Shown here piece by piece: positions 1 through 64,000 of a stretch of 64,000 nucleotides of DNA. The notes under the pieces are model-generated. The model did not search any database. It worked only from the letters and a program-made list of their open reading frames with translations, and had not been told where the DNA came from. Location: contig CAJUEO010000003.1 in assembly GCA_910585685.1 (NCBI GenBank), forward strand, positions 45,004 through 109,003, read 5' to 3'. The stretch's first letter is position 1. The number at the start of each line of letters is the position of its first letter. Origin of the DNA: an uncultured Christensenella sp. (GTDB taxonomy: Bacteria > Bacillota > Clostridia > Christensenellales > Borkfalkiaceae). Position numbers and translations under genes: made by a program.

Positions 1-704
1 ACGGCGTGGACATCACTTTCGACGAGTTCTATAAAAAAATGCGCGAGAGTAAAGATTTCCCTCATACCTCGCAGCTTACCGAAGCGCAGGTGGAAGAGGC
101 GGTAAACGCCGCGCTTAAAGAGGCGGACGAAGTGCTTATTATGCCCCTTGCCTCGCAGCTGAGCGGCTCGTACGAGCGCTGCAAAGCCGTGGCGGCAAAG
201 TATGACAACGTGTATGTGTACGATACCAAATGTACTACCGTTATGCTTAAACTTTGCGTGATAGAGGCGTTGAAAATGATAGATAAAGGCGTTGACGCAA
301 TTTGCGCGATGCTCGACGAGCTTAGACCCAAACTTAAAATTTATGCGGTGTTGGATACGCTTGACAACCTTCGCAAGGGCGGCAGGCTGTCCAACGTTTC
401 GGCTGTTATCGGCTCGCTTTTGAAGATAAAACCCGTAATAACATTTTCGGTTGACGGCAAGGTCGAAATGATATCCAAACAGTTCGGCATAAACAAGGGC
501 ATCAATTATATTTGCTCGATAATAGACAAAAATAAGATTGATTTTACTAAGCCCGTCTATCTTATTTATACGGAAAACGATAAAAATGCCGAAGTTTTAA
601 GCTCGAAGCTGGGTATAAAATTTTCTGAAAAGGGCAATATCTGTCCTGTTATAGGCACTCATATAGGTTCTGACGCCGCCGGCGTAGTATTTGCGGAAAA
701 ATAG
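1..704 (+). CDS. DegV family (fatty-acid-binding) protein, 5' end cut by the window edge
   Basis: The frame is open from the window start. DegV-like blocks are LDTLDNLRKGGRLS and GTHIGSDAAGVVF. About 50 N-terminal residues expected for the family are missing. Confidence 0.8.
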   Translation, partial: GVDITFDEFYKKMRESKDFPHTSQLTEAQVEEAVNAALKEADEVLIMPLASQLSGSYERCKAVAAKYDNVYVYDTKCTTVMLKLCVIEALKMIDKGVDAICAMLDELRPKLKIYAVLDTLDNLRKGGRLSNVSAVIGSLLKIKPVITFSVDGKVEMISKQFGINKGINYICSIIDKNKIDFTKPVYLIYTENDKNAEVLSSKLGIKFSEKGNICPVIGTHIGSDAAGVVFAEK

Positions 705-782
705 ATTATGTAGACAAATTCCCGTAATTTTTACAACTTTCCTGTGTGTTTTACCTATATAGCGATTTTTTTAATAAAAGTG

Positions 783-811
783 TTTACATTTTTAAAAAAC
801 TTTGCTATAAT
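783..811 (+). promoter_or_regulatory. sigma-A type promoter (TTTACA-17-TGcTATAAT) for the CvpA-like gene
   Basis: -35 TTTACA at 783-788, a 17-nt spacer, an extended -10 TGC, and TATAAT at 806-811. AGGAGG RBS at 821-826. Confidence 0.6.
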
Positions 812-834
812 GCAAATACAAGGAGGTTAAGAGT

Positions 835-1365
835 ATGGTTTTTGCCGATTGGATGGCAATCGTAATAGTTCTCGGTTGCATAACGCTTGGCGTATTCGTA
901 GGCTTCGGTTCGGGCTTGAAATTTTTTACAGGCGGCATTTTCGGATTTATAATCAGCATAGTCGTATGCGGTTTGTTCGGCACGGTTTTTCTCGACGTTG
1001 GATTTATCGGCGACTTGCTCAAAAAACTTTCGGATTGCTGGGCAGGTAACGAATTTCTGACAAATATGCACCTCGAAGTGATAATTTATTATATCATTTT
1101 GTTCGTAATAGTGCAGATTTTAAGAGTGATACTCGTCCTGATAATAACAAAGTTTCTCGAAGCGGACAATTTTATTTCAAAACTTTTGAATAAAGTGCTC
1201 GGCGCGGCATTGTTTTTATTTATAGGCGTGCTTATTTCCCTGCTTATTTTGAAGATTATAGGCTGGGTAGGCGGAGAAACCGCCGCTAATTTGCACGACG
1301 CGTTGAAGGGCAGTTTGTTCCACCTCGAAGATTTGTTTACCAACATCAGCAATTGGATGCCCTGA
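835..1365 (+). CDS. cvpA: CvpA-family small integral membrane protein
   Basis: 176 aa with about four hydrophobic helices. Gly/Phe-rich N-terminal helices are typical of colicin V production protein-like proteins. Strong RBS. Confidence 0.55.
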   Translation: MVFADWMAIVIVLGCITLGVFVGFGSGLKFFTGGIFGFIISIVVCGLFGTVFLDVGFIGDLLKKLSDCWAGNEFLTNMHLEVIIYYIILFVIVQILRVILVLIITKFLEADNFISKLLNKVLGAALFLFIGVLISLLILKIIGWVGGETAANLHDALKGSLFHLEDLFTNISNWMP

Positions 1366-1383
1366 TAAATTAAAGTAAATTTG

Positions 1384-1424
1384 TGCGCAAGGTCAATTTA
1401 AACAGACCTTGCGCATATTTTATT
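1384..1424 (+). terminator. intrinsic terminator after the cvpA-like gene
   Basis: Hairpin TGCGCAAGGTC-N10-GACCTTGCGCA followed by a T-rich tract. Confidence 0.6.
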
Positions 1425-1427
1425 ATT

Positions 1428-1778
1428 ATGGAAGTAACATTTTCCGATTTAAAGCAAAAGGATGTAATAAATCTCAACGACGGAAAAAATCTTGGCAAGG
1501 TTTGCGATTTGACTTTTTCTTTCCCCGACAACAACGTGACGGGCTTTACCGTGACGGGCTGCAAGGGGTTCAGGTTTTCAAAACAAGAAGTTTTTTTACC
1601 CATTTCCTGCGTTGTGAAGATAGGGGACGACGCCGTGCTTGTCAAGTTCGGCAAGTCGGAAAATCCTCAGCCTAAACCTCCGCAAAAACCCTCGTGTCCG
1701 CCGCCCTGTCCGCCTTGCCCTCCGCCGTCACCCTGTCCGCCGCCGCATAACAGGCGCAGCTATGACGAGTATGAGTGA
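1428..1778 (+). CDS. ylmC: YlmC/YmxH-family (PRC-barrel) sporulation protein with an unusual Pro/Cys-rich C-terminal tail
   Basis: The N-terminus MEVTFSDLKQKDVINLNDGKNLGKV matches the family start. I chose the ATG at 1428 rather than the GTG at 1383 in the ORF track. The tail is PQPKPPQKPSCPPPCPPCPPPSPCPPP. Confidence 0.7.
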   Translation: MEVTFSDLKQKDVINLNDGKNLGKVCDLTFSFPDNNVTGFTVTGCKGFRFSKQEVFLPISCVVKIGDDAVLVKFGKSENPQPKPPQKPSCPPPCPPCPPPSPCPPPHNRRSYDEYE

Positions 1779-2156
1779 TTATAGAATATTCTCGACCTTT
1801 ATACTGTAGGTTTGCGGTAGATTTTTTGCTATTTCTTTTAATACTTCAACCTTGCCCAGCGCCAGCTCGAACTCGTCGTTGTACAAAAGTCCGCAACACT
1901 CGCTAAGCCAATAGTCGACGTAAGAAATGTCGTTGTGCGGCACCAAAATCTGCAATTTGGACTTTTTGTCGTTCCACATTGTGCGCACGGCGTATCCGTC
2001 CTCGGGAGTGGCGGTGCGGTTTTCGACCTTGGTATAAAGCGTGTCTAAGGCATTTGAAAACTCTTCAAACTGTCTGTTCAAAAATATTTCCGCGTAAATA
2101 AATATGCCGAGGCAAAGTAAAATTGCAGCCAGGGTATAGCATATGGATTTTACCAT
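1779..2156 (-). CDS. DUF4363-family protein (partner of DUF421/YetF-type proteins)
   Basis: 125 aa with an N-terminal TM helix. It overlaps the upstream DUF421 gene by 7 nt, which is the usual gene pair in spore formers. Confidence 0.6.
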   Translation of the reverse strand: MVKSICYTLAAILLCLGIFIYAEIFLNRQFEEFSNALDTLYTKVENRTATPEDGYAVRTMWNDKKSKLQILVPHNDISYVDYWLSECCGLLYNDEFELALGKVEVLKEIAKNLPQTYSIKVENIL

Positions 2157-2824
2157 TTGCCGCGTACCTCCATATTCAATATCTTATACTTTTCTCCGCG
2201 CTTTTGGAAATACACTCTGCCCTCACCGTTAATGGTCATTGCAACAACTTCCTTTAATTTCGCGCCCTGTTCCTTTAAAAAGTTTTCAAGCTTGTCCCTG
2301 TCAAATCCGCAGCGGACAAGATTTTTTTTGTCCGGCTTGCCCCTGTCTATAAGCATCAGCGGTAGCGAAGTCGAGGCTTTTTCCTCCTTTTCAAGCGCGG
2401 AAAACGAGCCGTTGGCTTCATAAAGTCCGTAATACACGTCGTCAAGGTTGAAATATCCGGCAACGCGCATGCTTTCTACAAGGTCGCTCACGTCAAGGTT
2501 GTTCTTTTTTAACTGAAACTCGTCTATGCCGTCGCGATTTATTACTACCGACGGTTTGCCGCTTACGATTTTTTTGACGGGCTGGAACCATAGCTGTAAG
2601 AGCCACACAACCTGGTGCAGAATAAAAATTGTAACAATTGCTATTATTCCGTAAAAAATGGGGATAGAGGTATCCGCCATAGGTATGCAGGCAAGCTCGG
2701 CTATTACAAGACTGATAACAAACTCGAACGGCTGCATTTCTCCTATCTGGCTTTTGCCCATAAGTCGCATTATCAAAAGCAATACTATAAATATAATTGT
2801 AGTTCTGATAAAAATAAGTGCCAT
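2150..2824 (-). CDS. DUF421 (YetF/YrbG-like) membrane protein
   Basis: N-terminal TM helices with the GKSQIGEMQPFEFV motif, then a soluble C-terminal domain (SGKPSVVINRDG). Confidence 0.75.
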   Translation of the reverse strand: MALIFIRTTIIFIVLLLIMRLMGKSQIGEMQPFEFVISLVIAELACIPMADTSIPIFYGIIAIVTIFILHQVVWLLQLWFQPVKKIVSGKPSVVINRDGIDEFQLKKNNLDVSDLVESMRVAGYFNLDDVYYGLYEANGSFSALEKEEKASTSLPLMLIDRGKPDKKNLVRCGFDRDKLENFLKEQGAKLKEVVAMTINGEGRVYFQKRGEKYKILNMEVRGKW

Positions 2825-2858
2825 ATCAACAGTATTCTCAAAAAATTTTACAATATTC

Positions 2859-2887
2859 TTGATTTATAGCTGCGCATATGATATAAT
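2859..2887 (+). promoter_or_regulatory. sigma-A type promoter of the folate operon (TTGATT-17-TGaTATAAT)
   Basis: -35 at 2859-2864 and -10 at 2882-2887 with an extended TG. GAGGTGG RBS ahead of the TTG start at 2911. Confidence 0.6.
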
Positions 2888-2910
2888 TTTATTTCGGTTG
2901 AGGTGGAATT

Positions 2911-4101
2911 TTGTCCTTTGAAACTACGTTAAATTGCGTGCGCTCTCTGTCGAAGAGGGGAATGGATTTCGGTCTTGAACGCGTTCGCAAAATTTTGGAC
3001 GGGCTCGGCTGTCCCGACGAAAAACTTAAAATAATTCATATCTCCGGCTCGAACGGCAAGGGGTCGGTTGCTGAATATATGACTCAAATTTTGCTGTGCT
3101 GCGGTAAAACGGTGGGCACCTTTTGCTCTCCGGCGGTGTACGACTATCTCGAACAGTTCAAAATAAACGGCAAAAATATTGACGAGAAAACTTATGACAG
3201 GGCGTTCGGCGCGGCTTTGAAGCTTGCAGGCAGTGCAACGCAGTTCGAGGTTGAAACGGCGGCGGCTATTTACGCGTTTTTCCTTTGCGGCTGCGAGTAT
3301 GCGGTGCTGGAATGCGGATTGGGCGGCACATATGACGCAACTAACGCCGTTTGCGGCAAAATTCTTGCCCTCATAACTTCGGTGTCTTTGGAGCATACGG
3401 GCGTGCTCGGCAACAGTATCGAGAGTATCTGCGCCCATAAATCGGGAATAATTAAAAACTGTAAGGCTATAGTAAGCGCGTTGCAATGCGAAAAAACCGT
3501 CCGTTATTTTAAAGATTCGGGCGCAAGCTTTGCGGACAAACCCATTCAAATTATAGACGACGGGCACTTCATATACGGCGACGTAGAGTTTGAAAACGGA
3601 ATTTTGGGCAGCGTTCAACCGTATAACGCGGCTTTGGCAATAGAGGCGGCAAGATACCTTGAAATACCCGAAACTGCGATATATTCGGGGGTCAAACAGG
3701 CAAAGCTCGGCGGAAGAGTCGAAGTTATAGACGCAAACGGAGTGCGGTATATACTCGACGGGGCGCACAACCCCTCGGCGTTTGCGCCGCTTAAAAATTA
3801 CCTTTCGGGTTTAAACGGACAAGCGGAAATAATATTCGGCTGTCTTGACGACAAGGATTTGGAGGGCAACCTTAAAATGATTTGCGAGGTTGCCGAAAAA
3901 ATAACTGCGGTCGAGTGCCCGAGCCCGAGGGCGGCAAAGCTTGAAAAAATTTCTAAGGCGTGTAAAAAATACTTTAAATATTGCGCCGAAGCGCAAAGTG
4001 TTGCTTGTGCGCTTGAAAGTGCAAAGTCGTTGAACGTTGTTGTTTGCGGTTCGTTTACGCTTTTAAAGGAGGCAAAGGAATGGATAGAGAAAAGGCAATA
4101 A
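2911..4101 (+). CDS. folC: folylpolyglutamate synthase / dihydrofolate synthase
   Basis: Mur-ligase P-loop [10 protein letters not shown]. Downstream LEHTGVLG and LDGAHNP blocks. First gene of a folate cluster. Confidence 0.85.
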
Positions 4102-4628
4102 AAGCTATTGAGGATCTGTTAGACGCGCTGGGTGCGGACAGAACGTCGGAGGGGCTGAAAGATACGCCGCGGCGCGTTGCGGACGCATACGCCGAGTTGC
4201 TTTTAGGAGAGGGCAAAACCGCCGAAGAGCATCTTTCGCGCACCTTTAACACCAATTGCGGTGATATGGTCGTCGAAACGGATATAAGCTTTTCGTCCAC
4301 TTGCGAGCACCATTTAATGCCCTTTTTCGGTAAAATAACCATAGCATACATTCCCGACGGGAAAGTTATCGGGCTCTCTAAGCTTGCGCGCACGGTTGAA
4401 GTTTATGCAAAGCGATTACAGCTTCAGGAGCGGCTTACCCGTCAGATTGCCGAGGAAATTATGCGCTGTTTAAAGCCGAAGGGCGTTTTTGTCGTCTGCG
4501 AGGCTGAGCATACCTGCATGACCTGCAGGGGAGTAAAGAAGCCGGGCAGCAAAACCGTGACGTACTGTTCGCTTGGAGAGTTCGGCAAAGAAAACAGAGA
4601 AGAGGTACTTTCGATAATCGGAAAATGA
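4080..4628 (+). CDS. folE: GTP cyclohydrolase I
   Basis: [26 protein letters not shown] and RLQLQERLT motifs. The ATG at 4080 (MDREKAIK) is preferred over the longer ORF start at 4044. Confidence 0.9.
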
Positions 4629-5404
4629 AGATAGGCAATAAAATTTTTGAAAACTACACCTATGTAATGGCAATAATCAACCTTACCCCCGACAGCTTTT
4701 GGGCGGCAAGCAGAAAGAGTGCGGACGACGTGCTTTTTGCCGTTGAAAAGGCGCAAAGGGAGGGCGCGGCTATAATCGATTTGGGCGCGCAGTCCACGCG
4801 CCCCGGCTACGTCGAGGTCGACGCGGATACCGAAATAGAGCGATTCGCAAAGCCGCTTGAAATGATTAAAAAGCGGTTTGATATACCCGTTTCGGTCGAC
4901 ACTTATTTTTCAAAGAGCGCGAGGGTTGCGCTGGAACTTAAAGCCGACCTCATAAACGACGTCTGGGGTTTGACTTATGATAAGGATATGGCAAAAACCA
5001 TAGCGGAATACGGCGCTTCGGTATGTATTATGCACAATGCGAAATGTCCGTTAACGGGGGATATATGGGGGGCAATTACGCAATTTTTGCAAAACAGCGC
5101 CTCGTTAGCTCTGGAAAGCGGCATTGAAAAGGATAAAATCTGCCTTGACGGCGGCATAGGTTTTGCGAAAAACAGGGAGCAGAATATCGAGCTTTTAAAC
5201 GGCTATGACAGGCTGTACACCCTGGGATATCCCTTACTTTTGGGCGCAAGCCGCAAATCTTTGTTCGGCGGATTGCCCGAAAACAGACTTGAACAGACGG
5301 TGGAAAGCTCGCGGCTTGCCGCAAGAAAAAAGGTGCTGTTTGTGCGCGTTCACGACGTTTACGAAAACGCAGAGGCTATAAGAAAGGTTTATGAACAAGG
5401 TTAA
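4625..5404 (+). CDS. folP: dihydropteroate synthase
   Basis: [21 protein letters not shown] and DGGIGFAK motifs. ATGA overlap with folE. Confidence 0.9.
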
Positions 5405-6185
5405 AATTCAAGGGCTTGAAATTAGCGCCTGTCACGGCGTTCACGCCGAAGAAAAAGTAAATCCCCAACCCTTTGTATTCGATATCGAAGTGTATTGCGA
5501 TTTTGAAAAGAATTGGCAGAGCGACGACTTGGGCAATACCGTAAATTATTCCGCAGTTTGCGACCTTGTGGCAAGAACGGTGTGGGAAAACACTTTCAAC
5601 CTCATTGAAACGCTTGCCTATACCTGCGCATATTGCATACTCGATAATTTCGCGGCGCAGGGCGTCGATATAACCGTCTACAAACCGCAGGCACCCGTAA
5701 AGCACAAATTTGACAGGGTGGGCGTAAGCATAAGCGTGAAAAGAACGGTTGCCTATCTTTCGCTCGGCTCGTCGATGGGGGATAGAAAGGCGTACCTTGA
5801 CAGGGCGGTCGAGCTGCTTTCGAAGTCGAGCGGAATAAAAGTAACAAAGGTGTCAAGCTATATTCAGACGCAGCCTGTGGGCGGTGTTGCGAAAAATACG
5901 TTTTTAAACTGCGCGGCGGAAATTCAGACTTATCTTTCTCCGCACGCTCTTTTGGATCAAATTCACCGAATAGAGAGCGAGTGCGACCGTGTTCGCAAAG
6001 AGCGCTGGGGGGACAGAACGCTGGATATAGATATAATTTTTTACGGCAAGCAGCAGGTTCGAGAGGACGATTTGATTATCCCTCATCCCGAGTATTTAAA
6101 CCGTGAGTTTGTAATCGAGCCGCTTAAGGAAATTTGCCCCGAATTTTTGTGTCCGTCTTGTTTAAAAAAAATCAAAAATCTTTAA
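5391..6185 (+). CDS. folB/folK: bifunctional dihydroneopterin aldolase / 6-hydroxymethyl-dihydropterin pyrophosphokinase
   Basis: The N-terminal half is FolB-like (ISACHGVHAEEK). The C-terminal half is HPPK-like (AYLSLGSSMGDR, RTLDIDIIFYG, IPHPEY). Confidence 0.85.
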   Translation: MNKVKIQGLEISACHGVHAEEKVNPQPFVFDIEVYCDFEKNWQSDDLGNTVNYSAVCDLVARTVWENTFNLIETLAYTCAYCILDNFAAQGVDITVYKPQAPVKHKFDRVGVSISVKRTVAYLSLGSSMGDRKAYLDRAVELLSKSSGIKVTKVSSYIQTQPVGGVAKNTFLNCAAEIQTYLSPHALLDQIHRIESECDRVRKERWGDRTLDIDIIFYGKQQVREDDLIIPHPEYLNREFVIEPLKEICPEFLCPSCLKKIKNL

Positions 6186-6211
6186 AAAAAGTCAAATAAT
6201 TAAAAATTCTT

Positions 6212-6237
6212 TTGTGCAATTTGCACAAATTTTTTTG
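6212..6237 (+). terminator. palindrome plus T-run after the folate operon (terminator, possibly an operator)
   Basis: TTGTGCAA-T-TTGCACAA followed by ATTTTTTT. Confidence 0.4.
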
Positions 6238-6330
6238 TAAAAACTGTACAAATGAAAAAAGGTGTGTTATAATTCTGAAAGAGAAGTTTATTTATAGACG
6301 CGTGCATAGTCACCGTGAGGAGATGGTATT

Positions 6331-7845
6331 TTGGAAAAGATAGGTATTATCGATTTAGGCTCGAATTCTGCGCGGCTTGTCATTGTCAACCTCTTCGCGG
6401 AAGGCTATTTTATGGTTGTGGACGAGCTTAAAGAGAGCGTTAGACTCGGGCAGGATATGGAGCGCGACGGATTTTTGAAACCGGCGCGTGTAGCTGAAAC
6501 TATCAAAACCTTGAAAATGTTCAGAAAACTCTGCGACGCAAGCGGCGTTACCAGAATTATAGCCGTCGCTACAGAGGCGGTAAGACGGGCTAAAAACCAG
6601 AGAAGTTTTTTAGACGAAATTCAAGCGACCTGCGGCATTAAAATAAGGGTGCTTACGTCCGAGGAGGAGGCTATTTTAGTCTACCGCGGCGTAATCAACA
6701 CAATGGACATTCCCAAGGGAATAGTGCTTGAAATAGGCGGCGGTTCGACAAAGATAGTTTACTACAACCGCAGAAATATGTTAAATTACGTCACTTTGCC
6801 CTTCGGAGCGGTAACGCTTACAGGGCTTTTCTCGGGAGACGGATTAAAACCCGAAGAACAGGCTGCTAAGATTGAAGAGTTTTTTACCGAACAGTTGAAG
6901 CAGGTTGAGTGGCTTAAAGAGGTAGACCCCGACGTGCAGATGATCGGCGTTGGCGGCTCTTTCAGAAATCTGTTTAAAATTTCGAAGATGGTGCACAAGT
7001 ACCCTCTCGATTGCGTACACAACTACAAAATGCAGACCGAGGACTTTAATCCCGTCTACGATATGATTAAGGTGCTCGACCTTGACCGCAAGAAGAAGAT
7101 TAAGGGGCTTTCCGCCGAGCGTGCGGATATTCTGCCCGCCGCGCTTGCGGTTATTCGCGCGTTTATCAACTATATGAACGTGGAGTCGTTTACTTTCTCG
7201 GGCGCGGGACTTCGCGAGGGCTTAATGTTCAATCAGGCGTTACCCTCTACAATCGAAAAGCCCATTGCCGACGTTTTGAACTACTCGCTTACAACGCTTG
7301 TAAAATACTATGACTGCGACGAAAAGCACGTCGAGCACGTTGTAAATTTAAGCATACAGTTATTTAAACAGTTGCGCGTGCTTCATAAATTCCCGAGGCA
7401 ATATCTCAAAATACTTAAAGTTGCCGCAATGCTGCACGACTGCGGTATGCGCATAAAATATTACAATCATCAGCGCCACAGCTGGTATATGATTCTGAAC
7501 GCCAACCTTTACGGCGTGTCGCACAGGGATATAGTGCTTGCGGCGTTTACGGCTTGTTGCCATAAAAAAGAAGATATTAACGCCTACGATTGGGCGCGTT
7601 ACCGCGATATAATTACCGAAGACGATTTGGACGTAGTTAAAAAGCTGGGCGTAATGCTTAGAATTGCAGAAAGTCTTGACAGGGCTAACTCGGGCGTAAT
7701 TAAAAGCATCAACTGCGATATTTTGGGCGATTCCGTAATTATGAAAACCGAAATCGAGGGTGACGCAACGCTTGAAATTAAAAATGCGATGGCGGCTTCG
7801 ACGGAGTTCAGAAAATCCTTCCACAAAAATCTCGAAATACTGTAA
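6331..7845 (+). CDS. ppx: Ppx/GppA-family phosphatase with a C-terminal HD domain
   Basis: IGIIDLGSNSARLVIV ASKHA-fold start, EIGGGSTK, and an HD-type MLHDCG block. Confidence 0.8.
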   Translation: MEKIGIIDLGSNSARLVIVNLFAEGYFMVVDELKESVRLGQDMERDGFLKPARVAETIKTLKMFRKLCDASGVTRIIAVATEAVRRAKNQRSFLDEIQATCGIKIRVLTSEEEAILVYRGVINTMDIPKGIVLEIGGGSTKIVYYNRRNMLNYVTLPFGAVTLTGLFSGDGLKPEEQAAKIEEFFTEQLKQVEWLKEVDPDVQMIGVGGSFRNLFKISKMVHKYPLDCVHNYKMQTEDFNPVYDMIKVLDLDRKKKIKGLSAERADILPAALAVIRAFINYMNVESFTFSGAGLREGLMFNQALPSTIEKPIADVLNYSLTTLVKYYDCDEKHVEHVVNLSIQLFKQLRVLHKFPRQYLKILKVAAMLHDCGMRIKYYNHQRHSWYMILNANLYGVSHRDIVLAAFTACCHKKEDINAYDWARYRDIITEDDLDVVKKLGVMLRIAESLDRANSGVIKSINCDILGDSVIMKTEIEGDATLEIKNAMAASTEFRKSFHKNLEIL

Positions 7846-7854
7846 AGTGTAACG

Positions 7855-7889
7855 GTGCCGCGGTTAAATACGCGGCACAATTATTTTTC
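7855..7889 (+). terminator. intrinsic terminator after ppx
   Basis: GTGCCGCG-N8-CGCGGCAC followed by AATTATTTTT. Confidence 0.7.
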
Positions 7890-7918
7890 AATATAATTAC
7901 TTGAAATTGTAAAAGAAT

Positions 7919-8476
7919 ATGAAATACGTTTTAGCAAGTGCGTCACCGAGAAGGCGCGAACTTTTATCGCAAATATTGCCGCGCTTCGAGGTGGTTCCGT
8001 CCGGTGCGGAAGAAAAAGTTAATATTTCGCTGTTTCCCGAGAAAATGGCTTGCGCCCTTGCGGAAGCTAAGTGCGACGACGTGTTTTCCCTCGACGACTC
8101 GAAAACGGTAATAGGCTGCGATACTATAGTTGTGTTCGGCGGTGAAATTTTGGGGAAGCCCAAGGACGCTGCCGAGGCGGAAACAACGCTTAAAATGCTT
8201 TCGGGTAAAACGCATTACGTCATTACGGGCGTGTGCGTGCGAAACAAATATAAAAAATTGATTGATTTTGACAGAACTGAAGTCAAATTCAATATTTTAT
8301 CCGATGAATTTATCAAAAGCTACGTCGAAAGCGGTTCACCGCTTGACAAGGCCGGCAGTTACGGCATTCAGGACGGAGGGTTGGTAAAGGAATATTTCGG
8401 AAGCTATACAAACGTTGTGGGCTTGCCCGTTACGTTGACGAAAAAATTACTTGACGGAGTAAAAATAGACTTATGA
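7919..8476 (+). CDS. maf: Maf-like nucleoside triphosphate pyrophosphatase
   Basis: LASASPRRRELL signature and GKP/AGSYGIQ blocks. Confidence 0.9.
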   Translation: MKYVLASASPRRRELLSQILPRFEVVPSGAEEKVNISLFPEKMACALAEAKCDDVFSLDDSKTVIGCDTIVVFGGEILGKPKDAAEAETTLKMLSGKTHYVITGVCVRNKYKKLIDFDRTEVKFNILSDEFIKSYVESGSPLDKAGSYGIQDGGLVKEYFGSYTNVVGLPVTLTKKLLDGVKIDL

Positions 8477-9489
8477 AAAGCATATCTGTCGATTTCGGCT
8501 CGGGCGTAACAAAAATATATATGTCCGGATGCGGAGTCGTTTTAATGGAAGCAACCTGCATTGCCGTCGAGGAATGTCAAGAAAAGGGAGAAAGGTTTCT
8601 GTCCGTAAAGGCGTACGGGGACAAGGCTCGCGCGCTGTCGGGCAGGGCTGCGGTAAACACGCATATCGTAAACCCCGTTCGCGACGGGAATATCGTTCAC
8701 GAAAATCTTGCTGCCGCGCTTTTGGGACACTTTCTCGAAAAAATAGAAATTCCGCGCAAAAAGGCAAAAAAGACGGAAGTAATTTTCGTATTGCCCTGCG
8801 GCGCTAAAAGCGAACTAAAACAGGCGTATCTGCGCGTTGCGGAAGAGTGCGGAATAGGCGCGGTATATTTTACGCTTGCGCCCTTTGCCGCGGTGCTCGG
8901 CCACAACGTGGCAATAAGCGAAAGCGCGCCTATGTTCTGCGTGGATATCGGAAGTTCTATAACAAATATAGCCGCCCTGTCGCAGGACGGAATTGTATCG
9001 GGCTTTAACGTAAACCTCGGCGGCGGAAATATCGACGTGCATCTCATCGATGAGCTTGCCGAAAACTACAACACCAAAATCGGCGCGCTTACCGCCGAAA
9101 AGCTTAAAAATACCGTCGGAAGTCTGCTGGTCGACGACAATAAAATTAACGTGTTCGAGGGCAGGGAAGTGTCGAGCGGCGCGCCCACTTCGATAGCCGT
9201 CAATTCCGAACAAATTTGCGGCGTCATAAATATGTACGTCGATAAAATTTTGGAATACGTCGAGCTTGTTTTAAAACAGCTGCCTGCGGAAGTTATTTCG
9301 GGCGTAATGCACGGCGGAATTTATCTTTCGGGCGGTCTTGTAAAAATGGACGGGCTTGCCGAGTATATCGAAAAGAGGCTGGGAATTAGCGTCAACGTTC
9401 CCGAAGAGCCTCAGCTTTGCGCCGTTATCGGCGGCGGTATGATGCTTTCCAACGACGACCTTTTGGATAAGTTTGCGACGCAGGAGTAA
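8473..9489 (+). CDS. divergent MreB/actin-like ATPase
   Basis: Actin-fold phosphate motifs are recognisable but diverged: DFGSGVTK, VDIGSSITNIA, YLSGGLVKMDGL. Sits directly after maf with an ATGA overlap. No mreC or mreD follows. Confidence 0.65.
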   Translation: MKSISVDFGSGVTKIYMSGCGVVLMEATCIAVEECQEKGERFLSVKAYGDKARALSGRAAVNTHIVNPVRDGNIVHENLAAALLGHFLEKIEIPRKKAKKTEVIFVLPCGAKSELKQAYLRVAEECGIGAVYFTLAPFAAVLGHNVAISESAPMFCVDIGSSITNIAALSQDGIVSGFNVNLGGGNIDVHLIDELAENYNTKIGALTAEKLKNTVGSLLVDDNKINVFEGREVSSGAPTSIAVNSEQICGVINMYVDKILEYVELVLKQLPAEVISGVMHGGIYLSGGLVKMDGLAEYIEKRLGISVNVPEEPQLCAVIGGGMMLSNDDLLDKFATQE

Positions 9490-9504
9490 ATAGATTGTAA
9501 GAAT

Positions 9505-11310
9505 ATGGCAAAAAAAAGTAATATTCGTAATTTTTGTATTATAGCGCATATCGACCACGGCAAGTCCACACTTGCCGATCGGCTTATGGAGCGCACAGGG
9601 CAGGTTTCCGAGCGCGATATGGAGGCGCAACTGCTCGACTCGATGGATATCGAACGCGAGCGCGGCATAACTATAAAGCTTACGCCAGTCAGAATGTTTT
9701 ACAAGGCAAAGAACGGAGAGGAGTACGAGTTTAACCTCATCGACACTCCGGGACACGTTGACTTCACATACGAAGTTTCTCGCTCTCTCGCTGCGTGCGA
9801 AGGGGCAATTTTGATTGTCGACGCGTCGCAGGGCGTTGAGGCGCAGACGCTGGCAAACGTCTATCTTGCGCTCGAAAACAACCTTGAAATTTTGCCCGTA
9901 ATAAATAAAATTGACTTGCCGAGCGCGCGTCCCGACGAAATTAAGACGGAAATAGAGGACGTTATCGGGCTGGACGCTTCCGACGCGCCCTTGGTTTCCG
10001 CAAAAGAGGGGCTTAATATCGACGACGTGTTGGAGGCAATTGTTACGCATTTCCCCGCGCCGGACGGAGACGACGGTAAGGAGCTGCAAGCGCTAATCTT
10101 CGACAGTTATTACGACAACTACAAGGGCGTAATTTTGTTTGTCAGGATAAAGGAGGGGTGCGTAAAAAGCGGTGACAGAATTAAAACTTTCCGCTCGGAC
10201 AAGATTTACGACGTTGTGGAAACGGGCGTGTTTGCGCCTAACCTTACCCCTAAAAGCGGACTGTTTGCAGGAGAGGTCGGCTATATAGCCGCTTCTATAA
10301 AATCAATTCAGGACGTGGCGGTGGGTGATACCGTTACCTGCGCCGACGCCCCCTGCGCCGAGCCGCTGCCCGGTTACAAGACCGTACAAAGCGTGGTGTT
10401 CTGCGGCATATACCCCCTTGACGGAAGCCGTTTCAACGACTTAAAGGACGCAATTTTAAAGCTTCAATTAAACGACGCTTCGCTTATTTTTGAACCCGAC
10501 AGCTCGGTTGCGCTCGGGTTCGGTTTTAGGTGCGGCTTTCTGGGGCTTCTGCATATGGAAATTATTCAAGAGCGCATCGAGCGTGAGTTCGGGCTTGAAA
10601 TTATAACCACCGCGCCCTCGGTCAGCTATAAGGTTGTAAAAACCGACGGGGAAGAGGTGTTTATCGACAACCCGTCGCACCTACCTCCGCTTTCCGAAAT
10701 AGAGCATATGGAGGAACCTATCGTAAAAGCCGATATCTATTCTCCGCCCGATTATTTGGGGCAGATAATGGATTTGTGCCGCGAGAAGCGCGGAGTGTTT
10801 TTACAGATGACTTACCTCGATAAAAGCCGCGTAAGGCTGGAATATAACTTGCCGCTCAACGAAATAATTTTTGATTTCTTTGACGCGATAAAGTCGAGAA
10901 CGCGCGGCTATGCAAGCTTCGATTACGAGCTTTTGGGCTATGAGCGCAGTAAGCTTGTAAAGCTTGATATCTTGTTGAACGGGGACGTTTGCGACGCTCT
11001 GTCCATGATAGTTCACGAGGACTCGGCTTACGCCCGAGGCAGAACTCTTTGCGAAAACTTGAAGGAAGCAATTCCCCGTCAGCTTTTCGAGGTGCCCGTG
11101 CAGGCTGCAATCGGCGGCAAAATAATTGCGCGCGAAACGGTTAAAGCCGTAAGAAAGGACGTGCTTGCAAAGTGCTACGGCGGAGATATTACCCGAAAGA
11201 AAAAACTGCTTGAAAAACAGAAAGAGGGCAAAAAGCGTATGCGCCAGATCGGAAACGTAGAGGTGCCGTCGGAAGTGTTTATGCAGATTTTAAAGACCAA
11301 TAAAGATTGA
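9505..11310 (+). CDS. lepA: translation elongation factor 4
   Basis: [14 protein letters not shown]1 motif, [12 protein letters not shown], and the LepA-specific C-terminal domain. Confidence 0.95.
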
Positions 11311-11320
11311 TTTTTTAAAG

Positions 11321-11638
11321 ATGTGTATGTCTTTTTTCGAAAGAGTGTATGCCGAGGTCAGAAAAATACCCAAGGGCAAGGTTGCAACGTACGGGCAGAT
11401 AGCCGCGGCTTCGGGCAGTCCGCGCGCGGCAAGGCAAGTAGGTTGGGCGCTGCACTGCAACCCCTATTTCGGTGACGTTCCCTGTCACAGGGTGGTGTTC
11501 AAGGACGGAAGCCTTACCAAGGGCTTTGCGTTCGGCGGAATAGAAAATCAGGCTGCCATGCTCAAAAGCGAGGGCGTGGAAGTGTCGGCGGATTTTAAAG
11601 TCGATATCAAAAAATTCAGTTATGAGGTGGCAGATTGA
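11321..11638 (+). CDS. MGMT-family (methylated-DNA-protein-cysteine methyltransferase DNA-binding domain) protein
   Basis: VPCHRVV active-site block and IPKGKVATYGQIA helix-turn-helix region. 105 aa single-domain form. Confidence 0.8.
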   Translation: MCMSFFERVYAEVRKIPKGKVATYGQIAAASGSPRAARQVGWALHCNPYFGDVPCHRVVFKDGSLTKGFAFGGIENQAAMLKSEGVEVSADFKVDIKKFSYEVAD

Positions 11639-12741
11639 GCGGAATTTACGTTCATATCCCGTTTTGCAAAGCAAAGTGCAGGTACTGCGATTTTGCTTCG
11701 TTTCCCGACAAAATAGGCTTTGCCGAGAGCTATATGGCTTGCGTGTACCGAGAAATGGCAATGCGCTCGAGCGAGCTTAAAAGCTATAATTTCGATACGC
11801 TGTATATAGGCGGCGGCACGCCGTCGGTAATCGATGAAAACTATATAGTTATGCTCGTTGCAGCGGCGCGCAAGAACTTTAACCTTGCCGAAAATGCGGA
11901 AATAACCATTGAAATAAATCCCGGCACGGTAAGCGCAAAAAAGATAGAAACCTATTTAAAGTGCGGTATAAACCGCTTTTCGGTGGGGCTGCAAACTGCA
12001 ATAGACAGGCAGCTTACAGAAATCGGCAGGATACATAATTTGAAACAGTTCGAGCAATGCGCCAAGCTGTTGAAGGGCAGAAATTTCAGTGTCGACGTAA
12101 TGATAGGGCTTAAAGACCAAAGCATAGCCGACATAGAAAAAACCATTGAAACTGCGGCATATTCCGGGGCCAATCATATTTCTATGTACGCGCTTTGCCC
12201 TGAGGACGGAACTCCTATTTATACCGATTATTTAAACGGGGAGCTGCCAGACAGCGACGAGGTCGCGGCAATGTACGAGTTCGGCGTAAAGAAATTAAGA
12301 CAGCTCGGATTTGAAAGGTACGAGGTTTCCAATTTCTGTAAAAAGGGGTTTGAATCCAAACACAATTTAAACTACTGGAAGCGTGGGGAGTATATAGGCT
12401 TCGGCGTGGCGGCGTCCTCCTGCATAAGCGATACGCGCCTTACAAATACCTTTGATTTGGACGAGTATTTCAAGTGTATTCTGTCAAACCATTTTGCCGT
12501 AAAAGACAGCCAGAAGATAGAGGAAGCAGAGCGCAAGGAAGAATTTATTATGCTCGCTTTGCGCACTTCGAGGGGCTTGAATTTGAATGAATACAAGACT
12601 TTTTTCGAGGTCGATTTTTTGCAGGAATTTGCCGAAAAAATTCAAAAGGTACGGGAATATACCGAGGTTTCGGACGAATTTTTCAAAATAAAAGACGAGT
12701 ATTTGTTTGTACAAAACCAAATTATTACCGAGTTCATTTAA
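11635..12741 (+). CDS. hemW: radical SAM heme chaperone HemW (HemN-like)
   Basis: YVHIPFCKAKCRYCDF CxxxCxxC motif. Conserved lepA-hemW neighbourhood. Confidence 0.9.
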   Translation: MSGIYVHIPFCKAKCRYCDFASFPDKIGFAESYMACVYREMAMRSSELKSYNFDTLYIGGGTPSVIDENYIVMLVAAARKNFNLAENAEITIEINPGTVSAKKIETYLKCGINRFSVGLQTAIDRQLTEIGRIHNLKQFEQCAKLLKGRNFSVDVMIGLKDQSIADIEKTIETAAYSGANHISMYALCPEDGTPIYTDYLNGELPDSDEVAAMYEFGVKKLRQLGFERYEVSNFCKKGFESKHNLNYWKRGEYIGFGVAASSCISDTRLTNTFDLDEYFKCILSNHFAVKDSQKIEEAERKEEFIMLALRTSRGLNLNEYKTFFEVDFLQEFAEKIQKVREYTEVSDEFFKIKDEYLFVQNQIITEFI

Positions 12742-12769
12742 AAAACCGCAAGGCTTGCCTTGCGGTTTT
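12742..12769. terminator. bidirectional intrinsic terminator between convergent genes
   Basis: AAAACCGCAAGGC-TT-GCCTTGCGGTTTT. Confidence 0.8.
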
Positions 12770-12773
12770 ATGC

Positions 12774-13415
12774 TTATTTTTTAGTGCTTATAATTTTGCC
12801 TCTTTCCCCGTCTACAAGGTATGCGTAAACCGTCTTATCCTTGGTAATAATTCCCACATAGTAATAGCAGCCTTCGTCGTAGATAAGTCTTACATATATT
12901 TCCCCGTTGAAAAGCCCGTTTGAAGTCAACGATGAAACAAGCTCGCCGTCATGTTCTATTACGCACTTAACTGCGTCGTCACAGCTCAAAACTCCGTCAT
13001 ATGTGGCGGTCAACGCCTTGTACGTCTTGCTTTCTCCGTCAATATTTAAGGTTATATCGAGGCTGTCTGTTTCAAACGCTTTTTCGGAGAAGCTCAAATA
13101 GAACAAGTTGTCTACCGCCTGATAGTTCATTTCACCCTCGTGTCCGCAAAGGCTTATCGAAAGTTCGCTCGGGTTTTTATTCAATTTTACGAAAACTTCG
13201 CATAAGTCGCACATTTCTCCCTTTATACCGTCGGCGCAGTAGGGCTGTTCCTTTTGCGAGCAGTAGATTTTTATATCGACCTCGTCGTCGGAGTAGAGGT
13301 AAATGTCGCTGCGTTTTTCGGAAATATATTCAAGGTAGTCGATGTTTTTCGAACAGCCGGGAACTGTTAAAATTATAACGGTTGCAAGAAGTACGGATAT
13401 AAAAAGTTTTTTCAT
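12774..13415 (-). CDS. hypothetical lipoprotein
   Basis: MKKLFISVLLATVIILTVPGC signal peptide with lipobox. The ATG at 13415 is preferred over the ORF-track start at 13469. I recognise no family. Confidence 0.6.
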   Translation of the reverse strand: MKKLFISVLLATVIILTVPGCSKNIDYLEYISEKRSDIYLYSDDEVDIKIYCSQKEQPYCADGIKGEMCDLCEVFVKLNKNPSELSISLCGHEGEMNYQAVDNLFYLSFSEKAFETDSLDITLNIDGESKTYKALTATYDGVLSCDDAVKCVIEHDGELVSSLTSNGLFNGEIYVRLIYDEGCYYYVGIITKDKTVYAYLVDGERGKIISTKK

Positions 13416-13538
13416 AGTATCAAATATATTTTGTCCGCGCGCATTTATGTATAAATTTTGTATTTTCAAACACTTGCATTTTTGTTTTTCTTGTGATAGA
13501 ATAGATAAAATAAAAAATCGGCGGATGCAAATGATAAA

Positions 13539-15628
<2,090 letters not shown>

Positions 15629-15688
15629 ATTTAAGAAAAAATAAGGCGTAATTTTTTACGCCTTATAAAAATTATCAGGAGAAAATAT

Positions 15689-17221
15689 ATGCAGCATCAA
15701 AAAGTTCTGGTTTTGGATTTCGGCGGTCAGTACAATCAGCTTATTGCAAGGCGCGTAAGGGAACACGGCGTGTTTTGCGACCTTATGCCCTCCGAAATGA
15801 GCATTGAAAAGATAAAGGAATACAACCCCATAGGAATAATATTTACGGGCGGACCCAACAGCGTTTACGAAGAGGACAGTCCCAAAATCGATAGCGAAAT
15901 TTTCGAGCTCGGTATTCCCGTACTCGGCATTTGTTACGGCTGTCAGCTTGCCGCTCTGCTTTTGGGCGGTACGGTTGAAAGCGCCCAAACTTCGGAATAC
16001 GGCAAGGCGGAGGTTATATGCACTGATTCACCGCTTACAAAGGGTATTCCCGAAAAGTCGGTGTGCTGGATGAGCCATACGGACAGAATAACCGTGCTTC
16101 CCGAAGGATTTAAAAAGATTGCATACAGTGAAAACTGCCCCTTTGCCGCGTTCGGAAACGAGGAGAAAGGCATTTACGGCGTACAGTTCCACCCCGAAGT
16201 AAACCACACGCAGTACGGCGCGCAGTTATTGCATAACTTCCTTTACGAGGTTTGCGGCGCAGTCGGGGATTGGACAATGAAAAACTTCGTCGAGAACCAG
16301 ATACGGGATTTAAAAGTTAAACTCGGTGACAAAAAAGTGCTTTGCGCAATGTCGGGCGGCGTCGACTCTGCCGTTGCCGCCACATTAATTCACAAGGCAA
16401 TAGGGGACAATCTTACCTGCGTTTTCGTCGACCACGGTCTTTTGAGAAAGTACGAGGCTGACGAGGTTATGTCGGTTTTCAAGGACGGGTTGAAGATGAA
16501 CCTTATAAAAGCCGACGCTGGAGAGGTGTTCCTCAAAAAATTAAAGGGCGTTTCTGACCCCGAGCAAAAGCGCAAGATTATCGGAGAAGAGTTTATCCGC
16601 GCGTTCGAGGTAGAGGCAAAGAAGATAGGCAAGGTGGATTTCCTTGTACAGGGCACGATTTATCCCGACGTAATAGAGAGCGGCAAGGGCAAAAGCGCCG
16701 TAATTAAGTCGCACCACAACGTAGGGGGGCTGCCTTCTGTAGTTGACTTTAAAGAGATTGTCGAACCGCTTCGCGACCTTTTCAAGGACGAAGTGAGAAA
16801 GGTGGGCTTTGAACTCGGGCTGCCCAAGTCGGTAGTAATGCGCCAACCCTTCCCCGGGCCCGGGCTTGCCATAAGAATTATGGGAGAAGTTACCGAGGAA
16901 AAGCTTGAAACATTGCGCGACAGTGACTATATACTGCGCGAAGAAATTGCAAAGGCAGGGCTGGACGAACAAATCTGGCAGTACTTTACCGTTATTACCA
17001 ACAGCAAGACGGTCGGCGTAATGGGGGATTTCAGAACGTACGAAAACGTAATTGCAATAAGGGCGGTAACGTCGCTCGACGCAATGACGGCGGATTGGGC
17101 GCGCATACCTTACGACGTTTTGGAAATTATTTCAAACCGCATTGTAAACGAAGTTAAACACGCAAACAGAATAGTGTACGATATAACATCTAAACCTCCC
17201 GCAACAATCGAGTGGGAGTAA
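15689..17221 (+). CDS. guaA: GMP synthase (glutamine-hydrolysing)
   Basis: GATase domain (GICYGCQ), the PP-loop SGGVDS, and the conserved C-terminus TIEWE. Confidence 0.95.
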
Positions 17222-17227
17222 GGTATT

Positions 17228-17267
17228 AAAAAATTGCCGACAGTTTTATAATTGTCGGCAATTTTTT
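17228..17267 (+). terminator. intrinsic terminator after guaA
   Basis: AATTGCCGACA-N9-TGTCGGCAATT followed by a T-run. Confidence 0.8.
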
Positions 17268-17341
17268 ATGTCAATACGACAATAATTATACCTGCAGCGT
17301 TCAAGCGGCTTTTTTTAACCGCTTGCAATTTTTAAAATACT

Positions 17342-19741
17342 GTGATATACTTAGTTTTAATGACTGATTTCGAGGCGTTGAAAAATTTAATAAACTCACA
17401 CAAGCAACCCGATAAGCAGTTCTTTTTAGAGCTTTTGGACAGCGAAAAACAGTTGGTATATGAAAACGAGCATATAGCGGCAGTTATGAAAATGCTGCGT
17501 GTAGTCAGGCTTGGAAGACTTAAAGAAAAGCTTAAAGAAGCGAGAACCGAAAGGGAAAATCTTATCGGTGCGGAGGACTATAACGCCGAAAAGTATAAAA
17601 GAGTGCTCGAGCTCAATGCTTTGATTTCGGATTTAAAGCGGCAGACCGACGAGTTTAAGCCGCTGTTTGAAGAGCCGTATTTTGCGCGTATGGACTTAAC
17701 CGACAATATCGAGGGATACAACAGCTACTATATCGGCAAGCGCGGTGACGAAAAGCTGGAAATTATAGATTGGCGCGCGCCGCTTGCAAGGCGGTATTAT
17801 CAAAAGAGCAGAACCGAGTTTTCTATAAACGAGTATAACTATAAGCTTGTTTTGAGGCGCGCGCTGCGCACTTCTAACGGCAAGGTGCTCGATATGAAAA
17901 ACGAGTATCTTTCGCTGTCGGACTATCTTTCGAAAGACGAAATCGGCGGTCGCGACGAAAAGTTGATTTTCGACCCGTTTTTAAAGGAGATTTTGCGCGG
18001 CAGAAAGGAAAAGCACGAAATTTGCGATATAATCGAAACAATTCAAGAGCAGCAGTTTGAAATTATAACCTTGCCCGAGCGCGACGAGTTTGTGTTGCAG
18101 GGCGTAGCCGGAAGCGGCAAAACTATGATTTTGCTGCACAGGCTTTCGTATATTATGTACAACAACGAGGGGCTGCGCCCTTCCGACGTTCTTGTAATAA
18201 CTCCGTCCGACTCGTTCAACGCGTTTATAGACGAGCTTTCAACCGTGCTGGAACTCGAAAAGGTGAGAACGAGCACGCTCGACAGTTATTTTTTGAATAT
18301 GTTGAAGAGCGTAGGCGCGGACTTAAAAGATAAGTTCGATTTCTCGCTTTCGGTAAACGAGGAATACCTCAAATACATCTATTCTCCGGCTTTTTCCAAG
18401 GACGTCGATAAAAAGCTTTCAAAGGTGTACGACGGGGTTTACGGGCTGTTTGCTTCGGAGGACTGCATAGAAGTATCAAAAGAAGTGGAGAGCATTCTGG
18501 CAAGCCAGATTAAAAGCTACGAAAAAATCAAAAACACTTCCCTGCGCGTTCGGCGCTGCGTGCTTGGAGAAATAAAGGAAAAGAAGGACGGCGGACTGTA
18601 CTATACCAAACAGTTCAGGTATCTGTTCAACTGCGTGCTTGACGTACGCGAATTTTTGTCGCTTGTGGATAACGACGAAAGAATGAAGGGATACGCCTAC
18701 TTTTACAGACAGCTTCTGTCTTTCTATAAATCAATCAAGTATATTAGGCGGTACTCGTATAAAATATGCCTTACAGCCGTCGAGGATTTGAATAAGCTTA
18801 AAGTCACGGTCGAGAAGGAGATTGTCGATTTAAGGAGGTATAAGTACAAGTCGGGAGATATCGAAATAATGACTTATGCCGACCAGATTGAGGCGCGTGA
18901 AAGGCTGCTTAGCGAAATTGGGGCGGTAATATGCCTTATCGAAGGCATTTCAAGCGGTTTTTCAACCGTACACGATTTTGTCGACGTCTTGCGCGGAGAC
19001 AGCTATCTTACGGCAATAGGCAAATGCGAAAACACCCTCGACATACTTAGATTTTTCTATCGGGAAACGGTTAAACGTGCGAAAGTAAGGCATAGTATGG
19101 GGTTAACTAAACTTTTAAAGTGCGACGCGTTTGCGCTTTGCCACATTTTAGTCAAGCTCGGGTTCAACCTTTCCCCCAAATTTTCCTATATTTTCGTGGA
19201 CGAAGCGCAGGACGTTTCAAAGGCGGAATACGAGGTTATAAGATATGTGAACGACCGCGCCGTGTTGAATATATTCGGTGACTTGAAGCAAAATATCACG
19301 CATTTCCGCGGAATTAAGGATTGGAGCGAGCTAGGTTTAAAGACCTATAATTTAAATTTGAACTACCGCAACACCAACGAAATAGTCGAGTATGTTTCTA
19401 AAAATCTCGGCATTGAAATGAAGTCGATAGGCTTTGACGGAACTGCTGTCGAGAGAATACCGGCGCGTTCCTGCGCGAGCTGGTTCAGCGATAAAAACGG
19501 TCTTAAAGCGGTCATATGTACGGGGCAATCGATTGAAAGGTATATAAAAAAGAGCTATAACGTACTTTCCAAGACGGGCAAAATATCAAAAAATAAGATA
19601 AATATTATGACCGTGTATGAAAGCAAGGGGCTTGAATTTACCGCAGTTGCCGTAGTTGACGAGGATATGACCGACAATGAAAAATATATTGCCTATACGC
19701 GCGCTTTAAAAGAGCTTGCAATTATAGAAAACGGCAATTAG
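17342..19741 (+). CDS. helD: HelD-like SF1 (UvrD-type) helicase, an RNA-polymerase-associated helicase IV family member
   Basis: HelD N-terminal signature PYFARMDL...YYIGKRG...IIDWRAPLARRYY. Walker A GVAGSGKT, then FVDEAQD, YESKGLEF and YTRALKEL. The start could instead be the ATG at 17360. Confidence 0.75.
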   Translation: MIYLVLMTDFEALKNLINSHKQPDKQFFLELLDSEKQLVYENEHIAAVMKMLRVVRLGRLKEKLKEARTERENLIGAEDYNAEKYKRVLELNALISDLKRQTDEFKPLFEEPYFARMDLTDNIEGYNSYYIGKRGDEKLEIIDWRAPLARRYYQKSRTEFSINEYNYKLVLRRALRTSNGKVLDMKNEYLSLSDYLSKDEIGGRDEKLIFDPFLKEILRGRKEKHEICDIIETIQEQQFEIITLPERDEFVLQGVAGSGKTMILLHRLSYIMYNNEGLRPSDVLVITPSDSFNAFIDELSTVLELEKVRTSTLDSYFLNMLKSVGADLKDKFDFSLSVNEEYLKYIYSPAFSKDVDKKLSKVYDGVYGLFASEDCIEVSKEVESILASQIKSYEKIKNTSLRVRRCVLGEIKEKKDGGLYYTKQFRYLFNCVLDVREFLSLVDNDERMKGYAYFYRQLLSFYKSIKYIRRYSYKICLTAVEDLNKLKVTVEKEIVDLRRYKYKSGDIEIMTYADQIEARERLLSEIGAVICLIEGISSGFSTVHDFVDVLRGDSYLTAIGKCENTLDILRFFYRETVKRAKVRHSMGLTKLLKCDAFALCHILVKLGFNLSPKFSYIFVDEAQDVSKAEYEVIRYVNDRAVLNIFGDLKQNITHFRGIKDWSELGLKTYNLNLNYRNTNEIVEYVSKNLGIEMKSIGFDGTAVERIPARSCASWFSDKNGLKAVICTGQSIERYIKKSYNVLSKTGKISKNKINIMTVYESKGLEFTAVAVVDEDMTDNEKYIAYTRALKELAIIENGN

Positions 19742-19780
19742 TCAATAACGTAATAGTGCAATAAAGCTTAGGAGAAAGAT

Positions 19781-22700
19781 ATGGCAGGCAAAACAAAGAA
19801 GAATTTTGACGCAATAGAAATCGACGGCGAACTTTTAAACGCTGTGAGCTATGCGACGTATTACTCGCGCCAACAACTTTTTAATTCGTTCAAAATTTTT
19901 AACCGCGCCGTCGAGAGCGTAAATAACGTTACGGTAAGCGTAACGGGTTCTACGGCTCTCATTTTGCCGTGCGAAATGCGCATCGAAGAGATACCTCACG
20001 AAAGCAGCGTCGAGGCAATACCTCAAAACATTCTCAATCCCAAGTACCTTGCCGAAATAGACGCGCCCGAAACCTGCCGTATTCAGGTTATTTTGCTGTG
20101 CGGTGCCGACGTCGTCTGCTCGCTCGAAGCCGAGGTGGTGGCGCTTCCCATTAGCTGTTGGAGCGGTCTTTCGGGCAACGCCGAAATGCTTGCCTCTTTC
20201 GTGCGACCCAAGCTTGCCGACTGCCAAAAAATTATGGCTGAAGCCGGTTTGCAGCTTAGGACCTGGGGCTATTCCTCCGAGTTTTCGGGCTATTCGGGAA
20301 CGGATAAAAACGGCGTGCGCAACGCTGTTGCTTCGGTATTTTCCGCCGTGCGCAGGCTGAATATAGAGCGCGTCGGAGAGTGCGATTTGTCGGGCGTCGT
20401 CGATACGGGTGACGTTACAAAGGTAATAGAAAACAAGAGCGCTACGTTTATCGAGCTGGCTCTTTTTACAGCAAGCTGTCTTGAAGCCGCAAAGCTTAAT
20501 CCTGTCTTGTTGCTCGGTAAATCGGGCATATGTGTGGGTGTATGGCTGTATGAAAGCTGTTTTTCCTCCTCCGTGCACGACGATATGCTGCTTATCGACA
20601 AGTATGTTTCCGAGGGCGTAAACAATTTAACCATATTTGATTGCGACGATTTGTTCGCGCACAAGAACGCGAGCTACACAACCAGCGAGTCGCACGCACG
20701 TGCAAATCTGCAAAAGGACTGCTACGAACTTTGCCTTGACATAAAGCGTTGCAGAATAGGCGGAATTTACCCCATGCCACTGAAAGTCAAAACGGCTTCG
20801 GGCTACGAGCTTTTGGCAGACAGGCAAATTTCATTCGACGAAAAGCCTCAGCAGGTGTTTGACGCGACAAAGTACGACTATGACAGGGGCGCTTCCAAGG
20901 AAAACAATTGGCAGCGCAGACTGCTGGATTTATCGCTTAAAAACAATTTGTTGAATTTCAGATACACGCGCGACTGTCTGCATATGATAAGCGCGGATTT
21001 ATCGGCGTTTTGCAGCCTTATAGACGAAAAAAGAAAATTTACCGTCTTGCCCAACACAACGGCTATACCCGACGCGGTGTACTTCGGCGGCTGTAAGACA
21101 GTTGCAAATATGCAAGAGCTTACCGTAATAGAAATGAAGAGCGGCAAAATGCGCTGTATGTCCTCGCAGGATACTTTATCCGAGGTTGCTTCTACGCTTA
21201 TAAGAAAGTCGCGTGCCGCCGCAGAAGAAGCAGGCGTAAACTCGCTGTATCTTGCCTGCGGCTTTTTGAAATGGCGCGCGGAGGACGACAAGGAAGAAAG
21301 GTATGCGCCAATCGCGCTCTTGCCCGTGACTTTGAAAAGGGCAAAGGCGCAGGGGGTTACGCTCGAAGTAGACGAGGATTATGAAGTAAACACCACGCTT
21401 TTGGAGTTTTTAAAGCAGGACTTCGGCATCGATATACGCGGTCTGGACGGCAAGGGACTAAGTCCCAAGGAGATAATAGCCGTATTCCGCGCAAAGACGG
21501 CAAATATGCGCGGCTGGGTGGTTTACGAGGATATTTATCTTGCGCAATTCACGTTCGCGCGCTATGCAATGTGGGCGGACGTTAAAAATAACGTTAAAGT
21601 ATTTGCAAAGAATAAGCTTGTTTCAAGCCTTATGTCAAATTCAAACCAAATGTCGGGTAACAGGCTCGAGGGCGTAAGCGAGGACGAGGGAGACCCTTGC
21701 GGAATATTGACTCCTCTCGCTTGCGACAGCACGCAGTACGCGGCGGTAGCCGAGTCGGAAAAGGGCACTACTTTCGTTCTGCACGGGCCTCCGGGCACGG
21801 GCAAAAGCCAAACTATTACAAACATAATCGCAAACGCGGTTGCCAAGGGCAAAAGAGTGCTGTTTGTAGCCGAAAAGCAGGCGGCGCTGCAAGTTGTTAA
21901 AAAGAGACTGTCCGACATAGGAATAGGGGAATTTTGCCTTGAACTGCACTCGGGCAAGTCTACGGACAAGTCCGAAATTGTGAGAAATATCGAAGCGACG
22001 CTTTCGCTTGCAAGCGAGGGAGATGACGAAGCGTTTAAAAATTGCGGAGAAAAAATAAGCGAAACGCGCTCGGCGCTGCTTTCTCCGCTCGACGCACTGC
22101 ACAAAAAGCGCAGGCTTGGCGTTTCTGTTTACGAGGGAATTGTCTACTATCTGCAAAACAAAAACGCGCCCGACCTTTTGAATATCGAAACTACCTTCTA
22201 CGACTCGCTTACAAAGCAAAAATTCGAGGACTACGAAAATATGCTTATTTCCGCTCAGGCGGCGGCAAAGGAATGCGGCGGAGTCTACCGTTCTCCGTTT
22301 TCGGGCATTAAGCTCACCGATTGCGACGAAAAAACCAAAACGTCGGTTTTGTGCTCGTCGGAAGTTGTGCTTGCGGAGTTAAAGCATTTTAAAAACTACC
22401 TCGGGCTGTTTCTTGAAACGTTCAATCAAAAGGTTTCCAAATTCACTTATAAAAAGCTATATAACCTTATAGAGATTGCAAAAATTTTAAAAAGCGACGA
22501 TTTAAACGCATTTTTCGAGTGTGAAGAAGAGGCGCTGTATAAGTTCTATAACGCAAATTTGAGGTACGACAGCGAGGTAAAGCATTGGTTAAACAATTTT
22601 AAGGTTTTGCCCGATATCTCCAAATTTTCAACTGAAATAGAGAGCGAAATAGATAATTGGGGAGAAAATTACCGTTCTTCTCGCACGCTGTTGCAGGTGA

Positions 22701-25402
22701 TAAAGCGCATAAACCGCTGCGGTTCGCAGCCCGTAAAACAGAGCGACGAGCTGGAATGGATAAAGCGCGCGTACGAAATTGAAAAGGCAAGGGAGCGCAT
22801 TCTTAAAAATACGAATTTAAGCTCGGCTTTCGTCGGGTTCGGCGGCATAAACGATAAAAAGCGCGAAGAATTTTTAAAACCCTTGTACGGTTTACACAAG
22901 CTGTGCGCCGAAACGTTTATGGACTATAATTCCGACGCGTTCAACAGTATATGCGTGTCCTCGTCGGGCGGAACGCTTAAACCGCTTATAAACGGGCTTA
23001 TTTCGGCGGCAAAAGGCTTTAACGAAAGCGTAAATTATTTTCTTAACACTGTCAGGGCAGACAAATCGGACTGCGACGATAGGGATTTATTCGAGTACTA
23101 CACGGAAAAATGCACCGCGCTTATCGACAATATCGATATGTTGCCGTCCTGGTGTATCTACAAGTCGGCGGCAAAGAAAATGGCGGCTTGCGGACTTTCG
23201 TTCATGACCGACGCTATGGAGAGCGGCAAAATTTCAGGCAAGCAGATTTTGGCTTCGTTTAGAAAGAACGTTTACCGCAATTTTATTCAGACAAATATAC
23301 CTGCCGACGAGTGCCTCAGCGCGTTCTCGGCAAGCATTCTCGACGAAAACGCCTCCAACTTTGCAAGGCTTTTGGAGGAGTTTACAACTCTCACGCGCGA
23401 GAAAATAAGGCGCGATCTGGTGTCGAGGTTGCCGTCTATGGAAACGGAAGGACCGCTCGCTTTGGAAATTATGACCTTCCAAAGGCAGATAAAGGGCAAC
23501 TTGCGCAAGCTGAATTTGCGCACGCTGTTTACCGATATACCCGAACTTATGAAGGTGGTTGCGCCCTGTTTGCTTATGAGCCCGGGCACGGTATCGCAAT
23601 ATCTGCCGCCCGACCCCGAGCTGTTCGATATAGTAATTTTCGACGAAGCCTCGCAAATTCCCACCTGCGAAGCCGTGCCGTCGCTTGCAAGGGCAAAGAG
23701 CGCGATTATTGTGGGCGATCCCAAACAGATGCCACCGACTTCCTTCTTTATGGGCTCCGGCTCTGACGACGACCACCCCGAAACGGAGGACTTGGAAAGC
23801 GTGTTGGAGGACTGCCTTGCGCTCGGTATTCCCGAAAAGCATTTGAGCTGGCACTACCGCTCGAAGCACGAAAGCCTTATTGCCTTTTCAAACAGTATGT
23901 ACTATTCGAGCAAGCTTTGCACGTTCCCCTCTCCCGACGCGCTCGACAGCAAGGTTACGCTGCGGTATCTTGAAAACGGCGTCTACGAGCGCGGACTGTC
24001 CAAATGCAACAGGCAGGAGGCGGAGGCGCTTGTTGCCGAAGTAGTAAGGCGGTTGAAGGACGAAAGGCTCAAAGCTTCGAGCATAGGCGTAGTCACTTTC
24101 AGTACTCCCCAGCAGGATTACGTCGAAAAGCTGTTGCAAAAGGAGATAGTCAGGCACGGGCTCGAGGAGGCGGCTTACGAGCGCGAAGAACCTCTGTTTG
24201 TAAAGAACCTCGAAAACGTTCAGGGTGACGAGCGCGACGTAATACTCTTTTCGGTGTGCTACGGCCCCGATAAAATGGGCAGACTTTCGCTCAATTTCGG
24301 CCCGTTAAACCAATTCGGAGGTTGGCGCAGGCTGAACGTCGCGGTATCGCGAGCGAGGGAGGAGATGATAGTGTTCTCGTCGATGAGATATTCAATGATC
24401 GATTCGTCGCGCACGACCTCGCGCGGTGTTGCAGGGCTTAAAGCCTTTTTGGAATTTGCCGAAAAGGGCAGAACGAGTATCTCGGTCAAGAGCGGAGATA
24501 TAATTTTGAACAAGCAGGGCATAGGCAAGTTTGTTGCGGAAGAGCTTTCTAATTACGGCTATGACTGTCGCTGCGACGTAGGCGTTTCCGACTTTAAAAT
24601 TGACGTCGGCGTACTCGACCCCAAAAATAAGCACAATTTCATACTCGGAATACTGTGCGACGGCACCAAGCAGTTCTCCGTAAAGGATCGCTCGGTTATG
24701 CAGGTGCAGACTTTGAAGCGCAACAATTGGAACGTTTACAGGCTGTACGCAATCAACTTTTTCAACAATCCCAAGCGCGAAATTAAAAAGATAAAGGAAT
24801 TTCTGGACAAGCTGTGCGACGACGGCAAGCCGTCCGCAATAAGCTTTAAAAAGCCCTATCGCGCGGCTAAGTTGGAGAGCAAAACGCAGACGCCCGACTA
24901 CATTCTTTGCAGCGACAACGACAACGAGATTTGCAAGGTAATAAAGGCGGTGGTTTGCGCAGAAGAGCCTATTTCAACGCAATTTCTGATGAAGAGAACG
25001 CTTGCCGCGTACGGCATCTCCAAGTACGGAATAAAGCTTGAAAGCAAGTTGCGTTCGCTTATAGACAAGTGCGCGTTCGAAAGCTGTGAGATGACAGGTA
25101 ACGTGTATCATTTCAGGGCGGATAAATATTCGCTGTTTGACAGATACCGCGTGGAGGTGGATACCGCACTGCGTTCGGCGGACGTCGACTATACGCCGTA
25201 CGACGTAATTTCTTTGATAAAGGGCATACTTTTGAACAAGGTGAGTATGTATGCCGACGAGCTTGTGCCTATGGTATTGCGCGAGTTGAAGGTTCCCCGT
25301 TCGAGCGACAAACTCAACTCGTTTGTATATTCCTGTATTGACGAGGGGGCGCGCCGCGGTCTGTTTATACGCAGTGTGTCCGATAAAATTTCCCTTTCGT
25401 AA
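19781..25402 (+). CDS. 1873-aa multidomain protein: unknown N-terminal domain, DUF4011-like region, Upf1/DNA2-like SF1B helicase, Vsr/PD-(D/E)xK-like fold, DUF3320-like tail
   Basis: RRLLDLSLKNNLLNFR and LYLACGFLKW (DUF4011-type). Helicase motifs GPPGTGKS (21785-21808), FDEASQ (23639-23656), VGDPKQMPPT, HYRSKHESLIAF, QGDERDV and RRLNVAVSRAR. The nuclease-fold block is GVSDFKIDVGV...GILCDG. Strong RBS AGGAGA. Confidence 0.8.
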   Translation: MAGKTKKNFDAIEIDGELLNAVSYATYYSRQQLFNSFKIFNRAVESVNNVTVSVTGSTALILPCEMRIEEIPHESSVEAIPQNILNPKYLAEIDAPETCRIQVILLCGADVVCSLEAEVVALPISCWSGLSGNAEMLASFVRPKLADCQKIMAEAGLQLRTWGYSSEFSGYSGTDKNGVRNAVASVFSAVRRLNIERVGECDLSGVVDTGDVTKVIENKSATFIELALFTASCLEAAKLNPVLLLGKSGICVGVWLYESCFSSSVHDDMLLIDKYVSEGVNNLTIFDCDDLFAHKNASYTTSESHARANLQKDCYELCLDIKRCRIGGIYPMPLKVKTASGYELLADRQISFDEKPQQVFDATKYDYDRGASKENNWQRRLLDLSLKNNLLNFRYTRDCLHMISADLSAFCSLIDEKRKFTVLPNTTAIPDAVYFGGCKTVANMQELTVIEMKSGKMRCMSSQDTLSEVASTLIRKSRAAAEEAGVNSLYLACGFLKWRAEDDKEERYAPIALLPVTLKRAKAQGVTLEVDEDYEVNTTLLEFLKQDFGIDIRGLDGKGLSPKEIIAVFRAKTANMRGWVVYEDIYLAQFTFARYAMWADVKNNVKVFAKNKLVSSLMSNSNQMSGNRLEGVSEDEGDPCGILTPLACDSTQYAAVAESEKGTTFVLHGPPGTGKSQTITNIIANAVAKGKRVLFVAEKQAALQVVKKRLSDIGIGEFCLELHSGKSTDKSEIVRNIEATLSLASEGDDEAFKNCGEKISETRSALLSPLDALHKKRRLGVSVYEGIVYYLQNKNAPDLLNIETTFYDSLTKQKFEDYENMLISAQAAAKECGGVYRSPFSGIKLTDCDEKTKTSVLCSSEVVLAELKHFKNYLGLFLETFNQKVSKFTYKKLYNLIEIAKILKSDDLNAFFECEEEALYKFYNANLRYDSEVKHWLNNFKVLPDISKFSTEIESEIDNWGENYRSSRTLLQVIKRINRCGSQPVKQSDELEWIKRAYEIEKARERILKNTNLSSAFVGFGGINDKKREEFLKPLYGLHKLCAETFMDYNSDAFNSICVSSSGGTLKPLINGLISAAKGFNESVNYFLNTVRADKSDCDDRDLFEYYTEKCTALIDNIDMLPSWCIYKSAAKKMAACGLSFMTDAMESGKISGKQILASFRKNVYRNFIQTNIPADECLSAFSASILDENASNFARLLEEFTTLTREKIRRDLVSRLPSMETEGPLALEIMTFQRQIKGNLRKLNLRTLFTDIPELMKVVAPCLLMSPGTVSQYLPPDPELFDIVIFDEASQIPTCEAVPSLARAKSAIIVGDPKQMPPTSFFMGSGSDDDHPETEDLESVLEDCLALGIPEKHLSWHYRSKHESLIAFSNSMYYSSKLCTFPSPDALDSKVTLRYLENGVYERGLSKCNRQEAEALVAEVVRRLKDERLKASSIGVVTFSTPQQDYVEKLLQKEIVRHGLEEAAYEREEPLFVKNLENVQGDERDVILFSVCYGPDKMGRLSLNFGPLNQFGGWRRLNVAVSRAREEMIVFSSMRYSMIDSSRTTSRGVAGLKAFLEFAEKGRTSISVKSGDIILNKQGIGKFVAEELSNYGYDCRCDVGVSDFKIDVGVLDPKNKHNFILGILCDGTKQFSVKDRSVMQVQTLKRNNWNVYRLYAINFFNNPKREIKKIKEFLDKLCDDGKPSAISFKKPYRAAKLESKTQTPDYILCSDNDNEICKVIKAVVCAEEPISTQFLMKRTLAAYGISKYGIKLESKLRSLIDKCAFESCEMTGNVYHFRADKYSLFDRYRVEVDTALRSADVDYTPYDVISLIKGILLNKVSMYADELVPMVLRELKVPRSSDKLNSFVYSCIDEGARRGLFIRSVSDKISLS

Positions 25403-25414
25403 TTAAAAATAATA

Positions 25415-25445
25415 AAGCAGGCGCGGTTTTAAACCGCGCCTGCTT
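25415..25445. terminator. bidirectional intrinsic terminator (giant helicase gene / dapB)
   Basis: AAGCAGGCGCGGTTTTAAACCGCGCCTGCTT, a perfect 12-bp stem. Confidence 0.85.
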
Positions 25446-25461
25446 GTTTGTATATCGCTAA

Positions 25462-26211
25462 TTATAAATTTTCGAAAATATCGTTCATATCGTATTTGCC
25501 GCAGGGCTTGCCGACAAGCCACTTTGCCGCGCGTATTGCGCCGACGGCAAAAACCTTTTTGGAACGGGCGGAGTGTGACAGAGTGATAATTTCATCCTCT
25601 CCGGCAAAAATAACCTCGTGCTCTCCCACGATAGTGCCGCCTCTTACGGCGTGAATTCCAATCTCGTTTCCGCGCTTGCCAACGATGCCGTCGCGACCCT
25701 TTAAATAGGGTTTGCCCCCGTCATATGCCTCGTTTACGCTTTCTGCAAGCATAAGCGCGGTACCCGACGGCGCGTCGACTTTCTTGTTGTGGTGTTTTTC
25801 TATTATCTCGATATCGAAGTTTTCAAGCGTCTTTGCCGCCTTGTTTACAAGCTTAACCAAAAGGTTTATGCCAAGAGAAAAATTGCCCGTCTTAAATACG
25901 GCAATGCTCTTTGCCGCCTCGTCTATTTGCTTCAACTGTTCGTCCGAGTATCCCGTCGCTGCAAGAACTACGGGCACATTTTTTTCTTTTGCCCACTTTA
26001 ATTCCGCACCTAAAACGGAGGGGGAGGAGAAGTCCAAAATTACGTCTACCTCCTCTTTTACGTCGTTAAACGAGGCATATACGGGGGGTAACGCAGCGTT
26101 TGTCGCCAAGTCTACGCCGCAAACAACCTGCATTTCGCTGTCCCCGTCTAAAAGCTCGACAAGGTTTTGCCCCATTTTTCCGTTGATTCCGCAAATCAAT
26201 AATTTTTTCAT
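25462..26211 (-). CDS. dapB: 4-hydroxy-tetrahydrodipicolinate reductase
   Basis: ICGINGKMGQ NAD-binding motif and EIIEKHHNKKVDAPSGTA signature. Confidence 0.92.
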   Translation of the reverse strand: MKKLLICGINGKMGQNLVELLDGDSEMQVVCGVDLATNAALPPVYASFNDVKEEVDVILDFSSPSVLGAELKWAKEKNVPVVLAATGYSDEQLKQIDEAAKSIAVFKTGNFSLGINLLVKLVNKAAKTLENFDIEIIEKHHNKKVDAPSGTALMLAESVNEAYDGGKPYLKGRDGIVGKRGNEIGIHAVRGGTIVGEHEVIFAGEDEIITLSHSARSKKVFAVGAIRAAKWLVGKPCGKYDMNDIFENL

Positions 26212-27089
26212 ATTAAACCTACCTTTTTAATTTCGGCTTGTAAAACCTTTTTGTGCTCGTCCTCAAGCTCGGTAAGCGGCGCGCGCGGCGTGCCTGCGGC
26301 AAAGCCGAGCATATTCATAGCCGCCTTTACGGGTATGGGGTTTACTTCGCAAAACAGCGCGTTTTCGAGCGGTAAAATCAAGTCCTGAATTTTCATTGCC
26401 TCGTCAAATTTGTTGTCGCGTGCAAGCTTAACCATTTTTGTAACAAGTTTGGGCGCAACGTTGGAAGCTACCGAAATTACGCCTGCGCCTCCAATTGCCA
26501 TTATGGGCAGGTTGAGCGCGTCCTCTCCCGAAAACAAATTCATTTTGCCGCGTATTCTGCGCATTGTTTCCATTGTCTGCGCCATAATGCCGCTTGCCTC
26601 TTTTATAGACTCCATATTGGGAATGTTTGCAAGCTTTTCGGCTGTTTCGGGGGTAATGTTCACGCCCGTTCGCGAGGGCACGTTGTAAGCGATTACGGGA
26701 ATTTTTACGGCTTCGCATATAGCTTTGTAGTACTCGTAAATTCCGCGCTGCGTGCATTTGTTGTAGTAGGGGGTAACTGCGAGAATACCGTCCGCGCCCA
26801 GCTTTTCGGCTTTTATAGACGAGGCTACTGCTTTTGCCGTGTCGTTGTTGCCCGTGCCTATAATAATTTTTACGCGTTTGTCGGCTTTTTTAACGCAATA
26901 TTTTATGACCTCGGTCTTTTCTTCCTCGGTCATAGTGGACGGCTCTCCCGTAGTGCCGAGTACTACCAGCCCGTCAACTCCGCCGTCGATTTGAAAATCA
27001 ATAAGCCTGCCAAGTTCGTCAAAGTTTACGCCGCTTTGATTGAACGGCGTTATAAGCGCGGTAAAAACTCCCTCAAAATATCCTTTCAT
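26208..27089 (-). CDS. dapA: 4-hydroxy-tetrahydrodipicolinate synthase
   Basis: GVFTALITPF, VLGTTGE and YNVPSRTG motifs. ATGA-type overlap with dapB. Confidence 0.92.
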   Translation of the reverse strand: MKGYFEGVFTALITPFNQSGVNFDELGRLIDFQIDGGVDGLVVLGTTGEPSTMTEEEKTEVIKYCVKKADKRVKIIIGTGNNDTAKAVASSIKAEKLGADGILAVTPYYNKCTQRGIYEYYKAICEAVKIPVIAYNVPSRTGVNITPETAEKLANIPNMESIKEASGIMAQTMETMRRIRGKMNLFSGEDALNLPIMAIGGAGVISVASNVAPKLVTKMVKLARDNKFDEAMKIQDLILPLENALFCEVNPIPVKAAMNMLGFAAGTPRAPLTELEDEHKKVLQAEIKKVGLI

Positions 27090-27122
27090 AATACCCTCAA
27101 TATGATTGATTTTTAAAAAATG

Positions 27123-28202
27123 TTAATCGAAATAGCCCTTAGCCGCCAGAAGTTCGGCAAGTAGTACGGCGCCGCCTGCCGCGCCGCGCAAGGTATTGTG
27201 CGAAAAACCTATAAATTTATAGTCGAAGAGGTTGTCTTCCCTCAATCTTCCGCAAAGCACAGCCATTCCGTTTTCAAGGTTTCTGTCAAGCTTGGGCTGA
27301 GGTCTGTCGTCCTCGTCGAAATAGTGAATAAACTGTTTGGGTGCGGAGGGCAGGCAGAGCTTCTGCGGTTCACCTGCAAACTCGCGCCAAGCCTGTATAA
27401 TTTGTTGCTTTGCGGGCTTTTGGGTAAATTTAACAAAGCAAGCCGCCGTGTGTCCGTCGGATACGGGCACTCGCAGGCACTGCGCCGTAATTTTAGGGCA
27501 GTCGGCGCATACAATTTTGCCGTTTTCGACCTTGCCCCAAATTTTCAAAGGCTCTTTTTCGCTTTTTTCCTCTTCTCCGCCGATATAGGGGATTACGTTG
27601 TCGCAAATTTCCGGCATGGTTTCAAAGGTCTTGCCCGCGCCCGATATGGCTTGATAGGTCGTTACCGCCACACTCTCTATGCCGAATTTTTTCAAGGGGT
27701 GCAACAGGGGAACGTACGATTGCAGCGAACAGTTGCTCTTTACCGCGATAAATCCGCGCTTTGTGCCAAGCCTTTTTCTCTGCAAGGGGATAACCTCGAG
27801 GTGTTCGGGGTTGACCTCGGGAATAATCATAGGCACGTCGTCCGTAAACCTGTGCGCCGAGTTATTTGAAACAATGGGGCACTCGAGCTTTGCATAGGCG
27901 TATTCAAGCTCGCGTATTTCGTCCTTTTTCATATTTACAGCGCAAAAGCAAAAATCGACTTTTTTTGCTATTGTCTTTATGTCTGCGGTTGCGTCCAAAA
28001 CTTGCATATCTGCAAATTTCTCGGGCATGGGCGCCGACATGTGCCAGCGCCTTACCGCGTCTTTATAGCTCTTGTTTGCGGAATTTTTGGATGCCGCAAG
28101 TACGGTTACTTCAAATAAGGGGTGGTTTTCCAGCAACAGCAAAAATCTTTGCCCTACCATTCCCGTGGCGCCGATAACGCCGACTTTGTATCTTTTTTGC
28201 AT
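27123..28202 (-). CDS. asd: aspartate-semialdehyde dehydrogenase
   Basis: [14 protein letters not shown] Rossmann motif and SNCSLQ active-site region. The ATG at 28202 is used; the ORF-track start at 28337 runs through the riboswitch leader. Confidence 0.9.
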
Positions 28203-28235
28203 ATTAACTCCATAGATTGATATAGTACGTTTTAA

Positions 28236-28440
28236 AAAAATAAAAGACAGTACGCCGTACTGCCGCAAAAAGCAATTAGCGCAACACATAAGTGACAGTC
28301 GCAAAGGTATTAGCCCGTGCGCCCGACGGAATTTCAAGGTAAAAAACCGCCTCGGCGGAGGTACCCTTTTGCCGAAACTTAAAGTCGGAATTTCCTTTAA
28401 ATTCCTGTTTTCGGTTACTTTTGTCCGTCCGCTCCTCTAA
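28236..28440 (-). ncRNA. probable lysine riboswitch (L-box) with a terminator expression platform, leader of asd-dapA-dapB
   Basis: The minus-strand RNA reads AGAGGAGC...AGUAA...AAAAGGGUACCUCCGCCGAGG...ACUGUCAC. It resembles the L-box blocks AGAGGNGC, GAGUA, AAAGGG, GCCGAAG and CUGUCA. It is followed by the hairpin CAGUACG-GC-GUACUG plus a U-run. Confidence 0.7.
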
Positions 28441-28451
28441 TTTGCAAGGTT

Positions 28452-28480
28452 ATCATATCACAACGCTTTAAAATTGTAAA
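28452..28480 (-). promoter_or_regulatory. sigma-A type promoter (TTTACA-17-TATGAT) driving the lysine leader
   Basis: On the minus strand: -35 TTTACA (28480-28475), a 17-nt spacer, -10 TATGAT (28457-28452). Confidence 0.55.
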
Positions 28481-28559
28481 GAAAAAGCGCTCGGTTTTAA
28501 AAAATTTATTTCGGGCAATTGTGTGAAAAAATAACATTATATTATATAATGTAGTTTAC

Positions 28560-28588
28560 TTGACAAAATCAAAGGGGGGGGGTATATA
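28560..28588 (+). promoter_or_regulatory. candidate promoter TTGACA-17-TATATA whose spacer ends in a G9 homopolymer
   Basis: -35 at 28560-28565, spacer AAATCAAAGGGGGGGGG, -10 at 28583-28588. Confidence 0.5.
28574..28582 (+). repeat. poly-G tract (9 G)
   Basis: Counted directly. It is the longest G/C homopolymer I saw in the window. Confidence 0.95.
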
Positions 28589-28630
28589 CTTATTATGGTG
28601 AATATTATAACAAATCAAAGGAGAGAAAAA

Positions 28631-30589
28631 ATGAAACTTATCAAAAGACTTTTGGTCGTTTTTGCGGCATTTGTTCTTGCGTTTTCGGTGTTTGCGCTGT
28701 CTGCTTCGGCGTGCAATCCTTCAGATAATACCGAAAATAACAATAACAACGGCGGCAATAACGGCGGTAACAACAACGGCAACAATAATAACGAAGAAGA
28801 CGATATTAAGGGACCTTCCGTAAGCCCCAACGCTTCGCTTATAAACGCCGTTTACAATCAAAGCTACGTTGCTGCTTCGTTCACAGGCAAGATTGACATT
28901 ACGCGTGAGGAAGCACTTTTCAGCGTAAGCGAGAACGGCGGAAAGGGTGAGCAATTAAAACCCTCGGAAGTTGTAAAAACTATGCATATGTTCGGCAGCG
29001 GTAAAGTAAACCTTGCCGACGCGGACGCCGATTTGGTAGTCGGTATGGAAGAAAAATATTCTTCAAGCGAAGCGCCCGACTTAACGCTGATAAACATTTT
29101 AATGCGCGGCGGAGAAGTTTATACTGCCGTCGAGTATGGTGACGACGGCAATCCCATAGAGATTAAAGATTATACGGGCGTCGATTTATACCATCAATTT
29201 AACTTAATAGAAGAACTCATTCCGTCGTTACCCGGCGGCAGTTCGATAAGGGAATTGGTGGACGGTCTGCTTGAAGAAATTGCCGAAACAAACGGTATTA
29301 CAATCGAACAAGCCGAAGAGCTGCTAGACGAAGAGCTCGCTGAACTCGGCATAACGGTTGAAGAGTTGAGAAATATTAATCCGGCGGCTGTTCTTACGGA
29401 ATATGCGCTGAATTTCGAAACGTTTATAGTTATGTCGCTTACCGATAATTTCGGCGCGCTGAAAGTTGAAAATAGCACAGCCACCGCCGATTTGCTTTTA
29501 ATGGCTCAGAATATAGTTAAAGAAGCAAAAGATTTTGTAAATTCAATCAACGGTGACACAACTATCGGAGATGTACTCAACAATAAAGCGGTAAAGGGAG
29601 TTTTAGAACCCCTGCTGAACGTAATCGAGCCTGAAATTTTCAGACAGATGCTTCCTCAGTTGACTTTGCAGATATTGGTAAGCACGGTGCATTCGCAGGA
29701 CGCATTAATGCAATTGTTGGAAATTTACAACAGTGTGGATTGGGAAGCTATTCTTGTTGAACCCGACGAGGGCGCAACTACATACGACTACCTTATAAAG
29801 TTTATTTCATCAGAGGCTTTAAGGGTTGAAGCGAGCAAGGTTATAGCTGCGCTCGAAAATACCGAGGATATGCAGCTTCCCGTGGAAATCGAGTTGCCCG
29901 TAACACTCGACAAAATGACAATCGACTATTTTGTCAGATTTTCAGGCCATACCTTGGCAGAGTTGAAGGAAGAGGTTTTGCCTTATCTCGACTGTGTTAC
30001 GGAAAACGGCGTTTCCCTCAATCCCGAAATTTTGGACTTTAATACGTTGGACGTGGAAATCAACGAGGCAAAAATAATTTATACGCTTGACGGTAAAAAA
30101 GTTACGGGGCAACGCGTTAAAGCTGATTATGTCAGTAAATATTATGGCAGAGAATATATAACCGACAACGATGTGATTACTGTTTTTTGGAATGAGGAAA
30201 GCGTTTCCTGTACTTTTGACGGCAATGTTATTTATACCGACACAGAGTATGAGCTTTACGACGTTTCCGAAAATATAGAGAACATCGGTGTGTCAAATAT
30301 TACGGGAACTTATTATTTTGAAGCTTTGAGAATTGATTTAGGCGGTGAAGTTACCGAAATTAGGGTTGGAGAAGAGTATTTGGAATCAGTTTTAGATAGG
30401 AATTTTTACGTTTTGACGATGAACGAAGACAATACTTATGCTCTTACCGCTAACGGCATAACCGTTCCGGGGCATTGGGAGTATAAAAACGGCAATTATT
30501 TGTTGGACGACTCGATAGTATGTGTTTTCAGCGGTTCGCAAGTTACGCTTGAAATACAAGAAAATCAAAAAATAGTTCTCAGAAAATAA
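28631..30589 (+). CDS. hypothetical acidic surface lipoprotein with an Asn/Gly-rich linker
   Basis: MKLIKRLLVVFAAFVLAFSVFALSASAC signal with a lipobox-like Cys28. NNNNNGGNNGGNNNGNNNNEEDD linker at 28727-28802. AAGGAGAG RBS ahead of the ATG at 28631. I recognise no family. Confidence 0.6.
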   Translation: MKLIKRLLVVFAAFVLAFSVFALSASACNPSDNTENNNNNGGNNGGNNNGNNNNEEDDIKGPSVSPNASLINAVYNQSYVAASFTGKIDITREEALFSVSENGGKGEQLKPSEVVKTMHMFGSGKVNLADADADLVVGMEEKYSSSEAPDLTLINILMRGGEVYTAVEYGDDGNPIEIKDYTGVDLYHQFNLIEELIPSLPGGSSIRELVDGLLEEIAETNGITIEQAEELLDEELAELGITVEELRNINPAAVLTEYALNFETFIVMSLTDNFGALKVENSTATADLLLMAQNIVKEAKDFVNSINGDTTIGDVLNNKAVKGVLEPLLNVIEPEIFRQMLPQLTLQILVSTVHSQDALMQLLEIYNSVDWEAILVEPDEGATTYDYLIKFISSEALRVEASKVIAALENTEDMQLPVEIELPVTLDKMTIDYFVRFSGHTLAELKEEVLPYLDCVTENGVSLNPEILDFNTLDVEINEAKIIYTLDGKKVTGQRVKADYVSKYYGREYITDNDVITVFWNEESVSCTFDGNVIYTDTEYELYDVSENIENIGVSNITGTYYFEALRIDLGGEVTEIRVGEEYLESVLDRNFYVLTMNEDNTYALTANGITVPGHWEYKNGNYLLDDSIVCVFSGSQVTLEIQENQKIVLRK

Positions 30590-30593
30590 ATTG

Positions 30594-30631
30594 AAAATAC
30601 GGTTTTCCCGAAAGGGGAAGCCGTATTTTTT
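30594..30631 (+). terminator. intrinsic terminator
   Basis: ATACGGTTTTCCC-GAAA-GGGGAAGCCGTAT followed by a T-run. Confidence 0.75.
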
Positions 30632-30671
30632 GTTTTCGTCGCAAATTATTTGCGTTAAGCGATAAAACTAA

Positions 30672-30700
30672 TTGACAAGCATTTTTAATTATTGTAAAAT
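30672..30700 (+). promoter_or_regulatory. sigma-A type promoter TTGACA-17-TAAAAT
   Basis: -35 at 30672-30677 and -10 at 30695-30700. Confidence 0.55.
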
Positions 30701-30774
30701 TAACAGGTACAAATAAAATTAAAAGTAAAAGTGCAACGTTTTTTGATTGTGCTTTGAATATGTGAGTTTAGCTT

Positions 30775-33183
30775 ATGAAATCTTTGAGATTAAAATTATT
30801 TTCTATAATTGCCCTTGCTGTCGCGTTTGTGGCTTGTGTAGGCGCGTTTTTCGGATTTAATTTCGCAAACGCGGACAGAAACGTAACCGTTTCGGGTTCG
30901 AGTATTTTCTACACCACGGGAAATGCCGAAGTTTGGGCGCACGAGGTTGCCGCGGAAGAGGGCGTTGAAGACAGCACTTCTACCTATTATTCTATGTTTG
31001 TCTTAAAGTCGGACGGAGACGGCGTCAATTACAGAAAAAATCTTGCTCATCATTGGTTCTATAACGCAAACTTCAAGTACGAAGACGAAAATGACAAGGA
31101 TAAAGACAATGACGAGGGCAACGAAGAGGTAAAAGTACTTGAAAAGGCGGAAGGCTTTTTCAATATGGATATAGGCTTCGAACTCGAGGACGGCAAGCTT
31201 GCTTTCAAAAAATATGTAATTACCTTTGAAAGTCAGCAGTTTTCCCAAACCAAGGACAGTAAGTCTAAAAACTATATAATATTCTATCCCACGGCTTCGG
31301 GCACCGGTCTCAACGTAGTTATAGGCAACGACGCGGAAGCGCAACTGCCCGAAAACCCCGTTGAAATCGGCTACGACAATATCAGTATCAAATTTTCCAA
31401 GAGCGAAGTCGGCGGCAACTACAATGTTACCGTATCCACGAGCGAAACTGCAAAAGTCGAGGGGGAGTTTGAGAATATAGGCGGCAACTACGCAAGATAT
31501 TCTTCCTCATCGACGACGCCCGTAACGCCTCTTTCATTCAAAGCGGAATTCGAAGAGGGTGTTACCGCAAACGCAAAAATGGTAATGTACAACCTCAACG
31601 GTCAAAGCTTTTTGCTTACAGGCACGCGTGAGTCGGACGGTCATCGCGTCGGCGGCACCGTAAACGACACTACGCCCCCCGTGCTCTGCCTTGACAAGGG
31701 AGTTTCCTTTATTCAGCTCGGCGGAGAAATTAGCTTCAGATATACCGTTGTCGACGTGCTCGCTTCCTCTCCCAGCATTACAACTTCATACTTTATGCTC
31801 ACCAAAAATCAGGTAAAAGACGGAGTCAATGCAGAGGACTACACCAACGAAAGTTTATTCAGAAAAGTAGCGGACAGCGACGACCAGAAGATGATACCCC
31901 ACGCTACTCACTATATCCCCAACTCAAACGACTTCGGCGCCGACAGCAGCTTCGGAGACCAGCTCGAGGCAAAGGCGGCGGTAAAGGTTTGCCTTAAACT
32001 TACCGATACTTCGTCGAGCGGCGGCGTTTCGGACTATGTAATGCTCGATTGGTTTGTTGAGGACGAGTTTGTTCTTAACATAGACAGTCAAAACTATATC
32101 GCAGTTGCCGAAGATACTGTCGGCACAACGTATGCATATACAGACGGCACGGCAAGCAACCCCGACTCGGAAGAGTGGGACAACCTTGTAAAGGAATATC
32201 AGGCGGCTGTTGACGAGGCGGCAAAGGACTTGCTTGCGGGCAGTAAAAACTACTTCTATCTTCCCTCGGCTGAAAAGCTGTTCAAGGACAATGCCACAAG
32301 ATATGCGGATATGACGTTTGCTATCTATTATAACAACGGCAGTCAGCAACAGCAATCGAACAAGGCGGCAAACGCGCTTTCGATAAATATCAGCAAAGCC
32401 GGCAGATATATGTTTACTATATTTGCAAACGACTCCGTAGCGAATCCTATGTACTATTACGACGCCGAGAACGAAAAGAAAGAGTTCACGACAAACGATA
32501 TCTGGAATATGTACGAGGAGAAGAAGGACAGTGATTTTGAGAATACGAGAAGGTATTTGCCTTGGTTCTACTTCGACGTTGAAGCTTCGGAAATTTCAAT
32601 AGAAACCCCCGAAGAGCAGGACACTGCGTACGTCGGCAGCAGCTATACTCCCGAATCTTTCGATATCAACGGCGTATCTTACAACACCGAATACAATTTA
32701 TATCTCTTCAATAACGACAAATATTTCGAGGATAAGGGCGTTGCTCTCACTTACGAGCAGTTTTTAGAGCAGAAGGACGAGCTTTTGAACGACGACGTAA
32801 ACAGAAAGTGGTTCACTTATATCTACTCGAGTTCCGAGCTCAACGAGGGTACCGAGGAGTACGAAAAGTATAACGAATACGCTTGGAACAGCAGTTCGCT
32901 TACCTTCGTTCCTCAGGACGAAAACGCGTTCTACCTCATTCAATGCGTCGTAAAGAGCACCACGGGCAGCGCGCAGGAAGCTACGGCGTATATGGCTATT
33001 GCTTCGGCGCCTCAGGTAAAGCCCTTGACAGGTGAAGATACCTGGGTTCGCGACAATATGATTTCCATTGTGCTTTTGAGCATTGCCGGCGTTTCGCTTA
33101 TCGGCATTGTGCTTCTCATAGTCATTAAGCCCAAGGATAAGGGTGACCTCGACGATATGGAATTGGAAAAACCCAAAAAATAA
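30775..33183 (+). CDS. hypothetical type-I membrane/surface protein (signal peptide, about 730-aa ectodomain, C-terminal TM anchor)
   Basis: N-terminal signal-like helix. C-terminal MISIVLLSIAGVSLIGIVLLIVI followed by KPKDKGD. I recognise no family. Confidence 0.6.
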   Translation: MKSLRLKLFSIIALAVAFVACVGAFFGFNFANADRNVTVSGSSIFYTTGNAEVWAHEVAAEEGVEDSTSTYYSMFVLKSDGDGVNYRKNLAHHWFYNANFKYEDENDKDKDNDEGNEEVKVLEKAEGFFNMDIGFELEDGKLAFKKYVITFESQQFSQTKDSKSKNYIIFYPTASGTGLNVVIGNDAEAQLPENPVEIGYDNISIKFSKSEVGGNYNVTVSTSETAKVEGEFENIGGNYARYSSSSTTPVTPLSFKAEFEEGVTANAKMVMYNLNGQSFLLTGTRESDGHRVGGTVNDTTPPVLCLDKGVSFIQLGGEISFRYTVVDVLASSPSITTSYFMLTKNQVKDGVNAEDYTNESLFRKVADSDDQKMIPHATHYIPNSNDFGADSSFGDQLEAKAAVKVCLKLTDTSSSGGVSDYVMLDWFVEDEFVLNIDSQNYIAVAEDTVGTTYAYTDGTASNPDSEEWDNLVKEYQAAVDEAAKDLLAGSKNYFYLPSAEKLFKDNATRYADMTFAIYYNNGSQQQQSNKAANALSINISKAGRYMFTIFANDSVANPMYYYDAENEKKEFTTNDIWNMYEEKKDSDFENTRRYLPWFYFDVEASEISIETPEEQDTAYVGSSYTPESFDINGVSYNTEYNLYLFNNDKYFEDKGVALTYEQFLEQKDELLNDDVNRKWFTYIYSSSELNEGTEEYEKYNEYAWNSSSLTFVPQDENAFYLIQCVVKSTTGSAQEATAYMAIASAPQVKPLTGEDTWVRDNMISIVLLSIAGVSLIGIVLLIVIKPKDKGDLDDMELEKPKK

Positions 33184-33194
33184 CAAATAAATTA

Positions 33195-33225
33195 AAGCGG
33201 TTGCTTAGCGCAACCGCTTTTTTTG
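33195..33225. terminator. bidirectional intrinsic terminator
   Basis: AAAGCGGTTGC-TTA-GCGCAACCGCTTT followed by a T-run. Confidence 0.8.
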
Positions 33226-33231
33226 TTTGAG

Positions 33232-33699
33232 TTATTTGTTAAAAGAAAGTGTAATTTCGTAAATAATTTTATTTAAAGTATAACCGATATTTGTGTGATA
33301 GCAGTCTGTTGTTTCATTGATTTTGATTTTAATGACTCCGTTACACACATAAAAACCGTATTCAGCTCTTTCGCCCTTAAAACTTATAAATGAAACACTG
33401 CTGTTTTCCGACTTGGCGTTAAACTCCGCGTTATCCGTAGCTTGAAAGCACGCAATCGAAAAAAGCTCTCTTACGTTTTTAAGCACGTCCTCGTCGTAAA
33501 AGTTTCCGCGCAGGTTGGGATTGTTGCCCTCGTCTGCGTACATTTCGGTAATCGCGTCGTCAAAAAACGCCCCCAAGCCTATTTGATAAGCATCTTTTAT
33601 CGGTTTCTCTCTATCGACCGTCATTGCAATTATCGATAAAATAATTGCGGCAATCGACAAAACTATTGCAATTACGGATAAAATAGATTTAAGTTTCAT
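33232..33699 (-). CDS. hypothetical N-terminally anchored membrane protein
   Basis: MKLKSILSVIAIVLSIAAIILSIIAM TM helix. GGGGG RBS 8 nt upstream of the ATG at 33699. Confidence 0.5.
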   Translation of the reverse strand: MKLKSILSVIAIVLSIAAIILSIIAMTVDREKPIKDAYQIGLGAFFDDAITEMYADEGNNPNLRGNFYDEDVLKNVRELFSIACFQATDNAEFNAKSENSSVSFISFKGERAEYGFYVCNGVIKIKINETTDCYHTNIGYTLNKIIYEITLSFNK

Positions 33700-33781
33700 A
33701 AATTTAGCCCCCAAAAATTTTTTTGTTCAATATAATTTTACATCTGAATTGAATTTTGTCAATAGAGATATCAAAAAATGC

Positions 33782-33836
33782 TTGACAAGGGTGAAATTAC
33801 ATATTATACTATTATCATATGAATAAGCATTCATAT
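33782..33836 (+). promoter_or_regulatory. promoter (TTGACA-17-TATACT) plus ArsR/SmtB-type operator ATATGAAT-AAGC-ATTCATAT
   Basis: -35 at 33782-33787 and -10 at 33805-33810. A perfect 8-4-8 inverted repeat lies at 33817-33836, overlapping the predicted transcription start. The TGAA-N-TTCA core resembles SmtB/CadC-type operators. Confidence 0.6.
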
Positions 33837-33866
33837 AAAAGCATATAATAATAACGGAGAAATAAT

Positions 33867-34220
33867 ATGGCTATAGAGTGCGGCAGCGAAAAGCTGCATG
33901 AAGAAAGAATAAAGGTTGCGCTTGAAAATATGCCTGCGGACGGGCGTATCGAGGAGATGGCGGCAAGATTTAAAGCAATAAGCGAGCCGTCGCGGCTTAA
34001 AATTTTGCTTGCGTTGGAGGGCGGAGAGCTGTGCGTGGAACACATAGTCGACGCGGTCGGCGGAAATCAAAGCGCGGTTTCGCACCAGCTTAAAACGCTT
34101 AAAGACAACAAAATCGTAAAGAGCAGGCGCGAGGGCAAAAAGATTTTATATTCCGTGTCGGACGAACACATTATGAATATGATAGAGCTTGCGAAACAGC
34201 ATTTGGACTGCGAGGAATAA
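33867..34220 (+). CDS. ArsR/SmtB-family metal-sensing repressor (CadC-like)
   Basis: ELCVEHIVDAVGGNQSAVSHQLKTLKDNKIV winged-HTH signature. Confidence 0.85.
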   Translation: MAIECGSEKLHEERIKVALENMPADGRIEEMAARFKAISEPSRLKILLALEGGELCVEHIVDAVGGNQSAVSHQLKTLKDNKIVKSRREGKKILYSVSDEHIMNMIELAKQHLDCEE

Positions 34221-34224
34221 ATTT

Positions 34225-36564
34225 ATGAAAAACATAATAAAAATTTGCGGGCTCGATTGCGCCAACTGCGCAAGGGAGCTGGAAGAGGAGATTCAAAAGA
34301 TAGACGGGGTTGCGGAAGCAACCGTCGACTTTATGGCTCAAAAGGTAATTTGCGATTGCGACGGCGCAACGCTTGAAAAAGTAAAGCATTGCTGCAACAA
34401 CTTCGAGGACGTAAAGGTTGTAGAGGAAAATCCCACTCAAAGCCGAGCGTTTGGAGAAAAAATAAAGATAGCAAACTTATGCTGCGCCAACTGCGCGAGG
34501 GAACTCGAAGAGGAGTTGAATAAGCTCGAGGGGGTTCAAGCTACCGTCGATTTTGTCAATGCGAGGGTTGTTTTAAACGCGGACTCGACGGACTCGCGCG
34601 AGAAGGCAATATATGCCATTACGCATTTCGAGGATGTGAAAATAGTCGACGGCAGCGAAAGAAAAAGGTCGTTTGTACGGGAGCATTTAAAGGATATAAT
34701 CTGCATAATTATAGGCGCGCTGTTCTTTATACCCGTATTTATAATCGACGTTATGGGTCTAACCGAAAATAATTTTACGCTGCAAATAGTTTCGTATGTA
34801 CTGTTTTCGGTTGCGTATATTTCGGTCGGGCACCCCGTGCTTATAAACACTGCAAAAAATATTATAAAAGGCAGAGTTTTCGATGAAAACTTTTTGATGA
34901 CTATTGCCTCGCTCGGCGCGATTGCGCTTGGTGTTTTTGCCGGTGACGGTTTTGCCGAGGGCGTGGCGGTAATGCTTTTGTACCAGCTTGGAGAGCTGTT
35001 GCAGGCGGCGGCAGTCGGCTCGTCGCGCAATTCAATTTCGCAGCTTATGGATTTGAAGAGCGAGAGCGCGACTATTCTTGCAGACGGGGCTTGGCGCGTA
35101 GTATCACCCGAAGAGTTGAATATCGGGGATACGATATTAATCAAAGTCGGGGAAAAGGTGCCCGTAGACTGCCGAGTGACGGACGGCGCAAGTTCGCTGG
35201 ATATGAAGAGCCTCAACGGAGAAGCCCTGCCGCGTTCGGTAAAGGAAGGGGACGAAATTTTGTCCGGCAGTATAAATTTGTCGGGGGTAATTCAAGCCGA
35301 GGTTATAAGGCGGTATTCCGACTCAGCGGTATCCAAAATACTCGAGCTTGTCGAAAACTCTACCGCCAAAAAGTCAAAGCCCGAAAAATTTATTTCTAAG
35401 TTTGCAAAGTACTATACCCCTCTTGTGTGTCTTGCGGCGGTAATTGTTGCCGCGCCGGTGCCCACGGTAATTTGCGCCGTGTCGGGCGCGTTCGGTTGGC
35501 CGACCTATCTCGATTGGATATACAAGGCGCTCAACTTCCTTGTAATTTCCTGCCCGTGCGCGCTGGTTATTTCCGTGCCGCTTTCATATTTCGGCGGTAT
35601 CGGCAGATGCGCAAAATTCGGCATTCTTGTCAAGGGCTCGACCTGCATAGACGCGCTTGCGCTTGCAAAGGTTGCTGCGTTCGACAAGACGGGTACGCTT
35701 ACGGAGGGCACTTTCGAGGTTGTTTCAAGCTCATCGAAGCAGGCGCTCGAGCTTGCGGCTGCGGCGGAAAAATATTCGTCGCACCCCATAGCCGCGGCGT
35801 TCAAAAAAATTGCGGTCACGGCGGAGGTTACGGATATAGAGGAAGTTGCCGGCAAGGGCGTAAAATGCAAGGTGGAGGGCAAAACTTTACTTTGCGGCAA
35901 CATAAAACTGCTTTTAGAAAACGCAGTCGAGTGCGAGCCGCGCGACAGCCTGTCCACGGTGGTCTACGTCGCGCTTGACGGAAAATTTGTCGGCTTTGTC
36001 GAAATTGACGACAAGATAAAGGACGACGCCGCGCAAGCTATTGCCGAGCTAAAAAGTTCGGGCGTGGAATACACCGCAATGCTTACGGGTGACAGGCGCG
36101 AGCGCGCGCAAGCCGTTGCAAACAGCGTAGGGCTGGACGGCTTTGACGCCGAGCTTTTGCCCGATGAAAAGCTGCGCATAGCCGAGTCGCTTAAACAGCG
36201 CGGCAAGCTTATATACGTCGGTGACGGAATAAACGACGCGCCCGTTATGACCGCGGCGGACTGTGCGGTTTCGATGGGTAAAGTTGGTTCGGACGCCGCC
36301 ATAGAGGCAAGCGACATAGTGCTTGTGTCAGACAATATAAACCAGTTGCCCAAGGGCAGAAAGATAGCCAAGGGAACGCGCAGGCTTGTCATCGAAAACA
36401 TAGTCGGCTCGCTGCTGGTCAAGGCGGTGATTATGGCGCTCAGCGTTGCGATAGCCGACTTTCCGCTCATTGTTTCGGTAGTGGCGGACGTGGGCGTAAT
36501 GCTGCTTGCGGTGTTAAATTCGCTAAGGACAAATCTGATGGGCGGAAGCGGCAAAAAGCGTTAA
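34225..36564 (+). CDS. cadA: heavy-metal (Cd/Zn/Co-type) P1B-type ATPase
   Basis: Two N-terminal HMA-like domains with CANCA. SCPCAL TM6 motif, DKTGTLT phosphorylation site, GDGINDAP hinge. The ATG at 34225 is used. Confidence 0.9.
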   Translation: MKNIIKICGLDCANCARELEEEIQKIDGVAEATVDFMAQKVICDCDGATLEKVKHCCNNFEDVKVVEENPTQSRAFGEKIKIANLCCANCARELEEELNKLEGVQATVDFVNARVVLNADSTDSREKAIYAITHFEDVKIVDGSERKRSFVREHLKDIICIIIGALFFIPVFIIDVMGLTENNFTLQIVSYVLFSVAYISVGHPVLINTAKNIIKGRVFDENFLMTIASLGAIALGVFAGDGFAEGVAVMLLYQLGELLQAAAVGSSRNSISQLMDLKSESATILADGAWRVVSPEELNIGDTILIKVGEKVPVDCRVTDGASSLDMKSLNGEALPRSVKEGDEILSGSINLSGVIQAEVIRRYSDSAVSKILELVENSTAKKSKPEKFISKFAKYYTPLVCLAAVIVAAPVPTVICAVSGAFGWPTYLDWIYKALNFLVISCPCALVISVPLSYFGGIGRCAKFGILVKGSTCIDALALAKVAAFDKTGTLTEGTFEVVSSSSKQALELAAAAEKYSSHPIAAAFKKIAVTAEVTDIEEVAGKGVKCKVEGKTLLCGNIKLLLENAVECEPRDSLSTVVYVALDGKFVGFVEIDDKIKDDAAQAIAELKSSGVEYTAMLTGDRRERAQAVANSVGLDGFDAELLPDEKLRIAESLKQRGKLIYVGDGINDAPVMTAADCAVSMGKVGSDAAIEASDIVLVSDNINQLPKGRKIAKGTRRLVIENIVGSLLVKAVIMALSVAIADFPLIVSVVADVGVMLLAVLNSLRTNLMGGSGKKR

Positions 36565-36587
36565 AAAATTAATGTAAAATTCAATCA

Positions 36588-36627
36588 AATTCTGCAATTG
36601 TAATTCAAACGATTGCAGAATTTTTTT
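36588..36627 (+). terminator. intrinsic terminator after the ATPase gene
   Basis: ATTCTGCAAT...ATTGCAGAAT followed by T7. Confidence 0.75.
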
Positions 36628-36692
36628 GTATATGTTATCATTGTAATATACTTGTGAAAAACGAGTGAAAAACGCAAAGGAGGTTCACTTTA

Positions 36693-38459
36693 ATGAGTGA
36701 AGAAACAAAGGAAGAAGTAGTTCCCGAAACCAACGAAGAAGTTGTTTCAGAAACTGCGGAAGGTACGCAAGCTGCGGCACAGAGTCCCTACAAGGGCTTT
36801 TTCGGAAAGGTAGATAACTTTTTCGGAATAACAAAAGCCAAGTCAAACTTTAAGGCTGAAATAGTAGCCGGTCTTACGACGTTTATGGCTATGGTTTACA
36901 TTTTGATTGTAAACCCCAGCTTGTTCAGTAACATACCCGGTGTTTCTTTTCAGGGAATGTATATAGCGACCTCCGTAGGCGCGATTATAGGCACACTGCT
37001 TATGGCGTTCCTTGCAAAAATGCCCCTTGCGCAAGCTTCGGGTATGGGCGTAAACGCGTTTGTAGTATTCAACCTTGTACTCGGCGGCGGTTTAAGCTAT
37101 CCCAACGCAATGGTGTTCACCCTGCTCGACGGCGTAATTTTTATAATTCTGACCGCAACGGGACTGCGTAAATACATATTTACCGCTATACCCGACGAAG
37201 TTAAAAAAGCAATTACCGTAGGACTCGGTATGTTTATCGCGTTCATCGGCTTGCAGAACGCAAGCGTAGTTATCGACAACGGCTCGACGCTTGTTCAGCT
37301 TGTTTCGTTAAACGTGCTTGTAAGCAACCTTGTGACATACAGCGCAGGTACTGTCGGCGCAATGCTTCCAGCATTCGTTGCATTGGCAGGCGTAATTGCA
37401 ATAGCAGTGCTTTCGCACTACAAAGTCAAGGGCGCGATACTTTGGGGTATCTTGGGCTCGACCGTTTTGTTCTATGCACTTGCAGGAATAGGCTGCCTTA
37501 TCCCCGGCGCAGATTTGATTACTTATACCGCTCCCGTAGCTTCGGAGTCGGCTCCGCTGTTCCTTGACGAAAGCCTTTCGTCCTATCTCTCCACAAATTG
37601 GAACGCTATTACAGGCGCATACGATTATACTTTGACCAACGTTCCCAAAGAGGCGTTCGAAGCGGTGTTCGGCAATCTTGCGGAAACCGAGCTTACCGTT
37701 TCCCACTTCTTTACCAACGGAGAGGCTTGCAAAGCTATATTCACAAACATTGCTTTCAGCAATCCCTTGGCGGCATTCAGCGCGTGGGGTGTTGAGTCCG
37801 CAGGTAAGGTTTTCTATGAAGGCTTCGATTTCAGCGGCTACCTCGCAGTCGGCGGCAACACCGTAGGTTCGCTTATAGTTCTTTTGATAACCTCGGCGCT
37901 TTCGCTTTGCATGCTCGATATGTTCGATACGCTGGGCACGCTTTACGGCGCATGCTCGAAGGGCGGACTTTTAGACGAAGAGGGCAACCCCTTGAATATG
38001 AACAGATGTATGCTTTCCGACGCGATAGCAACTTGCTGCGGCGCAATTGCGGGAACTTCCACCGTAACCACCTTTGTCGAGTCGTCGGCAGGCGTGGCGG
38101 CAGGCGGCAAAACAGGCTTTACAGCACTTGTAACGGGTCTGTTGTTCCTTGTTGCAATGTTCTTGAGCCCCTTGGCGCAGTTAATTCCCTCGGCGGCAAC
38201 GGCAACCGCGCTTATCTGGGTAGGCGTGCTTATGATGAGTTCCGTAACGGACATCGAGTGGACAAATCCTCTTGCAGCGCTTCCTGCATTCCTTACCATT
38301 GCGGTAATGGCGTTCGGCTATGAAATTTCATACGGTATCGGTATCGGCATTATTTCAAGCGTTATCGTAAGGGTTTGCGCAGGCAAGGTGAAGACGGTTT
38401 CCATAGTTACCTGGGTAATTGCCGCATTCTTCCTTGCAACGTTTATCTTTACCCACTAA
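36693..38459 (+). CDS. NCS2/AzgA-family purine (adenine/guanine/hypoxanthine) permease, unusually long
   Basis: NFKAEIVAGLTTFMAMVYILIVNP signature. 588 aa, against my recollection of about 430-450 aa for typical members. Adjacent to adenine deaminase. Confidence 0.8.
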   Translation: MSEETKEEVVPETNEEVVSETAEGTQAAAQSPYKGFFGKVDNFFGITKAKSNFKAEIVAGLTTFMAMVYILIVNPSLFSNIPGVSFQGMYIATSVGAIIGTLLMAFLAKMPLAQASGMGVNAFVVFNLVLGGGLSYPNAMVFTLLDGVIFIILTATGLRKYIFTAIPDEVKKAITVGLGMFIAFIGLQNASVVIDNGSTLVQLVSLNVLVSNLVTYSAGTVGAMLPAFVALAGVIAIAVLSHYKVKGAILWGILGSTVLFYALAGIGCLIPGADLITYTAPVASESAPLFLDESLSSYLSTNWNAITGAYDYTLTNVPKEAFEAVFGNLAETELTVSHFFTNGEACKAIFTNIAFSNPLAAFSAWGVESAGKVFYEGFDFSGYLAVGGNTVGSLIVLLITSALSLCMLDMFDTLGTLYGACSKGGLLDEEGNPLNMNRCMLSDAIATCCGAIAGTSTVTTFVESSAGVAAGGKTGFTALVTGLLFLVAMFLSPLAQLIPSAATATALIWVGVLMMSSVTDIEWTNPLAALPAFLTIAVMAFGYEISYGIGIGIISSVIVRVCAGKVKTVSIVTWVIAAFFLATFIFTH

Positions 38460-38472
38460 TAAATAAACTTTT

Positions 38473-38504
38473 GTTGCCCTCGCCGTTGTTACAGCGAGGG
38501 CAAC
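38473..38504 (+). terminator. hairpin after the permease gene (weak T-tract)
   Basis: GTTGCCCTCGC-N10-GCGAGGGCAAC. Confidence 0.5.
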
Positions 38505-38513
38505 TCTATATTC

Positions 38514-38533
38514 AAATAAATTTTTGTGAGATT
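38514..38533 (+). repeat. 20-nt direct repeat, copy 1 (AAATAAATTTTTGTGAGATT)
   Basis: Identical to 38709-38728. Confidence 0.95.
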
Positions 38534-38708
38534 TTCAAATTATTTGCGGCGCGGCTAAAAATCGCACTTTTTAGACGGCGCACCCGATTTGCGCAAACTT
38601 GCGCCTCAGCGAGGTGAATTTGCGTGACTTGATAATTGTGTGCCCTTATAGGTCACGCAAAGAGGGCAAGCAGCCCTCAGGTCACGAAAAATTTGTTTCG
38701 CAGAATAG

Positions 38709-38728
38709 AAATAAATTTTTGTGAGATT
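38709..38728 (+). repeat. 20-nt direct repeat, copy 2 (AAATAAATTTTTGTGAGATT)
   Basis: Identical to 38514-38533. Ends 8 nt before the ade start codon. Confidence 0.95.
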
Positions 38729-38736
38729 GATATTTT

Positions 38737-40449
38737 ATGTTAGAAAAATATATAAAAGCTGCCCGTTGCGAAGTTGACAGCGATTTAGTATTAAAAAATG
38801 CGTCGTATGTAGACGTGTTCACTTCTCAGATAAGAAGGGGAGATATAGCGATAGTCGACGGAAAGATAGTCGGCATAGGCAGCTATAAAGGCATTAAAGA
38901 GATAGACTGCACCGACCTAACCGTTTTGCCTGGGTATATAGACGGACACGTTCATATCGAAAGTTCGCAGCTTTCCCCCGAGGAGTTTGCCTCGCTTATA
39001 GTTCCGCGCGGCACCACCACGATAATTGCCGACCCCCACGAAATAACCAACGTCTGCGGAATGGCAGGCTGCGAGTACATAGCCAACGCCTCGAAAAGCG
39101 TTCCGCTGGACGTAAAAATTCAGCTTCCCTCGTGCGTGCCTGCAACCCCGTTTGAAACGAGCGGCGCAATTTTAAACGGCAAGGACATAGAGCAAAACAT
39201 AGGCAACGACTACATATTCGGCTTGGGAGAATTTATGAACTACCCCGGCGTTATCTACTGCGACGCCGATGTCATTCAGAAGCTTGAAGCCGCGCACAGC
39301 CACGGCAAGGTAATCGACGGACACGCGCCTGCCGTCTACGGCAACGACTTGAACGCGTACCTCTGCGGCGGCATAACCACCGACCACGAGTGCGTAACCA
39401 AAGAAGAGATTGAAGAAAAAATTTCAAAAGGTATGTACGTCCATATCCGCCACGGCTCGTCCACGCAAAACCTCGGCAACGCAAAGTACATTACGGACGG
39501 CAATATGCGCCGTTTTCTGCTTTGCACCGACGACAGACACGCGGCTGATTTGAAGGAAAAGGGACACCTCGACGACGCGCTCAGGCGGCTTGTAGCCGAG
39601 GGCTTAAACCCCGTTACCGCCGTAATATGCGCCACTTTAAACGCTGCCGAGTGCTATAATTTAAAGTGGAAGGGCGCGATAGCTCCGTTCTATACCGCCG
39701 ACCTCGTTATAGTCGGGGATATGTCGCAGTTTAACGCCAAATACGTCATAAAAGACGGCAAAATAGTTGCCAAAGACGGCGCGCCGCTATTCGACACTTC
39801 AAAGCGTTATCTGCCCGAAAACGTGCTTAACACCGTGCATTTGGGTGAGCTTAGCGAAAACTGCTTCAAGCTTACTTTAAAGGGCAAAAAAGCCAAGGCA
39901 ATGACGATAGAGCCTGGCGGCGTTGTCACGGGCTGCGAAATTGTAGAGGTGGAAAGCCGCGACGGAGACGTGGTGCTCGAAGGCACGGATTTGTTGAAGC
40001 TTACCGTTGTAGAACGCCATAAAATGACGGGTAACATAGGCAAGGCGCTTTTCAAGGGTTACGGCTTTAAGGGCGGAGCTATGGGCATAACGATAGCGCA
40101 CGACTCGCACAATATAATTTTGCTGGGTGACGACAATAAAAGTATGGTAAAGGCTTGCGCAAAGCTCAAAGAAATAGGCGGCGGCATGGTAATAGTCGAC
40201 AAAAATTCGGGAGAGGTGCACTCGCTCACGCTGGATATTGCAGGGCTTATGTCCTCGCGCGACGCCGACGGCTTGCAGCGCGACAGCCGCGCGCTTATCG
40301 AACGCGCCCACTCGATGGGAGTAAAGCGCGACTACGAGGCGTTTATGTCCCTTGCGTTTTTGTCGCTTGCGGTAATACCCAAGCTTAAAATAACCGACGC
40401 AGGACTTTTCGACGTCGAAAAATTTTCGTTTACCGATATCAACGCATAA
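38737..40449 (+). CDS. ade: adenine deaminase
   Basis: LPGYIDGHVHIESS metal-binding motif. 570 aa amidohydrolase with the DGH and TDD blocks typical of Ade. Confidence 0.9.
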   Translation: MLEKYIKAARCEVDSDLVLKNASYVDVFTSQIRRGDIAIVDGKIVGIGSYKGIKEIDCTDLTVLPGYIDGHVHIESSQLSPEEFASLIVPRGTTTIIADPHEITNVCGMAGCEYIANASKSVPLDVKIQLPSCVPATPFETSGAILNGKDIEQNIGNDYIFGLGEFMNYPGVIYCDADVIQKLEAAHSHGKVIDGHAPAVYGNDLNAYLCGGITTDHECVTKEEIEEKISKGMYVHIRHGSSTQNLGNAKYITDGNMRRFLLCTDDRHAADLKEKGHLDDALRRLVAEGLNPVTAVICATLNAAECYNLKWKGAIAPFYTADLVIVGDMSQFNAKYVIKDGKIVAKDGAPLFDTSKRYLPENVLNTVHLGELSENCFKLTLKGKKAKAMTIEPGGVVTGCEIVEVESRDGDVVLEGTDLLKLTVVERHKMTGNIGKALFKGYGFKGGAMGITIAHDSHNIILLGDDNKSMVKACAKLKEIGGGMVIVDKNSGEVHSLTLDIAGLMSSRDADGLQRDSRALIERAHSMGVKRDYEAFMSLAFLSLAVIPKLKITDAGLFDVEKFSFTDINA

Positions 40450-40461
40450 ACATATAACATT

Positions 40462-40487
40462 AAACGTGCAGGCGCCTGCACGTTTTT
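40462..40487. terminator. bidirectional intrinsic terminator
   Basis: AAACGTGCAGGCGCCTGCACGTTT followed by a T-run. Confidence 0.8.
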
Positions 40488-40770
40488 AATTTTTTAAAAA
40501 GTTTAACAGTTGCTCTATCTGGTTAAGCCTGTCGTGCATTTGCCTTATCACATTTTCTATTGACTCAACTTCCCTGTTGATTCTGTCTGCGTATTCTTCG
40601 AAATGCTCGCAGTTTTTTTGCAGCGCGCATTTATTTTTCTTTCTGCTTTCGTACAGCACGGCGTTAGAGCAGTGTCCGCTGTTCAAATTTATAAATCTTG
40701 TGCCGTCTTTTGAGTAGTAGTGCCGCAAATAATACCTGCATTTTTCGCATTTAAAATCTTTGTCGTACAT
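40486..40770 (-). CDS. hypothetical Cys/His-rich small protein with a C-terminal coiled-coil-like tail
   Basis: CEKC...HC...C...CEH pattern, then EVESIENVIRQMHDRLNQIEQLLNFL. Divergent from the XRE gene. GGAGG RBS. Confidence 0.55.
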   Translation of the reverse strand: MYDKDFKCEKCRYYLRHYYSKDGTRFINLNSGHCSNAVLYESRKKNKCALQKNCEHFEEYADRINREVESIENVIRQMHDRLNQIEQLLNFLKN

Positions 40771-40782
40771 AAAACCTCCAAA

Positions 40783-40861
40783 TATACAGAAAATTCTGTA
40801 TATTTATTTTACAACAGAATTTTCTGTATGTCAAGACTTTTTACAGAAAATTTTGTATAAT
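40783..40861. promoter_or_regulatory. three operator-like inverted repeats (ACAGAA-N2-TTCTGT type) in a divergent promoter region; TATAAT at 40856-40861
   Basis: TATACAGAAAATTCTGTATA (40783-40802), ACAGAATTTTCTGTA (40814-40828), TACAGAAAATTTTGTATA (40842-40859). Confidence 0.7.
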
Positions 40862-40877
40862 GGATTTGAGGTGTAAA

Positions 40878-41105
40878 ATGGGTTACGGAGAAGCATTAAA
40901 ACGTCAACGCGAATTAAATGGTATATCTCAAAACAAACTTGCTAAATTGACAGGCATATCGCAACAAATGATAAGTCATTGGGAAGCAAATAAAGGTGTA
41001 CCGGGTGTCGATTTTTGCGAAATTTTGGCGGATTTTTACGAAATAAGCATTGACGAGTTAATCGGCAGAAAAGTTATTAAAAAAATAACAGAAAATAAAG
41101 ATTAA
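40878..41105 (+). CDS. XRE-family helix-turn-helix transcriptional regulator (Cro/CI-like)
   Basis: ALKRQRELNGISQNKLAKLTGISQQMISHWEANK HTH_3 pattern. The ATG at 40878 is preferred because of a GAGGTG RBS. Confidence 0.85.
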   Translation: MGYGEALKRQRELNGISQNKLAKLTGISQQMISHWEANKGVPGVDFCEILADFYEISIDELIGRKVIKKITENKD

Positions 41106-41304
41106 AGTTAAAAAGTAAACCTTAAAACCAATTGATTTTTTTAACGATGATTATATCATATTCTTATTGTTTATATATAATTGTAGGTTTTTTTATAAAA
41201 ATCGAGGGGAAACGGGTTTACTTATTTCTTATTTTATAGTACAATAATATTTGGCGGAAAATAAAAAACCGATTGACCGCAATAATTTTAAAAGGGTTTT
41301 AATT

Positions 41305-44300
41305 ATGGGACTTATCAAATTCATTTTCGGCGCAGATTCGAGAAGCGCGTTGAGAAAACTTAATAGACTTGCCGACAAGGTCGAAGAACTCGACCCCAAG
41401 TACTCGGCTATGGACGACGCCGAGCTTAAAAGCCAAACTCAAAAGTTGAAGGACAGGCTTGCGGCTGGGGAAACGCTGGACGACATTATGTTCGACGCGT
41501 TTGCCGCGTTCAGAGAGGCAAGTTGGAGAGTTCTCGGAATGAAGCACTTCCACGTTCAGATTGTGGGCGGTATCTGCCTGCATCAGGGACGTATTGCCGA
41601 AATGAAGACAGGTGAAGGTAAAACGCTTGTTTCTACCCTGCCTGCATATCTGAACGCACTCACGGGCAAGGGCGTGCACATTGTAACAGTCAACGACTAC
41701 CTCGCTAAGCGTGACGCCGAGTGGATGGGTAAAGTTCACAAATTTATGGGGCTTACCGTGGGCGTAGTTGTGCCCGGTATGGACGACGCCGAAAAGCAGA
41801 GGGCGTACAAGTGCGACATTATTTACGCAACCAACAACGAGCTGGGCTTCGACTACCTTCGCGACAACCTCAAAACTTCGATATCCTCGATGGTTCAGCG
41901 CGAGCTTAACTACTGCATTATCGACGAGGTTGACTCTATTTTAATAGACGAAGCAAGAACGCCGCTTATTATTTCGGGCAAGGGCGGAGAAAGCTCGAAG
42001 CTTTACGAGGACGTGGACAAGTTTGTAAGAACGTTGAAGGGCGGCTTTGACGACGACAAAAAGGACGCCGAAAAGCACACTCCGTCAAAGAAGAAAAAAG
42101 AGCTTTCCGACGAGGACAGGGCGGCTGAGGAAAAGCTGGCGGCAATTCTCGAAGAAATGGAGAATTGGGACTATATAATCGACAGAAAGGACAAGTCGGT
42201 AACTATTACCGAAAAGGGCGCGGAGAAAGCCGAAAGGTTCTTCAACATTAAAAACCTCGGTGATATCGAAAACGCAGATTTGAACCACCACATTCAGCAG
42301 GCGTTGAAGGCGCACGAGCTGTTCCACAACGGTGAGGAATATATCGTTTCGGGTGACGGTGAAATTTTAATAGTAGACGAGTTTACGGGCCGTGTTCTAA
42401 ACGGCAGGCGCTATTCGGACGGACTGCATCAGGCAATCGAAGCCAAGGAAAAGGTCAAGGTCAAGGAAGAGAACAAAACTCACGCTACCGTTACTTTCCA
42501 GAACTATTTCAGGCTGTACAAAAAGCTTGCAGGTATGACGGGTACGGCTATGACCGAGGAGGACGAGTTCAGAACTATCTATGCGCTCGACGTCGTCCCC
42601 ATTCCCACTAACAGACCCGTGCAACGCGTCGACTACGCGGATATGATTTATTCTACGGTAGAGGGCAAAAAGCGCGCTATCGTAAACGAGGTTGTCGAGC
42701 GTCACGCAAAGGGACAGCCCATTCTTATCGGTACTATCACGGTCGAAAAGTCGGAAGAGATTTCAAGACTGTTGAGAAGAAACGGCGTAAAGCACAACAT
42801 TCTGAACGCAAAAAATCACGAGCGCGAGGCTGAAATAGTCGCGCAGGCAGGCAGGCTCAACGCAGTTACCATTGCCACCAACATGGCAGGCCGTGGTACC
42901 GATATTCTGCTTGGCGGCAACCCCGAGTATCTCGCTAAAAAGCGTATGAGGGAAGAGGGCTACGACCACGAAATGGTGGAAGTTGCTATCTCCTACGCCG
43001 ACAGGGAATTTACCGAGGAAGAGAAAACCGCCCGTGCGAGATATGCCGAGCTGTACGCCACATATAAAAAGGAAACGGAAGCCGAAAAGCAGGAAGTTAT
43101 CGCGGCAGGCGGACTTTGCATTTTAGGTACCGAGCGGCACGAGTCGCGCCGTATCGACAACCAGCTTCGCGGACGTGCGGGTCGTCAGGGTGACCCCGGC
43201 GCTTCGGTGTTCTTTATCTCGCTCGAGGACGACCTTGCAAAGAGGTTCGGCGGAGAGAGCATGAAGAGGCTGTACACAACCTTCAAAATTGACGAGGACA
43301 CCTGTCTGCAATCGAAGATGCTTACAAGAAGTATCGAGGGTGCGCAAAAGGCAATAGAGGGCAGAAACTTCGGTATCAGAAAGCACACGTTGCAATACGA
43401 CGAGGTTATGAACGAGCAGCGTAAAACTATGTATGCCGAAAGGTTAAACGTTTTAAAGGGCGCCGACGTTCACGGACAGATGCTTAAATATATTCCCGAT
43501 TATATAGCAAAGGTCGTCGGGGAAACGGTAAACACCGACGCGTTACCCGAAAAGTGGGACGAAAACGCGCTTAACGCCGCGCTTCAACAGAGGGTATATC
43601 CCGACGAGTGCAACTTTGTTATCACCCGTGAAATGTTGGAAAAGTGGGACACCGAAACCGCTATGCAGAAAATTACCGAAGCGGTCATAGCCTCCTACGA
43701 GCAGAAAATTTACAATATCGGAGAGATGACCGACGGTCAGGTCGACTATCATCAGGTAGAGAGAAACGAGCTGTTGCGCAGCGTTGACAGAAACTGGATT
43801 GACCATATCGACGCTATGGACCAGCTGAGAAAGGGTATCGGGCTTCGCGGTTACGCCCAGCAGGACCCTGTAATTTCCTACAAGCAGGAAGGTTACGAAA
43901 TGTTCGAAGAGATGATTGACCGCATTCAGACAACTACAATTTCAAGGCTCTTGAAGGGCAGAATAGTGCGTGTTCAGCCGCAGCCCCGTCAAAGGCCCGA
44001 TATAAGGCGCGCGCCGCAGCCTACTCAGGAGCAGAGCGGCGAGCAGTCCGCTCCTTCCCGTCCTATGCCGCCGCAGCTTCCTCCCGAGCTTATCGAAAAG
44101 GCAAGGGAGCTTATGGCAAAGAGGTTGAAGGAACACGAGGAGGCTATGAAGCAGCAACAGGCGCAAAACGCCCAAACCGAAGATAGCGGCAACGCCGGGC
44201 AGCAGAGCAAAGCTTCTAACGGCGGACCCGTCATAGGTGACGCGCCCGAAGCGCCCACCGACCTTATGGCAAATATCGGCGGCAAACAGCTTCCCAAAGT

Positions 44301-44397
44301 TGCGCAAAAGAATACCAAGGTAGGCAGAAACGACCCCTGCCCTTGCGGAAGCGGCAAGAAGTATAAGGATTGCTGTTATTGGAATGACCACAAGTAA
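41305..44397 (+). CDS. secA: preprotein translocase ATPase SecA
   Basis: MKTGEGKT Walker A, DEVDSILIDEARTPLII, TNMAGRGTDI, and the C-terminal zinc motif CPCGSGKKYKDCC. The ATG at 41305 is used. Confidence 0.95.
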   Translation: MGLIKFIFGADSRSALRKLNRLADKVEELDPKYSAMDDAELKSQTQKLKDRLAAGETLDDIMFDAFAAFREASWRVLGMKHFHVQIVGGICLHQGRIAEMKTGEGKTLVSTLPAYLNALTGKGVHIVTVNDYLAKRDAEWMGKVHKFMGLTVGVVVPGMDDAEKQRAYKCDIIYATNNELGFDYLRDNLKTSISSMVQRELNYCIIDEVDSILIDEARTPLIISGKGGESSKLYEDVDKFVRTLKGGFDDDKKDAEKHTPSKKKKELSDEDRAAEEKLAAILEEMENWDYIIDRKDKSVTITEKGAEKAERFFNIKNLGDIENADLNHHIQQALKAHELFHNGEEYIVSGDGEILIVDEFTGRVLNGRRYSDGLHQAIEAKEKVKVKEENKTHATVTFQNYFRLYKKLAGMTGTAMTEEDEFRTIYALDVVPIPTNRPVQRVDYADMIYSTVEGKKRAIVNEVVERHAKGQPILIGTITVEKSEEISRLLRRNGVKHNILNAKNHEREAEIVAQAGRLNAVTIATNMAGRGTDILLGGNPEYLAKKRMREEGYDHEMVEVAISYADREFTEEEKTARARYAELYATYKKETEAEKQEVIAAGGLCILGTERHESRRIDNQLRGRAGRQGDPGASVFFISLEDDLAKRFGGESMKRLYTTFKIDEDTCLQSKMLTRSIEGAQKAIEGRNFGIRKHTLQYDEVMNEQRKTMYAERLNVLKGADVHGQMLKYIPDYIAKVVGETVNTDALPEKWDENALNAALQQRVYPDECNFVITREMLEKWDTETAMQKITEAVIASYEQKIYNIGEMTDGQVDYHQVERNELLRSVDRNWIDHIDAMDQLRKGIGLRGYAQQDPVISYKQEGYEMFEEMIDRIQTTTISRLLKGRIVRVQPQPRQRPDIRRAPQPTQEQSGEQSAPSRPMPPQLPPELIEKARELMAKRLKEHEEAMKQQQAQNAQTEDSGNAGQQSKASNGGPVIGDAPEAPTDLMANIGGKQLPKVAQKNTKVGRNDPCPCGSGKKYKDCCYWNDHK

Positions 44398-44399
44398 AA

Positions 44400-44412
44400 A
44401 GTTCACGAAAAT
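44400..44412 (+). repeat. 13-nt direct repeat AGTTCACGAAAAT, copy 1
   Basis: Identical to 44453-44465. Confidence 0.9.
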
Positions 44413-44452
44413 CTCGGCTACTTATGCGCCTTGGCAGTAAGTTAGTAAATTG

Positions 44453-44465
44453 AGTTCACGAAAAT
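44453..44465 (+). repeat. 13-nt direct repeat AGTTCACGAAAAT, copy 2
   Basis: Identical to 44400-44412. Confidence 0.9.
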
Positions 44466-44510
44466 TGCGACGTTTAAGTATGTCGCGATTTTCAATTAAT
44501 TAGGTAGAAT

Positions 44511-45611
44511 ATGTTTAAAGCGGATGATTACAGATTAAAACTTAAAGCGCTTGCCGACACGCTTTCCGAAGCGAAGTATGCGCTGGATATCGACAACCTC
44601 GGGGAAAAACTTGAAAAATTGAAAGCCGAGCAGGAGCTGCCCGAAGTCTGGCAGGACTTGGAAAAGTCAAAGAAAATCGGCAGGGAAATTTCCTCGGTCG
44701 AGGGCAAGATAGCGTCGTACAGGGGCGGAGAAAGCGCGCTTCAAGACGCGTACGCCTTTATCGACTTAATCGAAGAGGCTGACGACGAAAGCCTTATTCC
44801 CGAGCTTGAAAGTATGATTTCTACGGCGGAAGAGGACATTGAAAATATGCGCATACGCGCACTTCTTCGCGGCAAGTACGACGCAAACAACGCAATTTTG
44901 AACCTGCACTCGGGCGCAGGCGGCACCGAGGCTTGCGACTGGACTTCTATGCTGTACAGAATGTATATCCGCTATTGCGAGCAACAGGGCTTTAAAGTTA
45001 CCCAACTCGACTTCGAGGACGGTGACGAAGCCGGCTTGAAGAGCGTATCTTTCAAGGTTGACGGTGAAAATGCTTACGGCTTTTTAAAGGCTGAAAAGGG
45101 CGTGCACAGGCTTGTAAGAATTTCCCCGTTCGACTCAAACAAGCGCAGGCATACTTCATTTGCCTCGCTCGAAGTTATGCCCGAAGTCGACGACGACGCC
45201 GCTGTGGAAATACGCGACGAGGACATCAGAATCGACGTTTTCCGCGCTTCAGGCGCAGGCGGTCAAAAGGTAAACAAAACCGAAACCGCGATAAGAATAA
45301 CCCACTTCCCCACGGGCATTGTAGTTACCTGTCAGAACGAGCGCAGTCAGTTGCAGAACAAGGCTATGGCGTTCGAGTACCTTCGGGCAAAACTTGTAGA
45401 AAAACAGATTGCCGAGCGCGAAGCCGCAGACGCCGAAATTAAGGGTGAAATCAAAAAAATAGAATGGGGCAGTCAGATACGGTCATACGTTTTCTGCCCG
45501 TACACGCTCGTCAAAGACCACAGAACGGGGTTTGAAAACACCAACGTTCAGGCGGTTATGGACGGGGACATTCAGGGCTTTATTATCGACTACCTTAAAA
45601 AGACGGTATAA
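44511..45611 (+). CDS. prfB: peptide chain release factor 2, encoded as one uninterrupted frame
   Basis: SPF tripeptide (RISPFDS) and GGQ (SGAGGQKVNK). No in-frame TGA at the position where the +1 frameshift site is normally found. Confidence 0.9.
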   Translation: MFKADDYRLKLKALADTLSEAKYALDIDNLGEKLEKLKAEQELPEVWQDLEKSKKIGREISSVEGKIASYRGGESALQDAYAFIDLIEEADDESLIPELESMISTAEEDIENMRIRALLRGKYDANNAILNLHSGAGGTEACDWTSMLYRMYIRYCEQQGFKVTQLDFEDGDEAGLKSVSFKVDGENAYGFLKAEKGVHRLVRISPFDSNKRRHTSFASLEVMPEVDDDAAVEIRDEDIRIDVFRASGAGGQKVNKTETAIRITHFPTGIVVTCQNERSQLQNKAMAFEYLRAKLVEKQIAEREAADAEIKGEIKKIEWGSQIRSYVFCPYTLVKDHRTGFENTNVQAVMDGDIQGFIIDYLKKTV

Positions 45612-45616
45612 AAGCT

Positions 45617-46654
45617 ATGTACGATATTTCCAAATTTCAAATTAAAGAAAACCCCGTTATCTTGGGGCTCGAGTCGAGCTGCGACGAAACCGCGGCGGCA
45701 GTAATACGCGGCAGAGAGCTGTTGTCAAGCAAAATAATTTCCTCCGCAACCGAACAGGCTAAGTTCGGCGGAGTCGTTCCCGAAATAGCTTCTCGCGCGC
45801 ATACAGAGGCGGTCGACGAGGTTGTGGCTCAGGCGCTTGCCGAAGCGCACGTTTCGGTAAACGAGCTTGACGCCGTGGCTGTGACGTACGGCGCAGGGCT
45901 TCTCGGCGCTCTGCTTGTCGGGCTGTCGTTTGCCAAATCGCTTGCGTACTCGCTGAATATTCCGCTTATTGCGGTAAATCATATACGCGGTCATATGGCG
46001 GCGGCGTATCTCATCGATAAACAGTTGAAGCCGCCCTTTGTCACTTTGCTTGCAAGCGGCGGACACACGGCTATTTTACACACCAAGTCTTTTACCGAGT
46101 TCGAGATACTCGGCGGCACTTGCGACGACGCCGCCGGTGAAGCGTTCGACAAGGTTGCGAGGGTGCTTTCTCTGCCCTATCCCGGCGGAGTCAACGTGGA
46201 AAGGCTTGCAAAAAGCGGCAAAAACAATATTGCCTTTCCCAAATGCCTTGTCAAAAATTCAAAGTCGCTGCAATTTTCGTACAGCGGCTTAAAGACTGCG
46301 GTAATAAACTATTGTCACAACCTCGAACAGAAGGGGGAAAGCGTAGTGCGCGAGGACGTTGCGGCTTCATTTCAGTTTGCGGCGGTGCAACCGCTGGTTC
46401 AAAAGACGGTCGAGTGCGCAAAACAGCTTGGAGTCGGCACGGTTACGGCAGGCGGCGGAGTTATAGCCAACGGCTATCTCAGGGAAATGCTTAAAGGGGA
46501 GTGCGACCGCGAAAATTTAAGGCTTGTGCTGCCCGAAAAGGCATACTGTACCGACAACGCGGCTATGATTGCCGCAGAGGGACTGATAGGGTATATGAAC
46601 GGTAATTTTGCTTCGCTCGATATCAATGCGAGGGCGCAGATACCTTTAAAATAA
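45617..46654 (+). CDS. tsaD: tRNA N6-adenosine threonylcarbamoyltransferase
   Basis: ILGLESSCDETAAAV, HIRGHM and GGVIAN motifs. Confidence 0.92.
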   Translation: MYDISKFQIKENPVILGLESSCDETAAAVIRGRELLSSKIISSATEQAKFGGVVPEIASRAHTEAVDEVVAQALAEAHVSVNELDAVAVTYGAGLLGALLVGLSFAKSLAYSLNIPLIAVNHIRGHMAAAYLIDKQLKPPFVTLLASGGHTAILHTKSFTEFEILGGTCDDAAGEAFDKVARVLSLPYPGGVNVERLAKSGKNNIAFPKCLVKNSKSLQFSYSGLKTAVINYCHNLEQKGESVVREDVAASFQFAAVQPLVQKTVECAKQLGVGTVTAGGGVIANGYLREMLKGECDRENLRLVLPEKAYCTDNAAMIAAEGLIGYMNGNFASLDINARAQIPLK

Positions 46655-46663
46655 AAAAGTAGC

Positions 46664-46696
46664 AATTGCGGCGTAGGCAAACGCCGCAATTTTTTT
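46664..46696 (+). terminator. intrinsic terminator after tsaD
   Basis: AATTGCGGCGT-N6-ACGCCGCAATT followed by T7. Confidence 0.85.
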
Positions 46697-46757
46697 GTCG
46701 GGGCAAAATTTTCCAAACGATTGCCGCTCGGCTTGCCGCAACAATACGGTTAAATAC

Positions 46758-46786
46758 TTGCTAATTTCAATAAAATATGCTATAAT
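46758..46786 (+). promoter_or_regulatory. near-consensus promoter TTGCTA-17-TGcTATAAT
   Basis: -35 at 46758-46763 and -10 at 46781-46786 with an extended TG. The ATG at 46795 lies only 9 nt after the -10. Confidence 0.6.
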
Positions 46787-46794
46787 TTTTGACA

Positions 46795-48192
46795 ATGAAA
46801 AGACGGACGTTTTTAATTTTTTGTATAATAATTTCCGTATTTGCAGCGTATACCGCGCTTTACGGCTGTCAGGTAAAGCTGGACGTCGAAAAGCCGCACG
46901 AGCACGCCTTTGTCGAAAGCGTAGTTGCGCCTACCTGTACGCAAAAGGGCTATACGTTCCACTTATGCAACTGCGGAGAAACATTTAAAGACAATTTTAC
47001 AGAAAGTACGGGACATTCCCCCGTTGAAGTCAAATATTCTGCGCCCACATGCTCGGCAGAGGGCACTACGGGCGGCACGCGCTGCGAAGTTTGCGGTGCG
47101 GCTATCGATGGGTGCGAAGTTATTGAAAAGCTTCCGCATACCGTTGTCTATACGCAAGGCAAAAGCGCAACATGCACCGAGGACGGCTTCTCTTCGGGCG
47201 CAAGTTGCAGTGTGTGCAATGAAGTTATTTTGCAAAGCCAGCCCATTAAAGCCAAGGGGCACCGCGTTCGTCGCGGAGAAAAAACCCAAAACCGCGCAGA
47301 GTGCGCAGTCTGCAACAGCTATTATACCCCCAGACTTGGCAACAGCGCGTTCGGGTATTACGATTTTTACTACACCTCCAACGGCGCGGCAAAACAGCAG
47401 CTTTATTACGACATATATCTTGCGTGCGAAAGGCTTGTTTCCGGTCGCGACGACCTGCAATCGTCATTTGCGGAGGACGGGGACGGCAACAGGATTGTTT
47501 ATTATCCCATTGACGAAATCGAGCTTACAGGGCGCAACCTCACCAATGAGGAGGCTGTGGCGGTCTGGCAGGTGTTCTACTTTGAAAATCCTGCCTACTA
47601 TTGGCTGAAAAACGACCTGCTGATAATAAATAAAATTTCGTCGGAGGACGAAAGCGTAATTGCGCTTGTACTTATGGCGGACGAGGACTTTGTTGAATAC
47701 TCCGCCCGTGCCGAAATGGATTTAAAAATCAGAGATATGGAAGCTGAGTGCGCAAAGTATATAGACGGCAGTTCGTCCGACAGAGAAAAGGCGTTAAAAA
47801 TTCACGACTATATAGTCAATAAAATTGATTACGCGTATAAAGACGGCACAAACAAGCCCGAGGACGCAGGCTGGGCGCACAGCATTGTCGGCGTTGCGGA
47901 CAAGGGGTTGGGCGTTTGCGAGGCGTATGCAAAGACGTTTTTGTATCTTTGCGAGTTGTACGACGTCAACTGCGTGATAGTTGCAGGTTGGGCAAACGAA
48001 GAGCACGCCTGGAACTATATTCAAATCGACGGCAGTTGGTACGGTGCGGACTTGACCTGGGACGACGGTAAGACGGTAACTTATAAGTACTTCGGCGCGT
48101 CGGAAAGCGATATGTCAAAGGAGCACCGACCCTATTTTTCACAGGACGGCTATTACGATTTGCCGACTTTGAGCAAGAATAATTTAAATTAA
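46795..48192 (+). CDS. lipoprotein with four Cys-rich repeats and a C-terminal transglutaminase-like cysteine-protease core
   Basis: MKRRTFLIFCIIISVFAAYTALYGC lipobox. Repeats of the form H-x-V...P/A-T-C-x-x-x-G...C-x-x-C. Catalytic-type blocks GVCEAYAKTF, EEHAWNY, GADLTWDD. Confidence 0.7.
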   Translation: MKRRTFLIFCIIISVFAAYTALYGCQVKLDVEKPHEHAFVESVVAPTCTQKGYTFHLCNCGETFKDNFTESTGHSPVEVKYSAPTCSAEGTTGGTRCEVCGAAIDGCEVIEKLPHTVVYTQGKSATCTEDGFSSGASCSVCNEVILQSQPIKAKGHRVRRGEKTQNRAECAVCNSYYTPRLGNSAFGYYDFYYTSNGAAKQQLYYDIYLACERLVSGRDDLQSSFAEDGDGNRIVYYPIDEIELTGRNLTNEEAVAVWQVFYFENPAYYWLKNDLLIINKISSEDESVIALVLMADEDFVEYSARAEMDLKIRDMEAECAKYIDGSSSDREKALKIHDYIVNKIDYAYKDGTNKPEDAGWAHSIVGVADKGLGVCEAYAKTFLYLCELYDVNCVIVAGWANEEHAWNYIQIDGSWYGADLTWDDGKTVTYKYFGASESDMSKEHRPYFSQDGYYDLPTLSKNNLN

Positions 48193-48216
48193 TATTACTG
48201 CATACAGGAGTTTATT

Positions 48217-51200
48217 ATGTATAAGAAAGTGGACACGTCCTTGAACTTTATCGAGCGTGAAAAGCAAGTTATCGAGTTTTGGAAGGATAATAAAATTTTT
48301 GAACAGTCGATAGAAAAAAACGACGGCAATCAAGAATTTTCTTTCTACGACGGCCCCCCTACGGCAAACGGAAAGCCGCACGTCGGGCATATCCTCACGC
48401 GCGTTATGAAGGATTTGATTCCCAGATATCAGACTATGAAGGGCAAGCACGTTTTAAGGAAGGCTGGCTGGGATACTCACGGTCTGCCCGTAGAGCTCGA
48501 GGTTGAAAAACTTCTCGGTCTGGACGGCAAACAGCAGATTGAAAATTACGGTATCGAGCCGTTTATCTCGCAGTGCAAACAGTCGGTCTGGAAATACAAG
48601 GGCGAGTGGGAAAAGATGAGCGACAGAGTGGGTTATTGGGCGGATATGGACAACCCTTATGTGACCTACGACGATAAATATATCGAGTCCGAATGGTGGG
48701 CATTGAAGGAAATGCACAAAAAAGGGCTGTTATACAAGGGGCACAAAATAGTTCCCTATTGCCCGAGGTGCGGAACTGCGCTCTCCTCGCACGAGGTCGC
48801 TCAGGGCTATAAGCTTGTAAAGGAGAACTCCGCCGTTGCAAGGTTTAAGGTAAAGGGCAGTAATAACCGCTATATTCTTGCCTGGACCACAACGCCCTGG
48901 ACGTTGCCTTCAAACGTGGCGCTCTGCGTTAATCCCGACGAGCAGTACGTCGAAATAGAGAGCGAGGGGGTAAACTATATTCTTGCGGAAGCGCTTGTGG
49001 GCAAATTCTTCGAGGAATATAAGCTTATATCCAAAAAATGCGGCAAGCAGCTCGAATATCTCGAATACGAGCCGCTTTTTAAGGAAACTACTGCGGAAAT
49101 TGCACACATTTCCCCAAATAACGCAAGCATAAAGGCGCACTTTGTCGTATGCGACGGCTACGTCACTATGGGTGACGGCACGGGCGTCGTTCACATTGCG
49201 CCGGCGTTCGGTGAGGACGACTATAAAGTAGGTAAAAAATACAACTTGCCCGTAGTTCAGCTTGTAAACGAGCGCGGCTGTTTTGACGAAAGGTTTGCCT
49301 CTCTTTCTGGCGTGTTTGCAAAAAAAGCCGACAAAGCCATACTTGAAAGACTGACAGACAGCGGACTTTTATTTAAAGTGATACCTTTCGAACACGACTA
49401 TCCCCATTGTTGGAGGTGCGATACGCCGCTTCTGTACTACGCAAAATCGAGCTGGTTTATAGAGGTAACAAAGGTCAAGGACGACATAATAAAAGCCAAC
49501 CGTTCGGTAAATTGGATGCCCGACAATATAAAAGAGGGCAGAATGGGCAACTTTCTTGAAAACGTCATCGATTGGGGTCTGTCGCGCGACAGGTATTGGG
49601 GAACGCCCCTGCCCGTATGGGTTTGTCCCGACTGCGGAGAAATAGAGGTAATAGGCAGCAAAGCCGAACTCAAAGAGAAGTGCGGACTTGACAAAGATGC
49701 GGATATCGAGCTGCACCGCCCCTATCTTGACAAATTAACTTGCAAATGCCAAAAGTGCGGCGGCAAAATGTCGAGAACGCACGAGGTTATCGACTGCTGG
49801 TTTGATTCCGGTTCGATGCCGTTTGCGCAGTATCACTATCCGTTTGAAAATAAAAATTTGTTTGACGAAACTTTTCCTGCAGACTTTATTTCAGAGGCGG
49901 TTGACCAAACTCGAGGTTGGTTCTATACTCTGCTTGTAATAAACACTATACTTTTCGGCAAGGCGCCCTTTAAAAACTGCATTGTGCTGGGGCACGTCAA
50001 CGACAAAAACGGCATAAAAATGTCAAAGCACAAGGGCAACGTAGTTGACCCGTGGAGCGTTCTCGACAAACAGGGCGCCGACGCTGTGCGCTGGTACTTC
50101 TATTCTTCGAGCGCGCCCTGGCTGCCTTCGCGCTTCTCGGAAGAAACGGTAAGCGAGGCGCAGAGGAAGTATATAGGCACGCTGTGGAACACCTACGCGT
50201 TCTTTACGCTGTATGCCGAAATCGACAAGTACGACCCGTCCGAATACAGTTTAAAGAACTGCAAACTGTCTTTAATGGATAGGTGGATTTTATCTAAGCT
50301 CAACTCGCTTGTTAAATTCATCGACGAAAGTTTGGCAAACTACGAAATTTGCGAAAGCTCGCGTAAGTTGCAGGATTTTTCGGACGTGCTTTCAAATTGG
50401 TATGTTCGTCGCTGCCGCGACAGATATTGGGGTGCGGATATGACCGACGACAAGGCGGCGGCTTACACAACGCTGTACACCGTGCTTGTAACGCTTGCAA
50501 AGCTCACCGCGCCTTATACTCCGTTTATTGCCGAGATGATGTATCAAAACCTTGTTCCGTCCTTCTATGCAAGCGAGCCCAAGTCGGTACATTTGTGTTC
50601 CTTCCCCGTTGCGGACGAGAGCTTTATAGACAAAAAATTAGAGGACGCAATGGACGAAGTTACCGAAATAGTAATTTTGGGCAGAGCGGCAAGAAATATC
50701 GGCAACCTCAAAAACCGCCAACCGCTTTCCGAAATGTACGTCGTAACCGACAGAGATATTGCACTCGACGATGAAGAGGTGTCGATAGTTCTGGACGAGC
50801 TGAACGTCAAAAGCTTGAAAACGTCGAAAGACGCCGACAAATTTTTAAGTTATAAATTAAAGCCCCAGCTTAAAACGCTTGGGCCCAAATACGGCAAGCA
50901 GCTTGGATTGATTTCAAAATTCCTTGCCGAATGCGACGGAAAAGAGGTTGTAAACGCCGTTAAACGTGACGGTTCGTACACAATAAGCGGCACGGATATC
51001 GAGCTTAAATTGGAAGATTTGCAAATTTTTCCTCAAAGCGCGCAAGGCTATATAGCCGCGGAGGACAGGGGCATTACCGTGGCGTTGAACTCGCAACTTT
51101 CCGAAGAACTCATTTTAGAGGGTATCGAGCGCGAGCTTGTTTCCAAAATTCAGAATATGAGAAAGGAAGCCGGTTTTGAAGTTACCGACAGAATAGAAGT

Positions 51201-51360
51201 CTATTTCAAGGCTGACGGAAAGGCATTGCAGGTTTTGAAAGCTGCGGCGTTTGCGGTCGACGTACTTGCCGAAAAAGTGGAAGAGGGCACAGCGGACGGA
51301 TTTACGCGCGAACAGAACGTAAACGGAGAAAAAGTAACTTTGACGCTTGTGCGCAAATAG
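48217..51360 (+). CDS. ileS: isoleucine-tRNA ligase (long, type-2-like form)
   Basis: PPTANGKPHVGH (HIGH) and KMSKHKGN (KMSKS). 1047 aa. Confidence 0.95.
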   Translation: MYKKVDTSLNFIEREKQVIEFWKDNKIFEQSIEKNDGNQEFSFYDGPPTANGKPHVGHILTRVMKDLIPRYQTMKGKHVLRKAGWDTHGLPVELEVEKLLGLDGKQQIENYGIEPFISQCKQSVWKYKGEWEKMSDRVGYWADMDNPYVTYDDKYIESEWWALKEMHKKGLLYKGHKIVPYCPRCGTALSSHEVAQGYKLVKENSAVARFKVKGSNNRYILAWTTTPWTLPSNVALCVNPDEQYVEIESEGVNYILAEALVGKFFEEYKLISKKCGKQLEYLEYEPLFKETTAEIAHISPNNASIKAHFVVCDGYVTMGDGTGVVHIAPAFGEDDYKVGKKYNLPVVQLVNERGCFDERFASLSGVFAKKADKAILERLTDSGLLFKVIPFEHDYPHCWRCDTPLLYYAKSSWFIEVTKVKDDIIKANRSVNWMPDNIKEGRMGNFLENVIDWGLSRDRYWGTPLPVWVCPDCGEIEVIGSKAELKEKCGLDKDADIELHRPYLDKLTCKCQKCGGKMSRTHEVIDCWFDSGSMPFAQYHYPFENKNLFDETFPADFISEAVDQTRGWFYTLLVINTILFGKAPFKNCIVLGHVNDKNGIKMSKHKGNVVDPWSVLDKQGADAVRWYFYSSSAPWLPSRFSEETVSEAQRKYIGTLWNTYAFFTLYAEIDKYDPSEYSLKNCKLSLMDRWILSKLNSLVKFIDESLANYEICESSRKLQDFSDVLSNWYVRRCRDRYWGADMTDDKAAAYTTLYTVLVTLAKLTAPYTPFIAEMMYQNLVPSFYASEPKSVHLCSFPVADESFIDKKLEDAMDEVTEIVILGRAARNIGNLKNRQPLSEMYVVTDRDIALDDEEVSIVLDELNVKSLKTSKDADKFLSYKLKPQLKTLGPKYGKQLGLISKFLAECDGKEVVNAVKRDGSYTISGTDIELKLEDLQIFPQSAQGYIAAEDRGITVALNSQLSEELILEGIERELVSKIQNMRKEAGFEVTDRIEVYFKADGKALQVLKAAAFAVDVLAEKVEEGTADGFTREQNVNGEKVTLTLVRK

Positions 51361-51363
51361 AAA

Positions 51364-52155
51364 ATGTACGATATCGCAAACAAATTAAAGCAATTAAGAA
51401 TAAAAAATAAGGTTTCGCAGGACGAGCTTGCCGACGGTATTTTGGTATCGCGTCAGACAATATCCAAGTGGGAAAACGGCGTTGTTTTGCCGAGCCTCGA
51501 TAATCTGCAAGCGCTGTGTGCATTTTTCAAAGTTGAAATAAATTATTTTTTCGATGAAAAATACGACGTGCGCAACGGCGCGGAGGAAGAGGGCGCTACA
51601 ACAATTTCTGCGCAAGAAGAGGGTAAGAGCTCTATCCGCCGTTCAAGGTCGACGGAAAAATATTTTCGTATAATTCTTTCGTGCTTCGGTTCTGTCGATT
51701 TTGCCCTTCAAGCAATACTTGTCGGATTTTTATGTATTTATTTCCCGACTTTCGGGCGTGAAGACGCTGCGCCTATTGTGGATATTCCATTGCCGTTAAC
51801 TGTGGCCGTTATAATACTTTTTTGCATGTTTTGCGTATTTACGGCATTTTCAGCCTTAAAGTATATTAAATATAGACGCGCAGTTTATGGGAAACGTATT
51901 ATTGTAGCCGCCAGGCGTTCGCAAATTGCAGACTGCCTATATCCCATTACGCTTGTTTTTTTAGCGCTTTGCGATATTGTTTTGGAAGTTATTGTAATAA
52001 CTTTTAGCTGTTTGTGTATTTTCGAGACCACGCACTTTGAATTTATTGTCGTAATTTCAGTTGCACTTGCCGCATTTTTGATATTTACAGGTTTGACTGT
52101 GTTCACTATATTCAAGTTTGTAAATTACAGGCGGTCAATAAGTATTTCAGAATAA
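51364..52155 (+). CDS. membrane-bound XRE-family HTH regulator (HTH plus about 4 TM helices)
   Basis: LKQLRIKNKVSQDELADGILVSRQTISKWENG HTH_3, an acidic linker, then hydrophobic helices. Confidence 0.7.
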   Translation: MYDIANKLKQLRIKNKVSQDELADGILVSRQTISKWENGVVLPSLDNLQALCAFFKVEINYFFDEKYDVRNGAEEEGATTISAQEEGKSSIRRSRSTEKYFRIILSCFGSVDFALQAILVGFLCIYFPTFGREDAAPIVDIPLPLTVAVIILFCMFCVFTAFSALKYIKYRRAVYGKRIIVAARRSQIADCLYPITLVFLALCDIVLEVIVITFSCLCIFETTHFEFIVVISVALAAFLIFTGLTVFTIFKFVNYRRSISISE

Positions 52156-52167
52156 ATTTTTGTAAAT

Positions 52168-52200
52168 AAACCCACGCAATTTTGCGTGGGTTTTTATTTT
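52168..52200 (+). terminator. intrinsic terminator
   Basis: AAACCCACGCAA-TT-TTGCGTGGGTTT followed by a T-run. Confidence 0.85.
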
Positions 52201-52209
52201 TACGACGTT

Positions 52210-52306
52210 TGTAAACAACCTTTTACACTAATGTAAACAAGTTTATACGTTGTGAAGTCTTGCTTTGTTAAATTTTAATAGTACAATGAAAATGTAAATA
52301 TTTACA
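52210..52306. promoter_or_regulatory. three TGTAAA-N(2-6)-TTTA(C/T)A inverted repeats upstream of the tandem lipoprotein genes
   Basis: TGTAAACAACCTTTTACA (52210-52227), TGTAAACAAGTTTATA (52232-52247), and the perfect palindrome TGTAAATATTTACA (52293-52306). Possible promoter TTGCTT-16-TACAAT at 52260-52287. Confidence 0.5.
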
Positions 52307-52335
52307 AAGAAATAAATTTGAGAAGTGGAAATTTT

Positions 52336-52953
52336 ATGAAAAGATTATTGATTTTAAGTTTATTAATAATTTTAATAAGCTTGAGCGGTTGTGGGTTTAA
52401 GCCCGAGGCGGAGTATTACTTTGAAATAGGAGATGTCTATCGTGTAATCGAGCTTGAAAATGCTGAACCAGAGCATAAGGAAAAGTTCGGATTGGAGGCT
52501 TATAATTATATTTTGTTTAACGAAAATGAGAAAAACGACAGTAAATTGAAAATTACTATAAATTCGTTTTACATAACAAACGATATATTGTTTGATAACA
52601 TAGCGGCATTAAATAGAGACGGGGTGGAGGTTGTATATAATTATTTGGGGATAAGACCAAATAAATTGAAAAATGATTTAACTGCATGTTTTAAGACAGG
52701 ATTTTATTCTTATTGTGGGAAAACAGGCGCTTCTGTAACTTTTGACGTTGACAAAGATACAATAGATTTTAATGCCGATAAACTGTTTGGGCAAATTGCA
52801 GATGTGGATATTTATACCTTTAAATATACGGATTTATCTGTTATAGACGGTAGCGAGATGGATAACGGTAGTTTTAAAATTATTATAGTTACAGGTAATT
52901 ATTATGTCGGTTATTTTTCAACTGACGATAACTTAGGAGTAAAGTTAGTTTGA
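52336..52953 (+). CDS. hypothetical lipoprotein, paralog A
   Basis: MKRLLILSLLIILISLSGC lipobox. Shares FKPEAEYYFEI, EPEHKEKFGLE and ADVDIYTFKYTDL blocks with the next gene. Confidence 0.65.
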   Translation: MKRLLILSLLIILISLSGCGFKPEAEYYFEIGDVYRVIELENAEPEHKEKFGLEAYNYILFNENEKNDSKLKITINSFYITNDILFDNIAALNRDGVEVVYNYLGIRPNKLKNDLTACFKTGFYSYCGKTGASVTFDVDKDTIDFNADKLFGQIADVDIYTFKYTDLSVIDGSEMDNGSFKIIIVTGNYYVGYFSTDDNLGVKLV

Positions 52954-53597
52954 AAAAATTTTATGTTTTAATTGTAAGTATTGTATTGGCAATAGCGATG
53001 CTGTGTGGTTGCGCGTCTTTCAAGCCCGAGGCGGAGTATTACTTTGAAATAGATAGTTTTTATTCAGAGAATAACGTAACTAAAATATGCAAAGTCTACC
53101 GCACAATCGAGCTAAAAAACGACAAACCCGAACATAGAGAAAACTTCGGTTTGGAAACGTTTCTGGTTGATATGAATACCGGTATATTTGATAGTTTAAC
53201 TATTACCGAAAACGTCAAACCCTGCTATGTCGAAAACGATTTGTTTTTCACTAAGCCGAACATTTTAAATAAAGAGGGGGTAGATGAAGTTTACAGATGT
53301 ATTGGATTAAAAGTTCCCTTTACATTATGTGAAGAACGAAATGATTGTTCAAGAACGGGATTATACACTTATAATGCAAAAATCAGCGGCGTTACGACTT
53401 CAATGAATTTTGATATGGTTGTAGAAAACGAGCGTTTACCCGAACGCATAGGCTATATGGCGGACGTGGATATTTATACTTTTACTTATACCGATTTATT
53501 AAAAGATGACGGTAGCGCAATAATAAGCGGAGAATTTAAAGTTATAGTAGTTACGGGTAACTCGCGCTTGGGTTATTTTCAACCTGCTATTGTTTAA
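52950..53597 (+). CDS. hypothetical lipoprotein, paralog B
   Basis: TTG start overlapping the previous stop codon (TTGA). LAIAMLCGC lipobox. Shares sequence blocks with paralog A. Confidence 0.65.
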   Translation: MKKFYVLIVSIVLAIAMLCGCASFKPEAEYYFEIDSFYSENNVTKICKVYRTIELKNDKPEHRENFGLETFLVDMNTGIFDSLTITENVKPCYVENDLFFTKPNILNKEGVDEVYRCIGLKVPFTLCEERNDCSRTGLYTYNAKISGVTTSMNFDMVVENERLPERIGYMADVDIYTFTYTDLLKDDGSAIISGEFKVIVVTGNSRLGYFQPAIV

Positions 53598-53637
53598 AAA
53601 TCAACATTAAAACAGACAAACTCTCATAGTTTATTCT

Positions 53638-53859
53638 ATGAGAGTTTTTGATTTAAAGACGGGTGACAGTGCGCAAATAGTAAAAATACAGTTGGATGGC
53701 GGCGCGTTGGAAAGACTAAACGCGCTGGGCATACGCGTGGGAGAAAGAATAGAGGTGCTATCTTTTTCGCTGTTTAAAAGCAGTATTTTAATATCGTGCG
53801 CGGCGGTGCGCGTAGGGCTCAGGCGTTCGCTTGCGCAAAAAATAGAGGTGCGCGTATGA
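53638..53859 (+). CDS. feoA: ferrous iron transport protein A
   Basis: LKTGDSAQIVKI...LGIRVGERIEVL SH3-like FeoA pattern. ATGA overlap with feoB. Confidence 0.8.
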   Translation: MRVFDLKTGDSAQIVKIQLDGGALERLNALGIRVGERIEVLSFSLFKSSILISCAAVRVGLRRSLAQKIEVRV

Positions 53860-55547
53860 ACTTAACAAAATTAAAGGCACGCACCGTCGAAAATACGGCA
53901 ACCAAAAAAATAGTACTTGCCGGAAATCCGAACGCGGGCAAAACTACGCTTTTTAACGCGCTTACGCACAGCAGTTTGCGCACGGGCAATTTTCACGGAG
54001 TTACAACTTCTCCTTCGGAAAAAACAGTAGGCGGAATTAAGTTTGTAGACGTGCCCGGAGCGTATGCCTTCAGGGTATATTCAATGGAGGAGCGTTCGGC
54101 TGTAGACGAGCTTAAAAGCGCGGATATAGTTGTAAACGTTATCGACGCGCTTACGCTCGAAAACAGCCTTAACCTCACAAAACAAATAATTGCGCTTGGA
54201 AAATATACCGTCGTTTACATAACAAAGTATGAAAAACTTTTAAAGCGCGGCGGTAATATAGATGCGCAAAAACTTTCCGAACATCTCGGCATACCCGTGT
54301 TTATATGTTCCCCCAAACAACTTTTAAAGGAGTTGGAAAAGGGCGCGTTGCCGCAAGCCGTCAAAAACGTAAATACGCTATTAAACGCGGCATATAACGG
54401 GGGCAATTTAAAAGTATCTAAGGTTGACAGGCTGTTTTATAACCGCTTTTTTGCACTGTTTGTGTTTATAGCAAGCATTATTTTAATGTTCTTTCTTGCT
54501 TTTCATCCGTTGATGCCTGGCGCTTGGTTGAAAAATCTCACCGAGGGGCTTATATGCGATACTTTCGGCGGATTTTTGACCGCCAATATGAGCAACGAAG
54601 CGGTCAAATCGCTCGTTAGCGAGGGCATATTAGGGGGTATAGGCGGAATTTTGTCGTTTATACCGCAGATAATGATACTATATCTTTTTTTAACCTTGCT
54701 CGACGAAAGCGGCGTAACATCCGCACTTGCGTTTGCAACCGACGGGGTTTTTGAAAAGGTAAAGCTGTCCGGCAGGGCTGCGTTTTCGCTTATTTCGGGG
54801 TTCGGCTGCACGGCGGCCGCCATTCTTACAACGCGCGGTTATTCCTCTGCTTCGGCGCAAAGGCGCACGGTAGCTATATTGCCCTTTATTCCCTGTGGTG
54901 CGAAGTTGCCCGTATTTTTGACTTTTTTATCACCGCTGTTCGATAATCCCTTCCCTGCAATAACTCTGATGTATTTTTCGGGCTTGGCGTTTGCGGTGGC
55001 TGTATCTGCGCTTTTAAAGGGTGAGAGGGAGAGTATGCTTTCCGAAGTTACGCCTATTTTTATCCCTTCTTTTAAAGCCGTCGCTGAAAAGTTGTGTTTT
55101 TATTTAAAAGGGTTTATAATAAAGGTGGTCGGCGTGGTCGCGCTGTTTTGCGTGGTTTCCTGGGTGCTGTCGCACTTTTCGTTTACATTCGAATACGTCG
55201 ATGCGGACAAGAGCATGCTTGCGGCTATCAGTCGCTTGATTTTGCCGCTGTTCTATCCCATGGGCATAACCGATTGGAGGCTGGCTTACGCCGCGCTGTG
55301 CGGCTTTATCGCAAAGGAAAACGTAGCCGCAACAGTGGCAATGTTGATGGGCGGCAACATAGGACTGGGGCTTGCGCCTACGCTTGCCATTTGTACGTTC
55401 GAACTTTTGTGCCCTGCGTGTATTTCGGCGTTTTCCGCTTCGTGTAAGGAGTGCGGTTTGATTTTTACGTTGAAATGCGTGGGATTTCAAATTTTAGTCA
55501 GTTTTGTATTTGCATATCTGGTAAGGCTTGCATTTTTTTGGGTTTGA
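53856..55547 (+). CDS. feoB: ferrous iron transport protein B
   Basis: GNPNAGKTTLFNALT G1 motif, DVPG, and a polytopic membrane domain. The ATG at 53856 is used. Confidence 0.88.
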   Translation: MNLTKLKARTVENTATKKIVLAGNPNAGKTTLFNALTHSSLRTGNFHGVTTSPSEKTVGGIKFVDVPGAYAFRVYSMEERSAVDELKSADIVVNVIDALTLENSLNLTKQIIALGKYTVVYITKYEKLLKRGGNIDAQKLSEHLGIPVFICSPKQLLKELEKGALPQAVKNVNTLLNAAYNGGNLKVSKVDRLFYNRFFALFVFIASIILMFFLAFHPLMPGAWLKNLTEGLICDTFGGFLTANMSNEAVKSLVSEGILGGIGGILSFIPQIMILYLFLTLLDESGVTSALAFATDGVFEKVKLSGRAAFSLISGFGCTAAAILTTRGYSSASAQRRTVAILPFIPCGAKLPVFLTFLSPLFDNPFPAITLMYFSGLAFAVAVSALLKGERESMLSEVTPIFIPSFKAVAEKLCFYLKGFIIKVVGVVALFCVVSWVLSHFSFTFEYVDADKSMLAAISRLILPLFYPMGITDWRLAYAALCGFIAKENVAATVAMLMGGNIGLGLAPTLAICTFELLCPACISAFSASCKECGLIFTLKCVGFQILVSFVFAYLVRLAFFWV

Positions 55548-55549
55548 TA

Positions 55550-56374
55550 ATGCGTGAATTTACAGTTAAAGAAAAACTTAATTTAAAGGATTTTACCGAC
55601 GCCGTCTATCCGCAGGGCTCGTTTTGCTATGCAAGGCTATTGAAGGACAGGGACATAAAGGTAAACGGCAAACGCGTCGATAAAAACGTTAAGCTGGAAA
55701 TCGGGGATACCGTCACTTATTACACCACGAAGAAGCAGGAAGAGCTTAAAAGCCATTTGATAGCCTATGAGGACGAAAACGTATATATTGCGGACAAGTT
55801 GTCGGGAGTGAGCTTCGAGGGGCTGTACAGCGAAATTTCGGCGCATACGCAGCTGTTTGCAATACACAGGCTGGACAGAAATACGCAGGGGCTGATAATT
55901 TTTGCCAAGACACGTCAAGCCGAGCAAGAGCTGTTGCTTGCTTTTAAGCAGCATAAAATTAATAAAACCTATCTTGCGCTCTGTAAAAACAACTTTAAAG
56001 AGGATAAAAAGCTGCTGCGCGCCTATCTTAAAAAGGACGAAAAAGTTAGCTTTGTCAAAATTTTTCAAAACCCTCAACAGGGCGCGGAAGAGATTGTTAC
56101 GCTGTATGAGGTATTACAAAAATCAAGCGACGTTGCGCTTGTCAAAATAAAGCTATACACGGGCAGAACGCACCAGATAAGGGCGCACATGGCGTTTATC
56201 GGCTGTCCCGTTCTCGGGGACGGCAAGTACGGAGACAGCGCGCTCAACAAAAAATACGGCTTAAAGAGGCAGTGCCTTGTGGCTAAATTTTTAAGTTTCG
56301 AGCTGTCGGGCAGTCTTGCCTATTTAAACGATATGAAAATTCAGAGCGCGTTTGAGCCGTCAATTAAAAATTGA
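55550..56374 (+). CDS. RluA-family pseudouridine synthase
   Basis: HRLDRNTQGLIIFAK catalytic-Asp motif, TGRTHQIRAH, and an N-terminal S4-like region. Confidence 0.85.
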   Translation: MREFTVKEKLNLKDFTDAVYPQGSFCYARLLKDRDIKVNGKRVDKNVKLEIGDTVTYYTTKKQEELKSHLIAYEDENVYIADKLSGVSFEGLYSEISAHTQLFAIHRLDRNTQGLIIFAKTRQAEQELLLAFKQHKINKTYLALCKNNFKEDKKLLRAYLKKDEKVSFVKIFQNPQQGAEEIVTLYEVLQKSSDVALVKIKLYTGRTHQIRAHMAFIGCPVLGDGKYGDSALNKKYGLKRQCLVAKFLSFELSGSLAYLNDMKIQSAFEPSIKN

Positions 56375-56439
56375 GTGTTTTTAAAGCGTTGTTGAAGTTT
56401 ATAATTAATATATAAGAACATTTTTACAGGACGGGAAAT

Positions 56440-56748
56440 ATGCAACAGGTAAAACTTATTTCGGCGGACGAGAGGCTTGTTTTTGAGCTTTCGGGTGAAA
56501 TTGACGCCGCCACAAGCGAGGATTTTTACGCACAGGTTTCGGCGGCTTACAACCACGATAAAAAGGACGTGACGTTCGACTGCGCCGCGCTGTCTTTCAT
56601 AGACAGTACTACTTTGGGCACTTTTGTTAAAATTTTTAAGATGCTCAGACAGGACGGAAACAATATGCTGCTCGACAGAGTGCGCCCAAACGTAAAAAAG
56701 CTGTTTGACATCTGCGCGCTCAACACTATTATGGAGATAAGGTCATGA
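56440..56748 (+). CDS. STAS-domain anti-sigma-factor antagonist (SpoIIAA/RsbV-like)
   Basis: ELSGEIDAATSEDF...LSFIDSTTLG, including the conserved phosphorylatable Ser context. Confidence 0.8.
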   Translation: MQQVKLISADERLVFELSGEIDAATSEDFYAQVSAAYNHDKKDVTFDCAALSFIDSTTLGTFVKIFKMLRQDGNNMLLDRVRPNVKKLFDICALNTIMEIRS

Positions 56749-57089
56749 ACCAATTTACCGTAAAATTCAACCTTGCCGACAGCGAGTATATGACGGCTTT
56801 GCGGCTTGTCTGCGGCGCGATGGGAAGCGTTCACGAGCTGGATATCGACGCTTTAGAGGACTTTAAAGTCTGCGTTACCGAAAGCGCCATTATACTTAAA
56901 AACTGCGGCTTTGAAAGCCTTGTTGCCGCATTCTCGGGAGAGGGGGCGGCTTGCACGCTTTACGGTGAGGGCGGAGTTCCTCAAGAGGGGGACAACGAGT
57001 TTTCGCTTGCGCTGATTTCCGCACTTGTCGACGAGTGTGACATTGAGCGTAGCGGTGACGTTATAAAGAGAGTTACTATTAAGCTATGA
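56745..57089 (+). CDS. degenerate HATPase_c-like protein (SpoIIAB/RsbW-like pseudo-kinase)
   Basis: By eye it aligns to anti-sigma kinases (LEDFKVCVTESAIILKNCG versus EIKTVVSEAVTNAIIHG). It lacks the N-box Asn/His and the DxGxG box. 114 aa. Confidence 0.5.
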   Translation: MNQFTVKFNLADSEYMTALRLVCGAMGSVHELDIDALEDFKVCVTESAIILKNCGFESLVAAFSGEGAACTLYGEGGVPQEGDNEFSLALISALVDECDIERSGDVIKRVTIKL

Positions 57090-57817
57090 TGGATATAAAC
57101 GCGTCGGACGAGCTGTTCAGACAATACAAAATAACGCGCGACGTAGAGTTGCGCAACAAGCTTGTCGAAAATTATTTTTACATTGCCGAGATACTTGCCA
57201 AAAAGTTTTCGGGCAGAGGTGTGGAATACGACGATTTGTTGCAGGTCGCTTCGGAAGCGCTTATTTCGGGCGTTGAAAAATTCGACCCCGATATGGGCAA
57301 CCGCTTTACTTCATACATAACCCCGACTATTACGGGAATGATAAAAAATTATTTCCGCGACTTTTCGCGTTCCGTCAGAATACCGCGCAGAATTTATACG
57401 GTGGCGGCAAAGGTAAAAAATCAGATAAACGAGTACTATAAAATTCACGGCGTAAAGCCGACCGTAAGGCAGCTTGCGGAATCGCTCGGGCTGTCCGATG
57501 AACTCATTGTGGAGGCGCTTGAATGCCGCGCAACCGTAAGCCTTGACCAAAAGGTAACAGGTGACGACGGAGAAGCCGACACCGCGCTCAGCGATTTGAT
57601 TGCGTCCGACAAGGACAATTTCGAGGAGTTCGAGGACAGCGAGTCGTTAAAGACTGAAATTAGCAAGCTGGAGCCAATCGAGCAGCAGGTAATTGCACTG
57701 CGCTATTTGCAGGGGAAGTCGCAGACCGAGGTCGGTAAAATTCTCGGCGTAAGTCAGATGTTTGTGTCGCGTGCCGAGAGAAAGATATTTGAAAAATTAA
57801 AGGACGCGCTGTCATAA
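57086..57817 (+). CDS. group-3 sigma-70 factor, SigB/SigF/SigG family
   Basis: DDLLQVASEALISGVEKFD (region 2), SVRIPRRI (region 3), QTEVGKILGVSQMFVSRAERK (region 4.2). Closest by eye to SigB-type factors. Confidence 0.85.
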   Translation: MMDINASDELFRQYKITRDVELRNKLVENYFYIAEILAKKFSGRGVEYDDLLQVASEALISGVEKFDPDMGNRFTSYITPTITGMIKNYFRDFSRSVRIPRRIYTVAAKVKNQINEYYKIHGVKPTVRQLAESLGLSDELIVEALECRATVSLDQKVTGDDGEADTALSDLIASDKDNFEEFEDSESLKTEISKLEPIEQQVIALRYLQGKSQTEVGKILGVSQMFVSRAERKIFEKLKDALS

Positions 57818-58182
57818 TGTTTACTTTCAGAGTCGATGATTTAAGTAAAATGAACGAAAAGCTGCGCGCGTTTGCCGAGTTTTTGCGTTCGGAAAATATT
57901 GAGGACAACGACGTGTTTTTCTGCCGTCTGGTTTCGTGCGAGCTTATATCCAACGTAATCCGTCACGGCGGAGAGGCTGCGGAGTTTAACGGCGGCATAG
58001 GGGACGGCAAGGTTGTTATTACGGTCGTAGCTTCGAGTTTTGACGGCGTAAGCCTAATGTCTGAGTTGCCCGACGTGCTTGCCGAGAACGGCAGGGGTAT
58101 GTACATTGTCAGAAATATCTGTTCGGGAGAAGTTGAAAAGTTAAAAGGCGGCGTGCGCGTGACGTACAGGCTGAATAAATAA
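57817..58182 (+). CDS. short HATPase_c-type anti-sigma serine kinase-like protein
   Basis: CELISNVIRHG N-box and ENGRGMYIV G-box. 121 aa, shorter than my recollection of RsbW/SpoIIAB (about 145-160 aa). Confidence 0.6.
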   Translation: MFTFRVDDLSKMNEKLRAFAEFLRSENIEDNDVFFCRLVSCELISNVIRHGGEAAEFNGGIGDGKVVITVVASSFDGVSLMSELPDVLAENGRGMYIVRNICSGEVEKLKGGVRVTYRLNK

Positions 58183-58194
58183 TAGAATAAAGTT

Positions 58195-58228
58195 AAACGG
58201 CGCAGGGCTTGAAAGCCCTGCGCCGTTT
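58195..58228. terminator. bidirectional intrinsic terminator
   Basis: AAACGGCGCAGGGC-TTGAAA-GCCCTGCGCCGTTT. Confidence 0.85.
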
Positions 58229-58238
58229 AAAATATAAA

Positions 58239-58259
58239 CCCCCTTCCGTGAGGAAGGGG
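58239..58259. terminator. second hairpin between convergent genes
   Basis: CCCCTTCC-GTGA-GGAAGGGG. Confidence 0.55.
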
Positions 58260-58266
58260 ATATTTA

Positions 58267-59820
58267 TTACATCATATTAGCCTGTTTATAAAGCATATTC
58301 ATAAGTTCGTCCGAAACAAGGTCGCGTATTCTTGCATAGTAGATAAAGATAGAGGTAAAGAACTTTTCGTTTTTGCCGCCTACCGTGTAATCGGGAATGC
58401 AGGAAATAGGTCCGTTCTGACGTTCGAGGAATACTCTCGAAAACTCGACTTTCTGCTCGTTGGCAAGCGTGCGAATGAAGTCGTCGGTGGGTCCTTGGTA
58501 TATGATAGGTGTGTAAAGCCTTTCCGTATTTTCGACCGTGGGCGCCGCCTTTGTATCCGCAACGGGAACGGCCCTTGCAGGCTGTTCCTCTGCGTGAGGC
58601 TTCTTTTTCTTTTCGGGTTTTTCCGTTTTTTCCGCCGTAGGTTTTGCGGTTTCTTTCGACTTTTTAGCTTTTTTCTTGCCTGCTGCCTTAGCCTTCTTTT
58701 TGTCGAGAAGGGCTACGCGGAACACGTTGATTACATGTGAGATAAGAGCAAGTATAGCCGCAATAATTACAAAGTTGCCAAGCGCCACGCCTTCCGCAAA
58801 GAAGGTGGTAACAACTATTACAATCAACGCCGCGACTTCGAGGGAGTATCTTATTATATTTACCACAAGCATAAACTTGTTTGTCTTTTTGCCGAGACCC
58901 ATAAGGTCAAGCACAAGGTTCACAAATGCAAGATAGCCGAATACGACCGCCGCAAGTTCGAGCGTGATTATAGTAATTTCTCTGCCTTCGAACGCAAGCC
59001 CCGTTGTGAACAGCGAGTTGATAAGGCCGAGTACGTCGGCAGCATTTTCACCCGACGTGTACAGCGTGAGGTTGAGCCCCGACGCCATATCCGTGAGGAA
59101 GGGAAGCATAAACGGAATGCCGTAGATAAAAACAACGACGATTGCCGACATAAGCGCAAGTAAAAATTTTATTAAGCCAGAGCCGCCCTTGTAGAAAATA
59201 GCCTGCACAATCAACATCAAAAGCGTGCCGCCGAATGCGGAGATAAGTCCGTAATTTGTGAAATCGGCTATTGCTTTACCGTCGATAATGAATTGATTTA
59301 AAAGAATAATTACGAAGGTCGACAAAGTTGCTATCGCAAGCACTTCGATAAACGAAGCTGCTCTCAAAGCGACGTTTTTGTCCTTCTTGCCCTTTCCGCC
59401 GGAAGTTTCGTCCATTGTTTCGAGGTCGGCAGAAGCGTCCTTCGACTTTTTCTTGCCTTTTTTTCCGCTGAACGCGCTGACGCAGACGGGGATAAGCGCA
59501 ACCACTCCCGCAAGAGTGATAAGCGCGTAGAGTACTACAAGTATAGCGGCAAGATTAATTCCGCCCTCGGGCCATCCGGCAACGTTGAAGGGGAAATTGT
59601 AGGCAAAGTCGGGCGTGTTGAACATACCCTGCAAACCTGTTTCACCGATTTTCCAGATGCTGTCAATAGCTGCCGGAATCTGTAATCCGAGCATAGAGTC
59701 GGCCGCATTTGCAAAATCGGAGGGCAAAAACAGACCTAACAAAAGGCAGACAAGCGCGATAAAATAGGTTATCAACGCAAAAATTTTATTGGGCTTTTTA
59801 GATTTTTTCTCGCTTCCCAT
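58267..59820 (-). CDS. hypothetical polytopic membrane protein with Lys-rich linkers and a soluble C-terminal domain
   Basis: About 10 hydrophobic helices. Linkers KKGKKKSKD and KKKAKAAGKKKAKKSKETAKPTAEKTEKPEKKKKP. The C-terminal roughly 90 aa are non-membrane. Confidence 0.55.
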   Translation of the reverse strand: MGSEKKSKKPNKIFALITYFIALVCLLLGLFLPSDFANAADSMLGLQIPAAIDSIWKIGETGLQGMFNTPDFAYNFPFNVAGWPEGGINLAAILVVLYALITLAGVVALIPVCVSAFSGKKGKKKSKDASADLETMDETSGGKGKKDKNVALRAASFIEVLAIATLSTFVIILLNQFIIDGKAIADFTNYGLISAFGGTLLMLIVQAIFYKGGSGLIKFLLALMSAIVVVFIYGIPFMLPFLTDMASGLNLTLYTSGENAADVLGLINSLFTTGLAFEGREITIITLELAAVVFGYLAFVNLVLDLMGLGKKTNKFMLVVNIIRYSLEVAALIVIVVTTFFAEGVALGNFVIIAAILALISHVINVFRVALLDKKKAKAAGKKKAKKSKETAKPTAEKTEKPEKKKKPHAEEQPARAVPVADTKAAPTVENTERLYTPIIYQGPTDDFIRTLANEQKVEFSRVFLERQNGPISCIPDYTVGGKNEKFFTSIFIYYARIRDLVSDELMNMLYKQANMM

Positions 59821-60098
59821 AATGTGTTTCTCCGTTAAGCTTTAAAATTCCGTTCTAAACGAAATGTGTAGTTTGATACAAACAGTTATGTACTCTAACA
59901 TTTTATACCAAAAAGTATGATATGTCAAGGATAAATTTAACAAAATTATATAGTTGACAAAAATAAAACGTTTTAAAACGTTATAAACCGATAAAATTGT
60001 GAGTATAATCGTTTGTAAAGAGATTGTGCAATTCAAAGGCTTAATATTCCGCGTTTTTTTATCGGGATTGAGATATGCGACAAAAATAACAAAATCTA

Positions 60099-60127
60099 TT
60101 GCTTTCCTTTGAAAAGACTGTTATAAT
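60099..60127 (+). promoter_or_regulatory. promoter TTGCTT-17-TGtTATAAT
   Basis: -35 at 60099-60104 and -10 at 60122-60127 with an extended TG. The leader contains the hairpin ATTGCCG-TTG-CGGCAAT (60160-60176). Confidence 0.55.
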
Positions 60128-60197
60128 GGCGGTAAAGGCAGTTTTATTTGCCTGTATAAATTGCCGTTGCGGCAATATGTAAGGACGGTTAAAAATT

Positions 60198-60557
60198 TTG
60201 GAAAATATTCATAGGGTGCCTAATATGCCCGAGTTAAGCAGGTTTAAGGACGGCGACACCATAAATTTCGGGGAGGTAATAGCTACGCTTCCGAAGTCTG
60301 TTCGCGAGAAACTTGCAGAGGGTTTCGATATGAAGTGTTTTGCAAAAGTTTTCGAGGATACCGATATGATGCGCACCATAGACAGCTTTTTGGAAAACGG
60401 TATGAACGTATCGCAGGCGGCGCGCACGCTGTATATGCACAGGAATACGCTTATATACAGGCTGAACTCGGTAAAGCGGCTTACGGGGCTGGATTTGCGG
60501 AACTTTGAAATGGCTACTACTTTTATGTTATTACATTATTTATATTTATTAAAGTGA
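60198..60557 (+). CDS. small PucR/CdaR-type C-terminal HTH protein
   Basis: NVSQAARTLYMHRNTLIYRLNSVKRLTGLDL matches the PucR_C HTH pattern. TTG start with an AAGGACGG RBS; the ATG at 60225 is an alternative start. Confidence 0.65.
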   Translation: MENIHRVPNMPELSRFKDGDTINFGEVIATLPKSVREKLAEGFDMKCFAKVFEDTDMMRTIDSFLENGMNVSQAARTLYMHRNTLIYRLNSVKRLTGLDLRNFEMATTFMLLHYLYLLK

Positions 60558-60569
60558 GGTTAAAAATCC

Positions 60570-61922
60570 GTGAACGACAGCGAAAACAAAGTGTTTGACA
60601 ACGGCGGCAAAAAAGTTAAAATCATAGTCAGCGTAATTGTCGCTTTGATAATTGCGGTTTCGTCTTTTTTTATAGGTTTTTTCACCCATAAACTTACCCG
60701 TGACGAATATGTTTCTTCGGTGGAATGGGTAATGTCGATGATTGAAAAAAACTATTATTTTTCTGAGGATTTCGACAAGGAGGAAGCGAAAAATCTTTCC
60801 CTTAAAGCGCTTGTAAGCAAGCTGGACATATATTCCGAATATTACACGGCGGAAGAGTATCGAGCGGTAATGTCCGATAACGAAGGGGAAAAGAGCGGCA
60901 TAGGCATAACCTATCAGTTTCTCAAAGATAAGGGAGTTTTGCTTGTATCCGTTATGGGCAACTCCCCTGCCTGGATTTCCGGTCTTAGGTCGGGTGACAT
61001 ACTTACGGGCGGAATAGCCGACGGTGAGCTATATCCGTTCGACACGTCAGCCGCATTTACCGATTTTATAGTGGCGCAAAATCCGGGAGAGGAGTTTACC
61101 GTAACTACCGAACACGCCGAATATACTCTGTCGAGGGAGGTATATACAGCGAGTTACGCATATATGGCAACAGCCGACACCTCGTGGGAGTTTGTCACTT
61201 CGGGTGACGGCAAGGGGCTTGCCTTGGTCGAGAATCGCAGCGGAGCTATTCCGTATTTGCCCGACGGCGCGGCGTATATAAATCTTTCGCAGTTTTTCGG
61301 TACTATGGCGGACGAGTTCGGCGTGCTTATGTCGAAATTCAATGCCGAGCACTACACTACGATGTATCTCGATTTGAGAAACAACGGCGGAGGCTATGTT
61401 TCCGCAATGCAGGATATCGCAGGTTACTTTACCTCCTCGCTTTCAAGCAAAACTCACGTCGCAATGACGGCTAAGTACAGAAATGGTCGCAACGAAGTCT
61501 ACGACTGCGTAAAACATTCGGGCAGCAGTCTTGTTTCCAAGGATACAAAAATTTACGTTCTTGCCAACAGCGGTACTGCAAGCGCTTCCGAGGCGCTGAT
61601 AGGCGTGCTTGTCAGTTACGGGTTTGTGGACTACCGCGATATATTTGTTTCAAATTATTCGGACGACTATATGAAGTTTATAGGCGTGGGACAGAAAAAT
61701 GCGCAGACCTACGGCAAGGGTATAATGCAGTCGACTTATTATAATTATTATACGGGGGAGGCTGTCAAGCTGACTACCGCGCGCATCTATTGGCCGAACG
61801 ACAAGTGCATTCACGACGTGGCGCTGTCCGAAAGGGACGGGGTAACTCTGGTCGACGCAGACTGGATTGTGACGAGGGAGGATACCGAACTTCAACGCGT
61901 TGTGCAAATGACGACAAATTAA
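60570..61922 (+). CDS. S41-family C-terminal processing peptidase (Ctp-like) with an N-terminal TM anchor
   Basis: PDZ-like GLRSGDILTG, LDLRNNGGGYV, and NSGTASASEALIGVL (Ser nucleophile block). Confidence 0.8.
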   Translation: MNDSENKVFDNGGKKVKIIVSVIVALIIAVSSFFIGFFTHKLTRDEYVSSVEWVMSMIEKNYYFSEDFDKEEAKNLSLKALVSKLDIYSEYYTAEEYRAVMSDNEGEKSGIGITYQFLKDKGVLLVSVMGNSPAWISGLRSGDILTGGIADGELYPFDTSAAFTDFIVAQNPGEEFTVTTEHAEYTLSREVYTASYAYMATADTSWEFVTSGDGKGLALVENRSGAIPYLPDGAAYINLSQFFGTMADEFGVLMSKFNAEHYTTMYLDLRNNGGGYVSAMQDIAGYFTSSLSSKTHVAMTAKYRNGRNEVYDCVKHSGSSLVSKDTKIYVLANSGTASASEALIGVLVSYGFVDYRDIFVSNYSDDYMKFIGVGQKNAQTYGKGIMQSTYYNYYTGEAVKLTTARIYWPNDKCIHDVALSERDGVTLVDADWIVTREDTELQRVVQMTTN

Positions 61923-61933
61923 ATTATTAAATT

Positions 61934-61965
61934 AAACCGCCTTGCGATTTTGCAAGGCGGTTTTT
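61934..61965. terminator. bidirectional intrinsic terminator
   Basis: AAACCGCCTTGC-GATT-TTGCAAGGCGGTTT. Confidence 0.85.
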
Positions 61966-62164
61966 ATATGGGTTTTTTAACTGTCTTAATTCTGCGTGCC
62001 GAAAAAATTACGCACACCAAAAATCCTTCCTCGGTTCGGGTTACGTCAATCGACGCGTCGTCGTTTCTTTCAAAGTATTCGTCGGTCACGCGCTGTAAAT
62101 CCTTTAAAAACAAGCCGCGCTCGAACTCGGACATATCGTCCCTGTCTAATATTACTTTGTTCAT
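61964..62164 (-). CDS. MinE-like small protein lacking the N-terminal MinD-binding/membrane-targeting segment
   Basis: 66 aa. VILDRDDMSEFERGLFLKDLQRVTDEYFERNDDASIDVTRTEEGFLVCVIF aligns by eye to the MinE region IIVAERR...LRKDILEVICKYV...VTVQLEQKDGDISILELNV. ATGA overlap with the upstream MinD-like gene. The ORF-track start at 62299 is rejected. Confidence 0.5.
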   Translation of the reverse strand: MNKVILDRDDMSEFERGLFLKDLQRVTDEYFERNDDASIDVTRTEEGFLVCVIFSARRIKTVKKPI

Positions 62165-62892
62165 ACATGCTCCCTCAGTTTTCTCTTTAAATATCCTATA
62201 AGTCCCCTGTAATTTTTTAAAACGTCGTGCACGTCCTTGCTCTTGCCCGTCAGGTTTTCTGCGGCGGATTTGAACGCCGCAAGCGTGTTTGCTCTCCATC
62301 TTCCGACTGGCAGCGACAAGTCTTCGGGTATCGCGGCGGCAAGTTCTACGCGTATAAGGTTGGAAATTTCCTTTGCCGTCATACTTTCTCCGCTGAGTAT
62401 AAGCGCGGCGCTGAGTTTGTTTACTATAAGCTTAATATCTTTTACTCCGCTGTCCCAAAGCGCCGAGCGGCATACGTCCGCACTCTTTACGGAATAGGGG
62501 AATGGGTCGGTTACTATTACTGCACTGTCGCAAGTTTCGGGCGCAAATTTATCCAACAGCAGATAGTCGAACAGCCCCTCTAAATCTTCGACGGCTCTTT
62601 TTGCGTAAGCCTCGTCCTTTAAACCAAGCGAGGACATAAAGTGCAGGTTTGAAAATTTGGGGTGAGAAATTATTGTCTGTTTTGCTCGGCACGCACCCTT
62701 TTCGTAGTCGGACAGGGTGTACACAAGCATATCTCGCACGTCACCCATAATAAGTGCGTCCGCGCCCCGTCTGTCTCCGTCGCAGATAAGGGTGCGTTCC
62801 CCAAGTTCGGCAAGCGCGCGACCAACTCCCACGCAGCAGGTAGTGACGCCCGTGCCGCCTTTAAAGCTTGTAAAAAAAATCTTTTTAGCCAT
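62161..62892 (-). CDS. MinD/ParA-family protein with a degenerate deviant Walker A
   Basis: FTSFKGGTGVTT replaces the canonical SGKGGVGKTT (62839-62862). MinD-like blocks ICDGDRRGADALIMG and AVIVTDPFPYSVKSAD. DKFAPE replaces DCPAG. C-terminal amphipathic GLIGYLKRKLREHV. The ATG at 62892 is used. Confidence 0.65.
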   Translation of the reverse strand: MAKKIFFTSFKGGTGVTTCCVGVGRALAELGERTLICDGDRRGADALIMGDVRDMLVYTLSDYEKGACRAKQTIISHPKFSNLHFMSSLGLKDEAYAKRAVEDLEGLFDYLLLDKFAPETCDSAVIVTDPFPYSVKSADVCRSALWDSGVKDIKLIVNKLSAALILSGESMTAKEISNLIRVELAAAIPEDLSLPVGRWRANTLAAFKSAAENLTGKSKDVHDVLKNYRGLIGYLKRKLREHV

Positions 62893-62997
62893 AATTAAAA
62901 TTTTATACGCGCGCGAGGTGAAAAATTTCACTATTTGCGTCGAAAAAGCGCTAAGTTTGGGACGTATATAAGCACAAGTCAAATCATACCATATTAT

Positions 62998-63243
62998 ATG
63001 AAACTTCTCGAACAGATTTTAAACGAACTCGGCGCGGACACTTTAAAGTCGTTTACCGTTATACCTTCCTTCGGCGGATATTTTCAATGCGTAAGAAGCA
63101 TTGCCGAGTATTCTCCCCAAAAAATTTTGCTTGTGCTCAAAAAAACCGTTGTGACTATAGAGGGGGAAAAGCTCGAAATAGGCAAATATTTTGAACAGGA
63201 CATATTTATAAAGGGTAACATTAAGGTGATTAACGTTGACTGA
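62998..63243 (+). CDS. yqfC: YabP/YqfC-family sporulation protein
   Basis: 81 aa. VTIEGEKLEIGKYFEQDIFIKGNIKVI beta-rich pattern. Immediately followed by yqfD. Confidence 0.7.
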   Translation: MKLLEQILNELGADTLKSFTVIPSFGGYFQCVRSIAEYSPQKILLVLKKTVVTIEGEKLEIGKYFEQDIFIKGNIKVINVD

Positions 63244-64000
63244 CCTTACTGTAATTTCAATTGTTTCCACGGCGGAAAACGCGCTAAACAGACTTAAAAA
63301 GGCGGAAGTAGCCGTTTTTAACTGCAAAAAAGAGGGCGCGGAATTTATATTTTCCATAAAAAGCAAAGATATTAAAAAAGTTTTTGCAATTTTCAATAAA
63401 CCGTGTTATAATATTAAAGTCAAAAAGCACGGTTTAATTCGGCGTATTTTGTCGTTTGCCGCACTCAGAGTAGGGCTGTTGGTCGGCGCGGTTGCGTTTG
63501 TTGCGCTTGCCGCCGTTTCCAACTCGTTTGTGTTGAAAATCGAAGTGAGCGGCAGCGGCAGTTATTTGGAGCCCGAGATACGGCGCATAGTTCTCGACGA
63601 AGGCGCGGCGGAATTTAAAAGCTTTTCCGCCTTTAACGGCGCGACGGCTACGGGCAGAATTCTTGCCCTTCCTCAGGTTACTTACTGCAACATTTTAAAA
63701 AAGGGCAGCGTGCTTATTGTCGACGTTCAGGTTGACGAAGAGCACTACGCTTCGCAGGAACAGGGCAGCCTTTTGAGCGATTGCGACGGGGTTGTCAAAA
63801 ATGTAGTGGCGGTGTGCGGAACTGCGGCGGTAAATGTCGGTGACGCTGTAAAACGCGGAGACGCGCTTATTTACGCTCACACCGTTATAGGTGAAGAACA
63901 GCAAAGCTGCCTTGCGGTGGGATATGCCGAGATAGAGCTTTATCGCACCGTGGAATACTTTGCCGACGAGGATAACGAGCAGAACCTGAAAGAAGCGTAC
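63236..64000 (+). CDS. yqfD: sporulation protein YqfD, 3' end cut by the window edge (not in the ORF track)
   Basis: My own translation from the TTG at 63236 stays open to the window end (255 codons): MTDLTVISIVSTAENALNRLKKAEVAVFNCKK...RRILSFAALRVGLLVGAVAFVALAAVSNSFVLKIEVSGS...AVKRGDALIY. The layout matches YqfD: an N-terminal domain, a TM helix, then an IEV.G block. Confidence 0.7.
   Translation, partial: MTDLTVISIVSTAENALNRLKKAEVAVFNCKKEGAEFIFSIKSKDIKKVFAIFNKPCYNIKVKKHGLIRRILSFAALRVGLLVGAVAFVALAAVSNSFVLKIEVSGSGSYLEPEIRRIVLDEGAAEFKSFSAFNGATATGRILALPQVTYCNILKKGSVLIVDVQVDEEHYASQEQGSLLSDCDGVVKNVVAVCGTAAVNVGDAVKRGDALIYAHTVIGEEQQSCLAVGYAEIELYRTVEYFADEDNEQNLKEAY

What the first reader, a model, noticed from the sequence alone, without database searches (positions are those of the whole stretch)
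17342..25402. Terminator-bracketed two-helicase cassette: a HelD-like helicase plus a 1873-aa DUF4011/Upf1-like helicase/nuclease-fold/DUF3320 protein
**Seen in the sequence**
- Two co-directional SF1 helicase genes lie 39 nt apart with no hairpin between them.
- The pair sits between strong intrinsic terminators: 17228-17267 after guaA, and 25415-25445 shared with the convergent dapB. It therefore looks like an insertion between two core biosynthetic operons.
- A second hairpin (CAAGCGG-N10-CCGCTTG, 17302-17325) lies just upstream of gene 1.
- Gene 1 carries the HelD signature (PYFARMDL, YYIGKRG, IIDWRAPLARRYY) and UvrD-type motifs.
- Gene 2 carries DUF4011-type blocks (RRLLDLSLKNNLLNFR, LYLACGFLKW).
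- Gene 2 also carries SF1B motifs (GPPGTGKS, FDEASQ, VGDPKQMPPT, HYRSKHESLIAF, QGDERDV, RRLNVAVSRAR).
- The helicase core is interrupted by a roughly 500-aa helical insert and is followed by a Vsr/PD-(D/E)xK-like block and a DUF3320-like tail.

**Established knowledge, from memory**
- Single-gene helicase-plus-nuclease proteins act as anti-phage systems, for example Nhi and type II Mokosh.
- A 'helicase + Vsr endonuclease' gene named Hhe was described by Gao et al. 2020. I cannot verify that this ORF belongs to that family.

**Inference**
- The giant protein is a candidate nucleic-acid-sensing defence or surveillance enzyme.
- I do not know of a described operonic pairing of such a protein with an RNAP-associated HelD-type helicase. 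That pairing could mean a two-component system.
Basis: partly seen in the sequence, partly recalled or inferred. Interest (0 to 1): 0.72.

Follow-up and report, generated by a model that had tools for sequence, protein, structure and literature searches.

The report
Core-genome HelD plus ProA-like giant helicase
The two helicase genes are real, but they are an anciently inherited, strongly conserved gene pair of a gut Clostridia order (an RNA-polymerase-recycling HelD and a relative of the anti-phage proteins ProA and Hhe that has lost two catalytic residues), not a recently inserted defence cassette.

Summary
Two co-directional SF1 helicase genes (17360-19741 and 19781-25402) lie 39 nt apart between strong terminators, and all quoted motifs are present.

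- **Gene 1** is a class-I-type HelD. It has an invariant DWRAP motif, and its best PDB matches are HelD-RNA polymerase structures.
- **Gene 2** belongs to the ProA/PDC-S37/Hhe anti-phage helicase-nuclease superfamily. It scores just under NCBIfam's ProA cut-off (1464 vs 1500 bits).

The "insertion" reading fails. The pair is syntenic in species-representative genomes of Christensenellales-type MAGs. It diverges in step with dapB (r=0.95), has dN/dS of 0.025-0.048, and has no mobile-element borders.

The pairing is old and is the best-kept adjacency at the locus (47/63). It is not obligate:
- 12 of 72 informative loci keep gene 2 without gene 1.
- One locus keeps gene 1 without gene 2.
- 18 of 53 spacers carry a terminator-like hairpin.
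- No examined bona fide ProA or Hhe locus has a HelD neighbour.

New point: bona fide ProA carries a transglutaminase-like N-domain with invariant Cys and His. This clade has lost both (0/80), while its helicase motifs are 80/80 invariant.

Verdict: a new variant of a known kind, of moderate interest.

The parts
17227..17268 (.). Strong palindromic terminator hairpin after guaA, with an A-run 5' and a T-run 3'
   Evidence: dG -24.2 kcal/mol, z -9.1, 0/200 shuffles as good.: inverted repeat I3, 19-nt arms, 95% complementary.
17299..17329 (+). Weak second hairpin (CAAGCGG-N10-CCGCTTG) overlapping the -35 of the promoter-like site. Probably not significant on its own.
   Evidence: dG -9.8, z -2.2, 10/200 shuffles fold as well.
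17323..17351 (+). Promoter-like site: TTGCAA, 17-nt spacer, TG-extended TATACT. It ends 9 nt before ATG 17360, so the transcript may be leaderless or have a very short leader.
   Evidence: consensus scan only.: no Shine-Dalgarno sequence before 17360.
17360..19741 (+). Gene 1: class-I-type HelD (RNA polymerase recycling motor family), 793 aa. Features: N-terminal antiparallel helices aa 28-98, DWRAP aa 137-141, Walker A GVAGSGKT aa 248-255, helical insert aa 334-580, Walker B VDEAQD aa 613-618.
   Evidence: top four NCBIfam hits are HelD/HelR, all below cut-off.: best PDB sequences are 6wvk_H (E 3e-23) and 6yxu_H (7e-17).: top three Foldseek hits are HelD structures.: DWRAP and ATPase motifs invariant in 57/57 orthologues.: AF2 model (poor overall, pLDDT 60).
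19742..19780 (+). 39-nt unstructured spacer with AGGAG (19770-19774) 6 nt before the gene 2 ATG. The two genes are probably co-transcribed in this genome.
   Evidence: spacers below about 150 nt in relatives also lack hairpins.
19781..25402 (+). Gene 2: 1873-aa ProA-like SF1B (Upf1-like) helicase with a nuclease-fold domain, just below the threshold of the ProA family
   Evidence: PDC-S37 954 bits, Hhe 447.: ProA 1464.2 bits (cut-off 1500), Hhe 662 (cut-off 2000).: helicase core resembles IGHMBP2, Sen1 and Upf1.
19808..20155 (+). Gene 2 aa 10-125: all-beta N-terminal domain (beta-sandwich in the model)
   Evidence: AF2 model of aa 1-640, pLDDT 79.9, blocks 86-92 in this stretch.: Foldseek hits to beta-sandwich domains at E about 0.01.
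20156..20815 (+). Gene 2 aa 126-345: degenerate transglutaminase-like (papain-fold) domain. The Cys position is F223 and the His position is G249.
   Evidence: bona fide ProA has invariant Cys and His here.: 20/30 ProA N-domains hit Pfam Transglut_core (best E 7e-4).: 0/80 orthologues have Cys or His.: the window N-terminus gives no Pfam hit.
20918..21412 (+). Gene 2 aa 380-544: DUF4011
   Evidence: 110.1 bits, full-length match 1-158/158.
21728..21994 (+). Gene 2 aa 650-738: helicase domain 1A, N-terminal part, with Walker A GPPGTGKS (aa 669-676)
   Evidence: K675 invariant in 80/80.
22001..23590 (+). Gene 2 aa 741-1270: insert of about 530 aa within domain 1A. Shared with ProA and Hhe; fold not determined.
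   Evidence: 66% median identity among orthologues.
23591..24382 (+). Gene 2 aa 1271-1534: rest of domain 1A plus 2A (DEASQ, GDPKQMPPT, HYRSKHESL, QGDERD, RRLNVAVSRAR)
   Evidence: all checked motif residues invariant in 80/80.
24530..24805 (+). Gene 2 aa 1584-1675: MTES_1575 / Vsr-like PD-(D/E)xK-fold domain. The motif is LCDG where Hhe and some ProA have ECDGxxYH. The domain is as conserved as the helicase core.
   Evidence: 60.3 bits..: 83.5% median identity, 38% invariant columns.
24821..25399 (+). Gene 2 aa 1681-1873: C-terminal tail, with a weak DUF3320 signal. It is not matched by the last roughly 190 positions of the ProA model.
   Evidence: DUF3320 16.5 bits (below 25).: the ProA match ends at 1707/1903.: PDC-S37 covers up to aa 1858.
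25415..25445 (.). Bidirectional intrinsic terminator shared by gene 2 and the convergent asd-dapA-dapB operon
   Evidence: 14-bp stem, 9 GC pairs, T-runs on both strands.: dG -29.2 / -26.1, z -7.4 / -6.5.

Best explanation
The locus is a vertically inherited chromosomal gene pair of Christensenellales-type gut Clostridia.

Gene 1 is a class-I HelD. HelD is an SF1-like ATPase that inserts a helical arm into the secondary channel of RNA polymerase and releases stalled polymerase from DNA.

Gene 2 is a stand-alone, single-polypeptide ProA-like enzyme. It combines:
- an ATP-driven SF1B (Upf1/Sen1-type) translocase with a large insert;
- a DUF4011 module;
- a highly conserved Vsr/MTES_1575 nuclease-fold domain;
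- an N-terminal transglutaminase-like domain that is catalytically dead in this clade.

In this genome the two genes are probably transcribed together. Transcription would start at a promoter around 17323-17351 and end at the bidirectional terminator at 25415-25445.

I infer that gene 2 works on its own, as its plasmid-borne ProA and Hhe relatives do. It would be a nucleic-acid surveillance motor that loads on aberrant or foreign nucleic acid, translocates, and acts through its C-terminal nuclease-fold domain. I infer that the adjacency to helD is mainly old synteny, at most a loose functional association, and not an obligate two-protein system.

Shown here: gene identities, synteny, strength of selection, residue states.
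Inferred: the activities, the substrate, and whether the present role is defence or genome maintenance.
For: Identity
- establish what the two proteins are.
- HelD hallmarks are met. PMC8655204 gives DWR[A/S]P and an antiparallel helical N-arm as the family's conserved features. DWRAP is 57/57 invariant, and helices span aa 28-98 in the model.

Vertical inheritance
- At least 549 loci in GTDB species-representative genomes encode a relative. The best 80 are all Christensenellales-type MAGs at 59-99% identity.
- Identity to the window tracks dapB (r=0.95) and gene 1 (r=0.97). Median identities: gene 2 68%, dapB 69%, dapA 71%.
- dN/dS against the conspecific L009: gene 2 0.025, gene 1 0.048, guaA 0.035, asd 0.034, dapB 0.115.
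- There are no flanking repeats and no GC anomaly.
- Neighbours are always housekeeping genes: guaBA, dapB, comEC-holA, nusA-infB, pnp, ligA, recG.

Pair is old
- Gene 1 lies within 3 kb upstream of gene 2 in 47/63 loci. By comparison guaA-gene 1 holds in 25/48, gene 2-dapB in 24/59 and gene 2-comEC in 23/59.
- The pairing persists, with one gene between, at 50% identity (L094).

Pair is separable
- 12 of 72 informative loci have gene 2 with no gene 1 within at least 8.5 kb. These fall in about five clades.
- L104 keeps gene 1 with gene 2 missing from its syntenic slot.
- 18 of 53 spacers hold a terminator-like hairpin.
- Four ProA plasmid loci and one Hhe locus have no UvrD/HelD neighbour.

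Motor is intact
- All checked helicase motif residues are 80/80 invariant.
- The nuclease-fold domain shows 83.5% identity among orthologues.
Against: - No activity was measured for either protein.
- The anti-phage label for ProA rests only on the NCBIfam model name. I found no paper on ProA or PDC-S37.
- Gene 2 fails the ProA cut-off and lacks the Cys/His of the ProA N-domain, so it may not work like ProA.
- It lacks the Glu and His of ECDGxxYH. A Glu-to-Ala change in the nuclease domain abolishes Hhe defence (10.1101/2022.06.16.496414), although I could not map that residue onto this motif.
- Core-like conservation is unusual for a defence gene.
- The gene 1-gene 2 adjacency is kept better than any neighbouring adjacency. 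That fits selection for linkage as well as it fits plain inertia.
- Sampling started from genomes that have gene 2, so how universal it is in the lineage is unknown.
Confidence: 0.55

Rival explanations
1. Functional two-protein module. HelD and the ProA-like helicase cooperate. For example, HelD-engaged or stalled transcription complexes (R-loops, phage-hijacked polymerase, transcription-replication collisions) are recognised or processed by the Sen1/Upf1-like motor. Linkage would be kept by selection for co-expression.
For: - The adjacency is the most conserved one in the neighbourhood (47/63, against 41-52% for flanking adjacencies).
- It survives replacement of both flanks and reaches back to about 50% identity.
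- In this genome there is a 39-nt unstructured spacer with a ribosome-binding site.
- The gene 2 helicase core resembles Sen1, Upf1 and IGHMBP2.
- Both proteins would act on obstacles on nucleic acid.
Against: - The genes are separable in both directions.
- 34% of adjacent pairs have a terminator-like hairpin between them.
- Gene 1-gene 2 co-divergence (r=0.97) is no stronger than dapB-gene 2 (r=0.95).
- Deeper members of the subfamily that lacks the N-domain Cys and His sit in housekeeping contexts without HelD.
- There is no interaction evidence.
Confidence: 0.2
2. Exaptation. The clade's ProA-like protein is no longer an immune protein. It would be a domesticated housekeeping helicase for genome maintenance or RNA/DNA quality control, which would explain its core-gene behaviour and the dead transglutaminase-like domain.
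For: - dN/dS is 0.025 over 1873 codons.
- Divergence is core-like and the context is always housekeeping.
- 0/80 orthologues retain the Cys or His that are invariant in ProA.
- The match to the ProA model is truncated at the C-terminus.
- Precedent for a species-wide core DUF4011 gene exists in P. aeruginosa (PMC10250203).
Against: - The protein still scores 1464 bits on ProA and 954 bits on PDC-S37.
- The nuclease-fold domain is very conserved, as expected if an effector is retained.
- Core, vertically inherited defence genes do exist.
- No housekeeping phenotype is known for any family member.
- Some scattered members of the ProA-type class (30-33% identity, mostly outside this clade) also lack Cys/His.
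Confidence: 0.2
3. One reading: a recently acquired defence cassette inserted between the guaBA and dapB operons.
For: - Strong terminators bracket the pair.
- Gene 2 hits defence-family models.
- Small variable genes occupy the slots next to the pair in relatives.
Against: - Synteny holds across at least 80 species representatives, with divergence in step with dapB.
- There are no repeats, integrase or tRNA at the borders.
- GC content is like that of the flanks.
- dN/dS is like that of core genes.
- The variable material lies beside the pair, not in it.
Confidence: 0.03

Closest known systems
ProA, 'anti-phage protein ProA' (NCBIfam NF058533), which is also matched by the PADLOC candidate model PDC-S37
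   Same: - Same overall architecture and length class: N-terminal domain, DUF4011, split SF1B helicase with a large insert, MTES_1575 nuclease fold, C-terminal tail.
- Score of 1464 bits on the ProA model over aa 24-1679, and 954 bits on PDC-S37.
- Helicase motifs are identical.
   Different: - Below the curated cut-off (1500). Bona fide members score about 2190-2220 bits over the full length.
- The last roughly 190 model positions are unmatched.
- The Cys and His of the transglutaminase-like N-domain, invariant in ProA, are absent in 80/80 clade members.
- The gene is chromosomal, syntenic and core-like. The ProA genes examined are stand-alone genes on plasmids among transposases and toxin-antitoxin genes.
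- A HelD neighbour is found only here.
Hhe (Gao et al. 2020; NCBIfam NF042953; PADLOC PDLC02194)
   Same: - Single polypeptide with DUF4011, an SF1B helicase with an insert, and a Vsr-like nuclease fold.
- The C-terminal two-thirds align (662 and 447 bits).
   Different: - Far below the cut-off (662 vs 2000 bits).
- Hhe has no N-terminal beta-sandwich or transglutaminase-like region; its DUF4011 starts at aa 26.
- Hhe has ECDGATYH where this protein has LCDG followed by a 3-residue deletion.
- Hhe is plasmid- or island-borne and flanked by IS elements.
HelD class I (B. subtilis HelD, PDB 6WVK; NCBIfam NF041464)
   Same: - DWRAP motif, N-terminal antiparallel helices, UvrD-type ATPase motifs, and a helical insert in domain 1A.
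- Best PDB matches by both sequence and fold are HelD.
   Different: - Only 113 bits against the 419-bit equivalog cut-off, so it is a divergent Clostridia-type member.
- RNA polymerase binding is untested.
- Linkage to a DUF4011 gene is not mentioned in the HelD survey I read (PMC8655204).
Sen1 / Upf1 / IGHMBP2 (eukaryotic SF1B helicases)
   Same: Helicase core motifs. These are the best solved-structure matches for the gene 2 motor.
   Different: Only the roughly 350-aa core aligns (E 1e-7 to 1e-10). The accessory domains are unrelated, and there is no evidence for the same substrates.
P. aeruginosa core DUF4011 gene flanking defence hotspot cDHS1 (PMC10250203)
   Same: A large DUF4011 gene present in every isolate, next to a slot that holds variable genes. 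Here, small variable genes sit between guaA and gene 1 and between gene 2 and dapB in relatives.
   Different: I did not compare the sequences. The conservation reported there is within one species; here it spans an order-level clade.

Membership tests
HelD (RNA polymerase recycling motor), class I | Absolutely conserved DWR motif in the N-terminal domain, usually DWR[A/S]P with no inserted residue (PMC8655204) | tested here: met
   DWRAP at aa 137-141, invariant in 57/57 orthologues.
HelD (RNA polymerase recycling motor), class I | HelD-specific N-terminal long antiparallel alpha-helical arm | tested here: met
   The AF2 model has helices at aa 28-69 and 76-98 (pLDDT about 50-82; whole model poor at 60.4). 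HMM alignment to the HelD N-domain covers 6wvk_H residues 88-300.
HelD (RNA polymerase recycling motor), class I | UvrD-type SF1 ATPase motifs with a helical arm inserted in domain 1A | tested here: met
   Walker A and B, YRNT and ESKGLEF are invariant. A confident helical insert spans aa 334-580. The top three Foldseek hits are HelD structures.
HelD (RNA polymerase recycling motor), class I | NCBIfam HelD_BACSU equivalog cut-off (419 bits) | tested here: not met
   113.3 bits. It is a divergent family member, not an equivalog of B. subtilis HelD.
HelD (RNA polymerase recycling motor), class I | Binds RNA polymerase and releases it from nucleic acid | not testable with these tools
   Needs pull-down, cryo-EM or a release assay.
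ProA (NCBIfam NF058533) | Score at or above the curated cut-off (1500 bits) with a full-length match | tested here: not met
   1464.2 bits, with the match ending at model position 1707/1903. Bona fide members score 2190-2222 bits over 1-1903.
ProA (NCBIfam NF058533) | Architecture: N-domain, DUF4011, split SF1B helicase, MTES_1575 fold | tested here: met
ProA (NCBIfam NF058533) | Transglutaminase-like N-domain with conserved Cys and His. This feature was derived here, not taken from the literature. | tested here: not met
   Cys and His are invariant in 30 ProA-type N-domains. 20/30 hit Pfam Transglut_core. The window has F223 and G249, and 0/80 orthologues have Cys or His.
ProA (NCBIfam NF058533) | Confers phage resistance | not testable with these tools
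   Only the model name says so. No paper was found.
Hhe (NCBIfam NF042953) | Score at or above 2000 bits with a full-length match | tested here: not met
   661.9 bits, covering only aa 1066-1684.
Hhe (NCBIfam NF042953) | Vsr-like nuclease motif ECDGxxYH | tested here: not met
   K. pneumoniae Hhe has IECDGATYH. The window has ILCDGT followed by a 3-residue gap. L/I occupies the Glu position in 80/80 orthologues. Most ProA-type proteins also lack the Glu.
PDC-S37 (PADLOC candidate) | Near full-length match to model PDLC05009 | tested here: met
   954 bits, aa 375-1858 matching model 11-1534/1550. Bona fide ProA scores 1177-1252 bits. No curated cut-off is shown.
Mobile defence island or cassette | Patchy distribution, mobile-element borders, atypical composition | tested here: not met
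Gabija (GajB-like UvrD helicase) for gene 1 | GajB-type helicase encoded next to the GajA OLD-family nuclease | tested here: not met
   The GajB models match only aa 600-700 (at most 69 bits, a generic UvrD motif). No third gene lies between guaA and dapB.

The most novel reading that the evidence does not exclude
An anti-phage-type ProA helicase was fixed in the chromosome of an ancestor of Christensenellales-type Clostridia and lost the catalytic Cys and His of its transglutaminase-like domain. It has since been maintained next to helD as part of a transcription-linked surveillance module. In this reading the Sen1/Upf1-like motor clears or cleaves nucleic acids associated with stalled RNA polymerase that HelD recycles. 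That would be an immune protein exapted to genome maintenance.
Probability: 0.15. Interest if true: 0.75.

Novelty: new variant of a known kind. Interest (0 to 1): 0.5.

Why it matters
ProA, Hhe and PDC-S37-type giant helicase-nucleases are widespread; about 4,400 clusters at 50% identity match at E <= 1e-30. I found no study of how they work.

This clade offers a natural experiment. The motor and the nuclease fold are under very strong purifying selection, while the N-terminal Cys/His pair is gone. The gene also behaves like a core gene beside the RNA-polymerase recycler HelD.

If the linkage is functional, it would tie a defence-type helicase to transcription-complex clearance. If it is not, the locus is still a clear case of a defence-family gene that became a stable, vertically inherited part of a gut lineage's core genome. 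That bears on how far 'defence system' annotations from HMM hits can be trusted.

Tried and rejected
**Literature.** Five searches for ProA or PDC-S37 found nothing relevant. The anti-phage status of ProA therefore rests on the model name.

**Mapping Hhe E1731A.** I tried to map the mutation (10.1101/2022.06.16.496414) onto the ECDG Glu. In the K. pneumoniae Hhe I could retrieve, that Glu is E1719, and E1742 is also nearby. The equivalence is plausible but unproven.

**'Nuclease-dead' argument.** I rejected this as a clade-specific claim. Most ProA-type representatives also lack the Glu, and the domain is as conserved as the helicase core.

**AF2 of gene 1.** With 13 close orthologues the model was poor (pLDDT 60), and TM-scores to HelD were only about 0.2. 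I used it only for secondary-structure layout and for the ranking of hits.

**Foldseek of gene 2 aa 1-640.** No hit reached E <= 1e-3. Transglutaminases appear in the top ten, but the aligned region may be the beta-sandwich.

**Profile of ProA N-domains against PDB sequences.** No hit.

**The search of protein representatives.** The tool refuses proteins over 1200 aa, so aa 1-1200 was used instead.

**Mobile-element borders.** The search found only chance repeats.

**Not possible.**


Full report
**1. Observation**

The region holds two co-directional ORFs, 17342(GTG)/17360(ATG)-19741 and 19781-25402. Orthologues begin at MxDF, so the first gene most likely starts at ATG 17360 and encodes 793 aa.

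The 39-nt spacer is unstructured (dG -2.8 kcal/mol, z +1.3). It carries AGGAG at 19770-19774.

The hairpins at 17227-17268 (dG -24.2, z -9.1) and 25415-25445 (dG -29.2 and -26.1 on the two strands) are strong. The second upstream hairpin is weak (z -2.2) and overlaps the -35 of a promoter-like site at 17323-17351.

The flanks are guaB-guaA upstream and a convergent asd-dapA-dapB operon downstream. That operon sits behind a lysine riboswitch at 28269-28447. The description is therefore confirmed.

**2. Gene 1 is a HelD**

- The top four NCBIfam hits are HelD/HelR models, all below their cut-offs (HelD_BACSU 113 vs 419 bits).
- The best solved-structure sequences are B. subtilis HelD (6wvk_H, E 3e-23) and M. 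smegmatis HelD (6yxu_H, 7e-17).
- An AF2 model built from 13 close orthologues is poor overall (pLDDT 60). It still shows an N-terminal helical hairpin (aa 28-98) and a confident helical insert (aa 334-580). Its three best Foldseek PDB matches are HelD structures.
- A published survey gives an absolutely conserved DWR motif, usually DWR[A/S]P, and an antiparallel helical N-arm as the features conserved in all HelD proteins (PMC8655204). Gene 1 has DWRAP at aa 137-141. That motif and the ATPase motifs are invariant in 57/57 orthologues.
- PADLOC GajB hits touch only a generic UvrD stretch.

**3. Gene 2 is a sub-threshold sister of ProA**

Pfam finds DUF4011, AAA_11, AAA_12 and MTES_1575. DUF3320 is sub-threshold. 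Other model scores are:

| Model | Bits | Cut-off | Region matched |
|---|---|---|---|
| PADLOC PDC-S37 | 954 | none shown | near full length from aa 375 |
| PADLOC Hhe | 447 | none shown | about aa 1109-1677 |
| NCBIfam 'anti-phage protein ProA' | 1464.2 | 1500 | aa 24-1679, ends at model 1707/1903 |
| NCBIfam Hhe | 662 | 2000 | aa 1066-1684 |

Bona fide ProA proteins from Bacteroides, Klebsiella and Rhizobium, plus representative P0269, score about 2190-2220 bits over the full length. Another member of the window's wider subfamily (P0244, 48% identical) scores 1461 bits.

The family is large. There are 4,429 50%-identity clusters at E <= 1e-30 for aa 1-1200.

**4. What distinguishes this clade**

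In an alignment with 115 full-length representatives, most proteins at 33% identity or less share three motifs in the N-terminal region: G[TN]C[LI]D, GHAF.G.WL and VE[TC]T.

In 30 such N-domains the Cys and His are invariant. Twenty of the 30 hit Pfam Transglut_core and 14 of 30 hit the transglutaminase-like DUF553. Each hit is below cut-off on its own, but they are consistent.

An AF2 model of aa 1-640 (pLDDT 79.9) places the Cys-equivalent at the N-terminus of a helix and the His- and Asp-equivalents on the following strands, after an N-terminal beta-sandwich. The Foldseek result is ambiguous.

All representatives at 35% identity or more to the window, and 80/80 Christensenellales-type orthologues, lack both Cys and His. 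The window has F223 and G249. Every checked helicase motif residue is 80/80 invariant.

The nuclease-fold motif is LCDG where Hhe and some ProA have ECDGxxYH. Most ProA-type proteins also lack that Glu, and the domain is as conserved as the helicase core, at 83.5% median identity. I therefore draw no conclusion about nuclease activity.

**5. Not an insertion**

A scan of species-representative genomes found at least 549 loci that encode a relative. The best 80 are all Christensenellales-type MAGs at 59-99% identity: Christensenella/Christensenellaceae, Ca. Coproplasma, Ca. Borkfalkiaceae and Ca. Caccalectryoclostridium. L009 (uncultured Christensenellaceae bacterium MGBC143123) is conspecific with the window.

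Identity to the window correlates with that of dapB (r=0.95). Median identities are similar: gene 2 68%, gene 1 65%, dapB 69%, dapA 71%.

dN/dS against L009:

| Gene | dN/dS |
|---|---|
| guaB | 0.012 |
| gene 2 | 0.025 |
| asd | 0.034 |
| guaA | 0.035 |
| gene 1 | 0.048 |
| dapB | 0.115 |
| dapA | 0.161 |

There is no tRNA, integrase or flanking repeat, and no compositional anomaly.

In relatives the variable material lies beside the pair. Examples are NUDIX, MatE, an HTH pair with DUF6809, a pyrophosphatase, or five extra genes. Either flank can be replaced. Downstream of gene 2, dapB occurs in 24/59 loci, comEC-holA in 23/59 and other genes in 12/59.

**6. The pairing**

Gene 1 lies within 3 kb upstream of gene 2 in 47/63 loci. 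That is better kept than guaA-gene 1 (25/48) or gene 2-dapB (24/59). The pairing recurs, with one gene between, in a clade only 50% identical (L094).

It is nevertheless separable.
- Twelve of 72 informative loci have no gene 1 within at least 8.5 kb. These fall in about five clades. Gene 2 then follows ABC-transporter, ligA, pnp, lgt or recG genes.
- L093, L096 and L105 (40-51% identical) also lack it.
- L104 keeps gene 1, but a Wzy gene occupies the slot where gene 2 sits in L057, L079 and L060.
- Eighteen of 53 adjacent pairs have a terminator-like hairpin plus T-run in the spacer.
- None of four ProA plasmid loci, nor the Hhe locus, has a UvrD/HelD neighbour.

**7. Interpretation**

The best-supported reading (confidence 0.55) is a stand-alone ProA-like surveillance helicase fixed in the core genome, lying beside, and here co-transcribed with, the lineage's HelD.

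Three rivals remain:
- a genuine functional module linking RNA-polymerase recycling with the Sen1/Upf1-like motor (0.2);
- exaptation of the protein to a housekeeping role (0.2);
- a recently inserted defence cassette (0.03), which the data contradict.

What each gene is, how it is inherited and which residues it keeps are shown. Activities, substrate and biological role are inferred.

**8. Limits**

- I found no primary literature for ProA or PDC-S37.
- Sampling started from genomes that carry gene 2.
- I could not test whether helD is kept elsewhere in genomes where the pair is split.

Noticed in passing
window 28269-28447 (-): A lysine riboswitch (Rfam RF00168, 71.7 bits) lies ahead of the asd-dapA-dapB operon. 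The 404-aa TTG ORF listed for asd (27123-28337) overlaps it. The real start is probably downstream, giving about 359 aa as called in L006 and L007.
   Followed up: partly
window 17323-17360: The promoter-like site with a TG-extended -10 ends only 9 nt before the conserved ATG of gene 1, and no Shine-Dalgarno sequence is visible. The helD transcript may be leaderless.
   Followed up: no
window 15689-17221 and loci L001-L088: Relatives fall into two classes of guaA at the same position. One is about 83-88% identical (510 aa) and the other about 63-65% (513 aa), while the adjacent guaB stays at 84-94%. This suggests replacement of guaA by a divergent copy in some lineages.
   Followed up: no
window 51000-54000: A low-GC stretch (0.35-0.37, against about 0.46 for the window) with high GC skew covers the ORFs at 51364-53597. 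This may be horizontally acquired material.
   Followed up: no
L103 10482-16100: In one JGI metagenome contig the gene 2 orthologue is split into two ORFs (802 + 1052 aa). Sister contigs L101 and L102 have it intact (1872 aa). The cause is a frameshift or pseudogene, or an assembly error.
   Followed up: no
L089 (NZ_OY725931.1, Bacteroides finegoldii 'plasmid 29'): The record is labelled a plasmid but carries rpsA, glutamine synthetase III and bglX, so it looks like a chromosomal fragment. Its bona fide ProA gene is followed immediately by a convergent 'reverse transcriptase family protein'.
   Followed up: no
L001-L004, L098-L103: slots between guaA and gene 1 and between gene 2 and dapB: These two intergenic slots hold different small genes in different species: NUDIX, MatE, DUF898, a pyrophosphatase, an HTH pair with DUF6809, or five genes including ASCH, GNAT and SpoU. 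This recalls the P. aeruginosa hotspot cDHS1, which is flanked by a core DUF4011 gene (PMC10250203).
   Followed up: partly
window 41251-44397 and 48217-51360 (+): Two ORFs of about 1047 aa each lie 4 kb apart on the same strand. They were not examined.
   Followed up: no
L092 (Rhizobium beringeri pRlX1) 1-12700: The bona fide ProA gene lies directly after a 'DNA repair exonuclease' plus 'YhaN family' (SbcCD/Lamassu-like) pair and a ThiF plus DUF6527 pair. This looks like a defence-island context.
   Followed up: no
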